Source of the DNA: Geosiphon pyriformis uo1
Lineage: Eukaryota > Fungi > Glomeromycota
DNA: 64,000 nucleotides
NCBI GenBank assembly: GCA_016748015.1
Contig: JAAOMT010000400.1
Span: 62,001-126,000, forward strand
Direction: 5' to 3'
Positions 1 to 64,000 of the stretch are shown piece by piece (positions within the stretch are counted from its first letter, which is position 1; every line of letters starts with the position of its first letter). The notes under the pieces were generated by a model. That model was not told where the DNA came from and made no database searches. It worked only from the letters and a program-made list of their open reading frames with translations. Both the position numbers and the translations under genes were made by a program.

Positions 1-624
1 TAATACCATTCAATTTATACTAGACTCTGAATCTAACTTTAATAGACCTTTGCCAATGTTAAAATTTAGTGATGCCATTTGCTGCACACATACTGTTAAC
101 AACAAACACAGGCTATCAAATAATTGCTAAAAATTGAACCAAGCTTCTTCCTTTTCCGGTGTAGATAAATAAATCTTTTTCACTTGGCACATTTGGTGTT
201 ACCCATCCTGAAACTATTTCAAACCAGATTTTGATGAGGATCGAATAAATTGAATGATTGATTGAATGATTGATTGATGGGATTAATTAATTGGATGGGG
301 ATTAAACAGAATTGGATCGATTGAAATTATAAATGAAATTAATTATTAATTTATTAAAATAAATAAATAAATAAGAATAAGAATTTTTAACGAAAAAAAG
401 CCAAGATAAAAAAATATTCTTTTTTGGTTTGGTTATCCAGGTTCACTTTTTACGATTATAAAAATTTCTAGATTTTTTTTATTTTTATTTTTATTTTTAT
501 TGATCGAATCAAAATTTTTTGCGATACCACATGCATTTCTTTAATTTTTCCACCATTGATCGCTTAGTTTGCCAAGAAATAACAATTTTTTTTAACAATG
601 CGGTCAGTGACGTAAGTTTGCACG

Positions 625-716
625 AAGAGGAGGAGGAGAAGGGGGAGAAGAAGGAGGAGAAGGGGGAGGAGGAGGAGGAGGAGGAGGAGAAAGAGGAGGA
701 TGATGATGATGATGGG
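625..716. repeat. (GAG/GAA)n-(GAT)n purine-rich trinucleotide microsatellite
   Basis: Seen directly; it explains the spurious poly-E and poly-S ORFs at 509-811. Confidence 0.9.
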
Positions 717-788
717 TAGGTTGTGAAGTTATAGATAAAGTATATTTTATTAGTGAAACTTTTTGATTTTAAATCGAATAGCGATTTT

Positions 789-1093
789 GATAGATATAGA
801 CATATATACATAGATATATAGATATATAGATAGATATAGATAGATATAGATATAGATATAGATATAGATACAGATATAGATATAGATATAGATATAGATA
901 TAGATATAGATATAGATATAGATACAGATACAGATACAGATACAGATACAGATACAGATACAGATACAGATACAGATACAGATACAGATACAGATACAGA
1001 TACAGATACAGATACAGATACAGATACAGATACAGATACAGATACAGATACAGATACAGATATAGATACAGATACAGATACAGATACAGATAG
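789..1093. repeat. Compound hexamer microsatellite (GATATA)n/(GATACA)n
   Basis: About 300 bp of tandem hexamers; it explains the poly-YL ORF 769-1185. Confidence 0.97.
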
Positions 1094-2163
1094 AAAAAAT
1101 GGAAAATTGATCGTCCTAGCAGAATACCATAATACATTTCGATGAAAGAATTTCTGTATTTTAAGACAATCTGTATCACAATCAATCTATGTATATTCGC
1201 ATATATTAAATATTGAAATTGGGAAATTTTTTTTTTGTTTCCCAGTTATTTCAAAGTTAAATTGAAAAAGGGAATTAAAGGATTAAAAAAGGTTCAATTA
1301 TAATAAAATGATTTCTATTTTAAATCAAATGAAAATGATGATTTCATCGAGGTTTAACCTCCCCTAATCAAAATTTTTAAAATAATAATCAGCAATAAGA
1401 TAAAATAAAATGAAAATAAAATGAAATGAATGAATGAAATTAACTATTTTATGTTGTTTAAATTAAATAAATAAAAGACAAATAATAAAAATTAAAATTA
1501 AAAAAAAGTTTGTAAAATATTATCAGGCTTAATTATTCAGTGTTTTTGTGCTTTACAGCCTTTAGATAATCTTTTAACAAACTGGATAAATGAAATTTAT
1601 ACTAAAAAACGTTTTTAAAATTTTAAAAAGTTGTATTTTAAATCGGTTTTTAAAAATCTGTTGAAAAGATCTAATGACTTCAAAGATTAGGTTTTATAAG
1701 AATAACTTTTATTTTCTGTTAAATCATGACAACGGATCAATTTGAGCAATTTCAAATCTTCATCTTTCGTCTGTTTCCAAAGTTAAAATACCGTTACTGT
1801 TAACATATATATATATATATATATTTTTAATTCTTGATATTAAATTTGATCAAAATTCAAGGCTTCGGGGAAACATCAGAATTATAAGGCAAGTCCCATT
1901 TAAGGATTAAAAAAATCTTTATTATTAATATATTATTATTCTAAGTATTACCAACAATAAAATTAGATGAGAAACTCGATTCTTTCTAAAAACATCGTTC
2001 TTTTAGTCTTTCTTTCTTTCTTTCTTTGTTACAATTGGCCACAAACGATGTATGTATATATATGTATATATTAAGAAATATATAAAATTTCAAAGTATTT
2101 AACAAATCGAATATTTCCATAACTCCCATAAATCCAATTCCTATCAAAATCTTTCTCTCCCAT

Positions 2164-2709
2164 TTAAACTCTGGACCCAAAGAAGGCAGCAACAATTATT
2201 AAACAAGCTCCAGTATACGCATGATACGATCCAATGATCAACTTTTGAGTTCCACTACTGGATGGTGATGTTGTTGTTGAGTTTGACCCTTTGTTAGAAC
2301 CTGAACCAGTATCAGAAGAAGAAGAAGAAGACGAGTCAGTGCTGGAAGATGTATCAGTAGAATCTGAGGTAGAAGTGGTAGCAGTTGTTACTCCAGTTGT
2401 AGAATTAGATGATTTTGAGCCAGATTCTGAACTTGTTGAATTTTGACTAACTGGTGTGGTAGATGAACCAGTGGAATCTTTTCCAGATTTGTTGCTATTA
2501 GGAGTGGTGTTGGTGGTGTTGGTAGTGGTGGTGTTGGTGGTGGTGGTAGTAGTAGTGGTGGGGCTGGTATTTTTTCCAGTTGTACTTGGGGTGCTAGAAG
2601 ACGAACTTTTCTCTGGTGCTGCTGGGCTTGATGCCGATTGAGAAACTAGAACCGAGAGGAGAAGCAGAGAAAGAACAAGGGCGATGATTGAAGAAAAGTT
2701 TTTTTGCAT
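2164..2709 (-). CDS. Secreted Ser/Thr-rich, putatively GPI-anchored cell-surface protein (181 aa)
   Basis: Intact ORF. N-terminal signal peptide MQKNFSSIIALVLSLLLLSVLVSQSAS, S/T-rich stalk, small-residue omega region (PSSSG), hydrophobic C-terminus (ACLIIVAAFF), upstream TATA. Confidence 0.85.
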   Translation of the reverse strand: MQKNFSSIIALVLSLLLLSVLVSQSASSPAAPEKSSSSSTPSTTGKNTSPTTTTTTTTNTTTTNTTNTTPNSNKSGKDSTGSSTTPVSQNSTSSESGSKSSNSTTGVTTATTSTSDSTDTSSSTDSSSSSSSDTGSGSNKGSNSTTTSPSSSGTQKLIIGSYHAYTGACLIIVAAFFGSRV

Positions 2710-2900
2710 TTTGGAGAAGCAGATAAAAGCAGTAAAGTGTAGTGGTGGATGATGGTTTATTAAATGGGTTTGATCTTGCTTTGAATTACCAAAAATTATA
2801 GGAGAATAAAAAGAAAGAAAGAAAGAAAGAAGGAAGGAAGGAAGGAGAAAGAATAATCAAACTTATTATTTGTTAAAGATTAAATTTTTCAAGATTCCTT

Positions 2901-2908
2901 TATTTATA
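2901..2908 (-). promoter_or_regulatory. Candidate TATA box (TATAAATA) of the cell-surface gene
   Basis: tatttata on plus, ~190 bp upstream of the ATG, followed on minus by a pyrimidine-rich (CTT) tract. Confidence 0.5.
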
Positions 2909-3449
2909 CTGTTTTTTTCATTCCTTTAACTCTTTATTCTTGATAAAAAACTTCCAGTTATACTCCTTTATCACAACTTTTTTTTTATTGGATCATACAT
3001 GCAGAAAAAACTATGAAACGAACACAAACTTACACGCGAAATATATGTTGATTAACCCTAAAAGGGTCGGCTGTACGCGAGAAGACTTGCAGATTATGCA
3101 TCCTTTCTTTATAAGCTTCACAGATGCCAAGAAGCTCTTCTACATAATTCATTATTTAAGGCTGCTATTACTTCATTCTACATTATGAAACATAATGATA
3201 ATAATAATAATAATAATGGCTTCCAACGGTTTTAATTTTTTGAAACTTACATCTTACGGCCATAAAGAAAAATAGTCCAAAGTTAGACTAGTAAAAAATC
3301 ATTTGGATTCCTGTATAGTCTCTGAAGGTGGTTTTTGAAACGCTACATTTCGTAGTCTACAATATCGAAACTGGCAAAAACTAACGGGCAGAATTGACGA
3401 CTTACTTGGGTTATTTTCAATTAGAAAAAGAAACCATAATGTTGTACGG

Positions 3450-3483
3450 TTACTTGGTTACTTGGTTACTTGGTTACTTGGTT
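3450..3483. repeat. TTACTTGG x4 tandem octamer
   Basis: Seen directly; one further copy near 3402. Confidence 0.8.
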
Positions 3484-4051
3484 GCTAATAACCTCATGTT
3501 TTTTTTTTCAAATTTTCCAAATTTAAAATCCATATCTATTATTTTAACACCCCTATTTTAAGCTTTCAAGAAGTTGTTAAAAAACCAAGTGATAGCTGTG
3601 AGTAAATCACTCTAATAATTGCTCGCAGAAATTGTGTAATGATCAGTCAAGGATTCAAGAGTCGGGAACTTTTTCTTACACAAAAATCCAGACTCAGACA
3701 ATTAAATGCATGTAATTTCTTTTTCCTCTTGGTATTCGTGCTGATAGCTGTATGATATATACATTTGAAAAAAAAGAAATTTTTTTTTCATTCATTATCT
3801 CTTATTTGATGATTTGTTTGACAAAAATTTTATGATTGTTGTACCTAATATATTGATGGGATCGAAACCGTTTAAAAATTAAAAGAACCTTGAAATTTTT
3901 TTTTTTGAACCGGGTAATCGTGTGTTATTGAATATTATTATTCTAAATTCCATTGCTTTTGAAAGATTTTTTTCGTTGTTGTTATTATTGTTGTTGTTGA
4001 TCATGCTGTACATGTAAAAAGGAATTATGTGCATCAAAAGATTTGCCAAGA

Positions 4052-4082
<31 letters not shown>

Positions 4083-4359
4083 TGAATCTTGGTTAATTTT
4101 TGATACTGTTTAACATATAAATCATATGATATATATATAAATAATATATAATTAACATGATTATATTTTTTTTATTTTGACAATTAAAAAACCTCTTTCT
4201 TCTCTTTCTTTTTTTCTTTCCAGTAAAATAATAATACTTAAAAATAAATAATTCTTTCTTGACTTGAAAAGATAATATGATTAATTATTAATAATAAAAT
4301 ATATTTTTTTATATGTAATTAATTTAATAAAATAAAAAACCCAAAAATATTAAATCAAA

Positions 4360-4402
<43 letters not shown>

Positions 4403-4826
4403 GTACATTAACAAAATTTAATATTATTATAAAAAAAACTTATTAAACTGGTTTAAAAAAGTTTGTTTTAAGAAAATCTTAATTTTTATTAATGTATAAT
4501 TTGTTGTTTTTAATATTAACTAAACTATATATAATAATATTAGTACTTAAATATATTTTAATTTTGTATAATATAATTATATACTTAAATTGTTAAGTAT
4601 TTAAAAATATTTACATATTTAAATTTTAATTAATTTGTTTTAATTTTTACAATTGCTATTTAATTAAAAAAAACATATTAGTAATATTATTCAAAATAAA
4701 AATATTTTTATTAAGTAATTAAAAATTAAAAATTATTTTTAATATATTAGTTAATAAAATTTAAAATTTTTATTACTTGTTATTATCAATAAATTTTCAT
4801 ATTTTTTAATACAAAATTATAATATA

Positions 4827-7800
4827 GCCGCTCTTGAGTATAGTCTTGCCAGTTTTGTGGAATGCATTGACAAGTTGGTTAAGAGATTGGACTTATCTGG
4901 GCCAACAGTTTCTCAGTCTAGCCTTGGATGTCAGCCATTGGTGACCCTTTTATTACAGAATCAAGGAGTGGATATAGTGATAGGTGAGGGTTCAAGTGTG
5001 GCCACTAGTAGTAAGACTATTATGGAAATGGCAGTTTTTAATTCTTTAATTATCTTTAAAATGGAAAAAACTTTAAACAATCTTTCAATCATGGTTATAA
5101 GCTTTTTGGCCAAAATTAACAATACTGGTTTGGTTTCTGCTGTTCATCCTTTTCAATAATAGATCTGGTTTGGAAAATTGCAACATGCAATATTTGTAGT
5201 ATCAATGTCTCTACCAAGCAGGAAGACATTATTTGTTGACATGTAGATTCTGGAAGTATGGTTTCTATTGTTACAGAAACAAAGTTGAGATCCAATATTA
5301 GGTCTTGGATTATAAACAAGTTTGATGGAATGAAAATATTTTCTTCTGGTTTGGACAAAAGATTTCTTGGTGCTGGAATGGCAATTATTATGAACAATTT
5401 TCTTACTCGTCATGTTTCTAAGATTGAAGAGATTCTTGGTCATCTTACTTCTGTTCAGCTCCTTTTTAAGGGCAAGTTGTCAGTAATAATTTTGGGCCTA
5501 TATGCAGGTGTTTTTGCTGAGACCAGATTTGGCCAAGCTTGTAAAATCAACTTTCTTATTGTCAAGGCTGTTAATTCCTTCATGTTTGTGGTTCTAAGTA
5601 GTAATTTCAATGAGAATAGATCTAGAAAGAGTGCTAGTTTTAAGTTCTGCTCAGATTTGGAATTGGTCAACTTCTTTAGCAAATACTCTCTGGTCAAAGC
5701 TTCCACTTGAAGCAATTTCTGAAGTGCCGTGAAGATTATCGACTATATTTTTGTAAGCAAGAGTTTGTTGTCTGTATTAGCCAGTCATAAAGTTGTTTCT
5801 GTCTCTGATTTCTTTGACACCAATTATAATGCTGTTTTGGTTTTAGTTGGTTTGAGTGGTTTCTTGAATGCCTGGCTTAATAGTGATCATATACAGGCCA
5901 ATAAGGATAAGTAGAAGTTCAAGATCAAGGATGTGGATGCTGATAAGTAATCACACTTTAGGGAATGTTTGTTGAACAAGTTCTTGAAAAATATAGATAT
6001 GTTCAATAATGCAAAGGATAATAAAAATTTGGATACTATGTGGGAGATCCTTAAGGAAGTGATTATAAACTCAGCTGATTATGTGTTTTCTAGATACTGG
6101 TTTAGTGAATTTGATTGTCCAAAAAATAAGCAGTCTTCAAAGTTCTTTAAGCTGGAATTATTAATGGTCAAGTTGGTGAAGTGTTTGAGCTCAGGTCAGG
6201 AATCAAAAACTGTTTACCTCTTTAAGATATGGTCTACTCTTGATAGTAAGGGGGTTTTTAAAGCATACACAATGTTTAATAATAGTAAAGGCAGAGGAAG
6301 CATTTTACAACACCTGTTAGAAGTTAAAAGATAGTACCAAAAGTCCAAATACTATGAGTCTAGAGTGGCCAGAGACATTTCAATCAGAAAAATAATAAAC
6401 AAATACATGAAAAACTTTAGCTTCAATAAAGAACATATGATTAAAAGTGTTTAAAACAGCCATTTAAGAAGATAGTGCTAGACCATTTAATAGTAGATAA
6501 TGAATTAATTTTGGAATCCAAAAAAGTTAAATCTGCTGTTGATAGTATCATGGAAAAATGGACAAGAAAATGGGTCACTTCTATCTCTCTGCTTGTTTGT
6601 TGGTCTAATCAGTATGCCCTCTTAGACTATGTTAGTAATAATGCATTCTCAAATATTATGAATGTAATTAGATCAGATAAGTTTCTCTTGGTGGTCAAAG
6701 AACTGCTTGATGGAAAAGCTGCTGGCATTTTTGGTATTCCTAATAAGCTTTGGAAGCATGGAGATGCTCAGATTCTGGGTGGTTTGTTGAACATTCTCAA
6801 TGTGTGTTTGGAGTTGGGTGCAGTTTCTCTACAGTGAAGGCAAGTCTGGATTTCTATGATATCAAAGCCATATAACTGGAAAGAAGCACTTACCAATACC
6901 AGACCTATAGCTTTAGTTAAGACAGCCAGAAAAATACTGTCTAAGGTTATTTCTAACAGAATATCTCTGGCATACAGTGAGTTTAATGTTCTTTATGGTA
7001 ATAATTTCTCAGTTTTGAAGGGTACATCTACTCAAACTCCAATTTTTACTATTGGCTTTATCATTGAGAATGCACTTGAAAAGAACAGGGAGCTGTGACT
7101 GGTACTTTAAGATATGTGAAAGACTTATGACTCAGTCAGATAACCCTATTTGTAAAACAGTTTAATTAGAATTAAGATGTGCCCCATTTTATTAAATTCT
7201 TTGGAAACATACACAATAGTCAGACCAACTAAGTGATGACAGACTTTGAACTCACTAATGAATATACTGTTCATGATGAGCTAGATCAAAGAAAAGTTTT
7301 TTTGCCATTGCTATAGAAAATTTTCTATAATCCTTTGCTTTGTGAGATCAAAAAGCATAAACAATTGTGTAAATATAGGTTGAATTCAAAATTTTTCACT
7401 AGAACCAGTAAGGCTAACCCTAAGGATGGCAAAACTTCCTTTTTTGTAGCTGGTGTCTTTGTGGATGATACTATTTGGGTTGAAAACTGCCTGGCAGCTA
7501 CACAATACATTTTGAACATTGTGAGTGAATTTTTTTTGATTAATAACATTGCTATTAACACAAACAAAACAGTTGTTATTCCTATTAATCAAGGGGCCAG
7601 AGAGATTTTATTGTCTATTAGTGGTTCTAAAATCTCTATTGCCAAAAAGAGTGATTTTTACTAATACTTAGGGATTTTTCTTTCTATGAATGACATGTCA
7701 AAGCCAAGTTTGGCCAAAGCTCATTTAGATATTAAGTTTTTTTCAAATGTGGTTTTAAAAAAAACCATTACTAAAAAGCAGTTTTTATATTTGGTTTCTG

Positions 7801-9976
7801 CTGTTTTGCAGTCCATAATTGGTTATAGACTGCAGTTCAGTTGTGTTTTCAAAGGTGTGTGTGAGAAGTGGGACAAAATGTTGAGAAAAAAATTAAAGCT
7901 TAAGGCCAATTTGCCCAAAAATTTTCTGAATAAGGCTTTGTATCATCCAGAGCTATATAGTTTGAGAACTTTTGAACAGGTTCTGACTAAGAATCTATTG
8001 GCTGGTTTGGTTATGTTTGCTAATGCTGGCAGAATCTTTAGTGAATTATTTGAACACAGAGCCATGGAGTTTCAGACTGCTAGCTGAATGCTCCGGCACC
8101 CTTTTTGAGTTCCAATTAAGTTGCTGATTGATCCCACAAATTGTTTTTTGGCTGGCACAATATATGCTCTCAAATTGTGCAATCTATCATTGAGTGGTAA
8201 TCTGCTTAATGTTTTTCAGGCCAAAAATAGTATTGTGATCTTGGATGTGCTCAGTTCTGAGTCTTATTTAGATGTGGCAAAGTCTCTTAAAAAATATAGC
8301 ATTGTGTTTGTGGACCAGCTTTTAGACTAACATGGCACATGTTTTATGTAGAACACTTTTTGCAGATAAAAAAAGCTGGACCCTAGAGGCCCAGTTCCTA
8401 TCTGGTTTGTCTCTTTGGTCAAATTTATTAATGGAAATAGATTGTTAAATAGTGTGCTGTTGTTTCCTTGCTCAGTTCTTGCTGACTTTCCTTGTGACTT
8501 TGGTTACATTAATGAACATCTACTGAATTCTGGGTTGGGTTCTGTGACCATTTACACTAATAGTTTTATCAAAAATTTGGGTTCATTGGGTGCTTGTGGT
8601 GGTGTCACTGCCTACTTTCTAGATGTGAACACTAGTGTTGGAGTTAAGGTAGATGAGTTGCTTTCTTCAACTCTAGTAAAACTGCAGACTATTGTGTTTG
8701 TTTTGGAGTGTGTGCCTGTTTCTCAATCTGTTAATTTGTTTACTGACAGCCAAGTTTCACTGAATCTGTACAACTCCAGCAATAGTATGTCTGATCCTAA
8801 CTTTTATAACAAATGCTGGATCAAAAAGGAACGTATTTGCCATGTCATTTCCAAAAAGAGTTTGTTGATTACATAGAATAAAGTCAAAGGTCATTCTGGT
8901 GTTGTTGGAAATGAACGTGCCAATTTCTATGCTGATGCTGCTGTTACCTTTAGGTTTTTCCTGTCTTTTGTGATTCCTTATCATTTTCTCAATATTGAGG
9001 ACAGACCTGTCTCTAAAAATGCTCATTATGTTGCAAAAAATTATTTAATGCTGTTCATTCTGTTGGTTGGGAGACCAAATGTGTTGGTAGTGTTATTAGT
9101 ACAGGTCTCTGTGACCATTTTGATAAGGCCAAAACCTTTCGTGTTTGGCATCCTGATGGCAAGATCAAATCTGGCTACACTAGTACTGCATCAGTAACAT
9201 TTTGGTCATACTTCATGAAGGTGCTCCACCACCAATTACCAGTGGCCAAAAGAAAAAAAATGTATAATCCAAATTATTCAAGTATTGCCTGCATCCAGTG
9301 TGATTTGGTAGAGGACTCTGATCACGTGTTTTCTTGTACTTGTGATGTCAATGTTCAGAAAACTTTATTGTCTGATGCTATTCTGAAGTGGAATGTGCTG
9401 CTGGGAGTTTCTGCTGATGGAAATGCAGTTGCTGATTCACTGTATGAGACTGCTTCTTCTGTCAACTTGTTTATAGTGCTGGCTAAGGATTTTGTGTTGA
9501 AGAGTTGAATGGCTAACATGGTAGGCCATTTGGGTGCCAATTTTGGTGAAGGTGTGTTGATTGTCAATTTCATTCATCACTTTGCTGAGAGTTACAGGTC
9601 TGCCATTTGGCTGTCTGTAGCTAAGTTGAGATCCTATTATGAAAAGCATAAGCTCCTGTTGTGTGACAGTTTTTCTTTTTCTTCAGTGTTTGGTCTGTCT
9701 TTTTTGTAGTCTATTGGGACAATCTGGGATTTTAGTTTTAGATTAAGTATTCATGTGTGCTTTTGGTTGCATTCATGTTTAACTAAATCAGATTTTGGTT
9801 TCTTGAGAGATGTTCCTGTGGTGAGAGATCTAGGTGTGTAGTGCTGTCTTGATTGGCCTGAATGGCTGGTTATGTATAAAAAAGACATGAGCCATGCTTA
9901 AATTAGATTCTATTTTTAATTCTATGTACTTAGGTAGTGGTTGGACTGCATTCATAAAACTTGTAATAAAATAATA
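4827..9976 (+). mobile_element. 5'-truncated LINE-like non-LTR retrotransposon (LINE-a): ORF1 tail plus ORF2 APE-RT-RNaseH-CCHC, 3'UTR, (TAA)n tail
   Basis: Domain motifs as listed for ORF2; ends in aataaaataataa; possible TSD ataatata on both flanks (weak, AT-rich). Confidence 0.92.
5156..9840 (+). pseudogene. LINE-a ORF2 (AP endonuclease, reverse transcriptase, RNase H, Cys/His knuckle), many stops
   Basis: APE: WKIATCN, IVTETKL, IIDYIF. RT: GKAAG, TRPIAL, GVFVDDTIW. RNase H: IYTNS, FTDSQ, KVKGHSGVVGNERA. Knuckle: CIQCDLVEDSDHVFSC. Confidence 0.9.
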
Positions 9977-10302
9977 ATAATATATATTATAAAAATTATT
10001 ATAAAAATCATGTAAAAAAAGTTTATATTATTACATTTAATTAATAAAAGTAATCAATAATTAATTTATATTTTAAATTTGTAATTATTATTTAAAAATA
10101 ATTTTCAAAAAATATAATTAAAATTTTATATTTTGGGTTTTTTTTATGTTTTAAATACTTATTATTAATATTTTAAATTATATTATTATACATTTTTTTT
10201 ATTAAGTTTAATAAGTATAATTTAATTACTATTTAGTTTATAGAACCAAAATTAAGAGGATAAAAGAAAAAACTTTTTGTTTTCTTAATTTTATGACCAC
10301 AA

Positions 10303-11410
10303 TGTTATGAGTAAACTTGGTGGGGATGAAAAATGGTAACATTTGGTGCTCTCAATTATTAATGATGCATCTTCTGCATAATTCTATTGGCTTAGTCTTG
10401 ATTATTAGTCTCTGAAAGTCTATTCCTGAATGTGATTTTACCTATTGAGTTCTTTGGTTATAAGGTACAGAGTTTGTCTTTCATCAATTGCAATGTTTTC
10501 CATAAATGTAAGCTTTCTTCTCCAAGCTAATGAGTGCAGTTGTTAGGGTCTGGCATTGTTTTTTCACCCTTCTGGTAAGCTAACAAGATAATGTTAATAT
10601 CCAAAACTTAGGAAGAGCTTCCCTTTTTTACCAGGCTATCATAAAGTCTATTTTTAGACAGTTGATTTTACTATGTTGCTGCCCCACAAAAAAATAAGAA
10701 AGAAAAAGAAAAGAAAAAGAAAAGAAAAGAAAAGAAAGAAAAGATAAATTAGTATTGTCAATTACCATAATCAAGAGCAATTAGTCCAAATCATTAATAG
10801 TTCAAGGCAATTATGCTAAAAGCATTTGTTCTAGAACAAAGGTACAAAGCAAGGGTTAATTCATGTAAATTCTATAAAGTTTGAGAACATAAATTCATGA
10901 TTCTGATTTCTTTAATAATTGGTTTATTTCAGAAGATAAAATAGAGAAGATAATAAATGATGAAGGAGTATGAATATTTAATTCTTGTCTAGAGGTTCAT
11001 ATCTATTTGTCTGTTTTTCTAACTTCTATAACTACTTGCTTTTATATATTCTTTTGGTTTTACAGGATTGCTTTCAATTGTTTTGCTATCACTAGCTATT
11101 GCTTTGTTATTTCTGTTATTGCTTTGTTTTTCTATGTTATTGCTAGTTATCCTATGTTATAACACATTATCTGATATTATTATATGTTATTCTGTGTTAT
11201 CCTGCATTATAACATGTTAACCTACGTTATAATGTATTTATCCAACATTATTGCATACTATTCTGTGTTATCCTGTGTTATAACACATTATCCTATATTA
11301 TAACATGTTATCCAACATTATTGTATGCTATTCTGTGTTATGTCATGTTTTGGTCATGTTTTGGTCACATTTCTTCATAACTTTGGATCAGTTTTTCTAC
11401 TTGGGTAACA
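10303..11410 (-). repeat. 3' LTR of A
   Basis: Matches 25293-26384; ~20-nt tandem U3 repeats (tgttatcctgcattataaca-like) at ~11140-11345. Confidence 0.95.
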
Positions 11411-11424
11411 TTATCTCTCTCTTT

Positions 11425-12243
11425 TTAGAATTAAGCTCCTGCAAAATCATATATATCTGTTCCTATGTCTTTATTCATGTAATGTTTGATAATTGCATCA
11501 AGTATTGTTTTTTGTAGGTCTTCGAACTGTCAATTGGTAATTTGTCCTATGTTGTTAACTGTTATCATCTTTATCAATCTATACAACAGTACATTTGGAC
11601 AATATTAGAAAGTGGTATATAGTCAGTATGCTGCTTTGTAATATAAAGTCAGGTTGTTTTTCTCTACAAACTTTTCTACTTGTTGTATTGCTTTTTTGTT
11701 AAATGTTTTCTGATTGAGGTCTTTGTATGGTGTTTTCAAGTCAAGCTGTTCTCCAATTTTGTAAAACCAATAAGCTGGAGAAAGTCTTTTTTTCCATTTC
11801 TGGGTGTTGTCAGGTGTTTACTCCCCTGTTTTGGGGAGTTTGGTCTTACGAGCTAAAGCTTTTTTTATTTTTTTAAGCTCAGGGACCAAGTATCTTCTTT
11901 TGTAACCTTTTTCTTGTTCTTTGCCTCTTTTTTTTCCACCTTCTGCCCAAAGGCAATTTTTCTTCCAACATTGTCTTTTGGGTGGTGGGTAGAAAAGAAA
12001 ACATTTAGTTCTAATTGAACTTTCATCCTTCCCTCTCCTGTTCTTATTTTTGTACCGTATCTTTTTTTTATCAATTGTTATTTCTATTTAAGCAAGAGAT
12101 TTTTAAATTGTTTTAAATAATTGTTTAAATAATTTTAAAATTTGATCTGAAAGGTCTATGTTGAAATTTCTATCATTTCTTGCTGCTTTTTGGATGCTAT
12201 ATATATTTGAATTCCCCAATTTAATTTGCTGCCTATTGTCTAT
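11425..12243 (-). pseudogene. ORF3 of A (unknown protein at the env position)
   Basis: QIEITIDKKKIRY..PAYWFYKIGEQL..IQQVEKFVEK..YDFAGA*F*; homologous to ORF3 of C, D and E. Start approximate. Confidence 0.75.
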
Positions 12244-13603
12244 ATTTTGATGATGATGATTGGTTCCAGATCTCATGGTATATCTTCTGGTCTGATTAAT
12301 GAAATTTGTGTTCTTAGTTAAGGTATTGATGACGATAATATCTGCTTTGCATGATAAATTTTTAACCAATTTCCATGTGCTACTTTCTTTAAAATCCTGT
12401 CTTCCAATCGTAGTTTGTAAGCTCCATTTCTTAAAGCTTCGTGTATGTGGAATGAACCATCCCACTTTGGGTTGAACTTTCTACTCCACTGTTTTTCAGC
12501 TTTTGTATGATGTAACAGTACCTGGTCTCCAATCTTGAATTCTATTGGTTGTTCAGATAGGTGATTGTCATGTCTTTCCTTTTGTTATTTTTGAGCATTA
12601 CTAATGTTATCAGCTGCTGTTCTTTGATTGTTTTCTAACATTTCTATTAGCTGGTATGTTCTGTGGTACAAGGTAGCTTTAAAATTCTCTTTGGTGATTT
12701 TTTTTGTTGGGTAGAACAATATTTCTCAATAGATAACGTAGCTTTCCTTCCATAGACTAATTCGAATGATGTGAAGTGTATTGTATTTTGCTTTAGTGTT
12801 CAGTATGCAAAAAGTACTAAAAGTATGAATAGATCCTATTCTTGTTCATTTTCTTGACTTATTTTTACTAGTGCTTCACATAGTGTTTAGTTAAACTGTT
12901 CTACCAGTTCATTAGTTTGTGGGTGGTATGGTAACAATAAAAGACATTTTATACCAAACTATTGGCTTAATTCTGTTAACATATTATTGACAAAATGCAT
13001 TCCTTGATCGGATAACAATTCTTTTGGACACTCATGTCGGCAAATTAGGTCTTGATGTACAAACTTGGCTACTGTTTTGACATTAGCTACTTGAATTGCT
13101 CTGGCTTCTGGCCATTTTGTAAGATAATCAATGACTATAGCAATATACTAATTTTCTTTGGATGTAATTAAGAGAGGACCAACCAAATCAATCCCAATTC
13201 TATCAAATGGATTTCCAACTGGAATGGGTCAAAGTGGTTCTGTTGATCTTGCTCCTTTTCTTCACTGGCATACGTCACAATTGAGCACGTATTCAAAAAT
13301 GTCTTTGTATATCATTGGCCAATAGTATAAATTTAGTGTTCTTTTGAGGGTAGTATCTTTGTTAAAGTGTCCTGACGTCGGATCTGAGTGCATGCTATAT
13401 AGTATAGTTTCTCTTTCACTGTCCTTGATTAGTTGTTGTGGGGTGGGGTGGTTTCGGTGTTCTCGTCAATATAGTTAGTTGTCTTGAATAAAATAATTTT
13501 GGGCTTGTTTTTGTATAATACTTTGTTTCTGTTGAGATAATATCTTCTTGAAATGTAGTGTCAATAGGTACTGATGTAGTCATTGATAAGTGAGTGTGTC
13601 CAT
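12240..13603 (-). pseudogene. Integrase of A (separate ORF with its own ATG)
   Basis: MDTLTY..HSDPTSGHF..CDVCQ (HHCC), IGIDLVG, LLSDQG, QTNELVE, WDGSFHI (GPY/F); no chromodomain. Confidence 0.9.
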
Positions 13604-16600
13604 AGGTCTGGGATTAGGTTTGTGGCATTCTTGACAAACTGTCGGCATTGGTATTCTTGAATTCTTCCTTGTAATAGACTTTGAATGGGAATTGTTGCAG
13701 ATAAGTACTTCATTTCACATATTTTCCTTCTAATTATGGATTGTTGAGTAATTAAATAAGTTCTTTGTGGTTGGTATATAGATTAAATGGTTGACTGAGA
13801 TAATGTTTCCAAGTCTGTACAGCCCAATAAATGGCAAGACATTCCAGATCTGTTGTGCTGTAATTCTTTTCTGCTGGGCTAGTGCTGTGACTAGTGTAGG
13901 CAACTGGATGTTCTCTATTGTCTGGTCCTATCTGTGATAAGACTGCTCCTAGAGCATTTTTTGAGATGTCCATAGTGACAATGAACCATTTAGTGAAATC
14001 TGGGTAAATTAGGATTGAGGATGTAATTAATCACTACTTAAGATAGTCAAATGCTTTCTGTTGATTTTCTTTTCACAAGTACAGTATGTATTTGGACAAC
14101 AATTGATGGAGTGGTTTTGTGATATTCAAAAAATCTTTAACAAATTGACAATAATATCCTGCCAATCCTAGAAATCCTTGTAATTCTCTGAGATTGATTG
14201 GGACTAAAAAATCCTTGACTTTTTGTACTTTATTTGAATCGGATTTAACTCTATCCTTGCCAATTACATGTCCTTGGAACTTTAACTCAGTTTTTCCAAA
14301 GAAGCATTTCTTGGGATTGAGTTTTAATCTGGCGCTACGAAGGCATTCAAAGACTTGTTGCAAGTGAAGCAAATGGTTATCAAATGTTTTGGAGAACATG
14401 TTTGTATCATCTAAGTAGACTACTACTGATTTCTAAAGGATTTCTTTGTATACTACATCTATCAAGCATTAAAACATGGCAGGAGCATTACAAAGTCCAA
14501 AAGACATTACATTAAACTTGAAGTTTCCATTTCAAGTGGTAAATGCTGTTTTTTCTTTGTCTTTGGAGTCCATTTCAACTTGCCAGTAACTACTTGCTAA
14601 ATCTAATGACAAGAACCATTTTTTTTCTCTAGATTGTCCAGAATTTCTTGGATGAAGGGAGTGGGATAACTATCTCTTCGCATGATGCTGTTTAGTTTCT
14701 TGTAGTCTATACAGAATTGCACTTTTCCATTTTTCTTGGTGACCAAGACTACTGAAGAGGACCAAGGGCTTAACAATTCTTTGATTAGGCTGTTATCAAG
14801 CATCCGTTGTACTTCTTGCTTAATTAGGTTATCACCAGATAGGAGTATGTGGTAAGCTCGTTGCTTAATTGGTCGAGCATCTCCCATATCAATCTGATGC
14901 TTCATAATGTTGGTGCATCCGAACTTATTTTCACTAGCAAAAACATTGGCATACTGATTCAGAAAGACTTTGAGTTGCATTTGTTGCAGAGTATTTAAGT
15001 TTCCTAAATTTAATTTATTGATCTCTTTTGGTGTGAACAAGTAACTTTTTTTTGGCAAATTCCATACTTGTGAGGTAATGTCACAGAATAAGAATAATTG
15101 TGTAAAGTTTGGAATAGACTGGAGTTTTTTAGGATTCTGAATATCTGCAGATATGGAATCAACGAGGGTCCCTTCGGGAATTTCAATAACATCTTCTGTA
15201 GGGTTGTGGATGGAGATTTTGAAGTGTTTATGGGCTTTGGCCAGTAGATATAGATTAGCAACATCGGCTAGGGAACAGATTTCAGGACTGGTTTCGAATA
15301 ACAGGGCTTGATCTTGGATCTTTTGATTCATCTTAAGGGTGTATTGTTGGTATAAAGAAATGAAAATAATGGTGTCAATATAGATAAATTCTATCTGGTC
15401 ACTGTCTTTTTCCATAAAATTAACTAGTACGTTTCCTCTTCCACTTGATCCAAACCCATTAATTCCTTGGGCAGTAAGGCCTAATTCTTCTCAGGTTGTT
15501 ATCAGGGTCAATTGAAGTATTTTGACTAGGGATAGGAAGATAGCTTGGGCAATCTTTTCTTGTGATTTTATTTTGTAGGGTCTGTCCAAATTATTCTGTA
15601 GTATCACAATGATGTTCTCTATGTAACTAGCATTGACAATTTCTCTTTTTACATTGATTTTTTTCTTGGCTAGACTAGATTGAAAGGCAACTTGTACCAT
15701 TGTACTAACAGGAATTTCTAACACTATCTTAAGATCTATTTTTACAAGGAAATGTAAGGCTATAATAATGGGTGATTGTCTAGGGTATCATAGGTCGAAA
15801 CTGGTATCAGTGTTATGCGCTCTTTCAGGGCAGATTCCTTCCTTGTTGTTACTGTACCATTTTAGCTCCAGTTCTTTGGATAGGTTGAGATACGTGAGAT
15901 ACTGTTTTGTTTCAGTATCCTTAGTTGGATCTTGAAACGACATGTCCTCAGTGATTAATACCTCTTTTTTTTTAGGCTCAGATAGTTTGGTGATTGGAAA
16001 CAGTATTCTTGGAGGTGGATTGAACATGAGATTACATTTGTCGCAATACTGGAAGTAACAGGAGATCAAACAATAATCGCACAGTTTGGTATTCAAATTG
16101 GCTAATCTTTGCTTTTGTTCTTTTCAAGTCAGGACCAATTTCTGATATTGGTTCTGAAATGCATCTGGGTCATCCATAAAGAAATTATCCGCAGGTGGTC
16201 CATTATATTCAGGCATCCAAGAGTTATCCTTAATTTCTCATATCTCTTCAGGAATGACCCCTTTGGCTTTGGTGCTTGCCATTCTCCAGATTTCATGATC
16301 ATTGTGTAGATAACCATCCAGTCTGTTGAGTGCTCATTTCCAAGCATCCTTGATGGAAGTTTTTTTTTGTACCCAATCATTGATTAATATGGTGTATTGA
16401 CAAGCCTTATTGCATGTTCCTCTTTTACTAGGCACATCATTTCAGAGTCTTTTATTGGGCAAAATCTTGCCACATATGAGACACGATGTGTTGTTCCACT
16501 TGCCTTGTCATTTTGTTTGTTCAAATCTTTCTAGTACACAAGGTCTGCAGTAGTATTTGGTAACAGTAGACCATTCTTTGTTGTCTCCAATACATGCACT

Positions 16601-18504
16601 CATAGTGGATAACTTCTTTCCACAATTGACACATATGAGTCTTAGAGGTTGGTAAAATAAGTTTCTTTGGTCTGAGGTTACATATCCTAGTGATGACAAT
16701 TGGGGTTTCTCTTCTGCTCTGCTTTTTCTTTTTTCTTCCCAGATTGGTGGTGGGGGTAGTTCAGTTTGATAATCATCCACTCATAAAACCTGATAGGTTT
16801 TAATGGTTGGTGGCAGTAGTGTGTCTTCGAATTCAATAAGAGGTTCCTTAGTACGTTGGGTTTTAAAGTGTCTACATATAGCTGGGACTCGGGCATGCTG
16901 TCTGTTGAATGTGAGTTGAAGTTCTTGGGTGTTCCAGTCAAGAGTAGTGTTGGCTTTTGACAACCAATCATTTCCCACTAGAGCTTGATATTGAGTAGCT
17001 TCCATGATGAGTACTTTGATAGGAATCTAAATTCTATTAATCTCAAAGAGAAAATTGTCAATTTCTTCTATCGGGGTTTTTGTGTTTCTATTCACTGTAA
17101 TAATCTGGGTGGTAGTGGCACAGTCTACTTGGCAACCTAGTTGGTCCATGAGCTGCTTTGTGATTATGCTACCAGTTAATCTGCTATTCAGAATTAACTT
17201 AATGTTTATTTCTCTGACTCTGGCATTAGTGTATAGAGCCATTATTGGTTTATCTTAATTAATGACTGCTTCACTAAAAAGGCTATGGGTGTTCAAATTA
17301 TTGATATCAAAAAGAAATATGGTGGCTAGGGTGGTGTTTTTGGTAATAGTGGCTGGTGGGATATTGCTTTTTGTTTGCTTAGAAGGTTGGGAGATTTGTT
17401 CTACATCCCTCCCTTCCATAGGTGTAGATTTATTAAAACCCTAGTCTTTTGTGAGACTGAGATAGAAAGCTTGATTTGGGTATCCAGTTGGTGCTGGTCA
17501 AGATTGAGCAGGACCGTGAGAGATTGATCAAGACAGTCTACTGTTGGTTTGTGCCTAATTGTTGTTGAGATTCCTCCATCCCTGATTATAGTCTATAGCT
17601 CAAGGTTTGGGCTGACTGTAAGGAGGAGTTTGATAGTGGGGGATTGCTTGTGTTATTGGTGGTAGTTGATAATAATTCTGGAGTGGTGGTTGAGTGTATG
17701 GGACTTGTTGTGCATATTGGGGCAGTTGATTTTGAGGTATGGGATATTGGAATACCATGTTTTGCTAATATCTTGGTTGCTGGTATTGGTTTCCTTGATT
17801 TTGGTTTATTATCTTCTTTCTGTAGTCCCAGACAATGTGTTCAGATTTTTGACAGTAGTAACAATTGTGAAAATTGGTTCTCCAAAGTTGTTGCTGTTGC
17901 TAACAGTTCTATTGCTGGGGGTATCTGCTGTTGTTGTTATTTTCTCTTTGTTGGGGTGGTTGGTAAGTTCCTGTAGTTCTGACTAAGAATCCCTCAATTT
18001 TTTGAGTTAGTTTCTCACTCAATTGGGTTATCTTTGCATCGATGTCAGAGATTCCATTAATGGCTAAATTAATGGCTTGGATATGGTTTGCTTTTTGTTC
18101 TGCAGACTCAAAATTGTGAACAAGAACAATGGCATCTTGTAAATTGGTCGGATAGCAGAGTCTTACAGATTTTAGAATACTACTTCACAATTCTTTAATG
18201 AATTAATTAAGAACTTGCACTGCAGTATAGTAGTCCCTTTTGATAGCTAATATTTAACAAAGGATTTGATTGAATTGTCCAAGATAAGTAGTTACTGCTT
18301 CGTGATTTTTTTGTTTAATTATACTGAATTGATTCTGCAATCAGATTAAAGTATTGGAGTTGTAAAAGTATTGTAGAAAGACAAGCTTAAAGATATTAAA
18401 GTTAGTTGGTTTTTCTGCAAGGCTTTGATACCACAAGTTTGTGGTTCTGGTTAGAAAGAATGGTAGTACTTGAATAGCTCTGTCATCATCCCAGTTGTTG
18501 GTGG

Positions 18505-21500
18505 TATTACAGGTAACTATTTCTAATGTTGGATTAAATAACAAACCCGTAACTTGGTGCTCAAATCTAATTGCAGTTGATAGTGATCTGAAGGTTTGTG
18601 TCTAAAAAGTTTGTATCCAAAAGATTTGGTTGAGTTTTTTGTATAATGAACAGAAATTCAATGGTAATAGTTTTATTCATAGCTTCCTGAAACCACAGTT
18701 TCGTCAATTTTTTTCTCAGCTTGATGGCTGGTATTTCTTCTGGTAAGCTATCTTTAATCGAGTATTCTACCCTTATTTCTGGGTCTTTTACCAGTTACAT
18801 TTATTCTAACATCAGTACTCTGCATGTTAATCCTCAATAGAGTTAGTAAATAACAATAAAATTAAAGCAAAAAATAAAGAAAAAAAAAGAAAATAAAGAA
18901 AGAAAAAAAATAAGCCAAGGCAATTTGCAAGTTAGTATTCCATCAATAGCCATAATCAAGAGCTATTGTTCCAGTATAGTTAAGTATCAATTACTATCAA
19001 CATGAAATGTTGATAATGGCAGCAGGTTTGAGATAACAAACAGTTATTTATTTGTGGTTTGGAAAGTTGTCTAGATGAAATCTAAATTGAAAGGTCTGTC
19101 TTTTTAGTTTCTAATCCTACTGCTATATATACATAATTGAGATTCCTCAATTCCTCAATTTTTCACAACAGAAATCCTGAAATTCTTGAAATCCTGCAAT
19201 TTTTTTGAGAGGAATCCTGGAATTCTGGAATCCTGTGATTTCTTGTGAGAATTCTATAATTCCTGAAATCCTGCAATTCCTAAAAGGAATTCTGAAATTC
19301 TACATTTTACTATGTCTACTTCTGATTGGTTAATAACTATGCTAATATATATTCCCTATATTTCTATAAGTAATATTATTCCCTCCTTTTAATATTGAGC
19401 TCCATCGAAATCTAACTTTGTTAATTCTCTTTCTTGAAGTATTTCCTGAATTTTATTTTCGAAAATTACTTGTGTTATTGTTATAGCCATTTTGAACAAA
19501 GCTGGAATCATTATTTTTGTTATCATTGTTGTCGGAGTTTGAATTAGGGTTAGAACTCAATTCTGATTCTGATGTGCAGCTGTTGATTGGTTCTTCTTCT
19601 TTAAGGATTGTGTAAATCATGCGTGGTGGTAGATTGTAGATAAAATCACAATCATCACAGAATTGGAAGTCACATGGAATCAAACAGTGGTCACATAATT
19701 GGGTGTTGATTTTTTCCAAGCACTGCTTTTGCTCTTCTTTTGTGGGTGCTAGATTCTGATAGTGTTCATGGAATTCTTCTGGGCTGTTTTCTAAGTTGAT
19801 AAAGGTGTCCAGGTTGAAAACCAAAACAATATCTGTTGGTTTTGAAGGGTTATTCTTGATTTTCAGAATTTCATTAGGCAAAGCACCTTCTACTTTGGCA
19901 TTGGCCATTTGCCAGATCTCGTCCTTGTCATGTGGATAGCCATTTAGGCAAGATATAGCTCAGTGCCATGCTGCTGTGATGGGTGTACTACAACTCACCC
20001 AGTCACTAATAAGGATCATGTATTGGTACAAAGTATCACACATTCTTTCTCGACCAGAAATGTCATTTCACATTCCTTTGTCAAGTAATTGTTCGCTGCA
20101 AGTGAGACATAGTTCATTGTCCTACTTGCCTTGTCTTTTTGGGTAGTCATATTGTTCCCTATGGCAGAGTTTGCAATAGTAATGGGTTCGCGTCCAGTAG
20201 TTTTCATCTGGTGCTATCCAAGCTCCTATTGAGGACAGTTTTTTCTTACAGTCCTTGCATTTGAGAGGTATGTATGGTGGCTCTTTTATTGGTTCACGTG
20301 AGTATTTCCTTTCCCAGTCACTAGTTATTTCTTCTGCAGTGGTAGTTTCTTCAGATATGTTTTTTTCCCTTCCTTTCCCTTTTTCCTTGCTTTTTTTTTC
20401 TCAATCTAGAATTGGTAGCATCTCACTTTTGTTGTTGGTTCAAGTGTTGATGGTGGTTTCTCAGGTAGGTTTTTCTCTTTGTTTCTTCTTTTTATTGTCA
20501 TTGTTGTCTCAAGCAAGTATTGGTGGCAGTTCATTGTGGTTGATGTCAGCCCATAAGACTTGGTACACTTCTCAGATGGGTTTCGCTTTTTCTTTCTCGA
20601 ATTTAATAAGTGGTGTTGATGACATAGTGATGGGCTTAAAGTGATCACATGTGGCTGGTACCCATGTGTGTTGACTGTTCTGGCTAAGCTGAAGCTCTTG
20701 GATGTTCCAATCTAAGATTGTGTTGGTTTTGGACAGCCAGTTGTTCCCAACAAGTGCTTGGTATTAAGTTGTTTCCATGACAAGTACTTTGATTGGTACT
20801 ATAATGCCATTGACTTCAATTGGGAAATCATCAATTTCGTCAATTGGGGGTTTTGGTGGCTCTATCCGCAGTAATAATTCTGGCACTAGCAGTGCGATTA
20901 ACTTAGCGATCTAATTGATCTATGAGTTGTTATGTAATAATGCTGTCTGCTGAACCACTGTCAAAGATTAATTTGATGGAGTGGCCATCAATTTTGGCAT
21001 CAGTATACATGGCAGTGATCAGTTTCTCTTCAAGTGCAGCTCTATTAAATAATAACGTATTTGACAGTTCTTCGAGTTTGAATGGAAAGATGGCATCCAA
21101 AGATTCATTTTTGGTGATTGTAGCAGGTAAAATATTATTGGTAGGTGGTTGTTGTTGTTCGATTCCTGAATTGCTGGATGTGGCATCTTCTGGAGTCATC
21201 AGGAGGCTTAAATAGTGTTGAGAATTCGGGTTTTAGGTAGGACTGGTGCCCGAATTCTATTGACAAGATCCTGATTGTTGGTGGGAAGAGCTGAGGATTG
21301 GTTGATGTACAACCATTACTGATCTCCAGTTTTGGGTGATCCTTGATCTTGGGTTCTCTGATGTTATTTGAGCTGAGTTTGCTGGTGGTGTTTGAATGGT
21401 GGGTGTTTGATAGATTGCTGGTGGCTGTGGTTAATATATTACTTGTGGCTGTGCCTGATAAATTGCTTGTAGTGGCAGTTAATAAACTGGTGGTTAATAA

Positions 21501-24332
21501 ATTGGTTGGTGTGTTATAGGCAGATAAGTGGGTTGGTATTGGTCTTAATTTGAGTGATGGTTTGGAGTCTGGAACTGGCGATTGGAGTTTCTATATTGAT
21601 TTCCCGATCATGAATTGCTATAAGTATGGCAGTTGGCTCTGATGTGCTCTTGTTTACCACAGTTGTGACAAATGCGCATCTTTGGCTGCCACAACTGATT
21701 GGATGATGATGATGGACGTAACTGATTTTGAAAACAATTCACATTTCCCTGATTGTTATGCCGTTGAGGAGGTTGATAAATCATGCAATTGTCAGCTAAG
21801 TATCCCTCTAATTTCTGATTAATTGAATCACTGAATTGCTTCAATTTGGAATCCAATTCAGATAATTCATTTATTGCTAGATTCAGCTTGGGTGTGATTA
21901 GCTTCTAGTTCAGCTGCTTCAAAATCCCTGGCATAAGTGACTGCAGTTAAAAGATTCACTAAGTGCATTGGACATACTTGTTGTAGGATGCTACTGTGCA
22001 ATCTTCTAATAAATTGATTTAAAATCTGTGGCACTATGAAATAGTCAGCTTGGATAACTTGTATTTGGTATAGATTTCTATGGAAGTGTTCTAAGTAGGT
22101 AGTAACTGCTTCAGTGTCCCCTTGTCTGATAGTGGTAAAGGTGTTGGCTAATTTGTTGATACTATTATTGTTGCTAAAGTACTGCAAGAATTCAGTTTTG
22201 AATCCATTAAAATTTTGGGGTTTGACAACAAGACTTTGATACCATGCATCAGCAGTATCCTAAAGAAAATAAGAGATCACTTGTATTACTCTAGCATCAT
22301 CCCAATTATTGGCTGTAATGGCTTTGGCCATGTTATTTAACCAGACTTGGGCATCATTTTCTTCACCATTGAATTTGTTGAGTTTCATGATGGGTGCATA
22401 AGCCATTTGTTGTTGCTGTGATAATAGAAGTTGTTGTTGTTGTTAGGGCAGTACTGGTGGCAGTTGTTGATTTTGTTGGTTTGGTGGTTGGATGGACTGG
22501 TCAATTGGTTCAACAGGTGATTAATCAATGATAATAACTAGAGGTAAGTGTTGATTAATTACTTTGGAGTTTGGATTGTTCTGATTTGGTGGGGTTTGAA
22601 TATTTGGAGTGTCATTTTCTGAATTGTCTAAATTGGACTGGGTTTGAAAGTTTGGGGTTTCAATTTCTGGGTTTTCTAGGATCAGGTTTTAGTAAGTAAA
22701 TTCTTGATTTTCAGATTCTTCTTTCTCTTCTACTTCTTGTTTTCCTTTTGATTCAGTAATTTTCCAAGGACTTGTGATTCCAAAATTCGGGTGAGGTGGT
22801 AGTAATCAAAATTCTGATGGCATTGGTAATCAAGATTTAAATCCTTTAAAATACTTGTCATATAGTTTTAGTAGATCCTCTTTTCTTTGTTTACTTTGGA
22901 ATGGGAATTGTCCAAATGCTGATGTCATGTTTGATGTGGCCATGCTGGTAGATGTAATATTAATGATGTTTCCAAGTGTATAGTGGTATAATGGATTAGT
23001 TGGAAACTCAACTCTTGTTTTCTTTCAAGTAGGTGGTTGTATTCTTTTGAGTGTTACTGCTGGTGTTTGCAGTTTTTCTTTGCCTTTGCTTGCATAAGTA
23101 ATGGGGTATCTTTGCTGTGTATGGTGTTCAATTTCTTTGTTGATTTCCGTGATGATGGAAGCAAAATTGTGATTTGTTGGCAGGTTGGTATTTTGAATTA
23201 ATTCACTGTAAAAGGCTTCTCTTGTCAATTCGATATTTACTGGTGTTTCTAATAGATGGGCAATTCTTTTGTTGACGTAGAAATTGAAAGCTAATTCTAC
23301 TGATATGTGGTTGTGATTTAATTCCAAATGTTGACAGTAGTATTGAAATAAGAATTTTGCGAATCCTAGATAGTTTGTTCCTATGTTTTCTGATTCTGCC
23401 ACTTTTAGATTTGTGTTGGTGCTGGTTCTCTGTAGGATTATACCTTACAGGGAGCATCAAATGTTACAGGTGACTATTTTTGGTGTTGGATTAAATAACA
23501 AACCTGTAACTTGGTGTTCAAATCTAGTTGCAGTTGATAGTGATCTGAAGATTTGTGTCTAAAAGGTTTGTATCTGAAGGGTTTGGTTGAGTTCTTTGTA
23601 TAATAGACAGAGATTTAATGGTAATAGTTTTATCCATAGCTTTCCGAAACCGCAGTTTTGTTAATTTTTTTCTCAGCTTGATGGCTGGTATTCCTCTTGG
23701 TAAGCTATCCTCAATTGAGTGTTCTACTCTTATTTCTGGGTCTTTTACCAGTCACGTTTATCCCGATGTCAGTACCCTGTGCATTAATCCTTAATAGAGT
23801 TAGTAAATAACAATAAAATCAAAGCAAGAAATAAAGAAAAAAAAAGAAAATAAAGAAAGAAAAAAAATAAGCCAAGGCAATTTGCAAGTTAGTATTCCGT
23901 CAATAGCCATAATCAAGAGCTATTGTTCCAGTGTGGTTAAGTATCAATTACTATCAACATGAAGTGTTGATAGTGGCAGCAGGTTTGAGATAACAAACAG
24001 TTATTTATTTGTGGTTTGGAAAGTTGTCTAGATGAAATCTAAATTGAAAGGTCTGTTTTTTTAGTTTCTAATCCTACTGCTATATATACATAATTGAAAT
24101 TCCTCAATTCCTCAATTTTTCACAACAGGAATCCTGGAATTCCTAAAATTCTGCAATTCTTTTGAGAGGAATCCTAGAATTCTGGAATCCTGTGATTTCT
24201 TGTGAGAATTCTATAATTTCTGGAATCCTGCAATTCCTAAAAGGAATTCTGAAATTCCACATTTTACTATATCTACTTCTGATTGGTTAATAACTATGCT
24301 AATATATATTTCCTATATTTCTATGAATAACA
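18505..24332 (-). mobile_element. Ty3/Gypsy element B, internally deleted (lacks dUTPase-RT-RH-IN), nested in gag of A
   Basis: LTRs 18505-19375 and 23462-24332; PBS 23442-23459; PPT ~19376-19390; TSD gtgg/gcag (ancestral GCGG); deletion junction ~19475. Confidence 0.93.
19476..23402 (-). pseudogene. gag-protease-ZnF remnant of B
   Basis: GTG start; capsid-like region; zinc knuckle CHNCGKQEHIRANC; protease FDSGSADS; CDHCLIPCDFQFCDDC. Confidence 0.9.
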
Positions 24333-25292
24333 GCAGTGATTGCTTTTTCGGCTTCTGCAATCCACAAATACATGTTATCTTCTTCCCCCAAGAATTTTTC
24401 TAACTTAGTGATATCTCAGTAAGCCATGATCCAGTTGATAGGTAAGATGTTACTGGTTATGTTTAAGAGGGTTGGTGTCTGTGTATTTGAGTGTTCTCCG
24501 AGTGCTAATACTGGTTGTTTCCCTTTGTTGCTTAAACCAATAGGTTGTAAGATAGCTGTTTTTTCCATTAGGGGAGATGCTGATTCTGCTAGGTTTTGTG
24601 TTAGTGGCTGTTCCCAAGTTGACATGTTTTCTTTTGTTTGACCAGCTGCTGAGATAAGATTTCCAAACAGCGATCCATATTCTCCTAGTGATTTGGTCCA
24701 ACTGTGTTGATTCCAAGAGTGTGAATTTCCAGAAGTTTGTAGTGTTTCCGACTGGGTTTCCAGGAGTGGATTAAATACAATTCTACTTTGGAGTGTCTGA
24801 TGGTATGATGGAGTTGTTGGGAAGAGGACTCTTGGTTTTTTGTTGACTGTGGATTTGTCTTGGGCAGTTGTGAGATTATTGGATCCATACTCGTATTCCT
24901 TCAAATCAGATTCTATTGGTTGTTGTACTTGAAAGAATCATTTTGTCACATAGTGTTTAATGTCTGTATTGACTATGCATAGGGTTTTAACAATAGCTCA
25001 AGTAGTGGTAGTTGTTGAGTACCTTAGTAAGCTTTGATAGATTTGTTTTTTAAGTTTTTCTATGTCTATTGTGTGGTCTAACAAGCAGTCAATTTTTGCA
25101 TTGATATAGTTGCAAAAATCACTTTCTGCAATGGTAGTTTTTGCTGGTATTCTTAGATCTTTTCAAAAGTATTGAAATAGTGCTTTTCTATATGAGAAGT
25201 GGTCTTTTTCTATTGTTCCAATAGTCACCACTTTTGTGTATCTCTGGAGTGCTCTGTCTCTGTGGATTTATAACCTCACAGGGAGCACCAAA

Positions 25293-26384
25293 TGTTATGG
25301 ATAAACTTGGTGGAGATGAGAAATTGTAATGTTTGGTGCTCTCAATTATTGATGATGCGTCTTCCGCATAATTCTGTTGGCTTAGTCTTGATTATTAGTC
25401 TCTAAAGGTCTATTTCTGGATGTGATTTTACCCATTGAGTTCTTTGGTTATAAGACACAGAGTTTGTCTTTCATCAATTACAACATTTTCAGTAAATATA
25501 AGCTTTTTTCTCCAAGTTAACAAGCACAGTCGTTAGGATCTGGTGTTGTCTTTTCACCCTTCTAATAAGCTAACAAGATAATGTTAATATCCAAAACTTA
25601 GAGGGAGTTTCTTTCTTTTACCAGACTATCATAAAGTCTATTCTCAGACAGTCAATTTTACTATGTTGCTGCTTTACAAAAAAATAAGAAAGAAAAAGAA
25701 AAGAAAAGAAAGAAAAGATAAATTAGTATCATCAATTGCCATGATCAAGAGCAATTGGTCCAAATTGTTAATAGTTCGAGGTGGTTATGCTAAGAGCATC
25801 TGTCCTAAAATGAAGGTATGAGGCAAGGGTTAATTCACATAAATTTCATGAAGTTTGAGAACATGAATTCATGATTCTGATTTTTTTAATAATTGGTTTA
25901 TTTCAGAAGATGAAATAGAGAAGATAATAAATAATAAAGGGGTATGGATATTTGATTCTTGTCTAGAAGTTTGTATCTATCTGTCTGTTTTTCTAACTTC
26001 TATAACTACTTGTTTTTATACATTCTTTTGGTTTTACAAGATTGCTTTCAATTGTCTTGCTATTATTAGCTATTGCTTTGTTATTTCTGTTATTGCTTTG
26101 TTTTTCTACATTATTGCTAGTTATCCTATATTATAACACATTATCTGATGTTATTACATGTTATTCTGTATTATCTTGTATTATAACACGTTATTCTATG
26201 TTATAATCCGTTTATCCAATGTTATTGCATGCTATTCTGTGTTATCCTGCATTATAACATGTTATCCTACATTATAACACATTATCCAATGTTATTGTGC
26301 ACTATTTTGTGTTATGTCATGTTTTGGTTACATTTTGGTTACGTTTTTTCATAACTTTGGATCAGTTTTTCTACTCGGATAACA
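25293..26384 (-). repeat. 5' LTR of A
   Basis: Adjacent to the PBS; matches 10303-11410. Confidence 0.95.
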
Positions 26385-28503
26385 ATGACCAGAGCAAAGA
26401 GTAAAAAAGCTATACCTAATATCTGTCCTGAGATATCTAATAAAATTTCAACCAGAGGAGTTCTCTCTGTTGTAGAAGCAACTAGACAAAACATTTTAGA
26501 AGTCTTCTCTTTACCCAGTAATTGTAATAAGTTGCCTTTGGTAGCCACTGAAGCAACTTCTTTATTTTTGGCTGGTTTTTCATCAGTCAAAGTTTTCTCA
26601 AAAAACACACTTGAATTAGTCCCAGTGTTGCCTCCACCCCAACTAAGAGCCCAAAAGTTTTTAATAATAGACCAATAAATAAGCTGGTTTTTTCTTTCAT
26701 AGATTCAACATTTGGTGCTGCTAGCACTATTTTTTCAAAAAAATGGTCAAAAAAACCAAAAATTCAGAAAAGTGGGGGCAGTCACTTGCCTCTGCTATTG
26801 TTACACCAAATCTCTTTGTGGTTCCCAATAAAATTTTAGATAAGATCTCTATAGCATCATCTAACATGTTATCTAAGATAAGCTTAGATCAATTACTGGC
26901 TGTATTGCCAAATATGGTGTCTTTCAGTAGATTATTGTCAGTTTTAGAAGCAAAACAATTTCCTCTTGTTGGATCACCTGTTCTTAAAAACTAGACTGAT
27001 CAAATAGAAACTGAATCATTTCTTCTTTTAGTTTCTGGTGCTACTTCTGATAGTACTTGGGAAATTATTACTAATCATTAAAGGTTTGCTGGGTGGATGG
27101 CCTTCACTCTGGTGCCTAATGCTACTTTTAAGATTAAATTGGCTCATGTTAAGACTGTTTTTTAGTTAATACATGGTTTCTTGGGTGCAAAGTCAGTATC
27201 AAAGAACAATGTGAAGCTGTTTTGTGTGGAGTTTGCTTCTCAAGTGTTTTTGGAAGCTGCATTTTTGGTTGAGCTTACAAGCTCTGTACATTTGGCCACC
27301 CTCAAAATTGCCAAGTCTTTGGTGATTTCTGAGTCTGGTTCCCCTTTTGCTGCTGTTGCACTGCATGATGTGCCCTTGAGTGTGTTTGCTGCTGACATTA
27401 AGACAGCTCTCAGTGTGTTTAGTAGTGTTTCTTATGTTGTGCTAAAGTCTGCTGGCATTTGGCAGTATGTGATGGTTTATTTTGAACAATTGGACTCTGC
27501 TGTGTCTGCTTTGAATCATTGGTCAGTTTTGGTGGGCAAAAATAGTGTTAGAATTTTCCTATTGGTAAATTAAAATAAGACTATTTTGTTTCATGATAGA
27601 TTTAAGGCCAAATTAATCAATCTTTCTTCTGGCTGTACTGCCTTTGAGATTAGTAATATGATCTCTCAGATAGGTGGTTGGACATGTTTTATTCTTCGGT
27701 CCTCTGATTCTGGTTATTGTTCCTGGTTTGTTCTGATTACGTTTGGGTCTCAGGCTGATTTGGATTCTGCAATTGCCAAAACTGGTACATTGAGGAAATG
27801 CTATATTTGGTAGGAAACTTCTGGTTGTTAGTGTTGTTTCAAGTGTTAAGAATTAGACCATCTGGCTGCAGATTGTAAGATTTCTTCACTTCTCCCCTCC
27901 AAGCTTCTCAAGGTGTTTACACCATGTTTTGTTGGTCTCAAGTCTTATGCCAAAGCTTCTGCTTCTTTGGGCTCCTCTGGATTTCTGCCTTTGTCTCCTT
28001 TTGTCTCTTCTTCAGTTGTTATTGATGATTTTCTGGTGCTGTCCCAATTGTTTTCTTTGGAATCTGATTTGGTTAAGCTTTTTGCTTTGGTCAAGTCTAT
28101 TGTCAAACCAGTTGGTTCCTTGGTCAAATTGTTCGAACAATTTATTAATGGTGATTTGGTCTTGAGCAGTAAACTTGGCCTTAAAATCAATAAGGTTATG
28201 GTGCATATGGGTTTCTTTAATAAAGTTGTTGGTAAGTTGGGAAGAGAAGTGATTTCTTTGAAAAAAAAATGCTGCATAGAGGATATAGATATGTCTGGTG
28301 ATTTGGAGCACCCAGTTGGTTTAGATGATAAAGTGTTTTCTAATCTGATGTTCCTTTAAGAACATAAACCTATTGATGTTAAAACTGATGGCTTAAAGAC
28401 AACTGAGTGGCTGGTTAGATTGGTTCCTTGTAGTGTTACTTTGTTCTCTATTGTTTAAAAGATGTCAGCTTTGGGTAAGTTTTTTTCAAAAGCTTCAACA
28501 TAG
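26385..28503 (+). pseudogene. ORF1-like protein: three RRM-like domains, CCHC knuckle, C-terminal helical region
   Basis: KLFCVEFASQ; ALHDVPL..DIKTALSVF..YVMVYFEQ; KAKLINLSSGCTAFEI..VLITFGSQ; CFKC*ELDHLAADC; stop followed directly by the 3'UTR. Confidence 0.8.
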
Positions 28504-30809
28504 TATAGCCTAAACTGGCTCGAGTAGCTGGTTACATATAAAAAGCACATAAGCCACATTTAATTTAAGACTCTATATAGTTATATTGTATTAAATAGTG
28601 GTTGGGCCTTGTTCATTAAACTTTAATAAAAAAAAATTAAGAGTTTTAGCTAAATACAATTTATGTTTTTTCTACATATAATCAATTATTTAGACTAATT
28701 AAAGCAATATTACACTAATGTTTTAAAAAAAAACTTTTTTAAAAAAGACATTTTTTAAACAATTTTAAACAAAATAGCACTATTATAAACTAATCTAACC
28801 AATTAAACAGCTATTTTAAAAGCATTAATCTTGATTTTAGCAGGTTTATATTTCTAAATAACAATAAATTAGATAACATATTATTATTAACAGTAAACAA
28901 ATTTACATAAGAGCCAAATATATCAATATTTTTAAAACTACACTTATTTTTTAGTGTAATTATATTTTATTTTAACTTATTTACAATTTTACTAAAAATA
29001 TTTATATGTATTAAAATCTTATTAATTTTAAAACTAAGAATACTATTTAACATAAAATTATTTTTAACAAATTGCTCAAATATAATAACTAGTATACTAA
29101 TAGACTTAACAATATAATCAACCAAAATTAACAATTTAACCAAATTAGACTTTAAAGACATTAGCTAAAAAGAAACCAAAAAATTGTTAACAATTACAGA
29201 AAAAAAAGCAAAAATTATTAAAAGAGAAACTACAAAAGAAATCAAAGAAACAAATATCTTGACATATAATTTAGTATTTACAAAACATGATACAAATATT
29301 TTAGAAGAAGTAAAAAAATTTTACAGTTCACAGCCAAATAGTCCAATTCCTAAAATTCAAAACAACATTGACAACTAAAAATTTTTTATTAAATATGGCA
29401 TTTTTTTAATATATTAATCTTAATAATTACAATATCTAAATTAGCCTAAAATCTAAATATAACCAAGACAAACCAGAAATAATAACCAAAATTAGAAAAG
29501 CAAGAAATAAAACAAGTCTAACTACTAACTTGAAAAACCATATTACTAATTTTAAATACAATATAATCTTTTAATTTACAAGAGAAAAAATTCAAACATT
29601 ATCTTTGTTTATTAATATTAATTAGTAATTAAAAGCAGATACAATAATACTTAATTTCTTAAAATAAATAACTATATATTGCTAAATACCAATAAGCTTT
29701 AGTATAATATAAGTAATCTTATTAAAAATACTAAAAACTGTTTTAATATTAGCAACAAACATATCTAAAAACACATCATACAATATAATAATAACAAAAA
29801 GAAAACCAAACTTAGAAACCATCAAAGATTTGGCAATCTTAAGAATGGCCAAGCAAACAAAGCTAGAAAACTCAACCAAAAACACAATATTCAAAGAATT
29901 TTAAAAGACAAATTTTATATAAAAGAGTTTTATATTGTTCTTAAAAACAGATTTTACATTCAAAAAATCCTGTACAAACTAAAAAACAGTCTTAATATAA
30001 GCCAATTTGATCTTGAAAGTTATATTAAATACCAAAATAAAAACAACTTATTTAGCAAACTTCTAATAACTAATAATAATCTTTTAAGTATCATTAAAAG
30101 TAGCATTAAAAACTAAAAAAAGCAATAATAAATTAGTTTCTATTTGGTTAGCCCAGTTTTTAAGAACAAGTAATTCAATAAAAAACTGTTGCTTTGTTTT
30201 TAAAATCAGCAAAGATCTGTTAAAAAATATTATATTTGGCAATATAACTAGTGGTTAATTTTGGTTTATTTTAAACAATATTCCAGATGATATAATAAAA
30301 ACTTTATTCAAGATCTTATTTAGAATTATAAAAAAGTTCAGTATAACAATAATAAAAACAAGTAATTGTTTTTGCTTTTTGGAATTCTTAGTTTTTTTGG
30401 CCATTTTCAAAGAAGTTGTATTAGTAATACTAAATATAATAGCAATAGTTAAAAAAACCAGCTTGTTAACTAATTTACTATTAAAAACTTTTAAGCTCTT
30501 AGTAAGAATAAAAATACCACTAAAACTAATTCAAATATATCTTTTTAAGAGAATCTTAACTGATAAAAAACCAGCCAAAGATAAGAAAAATGCTTTAATA
30601 ATTACCAAAAACAGCTTTTTAATCTTATTATTTAAGAAGAAACTTTTTAAAACATTCTGTTTAACTGTTTTTACAACAAAAAAAACTTTCTTAAATATCT
30701 TAAAAAAAATATTAAATACAGCTTTTTTATTTTTTGCTTTAGTTATAATCATAAAATTAAAGAGACAGAAAATTTTTATAACAATTAAAAATTTAATTAT
30801 TATTATATA

Positions 30810-31555
30810 ATTTTTTATATATTTATTATTTATGTTTTTAAAAATATAGTTAAATATCAAAAAATTTTATTTTAAAAAAACCAGCTTGGTTTTTTTAGAT
30901 TATATTATTAGTAAAAAAAAAAGTCAAATTTGATTCAAAAAAAATTAATGTTGTCAAAAACTTCAAAGTTTTTTAAAATACTATTAAATTAAAAAAATTC
31001 ACAAAATTAGCATTTTATTATTAAAAATTTATCAAAAAATTTTCTGAAATTGTCAAACCATTAAACTATTTAACCAACAAAAATGTCAAATATAAATAGA
31101 TCTTAAAACAACAAAAAGTCTTCAATATTTTCAAAAAAAGTTAATAATAACATTAATATTAGCTTATCTAAATTTTAACAAAAGATTTTAATTAGTTATA
31201 AATGTTTTATATACAGCTTTTGGTGTTATTTTATTTTAGCTAAATAATAATAGTAATGAGTAAATAATCACTTATGTTAGCAAAACATTAAAGTTAACAA
31301 AAAAAATTATTTTGCTACTAAATTAGAAACAACAGCAATAATTTAAACTTTTTACTATTTTAATCTATACTTTAAACCAAAAAATTTGATATTATTACTG
31401 ATAATATTTGGCTTAAATAACTACAAAATAAAAGTTTCGAATTAAATGTCAAACAAATCCATCAAAATAAATTTTAACAAACTATAAATATATTATATAC
31501 TACAAATTAGAAAAACCATACATAAATATTAATTGTTTCTTTAAAATAAGGCAAG
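30810..31555 (+). pseudogene. Very eroded Ty3/Gypsy RT-RNaseH relic
   Basis: Remnant motifs (LVFL.YII, KINVVKNF, FSEIVKPLNYL, AYLNFNKRF, TAFGVIL, ITYVSKTL) despite extreme AT enrichment. Confidence 0.65.
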
Positions 31556-31574
31556 ATTAAAAACTATAATTATT

Positions 31575-32030
31575 ATTATTATAGATAGACTTGATAAAAT
31601 ACATTCATAATATTTGGTATTCATAATTTAATATTAAAAAGAGATTAATTTTAAATGAATTGGTTTTAGTAATAAAATTAATTATTAGTCTTTAAAAAAA
31701 TTTTTGTTTAAAATTTTATCTATTAAGTTTTTTTGTTATAAAGTACAAAAATGTTGTTTTTTTAATATAGTTGTGTTTTTTTTTAAGTTAGTTAAATACA
31801 GTTATTAAGATTTAATATTGTTTTTTTGTTTTTTTAATAAACTAATAAAATAAAGTTAATATTTAAACTTAAAAAAAGCTTCTCTTTTTTACCAAACTAT
31901 TACAAAGTCTATTTTTAAACAATTAATTTCTAATGTTACTATTTCACAAAAAAATAAAAATTAGTATCTTGTTAATCACTATAATTAAGAACAATTAGTT
32001 CAAGTTATTAAGTATTTATATTAATTATAT
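31575..32030 (-). repeat. Eroded partial LTR related to the family-A LTR
   Basis: Collinear with 10303-10800 (taatatttggtattc, attattagtc, ttttaccaaactat, ttagtat..ataattaagaacaattag). Confidence 0.7.
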
Positions 32031-33993
32031 TTGGTTTAAAATAAAAATAACAAAAAAAGCTTTTTTGTCTTGTCAATCCTCTGCCCATGACAAGAGCAAA
32101 AAAAAAAAAAATTTTCTGTCAAAAGTTATAGCGTTTTTTTTTTTTTAATTTTCCCTTTCCCTCCTTTCTTCATCAGTTATTTTTTCAGGTACTCCTATTT
32201 TTGTCATTATGAAACCTGTGGGCATGCCTACTGGTAGTTTTGGTGCTGGTTTGACTGGTTTGAAGACCTGTCTGAATACAAAAAAGAAGCATGTAGACAC
32301 CGTCTACTCCTGTGGTGCATTCTATAAGAAGCCGAAAGTGCCAGTAACTGGTGGTGTTGTGGATTCTTCTGCTGGTCTTTTGAGCCTCGAAGATATTGGT
32401 GTTGTCAGTGTCAAATCTGTGATATCCTGGGAAAGCAATATTGGCAGTATTGCAAGTAGTGTTAGTGGGCTTTCTGATGTTGAAAATATGAAAAATACAG
32501 TTGCTGAGGAAACGAGTTATACAGAGTCAGACAATTCAGCAAATGACAAAAACATAAATGAAACAACTCCAAAAAAGACTTGTATATATATGTATGTATT
32601 GGGCCAACCCCCCAAAGCACCTTTGTTTAATAACGTGAGTGACAATGATTTGGTCTTGGAACTTCCATCTCCTAAATTCAATGGGTCCAATCAGTTGCCA
32701 CCACTGGGATTACGTGTGTCGGAGAAACGTAATTTTGATTTGGCTAAGTCATTTGTGCTTGATATTGAGCTCTCTGCAGTGCCTGAAAAAACTATTAGTG
32801 ATAAGATAATTTCTATCAAAAGGATTTTCTATCATGTGGATGGTTTTGGGGGAGCTTCAACTCTCTTAAAATTCTCAGAGATTATTAGGTCATTTTTTAT
32901 ATCTGAATCAAGTTTGAGGAAGGCTAAGGAGTTGGCTGTTAATAAGAAAATCATGGTAAACAATGATGTCAGAAAAGTAAGTGGCCATTCAGATCAGAAA
33001 AATATTGTCAAGAAGATTCTGATTGATCTTCCCAAATTGGCTGTAAAATCAGTTTTCTCTAAATTTGGTAAAATTGTGTCAATCAAGATGCAATTGATTG
33101 GTCTTTGACAAAAGGCATTAGTGGAGTTTGAATCACCTAAAGTAGCTAATCTAGTTGCTTCCAAGTAGTCTGTTCTTATGGAAAAGAATTTGGTTTATGT
33201 GGCATTGGCTGTGAGTGATAAACAATCCTAGGTGTTATTATGGGATGGTCTTCTTGTTATATTTAATTGCCAATATCCTGTTTTACTTGCAATCAGTCTT
33301 TCATGAGTTCCTCAATTCTATTTGTGTAATAATGTCACTGTTATACTGAAGACTTTTTTTTTAATGTCACGATGTAAGTTATTTCTTAATTCTTGATTGT
33401 TGTGTGTGTTTATGTACTTCTTCTCAGAGGCTGAACTGAAATCTACCCACTGTTTGGAGTCTTTTCTGAGGCTATCCTTGTAATTGTCTGATGTGTTTCT
33501 CTAATCTAGAAACACAGAATGTTAATGGCCTTTAGCGCTTTTCTTAATTTTTACAATAAAGCTTTTATCAATTAGTAACAACATAAATAATCTTGATCAA
33601 GGATTATTCTTCCAAGGGATTCAGCTGATGAATAATAGTTTTATTCAATAAATAATACAAGTAAGTTTCTTAATACTTTGGATTGTGATAATTTAGTTTT
33701 AAATATTTTTTTTCATTTCTTTTTGATTTAAAGGTTTCTTGGGATATTTAATTTGAAAGTATGATTTAAAGTGGAGTTTGTTGGATAAAATTGGATCTAT
33801 TGCTTGATAAGTTATGATTTTTATTACTTGATTGTCTTTTCTCAATATTAAAGCTACTGTATATATACATGTTTGTAGTTCTACAAGAAAACACATTGTA
33901 ATACTTTCTTTTTGATATTTTAACCTGGTGTTTGCTGCTATCACCAGTTGGTGTTGGCTGCTATTGTGAACTGGTGCTTGTCACTATTGAGAT

Positions 33994-34181
33994 NNNNNNN
34001 NNNNNNNNNNNNNNNNNNNNNNNNNNNNNNNNNNNNNNNNNNNNNNNNNNNNNNNNNNNNNNNNNNNNNNNNNNNNNNNNNNNNNNNNNNNNNNNNNNNN
34101 NNNNNNNNNNNNNNNNNNNNNNNNNNNNNNNNNNNNNNNNNNNNNNNNNNNNNNNNNNNNNNNNNNNNNNNNNNNNNNNNN
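33994..34181. other. Assembly gap (N run) removing the PPT, the ORF3 end and part of the 3' LTR of D
   Basis: Run of N. Confidence 1.
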
Positions 34182-34783
34182 GAGTTGGTAAGTTGTCTAA
34201 TACTGTTGGTTGTTATTATGTTTATGATTGGGTCCAACAATAGTTTGTGACAGTTTTCAAATGCTTTGAAAATTCTGTAAACTGTTTTTGAATGGAATGT
34301 AGTGTTGGTTTTTCCAATGAAAGATTTTAATAGTTGGATAGTTGTTTTGTCAAACACTCTAGTTGAGTCTTTTGAGTATAATGTTTGTATGTTCAAGTGC
34401 TTTCCTAGTTAATAATAACAGTAATTAATTGGAAATTTCATTTTCAAGTTGCTAAATGTGTCTGGTATTAATTCACTTATTTTTATTTCTTCTATTATTA
34501 ATGTATTGCCCAATGCTATCTCTAATTTTTCAATAACTTTGCTGATAAATTTGTTGTTATATTTGGTAATATTATATGGTTCAAAATTATGTTCTTTTCT
34601 TGTTTTTGGATTTTCTATTGTTTTTTTTATGTATGTTATTTTGGAGCTATTAACTGTGATTTCCAGATTGAATTTTAATTATTGTAAGCTTTCAACTAAT
34701 TGTTGAGTTATATTGTTGATGTTTTCTGGAATAAGTATCATTGTTTTAATTTTGACTGCTATTTTGGAATCTTTTGCATGCAT
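34182..34783 (-). pseudogene. ORF3 of D
   Basis: NLEITVNSSKITY..FPINYCYY*LGKHLNIQTLYSKDSTRVFDKTTIQLLKSFIGK. Confidence 0.8.
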
Positions 34784-34825
34784 TTTTATAGTTGTTAAAT
34801 CATTTTTGCTGTGATCTAAGATTAA

Positions 34826-36205
34826 TTATCTTTTTGAATAATGTTCAATTAAAACTATTGGTTCTAAATCTCGTGGAATTTGTTCTGGTAGAATTAAAAA
34901 TAATTGTGTTCTAATTCTGGGTGTCTTTGTTGTTATTACTGGTTTACTGTAATAGAATTTCAGCCAGTTACCATGTGCTGCTTTTTTTAATATTTTATCA
35001 TCTAGTCTTAACTTGTATGCTCCATTTTCAAGTATTTCGTGAATATAAAATGGTCCATCTCACTTGTAATCAAATTTTCCACTCCATTGTTTTTCCATTT
35101 TTGTACAATGCAACAATACTTTATCTCCAATTTTGTAGCTAATTATATTATCTGGTAACTGGTTATCATGTCTTACTTTTTGTTGTTTTTGTGATTGTTC
35201 AATATTTTGTGCTGCTTTTTTTCTTTTGTTTTCTAAAGTTCCTATTAATTTGTATGTTCTTCTAAGTAGTGTTTCTTGGAATGTTGCTTCCATGATAGTG
35301 TCACTTGGATAAGTTGGAATAGTAAGTTCAATTGGTAATGTGGCTTTTCTTCCATAAACTAGTTCAAATGGTGTGAATTGTGTAGTATCTTGTTTTACTG
35401 TTCTATATACTAGTAGTACTGCTGGTATGAACAAATCCCATTCTTTTTCATGTTCATTACTAATTTTTGCCAGTGATTTGCATAATGTGTGATTAAATCT
35501 TTTAACTAATCTATTTGTTTGAGGGTGGTATAGTGATGACAGTGGTCGCTTGATTCCAAATTTTTGGCTAAGTTCTTTTAAGATGCTGTTTACAAAGTGT
35601 GTGCCTTGATCTTATAGCAATTCTTGTAGACATCTATGCTGGCAAATTAAGTCTTTATGTATGAATTGAGCTATAGAAATAGCATCAGCTGTTTTAATAG
35701 CTCTAGCTTTTGGCCATTTGGTGAGATAGTCCATGGCTACTGCAATATAATGGTTGTTTCTTATTGTTATTGGTAAGAGTCTAACTAAATCAATTCCAAT
35801 TCTGTCAAATGGCTGTTCAACTTTTATTGGTCTTAATAATTCCATTTTTTTTGCTCCTCTTCTTTGTTGACATGAGTCACAATTTCTTATGTATTGGATT
35901 ATGTCTGAACTCATTTTTGGCCAATAGTAATAGCTAGTTGCACGTTAGATGGTTGCTGTTTTTCCAAAGTGGCCTGAATAAATATCTGAGTGCATGTTAA
36001 ATAAGATAGTTTTTTTTTCATCTATGGTTATAACTCTTAATAGATTATCTGAATTTTGTTAATTCTGGTAATAAAGTATGTAATTTTGGATGAAATAGTG
36101 GTTTGCTAATTTTTGGAGCTTAATTAGCTCTTTTACTGGCATTTTTTTGTCTATTTGTAGTGTTTCCAAGTATTGGCTGAGGTTTTTGTAAAGGTGGTTG
36201 TTCAT
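34826..36205 (-). pseudogene. Integrase of D (separate ORF)
   Basis: MNNHLY..HSDIYSGHF..CDSCQ; RIGIDL; DQGTHF; TPFELVYGR; GPFYI. Confidence 0.92.
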
Positions 36206-39200
36206 TGTTGTTATGGCAGATGGGTTGGTGATTTTTATGTGTGTTTCATTCTTGACAAACAGTTAGCATTAGCATTTTTGGTACCTTTTTTGTATTTGAT
36301 AATATAATTGTATGGTGCTAATGTTTGTGACCATCTGGCATATTTTCTTTTTAGCATTTTCTTATTATTTAACCAGATTAGACTTTTATGATCTGTGGTA
36401 ATCTCAAAGGGTTGGTACTGTAAATATGTGTCAAAGTGAACACAACTCCAGACTACTGCTAAGCATTCAAGTTCATGTGCTGCATAGTTTTGTTCTGCTG
36501 TACTGAGACTTCTGCTGGCATAAGCGATTACACGTTTTCTTCTATTATTATCTTTTTGTGACAGAATGGCTCCAAGTCCAGTTCCAGAGGCATCTGTGGC
36601 CAAAATGAATTTCTTGTTGAAATTCAGATAGATTATTATTGGTGATTCAATAAGCTTTTGTCTAAGGTACTCAAAAGCTTTTTGTTGTGCTTCAGTCCAT
36701 TCAAATTTCACATTTTTGGATAATAGGTAATTAAGGGGTTTGGCAATGTTTGAAAAGTTTTCTACAAAGTGGCAGTAGTAAGATGCAAGTCCTAAAAAGC
36801 TTCTAACTTCTGAAATGTTTTGAGGTACTGGAAAATTTTTCACTTTGTCTATTTTTGATGGATCTGGTTTTATTTCATTTTTTCCAACTACGTGTCCTAA
36901 AAATGCTAGCTCATTTTTCCCAAAGAAACATTTTTTTAGATTTAGTTTAAGTCCAGCATGTCTCAATCTCTCAAAAACTTGTTGTAAATGTTGGAGATGA
37001 TCTATGAATTTTGACAAGAAAACATTTGTATCATCAAGTAGACAACAACGGATTGTCACAGGATTTCAGAGTAAATTATGTCCATTAGTCTTTGGAATGT
37101 TGCAGGGGCATTTGTTAATCCAAATAGCGTTACATTAAACTCATAATTGCCATTTTGTGTTGTGAATACTGTTTTATGTCTGTTCTTTGGGTTCATTTCT
37201 ACTTGCCAGTACCCATTGGTCAAGTCCAGTATAGAAAACCATTTTGCTCCTCCAAAACATCAAAGATTTTATCAATTAACAGTATTGGATATGAGTCTTT
37301 GGTTGTTTTGCTGTTTAGTTTGCAATAGTTAATGCAAAATCTAATTTTTCTGTTCTTTTTTCTTACTAAAACAACTGGTGAGAACCATGGGCTCATTAAT
37401 AATTGTATTATTCCTTTTTTCAACATGCTTTGGACTTCTTCTCTAATAAAATTATGCTCCATTGGTGGGACATGGTAAGCATGTTGTTTTTCAGATCTGG
37501 TGTCTCCAGTGAGGATTTGGTGTTAAACCAAGTTGGTTCTTCCAAATTCACCATTTAATAAAAATATATTAGAGTATTTTAAAATTAATGCTTTTAATTG
37601 TTGCTGTTGGTCAGGATCCATTGTTCCAATGTTTAATTTGGCCAATTCTTCTGGCTTAAATTGATAGCATTTTAACAGTTGTTGCCAATTTATTAAAGTG
37701 AGTTTACAGTAAAGGGCGATTTCTGAGAAATTTAGAATTTTTTGTGGTGTTGACACATTTTCTAGTTCTGTTCTAAGGTATCTAATGATGGTATCTTCCA
37801 GAATGTAGACAGGTTCTTCTATGGTGTTTGCAATAAAAATTTTTATCTATTGAGCTTTATCAGCTAGAATAAAAAGGTTAGTAAGTCCTATGAGAAACTG
37901 TTGACAAGTTTTTGGATAGGGCTCAAATATTAGGTCTTTTTCTTTAATTGTTCTTTTTATTCTTATTTCTGATTTTCCATATGGTAGGAGTATGATGAAC
38001 CACTCATTTTTAATTACTTTGCCTTTTTCTTCTATTGTTTCAGCAAAATTCACTTCAATTTCTTTTCTTGTTAATCTGAAACCAAAAGTTCTTCTCATTG
38101 TTTGTGACAATTCCTCACAATTATTTTATTGGCACAAATTTCCCAATTTTTACCAATGGTAAAAAAATTGCTTGTGCAATTTTTTTCTTAGATTCAATGG
38201 TATAAGGCTTTTCTGAATTGTTCTGTAGCAAAACCATCAAATTTCCAGTGTATCCAAAGTCAATTACTTCTTCTTGAATGCTTATTCCTTTTTTCACAAG
38301 GCTTGATTGTGATGCCATTTGAACCATTATTTCTAGCAGAATTTCAACCGCTATTTTTAAGTTGATTTTGGTGATACTCTTGAGTGGTAATGTTGTGGAT
38401 TGGTCTTCTGGATAATGTAGATCAAATCTGGTGTCAGTTGGATAGGCTCTTTCAGGTATTATTCCTAAGTGCCTATTGTCAAAGTATTAAATATTGATCA
38501 CCTGTTCTAGGTCAATATAGGCTACAAATTTTTCTGACTTGGGACTGTCAGGTAAGTCTTGTTGATTTATTGATTGATTTTAAGATTGCTGATTCTCAAT
38601 TTCCATTTTTCTTTCTAAGTCTCTTTTGTCTCAATACTCTTTACAGCACTGATTTTGGCACGGGATAAGACAGTTTTTGCAGAGATAAGTGTTGATTTGG
38701 GTGAGGTATTGTTCTTGCTCTTGTTGAGTAGAGCATAGTTGTTGGTAATAGTTCTGGAATTTGTCCACTGGGTCGAACATATTGTAGTTAGTGACTTCGT
38801 CGGCTACTTCGGCTGACTCTTTCCAGCGTCATATTTTTTTGGCGGTTCCTCCTCTTACTTTGGCTTGTGTGGTGTTGTACAACTCATTCTCATTGTGTGG
38901 GTAGTGCTGTAGTCTTTTTAACACTCTGTTGAACACTGCTTTAAATGGCATTCCTCCTCTTACCCAATCACAGATGAGGATTGTGTATTGGCAAGTTGCA
39001 TCACATGTTCCTCCTCTGTTTGGTATGTCGTTCCAGTTACACCCTCTTAGTAATAGTTCTCCACAAGCAAGACATGGTTCCTCATCCCATTTTCTGTGTC
39101 TTTTTGAGTAACCATATTTTTTTTGTTATAACAGTTATAATAGTAGTGGATGGGGTTTTTTGGGTCTTTGTCTGGTGTGCTGCATGCAGTCATAGACGAG

Positions 39201-42200
39201 AGTTTTTTCTTGCAAACTTAGCATTTTAGCTTTGGTCTGCGTCGCTGGTGGTTTCTTTGTGGACTTACCTGGTTCCATTTGGATCTTTCTTCGCTGGTCC
39301 ACGTTGGTATAGCTGGTAGTCCTGTTCTTTGGTCATCAGCCCAAAAGAGCTGATAGGTTTTAATGGCTGGTAGTGCTGGATTTTCTTCAAATTCAAAGGT
39401 AGGTCTTTGGTTGGTGCTGGGTTTTTGGAAGTGGTCACAGGTGGCTGGAATTCTGGCCTGGTGGCCATTATAATTGATCAGAAGCTCTTAGGTGGTCTAG
39501 TCTAGAGTGGTGTTGGCTTTTGTTAGCCAGTCATTCTCTACTAACGCTTAATATTGTGTAGTATTCATTACTAATACTTTTGTAGGTATTACTCTGCTGT
39601 TAATTTCAAAAGAGAATAAGTTGATTTCGCCATGAAGCAGCTTTGTACTTTCATCAGCTGTTATGATTTGGAACATCACAGCACAATCAACTTTAAAACC
39701 TAGTTGGTTTATTAGTTGAAGCATTACAATGCTTCTAGTGGATCTGCTGTCTAAGATAAGTTTGATTGGGATATTGTTTACAGTGGCTTCTGTATATATA
39801 GCAGTGATTGGACATTTTTTGTTCAATGCTGCTCCACTGAACATAGCCTTGTTTTTCTCTAATTCAAAAGGAAAAATAGCTGCGAGACTACTATCTTCGG
39901 TGGTAACTGCTGGTAGTATTGTCTGGCTCAATTTGTTGGAGAAATTTTTGGTTTTGTTTATGTTTCTACCATTATTGTTTCCGATGATTGGATTTTCCAG
40001 TATATTAAGATAAGTTTGTTGATAATTTTGGTAGTTTGGATTGGTTTGTTAATTGGTTCCAGCATGGTTTGAATTCCTTTAAACCAATGCGTTCTGGTTC
40101 CATATGAGCTGATTTTGGGCCTTGGAATGCCAATATGAGTTGGTTATCATGGGCTGTTGCTGGTAAGTTTCTTGATTTTGATATGTGGTGAGATATTGGT
40201 GTGGTATTAATATATACTGGTTTCTGGACATTTGGGATGGTGCATAGTAATTATTTTCACATGCTTCTTATATCATTCACATTTGACATTAACTAATCAA
40301 ATGTCTTACACATTTGCTAAAATAGCAGGTGCACATTTCTGTTCTGAATTTCTGACACAACGAGCAATTATTTTGACTGTTGCTAACTTCCTGGCTGCGT
40401 CTTTGAGGTGGTTGGTATGTATTTCTTCTCGGATCCAGGATTAGGTAACTTTCTATTTTCTTAGAGAGTTCCTCCCCTAATTGTGTTACTCTTTTCTCTA
40501 ATGTTTCTGTCTTATTTTCCTTCATTACCATGTTAACCATTTGACTATAGTTAGCTTCTTTCTCAGCTGATTCAAGGACTCTGGCGAGTGTAACGGCTTC
40601 TGGTAAGGAATTAGGGTGGGCAGTGCATACTTTTCCTAAAATACTGCTTTTTAATCCTCTAATAAACTGATTTAAAACCTGAGGATCAGTGTAGTATCCT
40701 TGTTCAATTGCTTCAATTTGACGGCAAATTCAATTGAATCAAGCAAGGTATTGGATAACAGTTTCAACAGTATTTTGCTTAATAGTATTGAATTTGTTCT
40801 GTAGTTGGATTATGGCATTTGGGTCGCTAAAATACTCCAGGAGTGCATTTTTAAATTTGGTGAAGCTTGTGAGTTTTGTTTCTAGGCTTTGATATCATGA
40901 GTTAGCTGTGCCTTTTAGGAAGAAAGGTAATGTTTGAATTGCTCTTTGGTCATTCTAGTTATTTGCCTGGATGGTTTTTTGTGCTTTTTTGAGCCACATG
41001 TGTACGTTCATTTTTTCTTCCTCTCCTGAGAAATCTGTTAGTCTTGCAATATATGGTGTGGCCATTTCGTTACCATTTTCTGCTGGTGGGCTTATTGGTC
41101 TAAGAGAAGGTGGGATGATATTTCCTTGAGCGTTCTTGAAGGTGGCTTCCTTTATATCTGGTTCTTCCTCTTGATCACAAGTTTCTTGGTTTTTGGACTG
41201 GCTGCTTGTTCTAGTGACCAGTCTTGTGATTGTTTTTTTGCTGGTCTCTTTTTCAGATTCCAATTCAGACTTCTCTTTACAGTTTTCAAACTTCGTTCCG
41301 AATTTTGGCTGAAAAAGAGGGTTTTAAAATAGTGATGAATATCCTTCTGTAATTGGTATGTCTCTCCAGTTACGTTGTTTAATTTTATCAGTATAACTAA
41401 GAGTTCTTAGTGTTTGTGGAGTTGATATTAATGATGATGCAGCTCCTAATAGAATTTGTATCTTATTTTCTGGTGAAAAATGGTATGATTTATCTTCTGG
41501 TGAATAAATATGTTGTTTTTTTATTGATTGAGTAATAGTTTTCTTTGGTTTTTGAGCAGGTGTTCCTAGTTTTTGCTGGTTACTTTCCTAATTAGTTTCT
41601 GAATTTTTTTTGGTTTTGTTGGCACGTTTCCTAGTGTTTTCTGTGGATATTAGAAAATTTTCGTTGGTGTATTGCTCAATTTCTCGATGGATTTTGACAA
41701 TAGTTGTGGTGTTATAGGTGATTATTTCTGCTGTTGATGTAAATAACAAACCTGTAACTTGGTGCTCAAAAGCTACTTTCGTTGATGCTGTTCTAAAGGT
41801 ATTGTATCTGAAAGTTTTGATGAAGTCCTTTGTATAATGAACAGAGATTCAATAGTGTCGATAGTAGATGTATCTTTCTAAAAGTTTTCCCAATTTCTTT
41901 CTCAGTGTGGTGGCTGGATTTAGTCTGGCAGTCATGCCCTTCTGGTAAACTATCCGATAATATATAAAATCCTACCCTTATTTCTGGGTCTTTTACCAGG
42001 CTATCCTTGACATTAATAACTCAGTGTTTAATCTTTTAATCAATTAATATACACAACAGTCAAATCAAATAAAATAAAGAAAAGAAATAAAAGAAAATAA
42101 AGAAAGAAAAGAAATAAGTCCGGGTGGTTTGGCAGATTAGTATTCTGTCAATAGCCATGATCAAGAGCTATTGTTCCAGTGTGGTTAAGTATCAATTACT

Positions 42201-42551
42201 ATCAACATGAAGTGTTGATAGTGGAGAGTGGATTGAAATATGTAATAATTATTTATTTGATGATTTTGTTTCTTGGCTAAGAATTCTGTGATATCGATTC
42301 TGTTTTTTCTGTTTCTAATACTACTGCTATATATACATAATTGGGATTCTTCAATTCTTCAATTCTTCACGACAGGAATCCTGGAATTTCTGGAATCCTG
42401 CGATTCCTTTGAAAGGAATCCTGGAATTCTGGAATCCTGTAATTTCTAAGAGGAATTCTGAAATTCCACATTTACTATGCTTACTTTTGATTGGCTAATA
42501 GTTATGCTAATATATTTCCTATATTTCTATGAGTAATATTATTCTCTCCTT

Positions 42552-43211
42552 TTAATATTGAGCTCTGTTGAAATCCAACTCATGTAATTCCCCCTCTTGC
42601 AGTATTTCCTGGATTTCGTTTTTGAGAATTACTTGTGTTATTTGGGTCTGTAATTCTTCAAATTAAGCATTGGTGATTTTTCCCCATTGATTACTGGTAA
42701 CCATATCCATTGCTTTGTTGAACAATATTTCTGGTTTATTCTAAAATGCTGTGTGTATTTGGTATATGGCTCAGGCTTGTGTGGATAAGTTGTTCTTTCC
42801 CACAAAATGTTCTAATTGTTGTAGTATTCTTTTGTCAAATAATCGCTTTGTTTTATCTGTATATAGATTCTGGATATTTACGTGTTGTCCCAAGTAAAAA
42901 TAACAATAGTTTTGTGGAAATTGTTGTATCCACCAATTCCAAGTTTCTTTAATCAACTCTTGATATAGTGACTCTTTTGTCAATTCTTTTATTGCTAATT
43001 TTACTTTTACCATGATTTTGTTCACCATATTTTCAGTTTTTTTTGGTGTTTTGAGTTGCAATGTCTTTTTAGTATCTTGATATTGAATAGTTTGTTGATT
43101 GATTGTAATCTCCATTTCCTGGTGTTGAATTAATTGAAAGAGTTGTTGTGCTAGTGTGTGAATGTTGTCTGTAATTTCCATTTTTCTGATATTTCTTGTC
43201 ACATCTACCAT
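42552..43211 (-). pseudogene. ORF3 of C (~220 codons, unknown function)
   Basis: MVDVTRN..FPQNYCYFYLGQHVNIQNLY..LQQLEHFVGK; reads through premature stops to LDFNRAQY* at the PPT. Confidence 0.82.
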
Positions 43212-43235
43212 GTCTTTATATATTCTTTTAATTGA

Positions 43236-44618
43236 TCAATTTAACGTGTTGTTGTTGATAATAATGATTGGTTCCAGATCTCGTAGAATCTCATCTGATC
43301 AGACTAGTATTCTCTGTACTCCTAATTGTAAAATATTATTGGTAAATGGTAGTGTGATGTCGCGATATGACTTCAGTCGATCTCTATGTGCTGCTTTGGT
43401 TAAAATTTTGTTATCCAATCTTAATTTGTAAGCTCCATTTCCTAGAATTTCTTCTATGTGAAATGGTCTGTTCCATTTGGGATCGAATTTTCCACTCCAT
43501 TGTTTTTCCGCTTTGGTATAATGTAGTAATACTTTGTCTCCAATCTTGAATTTAACTGGTTTGTCTGGTAGTTAACTATTGTGTCTTTTTTTCTGTTTTT
43601 TTTGTGACTTTTGAATATTATCAGCTGCTCTTCTTCGTTTGTTTTCCAATGTTTTCATTAAGTTATATGTTCTTCTCAGCAATGTTTCTTGAAAATTTTC
43701 TTCTGTTATTGGTTCAGCTGGATATGTATTAATTTCTCTCTCTACTGATAATATTGCTGTTCTCTTATATACTAATTCAAATAGTATTGCTTGTGTAGTA
43801 TCTTGTTTTATTGTTCAATAAGCAAATAGTACTGATGGTATAAACAAATCCCAATTGTTCTGGTTTTCTTGGCTGAGCTTAGCTATTACTTTACACAGTG
43901 TTCTATTGAATTTTTTTACTAGTCCGTTGGTTTGTGGATGGTATGGTGATGATAATGGTCTCTTGATTCTGAATCTTTAGCTCAATTCTGTTAATGTTCT
44001 GTTTACAAAATGAGTTCCTTGGTCTGATAATAATTCTTTTGGACATCCATGTCGACAAATCAAATCCTAATGAACAAATTTGACAACGGATTCTGCATTC
44101 GCTCTTTGAATTGTTTTTGCCTCTAGCCATTTAGTGAGATAATCCATAGCTACCGTTATGTATCTGTTTCCTCTGCTGGTGATTGTTAATGGTCCGACTC
44201 AATCAATTCCAATACGGTTAAATGGTTGTCCCACTTTGATTGGTCTTAATGGTTTACTGGGTCTTGTTTCTCCTCTTCACTGACAAGCATCACAATTTTA
44301 AACATATTGAATGATGTCTGGGTACATTGATGACCAATAGTATCTCTTTCTGGTTCTTTCCATGGTTGCTTCTTTGTGAAAATATCCTGCTGTTGGATTT
44401 GAGTGCATGTTGAATAATATTGTCTTTTTTTCTGGCTCCGTAATTACTCTAGTTGGTTGATCTGAATCTCTTCTATTTTTTCAATAAAGTATATTTTGGT
44501 GAGTAATAAAATATTTTGATTGTTGTTTGATACTCTTTTGTTCTGTTTAAGATAAATTCTCCTTGAACTGTTGAGTGTTTATATAATGCTGCAATTGTTG
44601 ATATTTTTGTATGTTCAT
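43236..44618 (-). pseudogene. Integrase of C (own ATG after the pol stop)
   Basis: MNIQKYQ..HSNPTAG..CDACQ; RIGID; LLSDQGTHF; PYHPQTNG; RDLEPIII. Confidence 0.92.
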
Positions 44619-44681
44619 TTTTTGTTGTATTTTTCTGTTGGTATTGTTCTGGTTTTGTTATGTTTTTGGGTTGAAATGTTC

Positions 44682-47600
44682 TTAGATTTGCCTCATTTAT
44701 GATAAACTGTCTGCATTTCCATTGTCTTTTCTTTTTTTATAATATATAGTATACTTATATGGTGTGAGTGCCATTTTCTATTTTGACTGTTTTCCATCTC
44801 CAAATTCTTGTTTTTGAAGTGATGTTAATCCTTTGTGATCTGTGTATACCTCAAACTTCTGGCTTAAATATTCTTTCCATTTCATGACTGACCAGTATAT
44901 TGCTAAGTGTTCTTTTTCCAGTGTTCCATAGTTCTTTTCAGCTGGTGTTAAACCTCTGCTGACATATGCCACTGGATGTTCTCTGCCATCTGGTCCTCTC
45001 TGAGATAGTACTGTTCCTAATGCCTGGCCAGATGCATCCATGGTGATGATAAATGGTTTGCTGTGATCTAGATAGATCAGTACTAGAGCTTGTATAAGTT
45101 TTCTTTTTAGAATATCAAAAGCTTCTTGTTAACTTTTAGTCCATTCATATTTTGTATCTTTGTTATGTAGTTGGTTGAGTGGCTGTGCTATCTTGGAAAA
45201 GTTCTTGATAAAACATTGATAGTAGCTGGTGAATCCCAAGAATAATTTCAGTTCTGTCATATTAGTCAGCACTGGAAAGTTCTTTACTATCTCTATTTTC
45301 TCCGGATCTGTTTTGATGCCATCTTTGCTGACTATGTGTTCCAAGAATTTTAGTTCTGTCTTGCCAAAGAAGCACTTTGTTGCATTTAACTTTAATCCTG
45401 CTCTTCTTAGTCTTTCGAACACTTGTTGAAAATGATGAAGATGATCATCAAATGTTTTTGAGAATACATTGGTGTTATCCAAGTATACAACTACTGATTT
45501 CCACAATAAGCCAGTATAAACAATTTTCATTAGCCATTGGAAAATTGCTGGGGCATTGGTTAAACCGAATAGCATCACTTTAAATTCGAAATTCTCTTCT
45601 CTAGTAGTAAATGCCGTCTTCTCTTTGTCAGCTAAATTCATGGCTACTTGTCAGTAACCACTGTTCAAATCTAATGTTGAGAACCATTTGTTCCCACCAA
45701 AAGCGTCGAATAATTCCTGTATTCGTGGAGTTGGGTAACTGTCTCCACGAGTTACATCATTGAGTTTTCTGTAGTCTACACAAAACTGGATTTTTCCATT
45801 CTTCTTATGGACAAGTACCACTGGTGATGACCATGGGCTCATTAATGATTGAATTAGCCCATTATTAAGCATTCTGTTTATCTCTTGACAAATGATCTTG
45901 TGGCTGGCTGGCAGCACTCTGTATGCTCTTTGTTTAATTGGCATTGCATCTCCAGTCTTGATCTGATGCTGGATAATGTCAGTTCGGCCAAACTCATTTT
46001 CACTGGCAAAGATGTCATTGAAATTGTTGAGTAACATCTTGAGCTGCATACATTGGAGTGGATCTAAGTTTCCCATGTTCATTTGTTCCAATTGTTCTGG
46101 TTGAAGCAAATAACATTTGTCTCGTCCATAGATTGTTTGTGATGTGATGTCAACATATCCACAAAGTTGTGGAAAGTTTGGAATGGGGTTTGGTGGTTGG
46201 TCTTCTATTTCTGTGGTTAAATATCTGATGGTGGTTCCTTCTGGTATGTTGATGACATTGCCAGTGTTGTTGTAAATGGGAATTTTTATGCTGCTATAGC
46301 TTTTGGCTGGTATGTAGAGATTGATCAACCCAATCTCTCCTGATTCATAAAGGTTTGCTTCAGCTTCAAAAATTTGTCCTTGCTCCTTTTCTTTCCTTCC
46401 TATTGCTAACATGTACTGGCTATATGGTGGAATGAAAATAGCTTGACTGGTTAAGATAATTTCTCCTTGGCCAACAATTTCTTCCTCTGCCATATTAACT
46501 GATATCTCTATTCTACTTGTTGATTCAAATCCTTGTATTCCTCTTGCTGTTATTTCTAATTCCTTCCTTTTTCCCACTAACACTAACTAAGCTACTCTAA
46601 CCAGAGGCAGAAATATTGCCTGTGCTATCTTTTTGTTGGGCTCTATTATATAGGCCTTTTCTGAGTCATTTTGTAGTATGGTGATGATATTTTCTACATA
46701 TCCCGCATCAATTATTCCTCCTCTTATATTGATCCCTCTTTTCACTAAACTACTTCTAAATGCTAATTGAACCATTGTTGTTGCCGGAATTTCTAGTGCT
46801 ATTTTCAGATCAATGCAGGTGCATGAATGCAGTTCCAATTTGATGGCATCTTTTTCTGGATATCTCAGATCAAACCCTACATCCATATTATGCATGCGTT
46901 CTGGCATAATACCTTCTCCATTGTCACTATATCATTTTAACTCTTGTTTCTTGGAGAGATTTGGTAATGCAATGTATTGTTCATAGTTTAAATCAGAGTT
47001 TGACTCTGAGTTGGAATTAGTATCATTGTTGTCACCATATTGAACAGAGCTGGAACCAGTGTTTTTGTTATTGTTGTTGTCGGAGTTTGAATCAGGATTG
47101 AAAATCAATTCCGATTCTGATGCACATCTGCTGATTGGTTCTTCCTCTTCAGAGATTGTATAAATCATGCGTGGTGGTGGATTGTAAATGAGGTTACATT
47201 CATCACAATACTGGAAATCACAGAGAATTAGGCAGTGTTGACATAGTCGAGCATTCAACTGCTCTAACTATTGTTCTTGTTCTTCCCTTGTGGGTGCTAA
47301 TTCTTGGTAGTGTTCATAGAATTGTTTCAGATCTAGGAGATTTATGATGAGTTCTGTGTCCCAGTCAAGCTCTACAGATTTTGGTGAATTGTCTTTGATT
47401 GTTTTTATTTTCTCAGACGACGCCTTTTCAATTTTGGCAAGTGCCATTTGCCAAATTTCATTGTCATCATGGGACAACTGTCCAGTTGCTGTACAGCTTT
47501 TCTTTAGGCTGCTTCTATTGGAGTTCCTTTCCTTACCCAGTCGCTTATTAGAATTGTGTATTGACACGATATGTCACACGTTCCTCCACATCCCTTCATT

Positions 47601-50600
47601 CAGGAGAGTTTTTCCACAGGCTATACATAACGTATTATCTTATTTTCCTATTTGTTTTGGTCTTCCAAAACGTTTGATATGGCATGTGTGGTAATAGAAC
47701 TTGGTTGCCGTCTGATATTCTTTGTTGTCCCCACAGCATGTGTTCATTGATGACAATTTCTTGCCACAATCAATGCATATCAGTTTGGGTCGGCAAGAGA
47801 TCAATGGTTGTTGTTGACCGTAGGTGTATGGGATATAAGTGTTGTTGACTTGAGTGTTTTCTTCCTTCCTCTCTTTTCCTTTTCCCTTTTCTTCTTTGTT
47901 TTTTTCTCATTCCCAGCTTGAAGTCAGTTCACTTTCGTCATTGTCAGTCCAGATCAAGTCATTGGTTTCCCAGGTAAGTTCTTCTTTTTGTTTTCCTTTT
48001 TCATTGTCGTTGTCATCCCAGGGGAGTATTGGTGGCAGTTCGTTGTGCCCTTTATCAGCCCACAACACTTGGTAGGCTTCCCAAGTAGGTTTCTTTTTCT
48101 TCTCCTCCAGTTTGATCAATAGTTTCTTTCTTGGAGGAGTCTTGAAGTGGCCACATGTGGCCGGTACACGTATGTATTGGCCCTGATATGTTAGCTGAAG
48201 TTCCTGGATGTTCCAGTTTAACGTCATGTTGACTTTAGATAGCCAGTTATTACCAACAAGAGCTTGGTATTGAGTGACTTCTATTACTAGAACTTTAATG
48301 GGAGTTACGATGCCATGGACTTCAAAAGAGAAGTCGTCAATTTTGCCGATTGGAGTTTTGATTGCTCCATCAGCTGTGATGATTCTGGTGCTGGCAGCTC
48401 AATCAACTCGGTGACCTAATTGTTCCATGAGTTGCTGTGTGATAATACTGTCTGCTGAACTGCTGTTAAGGATCAATTTGATGGATTGTCTCTCGACTTT
48501 GGCGTCAGTGTACATTACGGTGATTGGTTTGGCTTCAAGAGTGGCTCCACTAAATAATGGCATTGTAGCTGTTTCCTCAAGTTTGAATGGGAAGATAGCA
48601 GCCAAGAACTTGTCTTCGGTAATGGTAGCAAGTGGGATATTACTAGTGAGTGGTTGTTTTTGGGTGAATGCCAGGTTATTGGTTGAGGCATCTTCTGGGG
48701 TAACCAGGAGACTTAAATAGTTCTGGGAATTTGGGTTTTGGGTTTGACTGGTACCCAAATTCTGCTGGTGTAATCCAGATGATTGCTGTAAAGAACTGAG
48801 AATTGGTTGATGGACTACCATTGCCGATCTCCAGCTCTGTTGAGTTATTTTTGGTCTTTGGGTTCTGTTGGGTGGTAAGCTTTGGGGCGGTGTTTGGATT
48901 TGTTGGAGTTGATAGATTATTTGTGGCTGCAGTTGTTGATAAATCACTTGTGGCTGTGGTTGATAGATTGGAGCTTGGTACACCGGAGACTGATAGATGG
49001 ATGACTGCATTACTGGTAGGTAAGCGGATTGGTTTTGATTTGGGTATTGATTCGGAGTTTGGAACTGGTAATTGGGGTTTTGATATTGATTTCCTGATCA
49101 TTGGTTATTTAAATACTGGTGACAGTCAATTTGGATGTGTCCTTGTTTACCACAATAGTGGCAGATATGTGTTTCTTGTTGCCACTATTGATTGGTCACT
49201 GAAAATAGACGTGGCTAATTTTGGGCACGATTAGAGTTTCCTTGATTATTGCATCATTGTGAAGGCTGATAAATGGTGTGATTGTCAGCTAAATATTCTT
49301 CCAATCTCTTATTAATTGATGCATTAAACTTCTCCAATTTGAAATCCAATTCAGATGATCCGTTCATTACTAGATTAACAGCTTGGGTGTGGTTAGCCTC
49401 TGGCTCAGTAGATTCAAAATTTTTGGCATGTGTAATTGTGTCTTGAAGAGTACCTGGATGCAATAGACGTACATGTTGCAAAATGCTGCTGCACAGGCCA
49501 CAGATAAACTGATTGAGTATCTGTGGTGCTGTGAAATAGTTGGTGTCAATTGCTTGAATTTGGCATAGGTTTCGATAGAAGCGTCCCAGGTAAGTGGTGA
49601 CTGCTTCAGTTTCTCCTTGTTTTATGGTGGTGAATGTATTGACTAGGCAATTGATACTGTTATTGTTGCTGAAGTATCTTAGGAATTCCACTTTGAAGGC
49701 ATTAAAATCTTGTGGTTTATTAATCAAGCTCTGATACCATAAATTGGCAGTATCCTTGAGAAAGTAGGGAATGGCTTGCATTGCTCGAGCATTATTCCAT
49801 CCGTTGGCTGCAATGGCCTTTTTTATATCATTCAGCCATACTTGAGTGTCATCCTCTTCACCAATAAAGTTGTCAAGTTTTGCGATTGGTGCATAGGCCA
49901 TTGGATCTAAGTTAGGTGGTTGGAGTGATAGTTAAAGTGGCTGCTGTATGGGTTCGGCTATGGGATTAATCAGCAGTTGATCGATGATGATTACTGGAGG
50001 TAAGTTTTGCTGATTAATTAATTTGGGGTTTGGATTGTTCTGCCTTTAATGATTTGGAGTTTCGATTTCTGAATTTTCTAGATCTGGATTTTGCTGAGTT
50101 TGAAAATTTGGGATTTCAACTTTCAGGTTTTCAGTGATCAGGTGCTGGTAAGTGAATTCTTGATCCTCTGATTCTTCTTCCTCTTTTTCTGATTCTGCTG
50201 CTTCCCATGGATCAAAGATTCTGAAATTTGGTGAAGGTGGTAGTGATTGAAGTCCTGATGGGGTTGATGATTGCGAATTAAATCCTTCAAAGTATTCGTC
50301 ATATGGTCCTAACAATTCTGTTTTTCTTTGTCTACTTTGGAATGAGAATTGTCCAAATGCTGATGTCATGGTTGATGGGAATATGTCTGTTGATGATATG
50401 TTGATGGCACTTCCAAATGTATAGTGATAGGATGGGTTGCTTGGAGATTCGACTCTGTTTTTCTTCCAAGCAGGTGGCTGTATTTTTCTGGGTGTTACTG
50501 CTGGTGTTTGTAATTTTCCCTTGTCTTTACTAGTGTATGTAATTGGATATCTTTGTTGAGTGTAATGTTCAATTTTTTTGTTGATCTTAGTGATAATGGA

Positions 50601-50843
50601 TGTGAAATTATGATTTGTTGGTAGGTTGGTGTTTTGAATTAATTCCTTATAAAAAGTTTCTCTTGCTGATTCAGTATTCACTGGTGTTCCTAATAAAAAG
50701 AAAATCTTTTCATTGACGTAGAAATTGAAGGCTGATTCGGCAGATATATGATTGTGGTTTAATCCCAAGTATTGACAATAATGTTGAAATAAGGATTTTG
50801 CGAATCCTAAATGGTTTGCTCCTATATTTTCTGATTCTGCCAC
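44682..50843 (-). pseudogene. gag-PR-ZnF-dUTPase-RT-RNaseH of C, one frame (~2050 codons) with point-mutation stops
   Basis: Listed ORF fragments from 50843 to 45041 are all in one frame; CHYCGKQGHIQIDC; dUTPase GFDL, RSS, GGIIDAGY, IAQ, RGIQGFES; RT and RH motifs. Confidence 0.94.
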
Positions 50844-50885
50844 TTTTAGTTTGGTGTTGTCAGTGCTGGTTCTCTGTAGGATTAT

Positions 50886-50903
50886 ACCTCACAGGGAGCA
50901 CCA
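50886..50903 (-). promoter_or_regulatory. Primer-binding site TGGTGCTCCCTGTGAGGT (shared by A, B and C)
   Basis: Starts 2 nt after the 5' LTR; complementary to a tRNA end CCUCACAGGGAGCA-CCA, resembling elongator tRNA-Met or tRNA-Ile(UAU) ends. Identity not certain. Confidence 0.85.
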
Positions 50904-53854
50904 AATGTTACAGGTGATTATTTCTGCTGTTGATGTAAATAACAAACCCATAACTTGGTGCTCAAAAGCTACTTTCATTGATGCTGTTCTGAAGATGTTG
51001 TATTTGAAGGTTTTGATGGAGTCCTTTGTATAATAGACAGAGATTCAATAGTGTTGATAGTAAATGTATCTTTCCAAAAGTTTTCCCAATTTCTTTCTCA
51101 GTGTGGTGGCTGGATTTAGTCTGGCAGTCATGCCCTTCTGGTAAGCTATCCAATAATATATAAAATCCTACCCTTATTTCTGGGTCTTTTACCAGGCTAT
51201 CCTTGACGTTAATAACTCAGTGTTTAATTTTTTAATCAATTAGTATACACAACAGTCAAATCAAATAAAATAAAGAAAAGAAATAAAAGAAAATAAAGAA
51301 AGAAAAGAAATAAGTCCGGGTGGTTTGGCAGATTAGTATTCTGTCAATAGCTGTGATCAAGAGCTATTGTTCTAGTGTGGTTAAGTATCAATTACTATCA
51401 ACATGAAGTGTTGATAGTGGAGAGTGGATTGAGATATGTAATAATTATTTATTTGATGATTTTGTTTCTTGGCTAAGAATTCTGTGGTATCGATTCTGTC
51501 TTTTCTGTTTCTAACACTACTGCTATATATACATAATTGGAATTTCTCAATTTCTCGATTCTTCACAACAGGAATCCTGGAATTTCTGGAATTCTGCAAT
51601 TCCTTTAAGAGGAATTCTGGAATTCTGGAATCCTGCAATTCCTGAGAAGAATTCTGGAATTCCACATTTACTACACTTATTTCTGATTGGCTAATAGTTA
51701 TGCTAATATATTTCTTATATTTTTATGAGTAACAGCGACTATTACTGCTATTTCTTTTGTAGTGTATTGTGATAATTCTCTATACAATCCAAGTTTTGCG
51801 TCGTGTGGTTTTTCTTCCTTTTCTATATGATAATTTATTCTGGCATTAATATAATAAGTGAGAGCAGATTTTGCTAGACAACACTTTTCTGGTAATCCAA
51901 GATCACTTTGATTTTGTGTGTAAATAGCATAGCAGAATTCAAGAACAGTAAGGTTAGGGGGTTTTGTTACCACTTTTGTCTCTTCCTTTTTAACAATGAA
52001 TTATTGCTAATTATTATTTCCTTTTTGATTTTTTTTTCTCGTAGGGTTTACCAAATGTTACAGGATGGTCTTCTTGTTATATTTAATTGCTGATATCCCA
52101 TTTTACTTGCAATCAGTCTTTCGTGAGTTCCTTAATTCTATTTGTGTGATAATGTCACTGTTATACTAAAGGCTTTCTTTTTAATGTCAAATGTAAGTTA
52201 TTCCTCAATTCCTGATTGTTGTGTGTATTTATGTACTCTTTCTCAGAGGCTGAACTGAAATTTACCCACTGTTTGGAGTCTTCTCTGAGGCTATCCTTGC
52301 AATTGCCTGATGTGTTTTTTTAATCTAGAAACACAGAATGTTAATGGTCTTTAGTGCTTTTCTTAATTCTTACAATAAAGCTTTTATCAATTAGTAACAA
52401 CGTGAATAATCTTGATCAAGGATTATTCTTCCAAGGGATTCAGCTGATGAATGATAGTTTCATTCAATAAATAATACAAGTAAGTTTCTTAATACTTTGG
52501 GTTGTGATAATTTAGTTTTAAATATTCTTTTTCATTTCTTTTTGATTTAAAGGTTTCTTGGGATATTTAATTTGAAAGTATGATTTAAAGTGGAGTTTGT
52601 TGGATAAAATTGGATCTATTGCTTAATAAATTATGATTTTTATTACTTGATTGTCTTTTCTCAATATTAAAGCTACTGTATATATACATGTTTGTAGTTC
52701 TACAAGAAAACACATTGTAATACTTTTTTTTTGATATTTTAACCTGGTGTTTGCTGCTATCATCAGTTGGTGTTGGCTGCTATTGTGAACTGGTGCTTGT
52801 CACTATTGTGAAATTATGTTTGCTACTATGTTAATCATTACCTTTCTAAGATTATTACTGTGCTATATTATGATTGAATAGTTTGTATTATTTTTATGAT
52901 TCTTTTGCTAAATTCTTAAACTGTAACAGTGTTTAGGAATTAACATAGGGCTTTGCTATATACTTTATCTGTTGGCACTATTGTTCATGATTTGTCTGGT
53001 TTGCTTGAATCATATGATGGGAAAACTTGTTTTATTGGTTGCAATCCTAATTCTTATGTCCATGACAGATGTGCTGTAGTTTGTTTTGTTGATGAAGCAT
53101 CCAAGTTGGCTGTAATTGATTCTGTTCTAGTTTTCAAGGGTGTGAGCTTGCAGTGAACTGGTCTTTCTTTGGCTTGTTGTGCCAAATATGAACAATTTGG
53201 TCATGTTTCTAATGTGTATTCAATTGGTGGGAATTCTGGTGTTCATAATAAGCGGATGGTAACTCCTCAAGATTGAGTTTGATTGGCAAACATATATAAA
53301 AAGAAGTGAGTTCCAATCGTTTGCCCAGTTTCTTTTGGTGGGAAAACTTGGGCCCAAGTGGCTAAAAGTCTTTCTTCTTAAGTGGTTTCATCGGATTCTT
53401 CTGGTGTTAATATGTCTCCAGGTGCAAAACCTGTCCCATTAGTTTCAAATTCTCTTGGTGATTACTGTTTGGTTGAGCAATTGGCTTTTTTGGAATGCTC
53501 TTTGGAGCTTTTAACAGATCAGGTTTCGAATGTTTTAAAAAAATTGAGTTTCGTGGAATTGGTGCCTCTGGTGTCTGGTCTCCATGCATCTCTTATGGTT
53601 GTTGCCACTCTTGTTGCCACTAATGTAGACTTAGATATGGCTATAAATAATACAGCTGTGTTGTCTCCTCCCCCTTTGTTAGTTGTTGTTGACTTGGTTA
53701 CTGATCTTAGTTTGAGTAATTCTAAGGTTTTGACCACCAAAGTGGGTGAATTGGAATCCAAGATGGTGGCTTTGGAGCTGTCAGTTGAATCTGTTTTGGA
53801 AAAATTGAATTGTTTGTGCTCTGATCTGGGATCGTCAACTTCTCTTCTTCCCCA

Positions 53855-56800
53855 ATGAGTAACTTTGTGTGGAAATTTGTGATGTGTAATGTTCATGGTG
53901 TCAATGTCTCTGCCAAGCAGAATAATGTTATCTGTTGGCATAAAAATTCTGGAAATTTGGTTTTGATAATTACTAAAACAAAGCTGAGGTCAGGTAGCAG
54001 ACCTTGAATTAAGGATAGGTTCGATGGAATCAGAGTTTTTTCATCTGGGTTAGATAAAGGGTTTCTGGGTGCTGGGGTTGTAATTAATATGAACTCTTCT
54101 TTGGCTCATCATGTTAGTAAGATTTCTGAGGTGCCTGGTCAGCTTTTTTTAGTCAAGCTGTTATTTAAAAATAAACTTTCTGTGTCTATTTTGGGGCTTT
54201 ATGCTGAAGCATCTCTGGCTGTTCGATTTTCTCAAGCTTTTGATATCAATTCTATGATAGCAAAAGCAATCAATGAATCTTCTTTTGTGGTTCTGGGTGG
54301 CAACTTCAATAAAAATGGCTCTCAAAAGTGTGCTAGTTTCAAAAAATGTCTGGATCTTGGTTTGGTTAATTCTTTGGATGGAAGTTCTTATGTTAAAAAG
54401 TCCACATGAACTAACTCTTGGGGTGTGGCTAAGACTATCGATTTCTTGTTTATTTTTTCAAACTTGGTCAATGCTATGGTGGATTGCGAGATGTCTGATG
54501 TTGGTGAATTTTTTGATACTGACCACTGAGCTGTTTTTATGTCTGTTGGTTTGAGTGAACTTTTGGACAAATGGTTGAATTCTCTTCGCAAGCATGCAAA
54601 TAGGGATTGGTGGAAGTTCAATTTCAAAAATGCTGGTGTTGATAAGTGGAATGATTTTAAGGATGCCATGATTGCTAACACAACAATGTTCTTAAATGAA
54701 TTTGCTACTGCTTTAAGGTTCTCAGACTTGGACACATTGTGAGATGTTATTTAAAAAATTATGGTGTTTTTAGCTAATGAAGTATTCAAGAAAAAATGGT
54801 TTAAGGACAATAATTGTATCTTCACCAAGGGGTCTTTGAGATTTCACAGATTGGAACTTTTGGTTTCAAAGATTGTTAAGGCTTTTTGTGGAGGTGTTAT
54901 TGGTAGTTTTGTTTCTCTTATGAAGTGTTGGTGTTCTTTAGATGGAGCTAAGGCTTTGATTGTTCAGGATTTGGTAGACTCTGATGCATCTTTTAATTGT
55001 ATTCACTCTGCTCTCTCTGGAGCTAAGAAATTTTATTGTGCTTTGAAACTGGCGGAATCTTTGAAAGCTAAAGAGGGGAACATTAAATCTGCTATTGGCA
55101 AGAGGATGGAGAGCTTTAAGATAGATAAAGGCCATACTATCAAAAGTATGTTGGAGCGTCCTTTTCACAAAGTGGTGCTTGACCATTTGGTTGTTGATAA
55201 TGAGCTGGTTTTGAAGCCTAGTTTGGTTAAGTCTAAGGTTGATTCAGTTATGAGAAGTTGGACCCAAAGGTGTCAGACAGTTCTTGATGTTTCTGATAAT
55301 TGGTGTTAGCAGTATCGGCCCTTGGAACACATTTTTAATGGGGCTTTTTCTGGTGTGATGTGTTTAATTGATTTTGATGAATTTTTTAAGGTGGTTTTTA
55401 ATCTGTCTGATGGCAAAGCTGCTGGTCTTTTGGGTATCTCAAATGAACTTTGGAAGCATTGTGACAAATCTGTTTTGGACATGCTCTTGGTGCTTCTAAA
55501 CTGTTGCTTGTCTAATGAATCTGTTCCAAATCCTTGGAAAAAAGCCTGGGTCTCAATGATTCCCAAACCATATGAGTAAAAAGGTGTTTTGACAAATACT
55601 TATCTTATTGCTTTGATTAAAACAGCTTGTAAAATTCTCTCTAAGATCCTTTCTAATAGAATTTCCTCAGCTTGCAGTACTTTTGATGTTCTTCATGATA
55701 ACAATTTTTCGGTTTTGAAAATTACAATGACTTAGTCTCCTATTTTTGCAATTGGATCAGTTATTGAAGATGCTTTGGAGAAAGACTGAAAGCTGTGGCT
55801 GGTTTTACAGGACATGTGGAAGGCATATGATTCTGTTGGCTGGAATCATCTTAAGAAAAGTTTGGTCAGAATTAAAATGTGTAACAGATTCATTCAATTT
55901 TTTGGTAATATTCATAAGGGTTGTACCAACTGGGTCATAACAAATTTTGGTTTGACAAATGGTTATTGTGTGTATGATGGTTTGAACCAAGGTGAAGTTT
56001 TTTCCCCCCTTCTATAGTGTGTATTTTATGATCCTCTGTTGTGTAAAGTTAAGTGCCAAGAGAGTATGTGTGGATACAAGATCAATTCTCATTTTATCTC
56101 CAAGAGTGGTCATACTGAATCTTGGGCTGAATTTTCCTCATTTTTTGCTGCTGGTGCTTTTGTTAATGATACAATTTGGGTTGGTAGCAGTCGAAATGCT
56201 ACTCAACACATTTTTGATGTTGCTAGTGATTTTTTCTGAATTAATAACATTTCTATTAATAACAAAAAAACAGTGGTCATTCCTATCAATAGCAGAATCA
56301 GCAACCTATCTCTTTTTATAAGTGGCTCTCCCATCACTATTGCCAAAAAAGGGGAATCTCATTGGTATTTGGATATTTTTCTTTTGACTGAGAGTCTTTC
56401 AAAGCCTAGCTTGGCCAGGGCGCATTCGGATGTCAGATTTTTTATAAATCTGGTTCTGAAAAAAGCTGTGTCAGATAAATAGTTCTTATATTTAGTGTTA
56501 GCAGTTCTTCATTTTATTGTCAACTACAGAACACAGTTTAGCTTTATTTCTGTTGGTGTATACAACAAATGGGACACCTTGATCCATAAAGACTTGAAGC
56601 TCAAGTCTGGTCTGCCACTTGACTTTCCTAGTAATACCATTCACCACCTTTCCTTTTATGGTTTGAAATTTTTTTTGCAAATTCAGTCTAAAAGTAAGAT
56701 TGCTTCACTTGTTGACTTTGTGAACTCTGGTGGAATTTTGGGTCAATTGTTTTCTCACCAGTCTCATGATCTACAAGTTTGGTGTTGGCACCCTGTTCAT

Positions 56801-57312
56801 CCATTGGTCTCTTCTGTTCATACTCATGTCAGTGTTTCTAATAATTTTCTGGCAGACATGGTTTATATTTTTCTTGATTGTAATTTATCTCTGAGTGATC
56901 TTTTGGCTAGTTCTTTTTGGTTTCGTGATAGAACGTCCATGTCTGCTGTTCTGGGTGAGTCAAGGTTTATCAAATTTCTTCCTTCTCTTTGGCAGTATGG
57001 TATTGCATATGTGGAGTAACTTCGAGATCATCATGGTGTTGTCTTTGATTAGTATATTTTTAAGTGATGGAAAAGATTAGACTCCTGTGGCTTTGTTTCT
57101 GATTGGTTCAAATTGTCTACTGCATTTTTCAACAGTGTATCTGTCTCTTCAATTTGCCCTGTGGCTTTGTGTGGTACTGGTCCTTTGAACATTCTTGAAT
57201 TCAGTGACTATGTGTCTATTTGCGACCATCTCTCCCAAGTTGATGCTAGCGTGTTATCTGTGTACACTGATGGATTCTTGAAGGACTTTGGAACAGTCAA
57301 CTGTAGTGCCAG
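53855..57312 (+). pseudogene. LINE-b ORF2 (APE-RT-start of RNase H)
   Basis: MSNFVWKFVMCNVHG; LGGNFN; KTIDF; DTDH; QDMWKAYDSVGW; GLNQGEVFSPLL; AFVNDTIW; VYTDG. Confidence 0.9.
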
Positions 57313-60300
57313 TATTACAGATGATTATTTGGGGTCTCAAGTCAAATAACAAATCCGTAACTTGGTGCTGGATTGGTACTTTGGTGTTGATATCTGAAGG
57401 TTTTGTTGTGGAGTCTTTTGTATAATAGACAGAAATTCAAGTATTGTCTTTCCTGTAGCCTTCTGGAATTGCAATTCTGTCAAATTTTTTTCTCAGCATG
57501 GTGGCTGGTAATCTTGGCAGAGATGCCCTTCTAATAAGCTATCCTTAAATTCTCAATTCCTATACTCTTCCTTTGGGGTCTTTTACCAGGCTATCCTTGA
57601 CATCAATAATTCAGCACTTAATTTTTAATCAGTTTAGTAAAACCAACAAAATGACAAAACAAAGAAAATAAAAAAAAGAAATAAGAAAATAAATGAAAGC
57701 AATTGTAAGTTAGTATCCCATCAATAGCCATGATCAAGAGCTATTGTTCTCATGTGGTTAAGTATCACTTACTATTAACATGAAGTGTTGATAGTGGAAA
57801 GTAGATTAAGATGGTGAATAATTATTTATTAATATTTGTGAATGAAAGGTTGCTTAAATCAAATCTAAACTGAGAGGTCCCCTTTTCTACTTCTAATGCT
57901 ACCACTATATATACATAATTTGGGTTCTATGAAATTGCTCACATTCCAAGCAATGTGCTATAATTTCTCAAGCAATGATCACATTGCTAAGCAATGTGCT
58001 GTATTTTCTTGACATTGCTCCACATTGCTAAGCGATATGCTGTGATTTCTAATATTGCTCCACATTGCTGAGCAATGTGCTCACGTGCTAACTACTATTC
58101 TCCTATTGGTCTCCTATTTTCTTATATCTGTTTTCTTTTTCTATGAGTAACATTATCTCCTCTTTTTTAATATTGAGCTTTGTCAAAATCTTTGTTTTGA
58201 ATTAATTCTAATACTTTTTTTTCAAGTATTGTTTGTTTAACTCTGTTTCTTATGTCTTTTACTTGTGTATTGTTCATTCTTCCCCATTGGTTAATGGTTA
58301 TGGTTTCCATGTCAGAGTGTAATAGTATTTCTGGATAGTTTCGAAATATGTTGTGTAGTCAGTACATTGTTCTAACATGTAGTGTTGAATTCATTTTCTT
58401 TCCGATAAATTCTTTAATTTGTTGTATTATGTCTCTTTGTTCTTTTTGAGATAATTTCTTCTTGAACAATTGAGTCTTTATATAATGTTGTAGTTGTTGA
58501 TATTTTTGTATATTCATCTTTTGTTATATTTTTGGGTTAGAATGTTTTTAGATTTGTCTCATTCATGACAATTCATCAGTATTTCTATTATCTTTTCCCT
58601 TTTTATAATGTACTGTATAGTTAAATGGTGAAAGTTCTATTTTCCATCTGACATGGCAATTGTTTGCAAATTTTTGTTTCTGAATTATAGTCAGTCTCTT
58701 GTAATCTGTGTATATTTTAAACTTTTGGCTCAAGTATTCTCTCTATTTTATGACTGCCCAATAGATTGCTAAATGTTCCAGTGCTGGAGTTCTATAGTTC
58801 TTTTCAGCTGGACTTAAGCTTCTACTGGCATAAACTACTAGATGTTCTCTTCCATTTGGTCTTTTCTGCGATAATACTGCTTCTAATCTTTGACCTGATG
58901 CATCCGTAGTGATGATAAATGGTTTGCTGTGGTCTGAATACATCAACACTGGAGCTTAAATAAGCTTTCTTCTTAATGTGTTGAATGCTTTTTGTTGAGC
59001 TTCAGTCTATTCATACTTTATATTCTTAGTTTGTAGCTGGTGAAGTGGCTGTGCTAGTTTGGAAAAGTCCTTGATAAAATGGCAATAATAGCCTGCAAAT
59101 CCCAAAAATGTCCTTAGTTCTGGCAAGTTTGTTGGTACTGGAAAGTTTTTTACTATTGCGATCTTATCTGGATCCATTTTGATACCATCTTTGTTTACAA
59201 CATGTCTCAAAAACTTGAGTTCAGTTTTTTCAAAGAAACACTTCATTGTATTTAGTTTCAATTCGGCTTTTCTTAGTCTTTCAAACACCTGCTGAAGGTG
59301 ATGCAGATGATCATCAAATGTTTTTGAGAATACATTGGTGTTATCTAAGTATACAATTACTGATTTCTATAGTAGTTCAGTATATATGATTTCCATGAGC
59401 CATTGAAATGTTGCTGGAGCATTTATCAAGCCAAATGGCATGAACTTCAAATTCAAAATTCTCTTTTCTTGTTGTAAATACAGTCTTTTTTTTGTTGGCT
59501 GAATTCATGGCTACTTGCCAATAGCCACTATCTAGATCCAGTGTCGAGAACCATTTGTTTCCTCCAAAAGCATTGAATAGTTCTTAGATCTTTAAAGTTG
59601 GGTAGCTGTCTCTCTTGGTTACTCCATTCAATTTCTGGTAATCTACACAAAAGTGAATTTTTCCATTCTTCTTCCAGACTAGTATCACTGGTGATGACCA
59701 TGGACTTATTGATGGCTGAATTAGCCCATTGTCAAGCATCCAATTGATTTCTTAATGAAAAATCTCATGGCTAGCTGGTGGTACTTTGTATGCTTTTTGT
59801 TTAATTGGCATTGCATCTCCAGTTTTGATTTGATGCTGGATAATGTTGGTGTGGCCAAATTTATTTTCACTAGCAAAGATGTCATTAAAGTTGCTGAGTA
59901 ACATCTTTAGTTGCATCTGTTGGAATGGGTCTAAATTTCCCATATTTATCTGTTCCAATTGTTCTGGTTGGAGCAAATAGCATTCACTTTGTCCATAGAT
60001 GATTTGTGATGTGATGTCCACATATCCACACAGTTGTGGAAAATCTGGAATGTGGTTTGGTGGTTAATCCTCAACTTCAGTGGTTAAATATCCAATAATG
60101 ATTCTCTTTGGTATTTCAATAACATTTTCAGTTGTGTTGTGGATAGAAATTTTAATATTTTTGGAACTATTGGTTGAGATGTAAAGATTAGTGAGTCCAA
60201 TCTCTCCTGATTCACAAATGGTGGCTTCTGTTTTAAACAATTGAACTTGATCCTTCACTTTTCTTTTTATGGCTAACATATACTGGTTATATGATGGAAT

Positions 60301-63300
60301 GGAAATTGCTTGATGAGTTGAGATAATTTCTCCTTTGTCAACAATTTTTTTCTCTGCCATATTGACTGGTATATCTATTCTACTCATTGATCCGAATTCC
60401 TGTATCCCTCTAGCTGTAATTCCTAATTCCTCTCTGTTTCCCACTAACACTAATTGAGCTATTTTCACCAGAGGTAAGAATATTGCCTGTGCTATTTTTT
60501 CATTTGAATCTATGGTATATGCCTTTTCTGAATCATTTTGTAGCATAGTAATGATATTTTCTATGTATCTTGTGTCAATTATTCTTCCTCTAATGTTAAT
60601 TCTCTTTTTTGCTAAACTACTTCTGGATGCTAGTTGAACTATTGTTGCTGGAATTTCCAGTACTATTTTCAGATCGATGCAAGTGTGCCAATGTGGTTCC
60701 AATTTGATGAGATCTTTTTCTGGATATTTTAGATCAAATCCTGTATCAGTATTATGTATGCATTCTGGCATAATATCTTTATTATTATTGCTGAACTATT
60801 TTAGTTCCTGCTTCTTGGTGAGGTCAGAGAGTGTAATATATTGTTTGTAGTTTGAATTGAAGTTTGAATCTGAGTTGAAATTGTTGTCATTGTTATTGCC
60901 ATTTTGAACAGAGCTGGAACCGTTATTTTTGTCATCATCATTGTCAAAGTCTAAATTAGAATTGGAAACTGATTCTGATTCTGATGCACAGCTGCTGATT
61001 GGTTCTTTTTTCTTTGGGATTGTGTAGATTATGTGTGGTGGTGGATTGTAAATGAGGTCATACTCATTACAATATTGGAAGTCACAGGGAATTAAACAAT
61101 GGTCACATAGTCGAGTATTGATTTCTTTCAACCATTGCTTTTGTTCCTCTCTAGTGGGTGCTAATTCCTGGTAGTGTTCGTAGAATTGTTCTGGATTTAG
61201 TAAATTTATGACTGGTTCTGGGTCTCAGTCAAGTTCTATGGATTCAGATGGGTTGTTTTTAATTGTTTTTATTTCTTCTGGAGTTGCTCCTTTGATTTTG
61301 GCAAGTGCCATTCACCAGATTTTGTCATTATTGTGTGGACATCCATCCAGATGTTTGATGGCTCATCTCCAGGTGGTGTCTATAAGTGTTTTTTTTCTTA
61401 CTCAGTTGCTTATCAGAATTGTGTATTGACATGATTTGTTGCACATTCTTTCTTGCCCAGAAATGTTGTTTCACATTCTTTTGTCCAGAAGAGTTTCACC
61501 ACAAGCCAAGCATGATTCATTGTCCTATTTCTTTTTTTATTTTGGACATCCAAAGCATTCTATAATGCACACACAGCAATAAAATTTGTTACTGTTGAGT
61601 ATTTCTTATTGTCACCACAACATGCACCCATTAATGACAATTTCTTGTCACAATTGACACATATGAGTTTTGGGCAATGATAGCTTGATTGTGGTGTTTT
61701 GTACATATATGTAAGGTAAATAGGGGTTGGTATAGAATTTTTTTCTTTCTCTTTTCCTTTTCTTTTTATTTTATTCTCTTTTCATTCTCAAGTTGTTAAT
61801 AATTTGTCCTGATTGTTATGGATTTCCCAGTTTTGGTCAGCATTCCAGGTAAGTTCTTTTCTTTTCTTTTTTTTTCTGTTATTGTCATTTCACAAAGGTA
61901 CTGGCAGCAGCTCGTTGTGTTTTTCGCTGGCTCAGGACACTTAATAAGCTTCCCAGATAGGTTTTTCTTTTTCTTCTTTGAACTCTATAAGTGGAGCTGT
62001 CGAGTTGGTGGTCATGAAGTGGCCACACGTGGCTGGTACATGTGTGTGTCATCCGTTCTGGCTGATTTGAAGCTCCTGTGTATTCCAATCAAGTGATGTA
62101 TTGGTTTTAGATAACCAATCATTACCAATGAGTGCTTGGTATTGGGTGGCTTCCATGACTAATACTTTGATTGATACAATAATGCCATTGACTTCTATAG
62201 AAAAGTTATCAATCTCACCAATAGAAGTTTTGGTTGCTCCATTGGCAGTTATAATTCTGGTGCTGGCAGTGCAATCAACTTGGTGACCTAATTGGTCCAT
62301 GAGTTGTTTTGTAATAATGCTGCCAGCTGATCCACTATCTAGGATCAGTTTGATGGAGTGGCCATCGACTTTGGCATTAGTGTACATAGTAGTGATTGGT
62401 TTGGTGTTTAGAGTGGCTCTACTGAATAATAAAACTGGTGTGGTTTCTTCAAGTTTGAATGGAAAGATTGCTGCTAGTGATTCATTGTTGGTGATAGTGG
62501 CTGGAGATATGTTGTTGGTGAATGATTGTTTTTGGTTGGTTTCTAGATTATTGGGTGGGGCGTCTTCTGGAATAACCAGAAGACTTAAATAATTCTGGGA
62601 ATTCGGGTTTTGGACATACCCAGTGTCTGAATTCCATGGTCGAGATTCTGATAGTTGTGTCATGGAACTGGAGATTGGTTAATAGACTACTATTGACGAT
62701 CTCTAGCTTTGCTGTGTTAATCTCAGTCTTTGAGTTCTGTTTTGAGGTAAGTTCTATGGCGGTATTTGATATTGTTGGGGCAAATAATTTACCTGAAACT
62801 GCAGCTGATAATTGGGTTAGAACTGTAGTTGATAAATTGCTGCTGGAGGCTAATAAACTGGAAATGAGTATAATTGCTGTGTCATTGGTGTTTAATATAT
62901 TGGCTGTATCATAGGTAGGTAATCTTGTTGATATAGAGCTGGATTTGATTGATTACTGATGTAATTCTGAGTTTGTAGTCAGTGATCAGAGTTTCGATAC
63001 TGATTAACTGATCTCTGGTTACTTATCTTTTTTCAACATTCAAATTGCAAATGTCTTTGTCTACCACAATAATGGCAAATATGTGTTTTCTGCTGCCATT
63101 GTTGATTGGTCAAGAATGTTGGACAAAACTGATTCTGGAAACAATCCATGTTTCCAGAATTATTGCGTCATTGTGGTGATTGATATATTGTATAATTGTC
63201 AGCGAAGTATCTTTCCAATTTCTGATTAATTGAATCACTGAATTGTTTCAATTTGGAATTCAATTCAGATGATCCATTTATGACCAGGTTTATGGTTTGA

Positions 63301-64000
63301 GCATAATTGGCTTCTAGTTCAGCTGTTTCGAAATCTTATGTATTGGTAACTGCATCTTGGAGAGTTTGTGGGTACATTGGGTGTATGCGTTGGAGGATGC
63401 TACTGCACAACCCACAAATGAACTGGTTTAGAATTTGTGGTGCTGTAAAATAGTTAGCTTGGATTGCTTGAATTTGGCGTAGGTTCCTGTGGAACTGTCT
63501 CAAATAAGTAGTAACTGCTTCAGTTTCCCCTTGTTTGATTGTGGTGAAGGTGTTGGCTAACTTGTTGATGCTATTATTGTTACTAAAGTACCTCAAGAAT
63601 TTGGTTTTGAATTTGTTAAAATTTTAGGGTTTGATGGCAAGACTTTGGTACCATGTATTGGCAGTGTCCTGAAGAAAATAGAGAATTGCTTGCATGGCTC
63701 TAGCATCATCCCAGTTATTGGCTGTAATTGCTTTAGCTACATCATTTAACCAGACTTGGGCATCATCTTCTTCACTGGTGAATTTATCGAGCTTTACAAT
63801 TGGTGCATATGCCATTTGTTGTTGTTGTTGCAGTATAGGCAGCTGATGAATTTGTTGAAGTGGTTGTTGGGGTGGCTGTCATATGGGTTCGGCTAGTGGC
63901 TAATTAATGATGATTCCAGAAGGTAAATTTTGTTGATTAATTAAGTTGGGGTTTTGGTCATTTTGATTTGGCTGCATTTGAAAATTTGGAGTTTTAATTT
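57313..64000 (-). mobile_element. Ty3/Gypsy element E (integrase deleted; 5' part outside the window), inserted in the LINE-b RNase H
   Basis: 3' LTR 57313-58152; PPT 58153-58168; ORF3 stub 58167-58435; IN stub 58436-58517; gag-PR(LDSGS)-ZnF-dUTPase-RT-RH from beyond 64000 to 58548. Confidence 0.93.
57930..58090. repeat. ~40-bp U3 tandem repeats with a palindromic core CACATTGCT-A-AGCAATGTG
   Basis: About four imperfect copies inside the LTR of E. Confidence 0.8.

Follow-up and report, generated by a model that had tools for sequence, protein, structure and literature searches.

A conserved extra gene of Ty3/Gypsy elements in Geosiphon pyriformis, a candidate DNA-binding activator of its own LTR

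The window, a 64,000-nt stretch of a Geosiphon pyriformis contig, contains five Ty3/Gypsy elements (A to E), all on the minus strand. Element B (18505-24332) lies inside A (10303-26384), and C (41710-51734) lies inside D (about 33236 to beyond 52811), each delimited by an LTR pair. Pfam domains across A-E follow the order gag, protease, RT, RNase H, integrase zinc finger and SH3, and this Gypsy order, together with the LTR pairs, PBS and PPT, identifies the carrier elements as Ty3/Gypsy. The integrase C-terminal SH3-like region of C (43299-43571, minus) matches PF24626 under the curated cut-off (E=8.5e-6). A dUTPase lies between protease and RT in A, C, D and E (15491-15787, 38121-38486, 46587-46931 and 60064-60795, minus), and in A and C a Spuma_A9PTase-like match comes after it that is weak and under cut-off (E 0.0005-0.001) and suggests a second protease-like domain. 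PBS sites are found at 25274-25290, 50887-50903 (C), 23443-23459 and 52037-52053; the PBS TGGTGCTCCCTGTGAGG is common to A, B and C, despite the unrelated LTR of A, and that of D differs. The window copies are dead, with 284 of the 289 differences between paired LTRs being transitions, and CpG o/e is 0.22. B retains gag, LTRs, PBS and PPT, and one deletion near 19475 removed its dUTPase, RT, RNase H, integrase and most of its ORF3. With the U3 motif of C, it may be a non-autonomous derivative.

ORF3 lies between the integrase and the PPT. In C it extends from a conserved Met to the stop (42552-43181, minus; 209 codons plus stop), and an in-frame ATG upstream at 43211 would add 10 codons (219 codons, 43211-42555). 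Counted from 43211, this copy has premature stops at codons 147, 157 and 183 (42771-42773, 42741-42743 and 42663-42665). ORF3 of A (11425-12159, minus; 244 codons) has seven premature stops in the longer frame read and a frame different from that of pol, and ORF3 of D (34182-34741, minus) is truncated by an N gap (33994-34181). E and B have C-terminal stubs (58167-58433 and 19389-19479, both minus; the latter about 29 codons), which are leftovers of internal deletions; in E the deletion joins the stub to the integrase start. A run of the ORF3 profile over the window returned exactly these five places, including the two stubs that had been proposed from the sequence. The ORF3 starts had been placed at 43211 (C), 12243 (A) and 34783 (D), but the conserved, aligned Met is instead at 43181, 12159 and 34741, and the earlier starts in C and D are directly behind a TATA box. 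The A start codon at 12159 is ATA in the window copy and Met in all 17 A-type models with the motif, and xEITDNI begins with Met in 70 of 83 models.

The original prediction that A, C and D encode alignable proteins between integrase and PPT is borne out, with homology far above chance (local alignment scores of 175-271, shuffled maximum 57-62), and all the shared blocks it quoted are found in A, C and D. A and D ORF3 are 29% identical (E=5e-13), and P0002, an intact natural C-type copy that is 88% identical to C ORF3, matches A at 28% identity (E=4e-26) and D at 34% (E=3e-27). Intact natural copies also include P0116, 70% identical to A ORF3, and P0129, which matches the E stub at 64%; the D-type P0118, which has a false 3' end, is 90% identical to D over 186 residues. 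A protein search with C ORF3 gave 111 matches among 159 candidates, all from Geosiphon pyriformis and the best 84-89% identical, and searches with A, D and E gave 66 among 4550 candidates, again all Geosiphon. At least 177 Geosiphon 'hypothetical protein' matches represent retrotransposon ORF3, either as a copy or as part of a chimeric gene model.

A profile search against 1.84 billion representatives yielded 126 matches at E<=0.001, among them one more Geosiphon family (P0191, P0196) and three groups from metagenomes; seven of the ten proteins looked up by name are from Geosiphon. P0220 is intact on contig L001, behind a 316-nt spacer and a Gypsy pol that shares 45-57% identity with those of the window, so the pol-ORF3 layout also occurs outside the Geosiphon assembly. 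The chimeric gene model P0206 has a C-terminal segment with the 'QLELYGCLGEII' block, and this part may belong to another ORF3 family, more distantly related. Pfam scans of ORF3 proteins gave no family at the curated cut-off, and no description of the protein was found in the literature searched, a scope that left aside the Geosiphon genome papers with their supplements and the repeat databases. ORF3 is a real, conserved accessory gene and is apparently undescribed.

ORF3 is constrained, though more loosely than Pol. Its pN/pS is 0.56-0.77 in all six pairs among A, C, D and E (bootstrap upper limits 0.77-0.99), compared with 0.27-0.46 for RT/RNase H, and identity between elements is 25-43% for ORF3 and 50-67% for Pol. 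Since protein-guided alignment biases pN/pS, neutral divergence to the same identity was simulated, with the gap between second and third codon positions as the measure. The gap was reached in 0 (C-A), 0 (C-D), 3 (C-E) and 18 (A-D) of 400 neutral runs each, and stops were two to eight times commoner in these simulations than observed in ORF3. The proposal of a lineage-specific accessory protein under selection is supported. It had named a ratio near 1, or a match to a described family, as evidence against itself; the ratios are below 1 in every pair, with a position bias beyond neutral simulation, and no described family was matched.

Judged by its reading frames, ORF3 is a separate ORF. In the family-majority reading the Pol stop of C is at 43236-43238 (minus), with ORF3 next in the same frame. 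Among 1977 contigs compared at the C junction, from one DNA run, 29% read another stop at this codon and no sense variant reaches 22%, nor does any variant of either ORF3 ATG (43211, 43181). The earlier stop, at 43299-43301, is found in the window copy alone. The Pol stop of D (34826-34828) is in the same frame and at the same distance from DLEPI as that of C. ORF3 of A is out of frame with pol, as it is in a second copy, P0128. A chromovirus-type integrase extension was considered and rejected: ORF3 is separate, the Pfam scans gave no chromodomain, and the predicted core is all-helical.

A TATA box in C (TATATAAA, 43215-43222, minus) lies 41 nt before the ORF3 Met and is a predicted internal promoter, and no variant in the family reaches 22% here. 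The boxes of A (12198-12205, minus) and D (34784-34790, minus) lie 46 and 49 nt before the ORF3 start, and all three are similar to the LTR TATA boxes. The 12,736 nt of pol plus ORF3 contain ten TATAWAW words, including these three, and local shuffles placed such a word in the 38-52 nt slot, which was picked post hoc, in 21, 18 and 23 of 500 cases. ORF3 is likely to be made from its own internal TATA promoter. The spacing is found in all three window families examined, and L001 has no TATA box at it.

A conserved DNA motif plus PPT overlaps the ORF3 stop of C (42539-42566, minus). It is also found in A, B, E and L001, as a GGAGCTCAAT..TT.A.GAG-type sequence ahead of the TG of the LTR. The window elements translate the motif as GAQY-stop and L001 translates it as ELNLEEKIML; being read in different frames, it is a cis DNA signal adjoining the PPT and not protein. 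The C-terminal AQ(Y/F)-stop reported as a common block is indeed shared, but it does not reflect protein conservation, since L001 and other families use another frame.

The ORF3 product is a basic protein predicted to be helical. In four natural copies a hydropathy scan showed no hydrophobic segment, the best Kyte-Doolittle mean over 19 residues being 0.27-1.05, and natural copies have one to three Cys. No homology to viral fusion proteins was found, with no Pfam match over cut-off and gp160 at E=0.33 as the best row among PDB sequences. These values agree with the earlier statement that no signal peptide or transmembrane segment is visible in the protein and that it is not a classical Env. 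The predicted N-terminal part consists of a single helix, a hairpin and a linker of low confidence, followed by a core that is predicted to be compact and helical, with a ParB/KorB-like helix-turn-helix whose second helix is predicted to vary between families. KorB is among the weak fold neighbours, and the ParB/Spo0J/KorB scores are not significant. DUF1016_N (PF17761) matches weakly in one of eight proteins (E=0.037; hhalign E=0.096). ORF3 differs from ParB proper in its eukaryotic retrotransposon context and in lacking the ParB N-terminal domain: no Pfam match to a ParB/Srx CTPase domain is listed among 18 + 8 proteins.

U3 repeat arrays were found in three of five LTR types, in scans from the LTR start to the LTR TATA box, and lie 50-300 nt upstream of that box. 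The 3' LTR of C (41710-42538, minus; TATA box 42328-42335) has the array GGA[AT]T[CT]C at 42375-42452, and the 5' LTR (50906-51734, minus), beside the PBS, is 94% identical to it. The 3' LTR of B (18505-19375, minus) has the same motif, and its pre-TATA part is 87% identical to that of C. The 3' LTR of A (10303-11410, minus) has TAACA[CT]A at 11051-11410, and that of E (57312-58152, minus) has CACATTGC half-sites (57957-58079), arranged twice as the 19-bp palindrome CACATTGC-N3-GCAATGTG. The top 7-mers of A, B/C and E were matched by at most 1 of 200 shuffles in all six valid rows, a count from which the invalid A5 row is excluded; the A3 downstream control was also significant because of a simple repeat. 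Enrichment of 7-mers is not significant in D (two rows) or L001. L001 has TTGCCCT three times in its LTR, twice before ORF3 and nowhere in pol, and the window families have no TTGCCCT-like repeat cluster ahead of ORF3. Past the TATA box, the LTRs of C and E share 84% identity over 494 nt, and their pre-TATA parts are unalignable. The families had been described as having largely unrelated LTRs, which is true of A and D only, since those of B, C and E are 70-73% alike. An inverted repeat, ACTATCAAC-N7-GTTGATAGT, is conserved in the B, C and E LTRs about 115 nt past the TATA box (42200-42224 in C) and is possibly an RNA hairpin in R.

On the preferred reading, ORF3 is a separate, soluble and basic protein of a dUTPase-bearing Ty3/Gypsy lineage that is kept by selection, and we put at about even the chance that it is a sequence-specific DNA-binding activator of its own LTR. 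Among the three roles under discussion, trans-activator, silencing suppressor and targeting factor, indirect support is greatest for the first. The internal promoter would give a short transcript encoding the protein, which would bind the U3 repeats of its own family, a little upstream of the TATA box in the LTR, and increase full-length transcript, perhaps by holding the LTR open against methylation. Within each family, protein and U3 site would change in step, and copies with deletions, such as B, would rely on protein supplied in trans.

Foamy-virus Tas/BTas is reported to be made from an internal promoter, to bind this promoter and the LTR, and to raise transcription (PMC4929722; PMC13220597). 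Like its gene, that of ORF3 is small, non-structural and located at the 3' end of an LTR element, and Tas, in its expression and its binding alike, is the working model for ORF3. However, Tas sits behind env in a vertebrate retrovirus, and the ORF3 elements have no env and a fungal host; no link between the two by sequence or fold was found. The anti-silencing VANC proteins of Arabidopsis VANDAL transposons are described as targeting tandem repeats that vary between families (PMC5735166), and the family-specific tandem repeats of A, B/C and E are candidate targets of a comparable element-encoded protein. VANDALs are DNA transposons, and ORF3 has no VANC-type domain match in Pfam. As an activator ORF3 would work like Tas or VANC while being a member of neither family. 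Plant Tat eORFs (PMC4408406) and bdelloid ORF3s (PMC5408684) are, like ORF3, separate, non-Env sense ORFs between pol and the 3' LTR, and the bdelloid lineages also have a dUTPase (PMC5408684). In these accounts, such ORFs have transmembrane/coiled-coil, GDSL or DEDDy features, which window ORF3 lacks, or are uncharacterised, and those of bdelloids come from spliced messages, whereas window ORF3 is directly behind a TATA box. Most Gypsy extra ORFs have no function assigned in PMC4408406.

A more specific version, tentative and rather doubtful, is that the foamy-virus design evolved here independently: an internal TATA promoter would drive a helix-turn-helix protein with a ParB/KorB fold, whose origin may be bacterial, and this protein would recognise the U3 operator arrays of its own family and activate or unsilence that family only. 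Each family would then have its own orthogonal pair of protein and operator, a possible explanation of the Geosiphon LTR expansion. LTR elements are reported to be 41.2% of the G. pyriformis genome (PMC11952901). If the activator reading is true, a fungal LTR retrotransposon that is not a virus would encode its own sequence-specific regulator. This could be one reason for the large share of LTR elements (41%) in the genome of the symbiont, and the families would offer a small set of natural orthogonal regulator-site pairs. Natural intact proteins, candidate sites in three families and a candidate promoter make cross-family binding directly testable.

A role in which the protein contacts nucleic acid or chromatin but does not recognise the LTR, for instance as a cofactor of integration targeting or of the particle, with the U3 arrays serving as host-factor sites, is rather unlikely. 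The basic, helical protein and the lack of a significant U3 array in D and L001 would fit such a role. So would a hint of targeting: the 4-bp target duplications flanking A (10299-10302, 26385-26388; ACAA/ATGA), B (18501-18504, 24333-24336; GTGG/GCAG) and C (41706-41709, 51735-51738; GTGG/GCGA), the three that are measurable, could all have arisen from N-CG-N through transitions, as if the insertion sites had been centred on CpG. However, known Gypsy targeting modules are integrase fusions, whereas ORF3 is separate with its own TATA box, and U3 has been replaced completely between C and E while the remaining LTR is conserved. That ORF3 binds its own LTR as a repressor limiting copy number is improbable. 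The anatomy would be the same as for an activator, and KorB is an operator-binding protein, but the arrays have an enhancer-like position upstream of the TATA box and the genome is rich in LTR elements. We see a slim chance that ORF3 counters host silencing by contacting proteins or RNA, with no sequence-specific binding to DNA. Host pressure is strong, as the transitions and CpG depletion indicate, and TEs of the related fungus Rhizophagus irregularis are reported to be methylated and to yield small RNAs (10.1101/2021.03.30.436303); no known suppressor domain was matched, and the family-specific arrays and helix-turn-helix-like core would be left unexplained. A C-terminal Pol domain reached by read-through of one stop codon would suit C and D, whose ORF3 is in the pol frame behind a single family-wide stop, but is very improbable given the out-of-frame ORF3 of A, the L001 spacer, and the conserved Met and TATA box before ORF3. 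A reduced Env or fusogen, already disfavoured, has position alone in its favour and is scarcely credible for a protein with no hydrophobic segment, so few Cys and no Env match in Pfam or PDB sequences.

Outside the Gypsy elements, the window has LINE-like (non-LTR) fragments at 4758-9508 and 53382-57349 (plus), and also at 27850-28359 and 32149-33108, which are 66-68% alike; the first matches RT (E=0.0008) and RNase H (E=1.6e-6). An intact Ser/Thr-rich ORF at 2164-2856 (minus), with hydrophobic N- and C-termini, resembles a secreted GPI-anchored host protein, and a tandem array of 12-bp repeats lies within an open frame at 730-1137.

What the first reader, a model, noticed from the sequence alone, without database searches (positions are those of the whole stretch)
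50895..50963. U5 carries an anti-PBS (tRNA 3'-end mimic) that can fold over the LTR end and the PBS
Seen: plus-strand gagcaccaa-at-gttacagg is inverted by cc(t/c)(g/a)taac-ttggtgctc about 40-55 nt inside the LTR in B, C and E, with an inner ttattt/aaataa stem. In A, gtaacatttggtgctc (10336-10351) complements the PBS/LTR junction at 15 of 16 positions. The RNA therefore contains GAGCACCA, the tRNA acceptor end, placed to pair with its own PBS. D uses a different PBS and keeps only a short stem at the LTR end. Inference: a switch controlling tRNA annealing, protection from 3' tRNA fragments, or a step toward Tf1-like self-priming.
Basis: partly seen in the sequence, partly recalled or inferred. 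Interest (0 to 1): 0.72.

Follow-up and report, generated by a model that had tools for sequence, protein, structure and literature searches.

The report
Two-sided RNA clamp over primer site
In decayed gypsy-type retrotransposons of a symbiotic fungus, the tRNA primer-binding site is flanked on both sides by partial copies of the tRNA end that are predicted to fold over it, which likely keeps the primer off until the element's own chaperone loads it, as in some retroviruses, rather than replacing the tRNA.

Summary
Nested minus-strand Ty3/gypsy elements (relatives all Geosiphon pyriformis) carry a U5 arm complementary to PBS nt 1-8 plus the LTR end in 7 of 7 LTR copies of families A, B, C, E. 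A shares only about 52% Gag identity with the others and uses another spacing. The 17-nt PBS equals a real tRNA-Met 3' end (viral stand-in; host tRNA not seen). Tf1-like self-priming is unlikely: the only shared TATA-like box lies 600-730 nt upstream. Protection from tRNA fragments is weak: annealing stays favourable. No compensatory covariation was found, and D, with another PBS, has no anti-PBS, so tracking is presence/absence only (n=1). No RNA data. Best reading: a retrovirus-like PBS gate (HTLV-1 hairpin, RSV/Tf1 U5-IR) in a two-sided form. The scan noted a related PBS-side mimic in another genome (e1-7508199).

The parts
50955..50963 (-). U5 anti-PBS of element C (9 nt, reads like the tRNA acceptor end)
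50946..50954 (-). 5' arm of the U5 inverted-repeat stem, contiguous with the anti-PBS
50917..50943 (-). inner AU-rich stem and 13-nt loop; loop diverges between B, C, E (4-9 of 13 identical) while arms do not
50907..50915 (-). 3' arm of the U5-IR stem = end of the 5' LTR
50905..50906 (-). unpaired AU bulge containing the terminal A of the LTR
50887..50903 (-). 17-nt PBS, identical complement of a tRNA-Met(CAT) 3' end found in viral contigs; contains a TGA in the gag frame
50874..50880 (-). downstream complement of PBS nt 10-17 (local hairpin)
50860..50867 (-). downstream anti-PBS for PBS nt 1-6 and the spacer (alternative partner; decayed in this copy)
50906..51734 (-). 5' LTR of element C (829 bp, 94% identical to its 3' LTR); TATA-like box 629 nt upstream of its end
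41710..42538 (-). 3' LTR of C; anti-PBS at 41759-41767
42539..50886 (-). internal region of C: pre-gag/gag with CCHC knuckle, protease, dUTPase, RT, RNase H, integrase, extra ORF; broken by stops
23443..23519 (-). element B 5' junction: PBS (two decay changes) and U5 arm
18505..18562 (-). B 3' LTR end with intact U5 arm
25274..25341 (-). element A 5' junction: same 17-nt PBS, 10-nt anti-PBS at -49 and a second 6-nt one at -20
10303..10351 (-). A 3' LTR end with anti-PBS
57313..57369 (-). E 3' LTR end with 8-nt anti-PBS; its PBS lies outside the window
52038..52115 (-). element D 5' junction: different PBS-like site, short U5-IR stem, no anti-PBS on either side

Best explanation
These gypsy elements carry a full tRNA primer-binding site that is predicted to be clamped by their own RNA from both sides, and the clamp likely works as a gate that blocks tRNA loading until the Gag nucleocapsid chaperone opens it. 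Shown: the complementary arms, their conservation across lineages, the tRNA-type PBS, a CCHC knuckle in Gag of A, B, C, E. Predicted: fold U (U5 arm on PBS nt 1-8, leader hairpin on nt 10-17) and fold L (leader covers the whole PBS, U5 arm freed). Inferred: both folds hide the four bases that match the only single-stranded part of a folded tRNA (the ACCA end), so spontaneous annealing is slow; once tRNA is placed, the 9-bp U5-IR stem stays just ahead of the primer, as described for RSV and Tf1, and shapes initiation.
For: Arm in 7 of 7 LTR copies of the four families with or probably with this PBS. A is 51-53% identical in Gag to B, C, E, with unrelated loop and other spacing, yet keeps arm and PBS. 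Among B, C, E the anti-PBS and its neighbouring arm are 8-9 of 9 identical against 4-9 of 13 in the loop and 6-11 of 22 upstream (ungapped). The motif shows in 48 of 337 fetched gene models, in three frames and about ten upstream contexts (the pattern selects for it, no denominator). PBS plus 31 nt of leader folds better than shuffles in A 37, B 9, C 71 of 2000, not in D 1624. Folds U and L: A -24.9/-21.7, B -36.0/-35.1, C -35.6/-29.7 kcal/mol. In 850-950-nt contexts natural copies keep PBS nt 1-8 paired at 0.82-0.98 in A, B, C against 0.41-0.46 in D, C choosing U, B choosing L, A mixed. Opening PBS nt 1-4 costs 6-11 kcal/mol in A5 and C5, 2 in D5. Precedent: HTLV-1 PBS in a 10-bp hairpin needing chaperones (PMC13366004, passages); Ty3 5' PBS tends to pair inside the RNA (PMC11381356, passages).
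Against: No RNA, probing or activity data; all copies are dead and transition-decayed. No covariation: 1 of 25 pairs changes on both sides, matched by 164 of 500 shuffles, and it is of the decay type. D is a sister family of similar age (LTRs 95% identical) that spread without either arm. Several energies rest on merged copy pairs; natural B5 opens nt 1-4 for only about 2.5 kcal/mol. The leader hairpin on nt 10-17 falls to 0.22-0.51 in C's long context. The host tRNA was not seen.
Confidence: 0.55

Rival explanations
1. Only the U5-IR stem at the LTR end is functional (RT initiation or integrase-end context); the PBS-covering extension is a by-product of how the inverted repeat arose, for example a captured copy of the tRNA-cDNA junction.
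For: D keeps a 7-bp LTR-end stem without the extension. The arm reads like the primer end plus first cDNA bases. U5-IR is a known requirement in RSV and Tf1 (cited in PMC5445492 and PMC3601003, passages; primary papers not held).
Against: In A the PBS-covering part (10 bp) is the stronger part and the LTR-end part only 4 bp. The extension is as conserved as the stem, and a second anti-PBS exists downstream.
Confidence: 0.17
2. The clamp acts later, as a strand-exchange device: the cDNA copy of the U5 arm captures the tRNA 3' end while the leader takes back the PBS (fold L), releasing primer and strong-stop DNA for strand transfer; or the same hairpins in plus and minus DNA time the second transfer.
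For: Geometry fits: the cDNA copy of the arm is complementary to the primer end and fold L is within 1-3 kcal/mol of fold U in A and B. It would explain why there are two arms rather than one.
Against: No hybrid energies were computed; an 8-9-bp RNA/DNA hybrid must beat a 17-bp RNA duplex of about -36 kcal/mol. No precedent found in ten literature searches.
Confidence: 0.12
3. The folds shield the PBS from host 3' tRNA fragments or Argonaute.
For: Both halves of the PBS are predicted paired; net binding of an 18-mer drops from about -36 to -14 kcal/mol.
Against: The fragment still binds better than whole tRNA (-14 against -8). The half that a fragment's 5' seed would read (nt 10-17) is the weakly held one. 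No small-RNA data for this fungus were found.
Confidence: 0.08
4. Tf1-like self-priming: a transcript starts at the arm, RNase H cuts opposite the bulge, and the 9-mer primes; tRNA priming is a parallel or relic route.
For: Same topology as Tf1/Tj1 (LTR sequence complementary to the PBS; PMC4600332, PMC7175516, passages). A bulge or mismatch sits at the LTR/PBS junction in all four families.
Against: Shared TATA-like box 604-731 nt upstream and no conserved element just upstream of the arm. A cut this far from the 5' end would stop strong-stop DNA before R (inference). PBS is a 17-nt tRNA end. No chromodomain found.
Confidence: 0.05
5. The arm is kept by protein-coding constraint or by chance, not by pairing.
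For: In B, C, E one frame runs open through the hairpin up to the PBS.
Against: A TGA lies inside the PBS and 0 of 337 gene models read through it; the frame differs in A and D; coding does not produce complementarity; shuffles rarely match it.
Confidence: 0.03

Closest known systems
HTLV-1 PBS hairpin (PMC13366004, passages read)
   Same: An 18-nt-type tRNA PBS buried in a stem of about 10 bp that must be opened by chaperones before priming.
   Different: Here a fungal Ty3/gypsy element, two alternative partners on opposite sides of the PBS, and the upstream partner is continuous with a stem over the LTR end. Nothing probed.
U5-IR stem-loop of Rous sarcoma virus and Tf1 (seen only as passages and reference titles in PMC5445492, PMC3601003, PMC4600332; primary papers not held)
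   Same: A short inverted repeat in U5 pairing the LTR end directly ahead of the primer site; present in all five families.
   Different: In A, B, C, E its 5' arm runs on for 8-10 nt into the PBS, past a bulge at the terminal LTR A.
Tf1/Tj1 self-priming (PMC7175516, PMC4600332, passages)
   Same: LTR sequence complementary to the PBS.
   Different: There the complement is the first 11 nt of the RNA and replaces tRNA; here it lies about 550 nt below the predicted start and the PBS is a full tRNA end.
Ty3 5' PBS intramolecular pairing (PMC11381356, passages)
   Same: A gypsy PBS that is unreactive and pairs within the RNA, with partners that change with context.
   Different: Ty3's PBS is 8 nt and bipartite, its partners lie downstream only; no conserved local clamp was described in the passages read.
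Conserved Hairpin Site of fungal GalEa copia elements (PMC5445492, passages)
   Same: Conserved hairpin at the LTR/PBS junction in fungal elements, with a bulge at the junction.
   Different: GalEa has no PBS and a palindromic 9-mer; these are gypsy elements with a tRNA PBS.
dUTPase-bearing fungal gypsy elements, e.g. PosPlaTy3-5 and Tuber Tmt1 (PMC2864245, passages)
   Same: dUTPase between protease and RT.
   Different: No chromodomain found here; extra ORF after integrase.

Membership tests
Ty3/gypsy LTR retrotransposon | gag-PR-RT-RH-IN order between direct LTRs ending TG...CA, PPT before 3' LTR | tested here: met
   Pfam hits and order; LTR pairs 86-95% identical; purine tract next to 3' LTRs
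tRNA-primed LTR element | PBS 2 nt after the LTR, complementary to a tRNA 3' end with CCA | tested here: met
   17 of 17 nt identical to tRNA-Met of L044; 19 of 34 tRNA genes in 37 viral loci have the exact end (18 Met, 1 Leu)
tRNA-primed LTR element | the matching tRNA exists in the host | not testable with these tools
   no genome held; no tRNA in window
Tf1/sushi self-priming group | PBS complement is the 5' end of the transcript | tested here: inconclusive
   no RNA run listed; shared TATA-like box 604-731 nt upstream argues against
Tf1/sushi self-priming group | PBS not complementary to a tRNA | tested here: not met
Tf1/sushi self-priming group | chromodomain after integrase (recalled; CHD listed for Tj1-type elements in PMC4600332 abbreviations only) | tested here: not met
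   SH3_Tf2-1 below cut-off in A and C, no chromo hit in ten segments; frames are broken
U5-IR stem-loop (RSV, Tf1) | short stem pairing U5 with the LTR end just ahead of the PBS | tested here: met
   predicted 9 bp in B, C, E, 7 bp in D, 4 bp in A
U5-IR stem-loop (RSV, Tf1) | required for initiation of reverse transcription | not testable with these tools
   needs mutagenesis
PBS-occluding hairpin (HTLV-1 type) | PBS paired in a stem of about 10 bp in free RNA | tested here: inconclusive
   predicted 8-10 bp; no probing; no covariation
PBS-occluding hairpin (HTLV-1 type) | chaperone needed for tRNA placement | not testable with these tools
   CCHC knuckle present in A, B, C, E, none matched in D; activity untested
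GalEa Conserved Hairpin Site | copia element without PBS, palindromic 9-mer | tested here: not met
   gypsy order and tRNA PBS

The most novel reading that the evidence does not exclude
The two anti-PBS arms form a primer hand-off switch: the element's RNA mimics its primer tRNA end on both sides of the PBS, gating tRNA loading first, and then letting the nascent cDNA take the tRNA end while the leader reclaims the PBS, so that strong-stop DNA is released for strand transfer.
Probability: 0.12. Interest if true: 0.7.

Novelty: new variant of a known kind. Interest (0 to 1): 0.42.

Why it matters
Control of primer placement by RNA structure is well studied in retroviruses but barely in LTR retrotransposons outside yeast. 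A compact, two-sided clamp kept across lineages at about 50% Gag identity, in the LTR-richest genome of the Glomeromycotina survey read (41.2% LTR in G. pyriformis, PMC11952901, passages), gives a 130-nt testable module. It also shows that LTR sequence complementary to the PBS is not by itself a sign of self-priming, and offers a plausible structural halfway point between tRNA priming and Tf1-type priming. All copies here are dead and no function is shown, which caps the interest.

Tried and rejected
No host genome held, so no genome-wide family survey or host tRNA match. No RNA holder listed. A 16-nt junction pattern gave 42 viral loci, one with a 28-nt local match and none otherwise similar to the window: chance. 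Gag profile in viral contigs: 365 pattern hits, none confirmed. The hairpin pattern in metagenomes gave 2 near-identical loci with no similarity to the window or its proteins: unrelated. A tRNA for D's site: 1 viral and 1 bacterial hit, neither a tRNA. RT relatives elsewhere were at most 56% identical and mostly on short contigs. ESM Atlas gave only generic gag clusters. The apparent G-C to A-U double change in E3 was rejected as decay: the E-type loose end keeps the G. A gag frame reading through U5 and PBS was rejected. Contig layouts come from one sample that may be the source of the window and are not independent; only 40 of 85 differences were shown. Two primary papers were not held. Ten literature searches found no description of this structure in these elements; subscription papers and supplements were not seen.

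Full report
Setting. The window is a nest of minus-strand LTR elements. Element C (41710-51734) encodes gag (Retrotrans_gag, Ty3_capsid), protease, dUTPase, RT, RNase H and integrase in gypsy order, all broken by stops. All 120 listed gag relatives but the window's own are named Geosiphon pyriformis proteins, and a protein identical over the first 110 residues of the pre-gag frame is named for that species. LTR pairs: A 25293-26384 / 10303-11410 (86%), B 23462-24332 / 18505-19375 (92%), C 50906-51734 / 41710-42538 (94%), D from 52056 and 33236 (95%, one end in an N gap), E 3' LTR only from 57313. Differences between LTR copies are almost all transitions (A 130 of 134, B 70 of 70, C 51 of 51) and CpG is depleted to 0.22 of expected, so copies are dead and decayed, and single-copy folds must be read with care.

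The observation. In element sense, U5 nt -58 to -50 of C are the exact complement of the last spacer base and PBS nt 1-8; the next 9 nt pair with the LTR end; the terminal A of the LTR and one U are bulged; an inner AU-rich stem closes a 13-nt loop. The arm is at -58 in B and C, -57 in E (8 nt) and -49 in A (10 nt), in 7 of 7 LTR copies, one with a mismatch. Chance is about 1.3e-4 per LTR end. Shuffling U5 reached the observed PBS pairing in 0, 0, 1, 29 of 300 for A, B, C, E and 147 of 300 for D (merged copy pairs; E joined to the C-type PBS). Natural-copy z-scores are weaker, from -2.9 to +0.3 for C and -1.2 to -1.9 for A.

Conservation. A is as far from B, C, E (Gag 51-53%) as D is (45-50%); an RT-RH tree joins C with E firmly and A with D weakly (87/84). 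A shares the 17-nt PBS and the arm but not the loop or spacing. Among B, C, E the arms are 7-10 of 8-10 identical, the loop 4-9 of 13, the upstream 22 nt 6-11 (ungapped, so indels lower the last figure, alignment). Among 337 fetched gene models the arm's translation appears 49 times in 48 proteins, in three frames and about ten upstream contexts by eye; three read on into the same PBS; a few matches may be chance and there is no denominator. In all four families the terminal LTR A is unpaired: a bulge in B, C, E, and in A a mismatch once the CA/TG difference between its two copies is read as decayed CG (inference). There is no covariation: 18 of 25 pairs never vary and one double change is matched by 164 of 500 shuffles.

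The PBS. The 17 nt are the exact complement of the 3' end of a tRNA-Met(CAT) gene in viral locus L044; 34 of 37 viral loci found by a tRNA-shaped pattern are tRNA genes, and 19 have the exact end (18 Met, 1 Leu). This shows the site has a true tRNA end; the host primer is not identified. D's site starts with TGG but matched no tRNA; 378 contigs laid on D show only three variable places, one restoring CG in the U5-IR arm; D's LTR has no complement of 6 nt or more to its own site. So the arm is lost where the PBS differs, in one family, and not rebuilt.

The leader downstream of the PBS is itself an imperfect copy of the tRNA end. In C, 50874-50880 pairs with PBS nt 10-17 and 50860-50867 with the PBS 5' half. 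PBS plus 31 nt of leader folds better than shuffles in 37 (A), 9 (B, PBS merged), 71 (C) of 2000, against 1624 for D. Contigs laid on C show T at 50861 in 71% and G at 50862 in 66% of depth, which lengthens this match in the family majority (one sample, possibly the source). Two folds result: U (U5 arm on nt 1-8, local hairpin on nt 10-17) and L (leader covers the PBS, U5-IR stem left): -24.9/-21.7 in A, -36.0/-35.1 in B, -35.6/-29.7 in C (-32.6 with B/C merged leader); D has neither. In 850-950-nt contexts natural C5 takes U, B5 takes L, A5 mixes, with PBS nt 1-8 paired 0.82-0.98 against 0.41-0.46 in D; the hairpin on nt 10-17 is weak in C (0.22-0.51). A also has a second 6-nt anti-PBS at -20.

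Mechanism. Opening the whole PBS costs 16-20 kcal/mol in A5 and C5 against a 17-bp duplex of -36; opening nt 1-4 costs 6-11. With the viral tRNA as stand-in, net annealing is about -8 for whole tRNA and -14 for an 18-nt fragment (the tRNA's predicted fold is not the cloverleaf, so the first figure is rough). The clamp is thus a kinetic barrier, aimed at the bases that meet the free ACCA end of folded tRNA (established tRNA structure; inference), and not a lock against fragments. Gag of A, B, C, E has a CCHC knuckle, the usual chaperone. After loading, the 9-bp U5-IR stem remains. I put 0.55 on this gate model. Self-priming needs the arm at the RNA 5' end (PMC7175516, PMC4600332, passages); a TATA-like box is shared by all five families at -604 to -731 (missed by the pattern in A3 only), followed in A, B, C, E by a pyrimidine tract at about -370 to -440, which places the arm some 550 nt inside the transcript. 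No RNA run was listed, so this is inference.

Known systems. HTLV-1 buries its PBS in a 10-bp hairpin and needs Gag plus host factors (PMC13366004, passages); Ty3's 5' PBS pairs inside the RNA (PMC11381356, passages); RSV and Tf1 need a U5-IR stem (passages and reference titles in PMC5445492, PMC3601003, PMC4600332, PMC3592414; primary papers not held); GalEa's hairpin replaces the PBS (PMC5445492, passages); dUTPase between PR and RT is known in fungal gypsy elements (PMC2864245, passages). I also read the outline and section 15 of PMC11181671 and passages of PMC11952901. Ten searches found no account of a two-sided PBS clamp in a retrotransposon; subscription literature and supplements were not seen. 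An unchecked note of this scan describes a related PBS-side tRNA mimic in another genome (e1-7508199).

Verdict. Real, conserved, and more elaborate than reported; works like a retroviral PBS-occluding hairpin joined to a U5-IR stem; not a member of the Tf1 self-priming group by the features tested. New variant of a known kind, interest 0.42.

Noticed in passing
window 50049-50891 (minus): The pre-gag/gag frame begins right behind a TGA inside the PBS and has no ATG for over 150 codons; database gene models skip the LTR end and PBS with varied predicted introns, and 0 of 337 read through it. How Gag is initiated is unexplained; splicing that removes the PBS is one option.
   Followed up: partly
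LTRs of A, B, C, E, about -290 to -330 and -240 from the LTR end (C: about 51145-51200): A conserved TGGTAAA motif with an inverted TTACCA partner about 50 nt on; it resembles the start of D's PBS-like site, and D's LTR lacks it.
   Followed up: no
all five LTR families, -367 to -475 from the LTR end: A conserved palindromic TGATCA core, followed in A, B, C, E by a branch-point-like motif and a long pyrimidine tract: candidate dimerisation site, intron end or terminator.
   Followed up: no
window 52038-52053 (minus): D's TGG-starting site matches no tRNA found and its junction is laid about 20-fold less deeply than its U5, unlike C; D's primer is unknown.
   Followed up: partly
flanks of A (10299-10302 / 26385-26388), B and C: Flanks fit 4-bp target duplications with a central CG decayed differently on each side, hinting at a CG-centred target preference.
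   Followed up: partly
window 42774-43235, 34181-34825, 11626-12087 (minus): An extra conserved ORF follows integrase in C and D (32% identical) and similar frames lie there in A; no convincing Pfam hit.
   Followed up: partly
window 18505-24332: B is a 5.8-kb element with gag and protease but no dUTPase, RT or integrase match: a deleted or non-autonomous form that keeps both arms.
   Followed up: no
window 5168-7795 and 53867-56496: A second, plus-strand repeat (66-68% identical) with a weak zf-RVT hit, probably a non-LTR element; one copy interrupts the D LTR region.
   Followed up: no
window 27636-27893 and 29306-29563: 258-nt inverted arms, 71% complementary, 1.4 kb apart.
   Followed up: no
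L081 and L082, about 2999-3597 in element orientation: An unrelated 600-bp element with 32-bp terminal inverted repeats beside a small predicted secreted-type ORF in two metagenome contigs.
   Followed up: no
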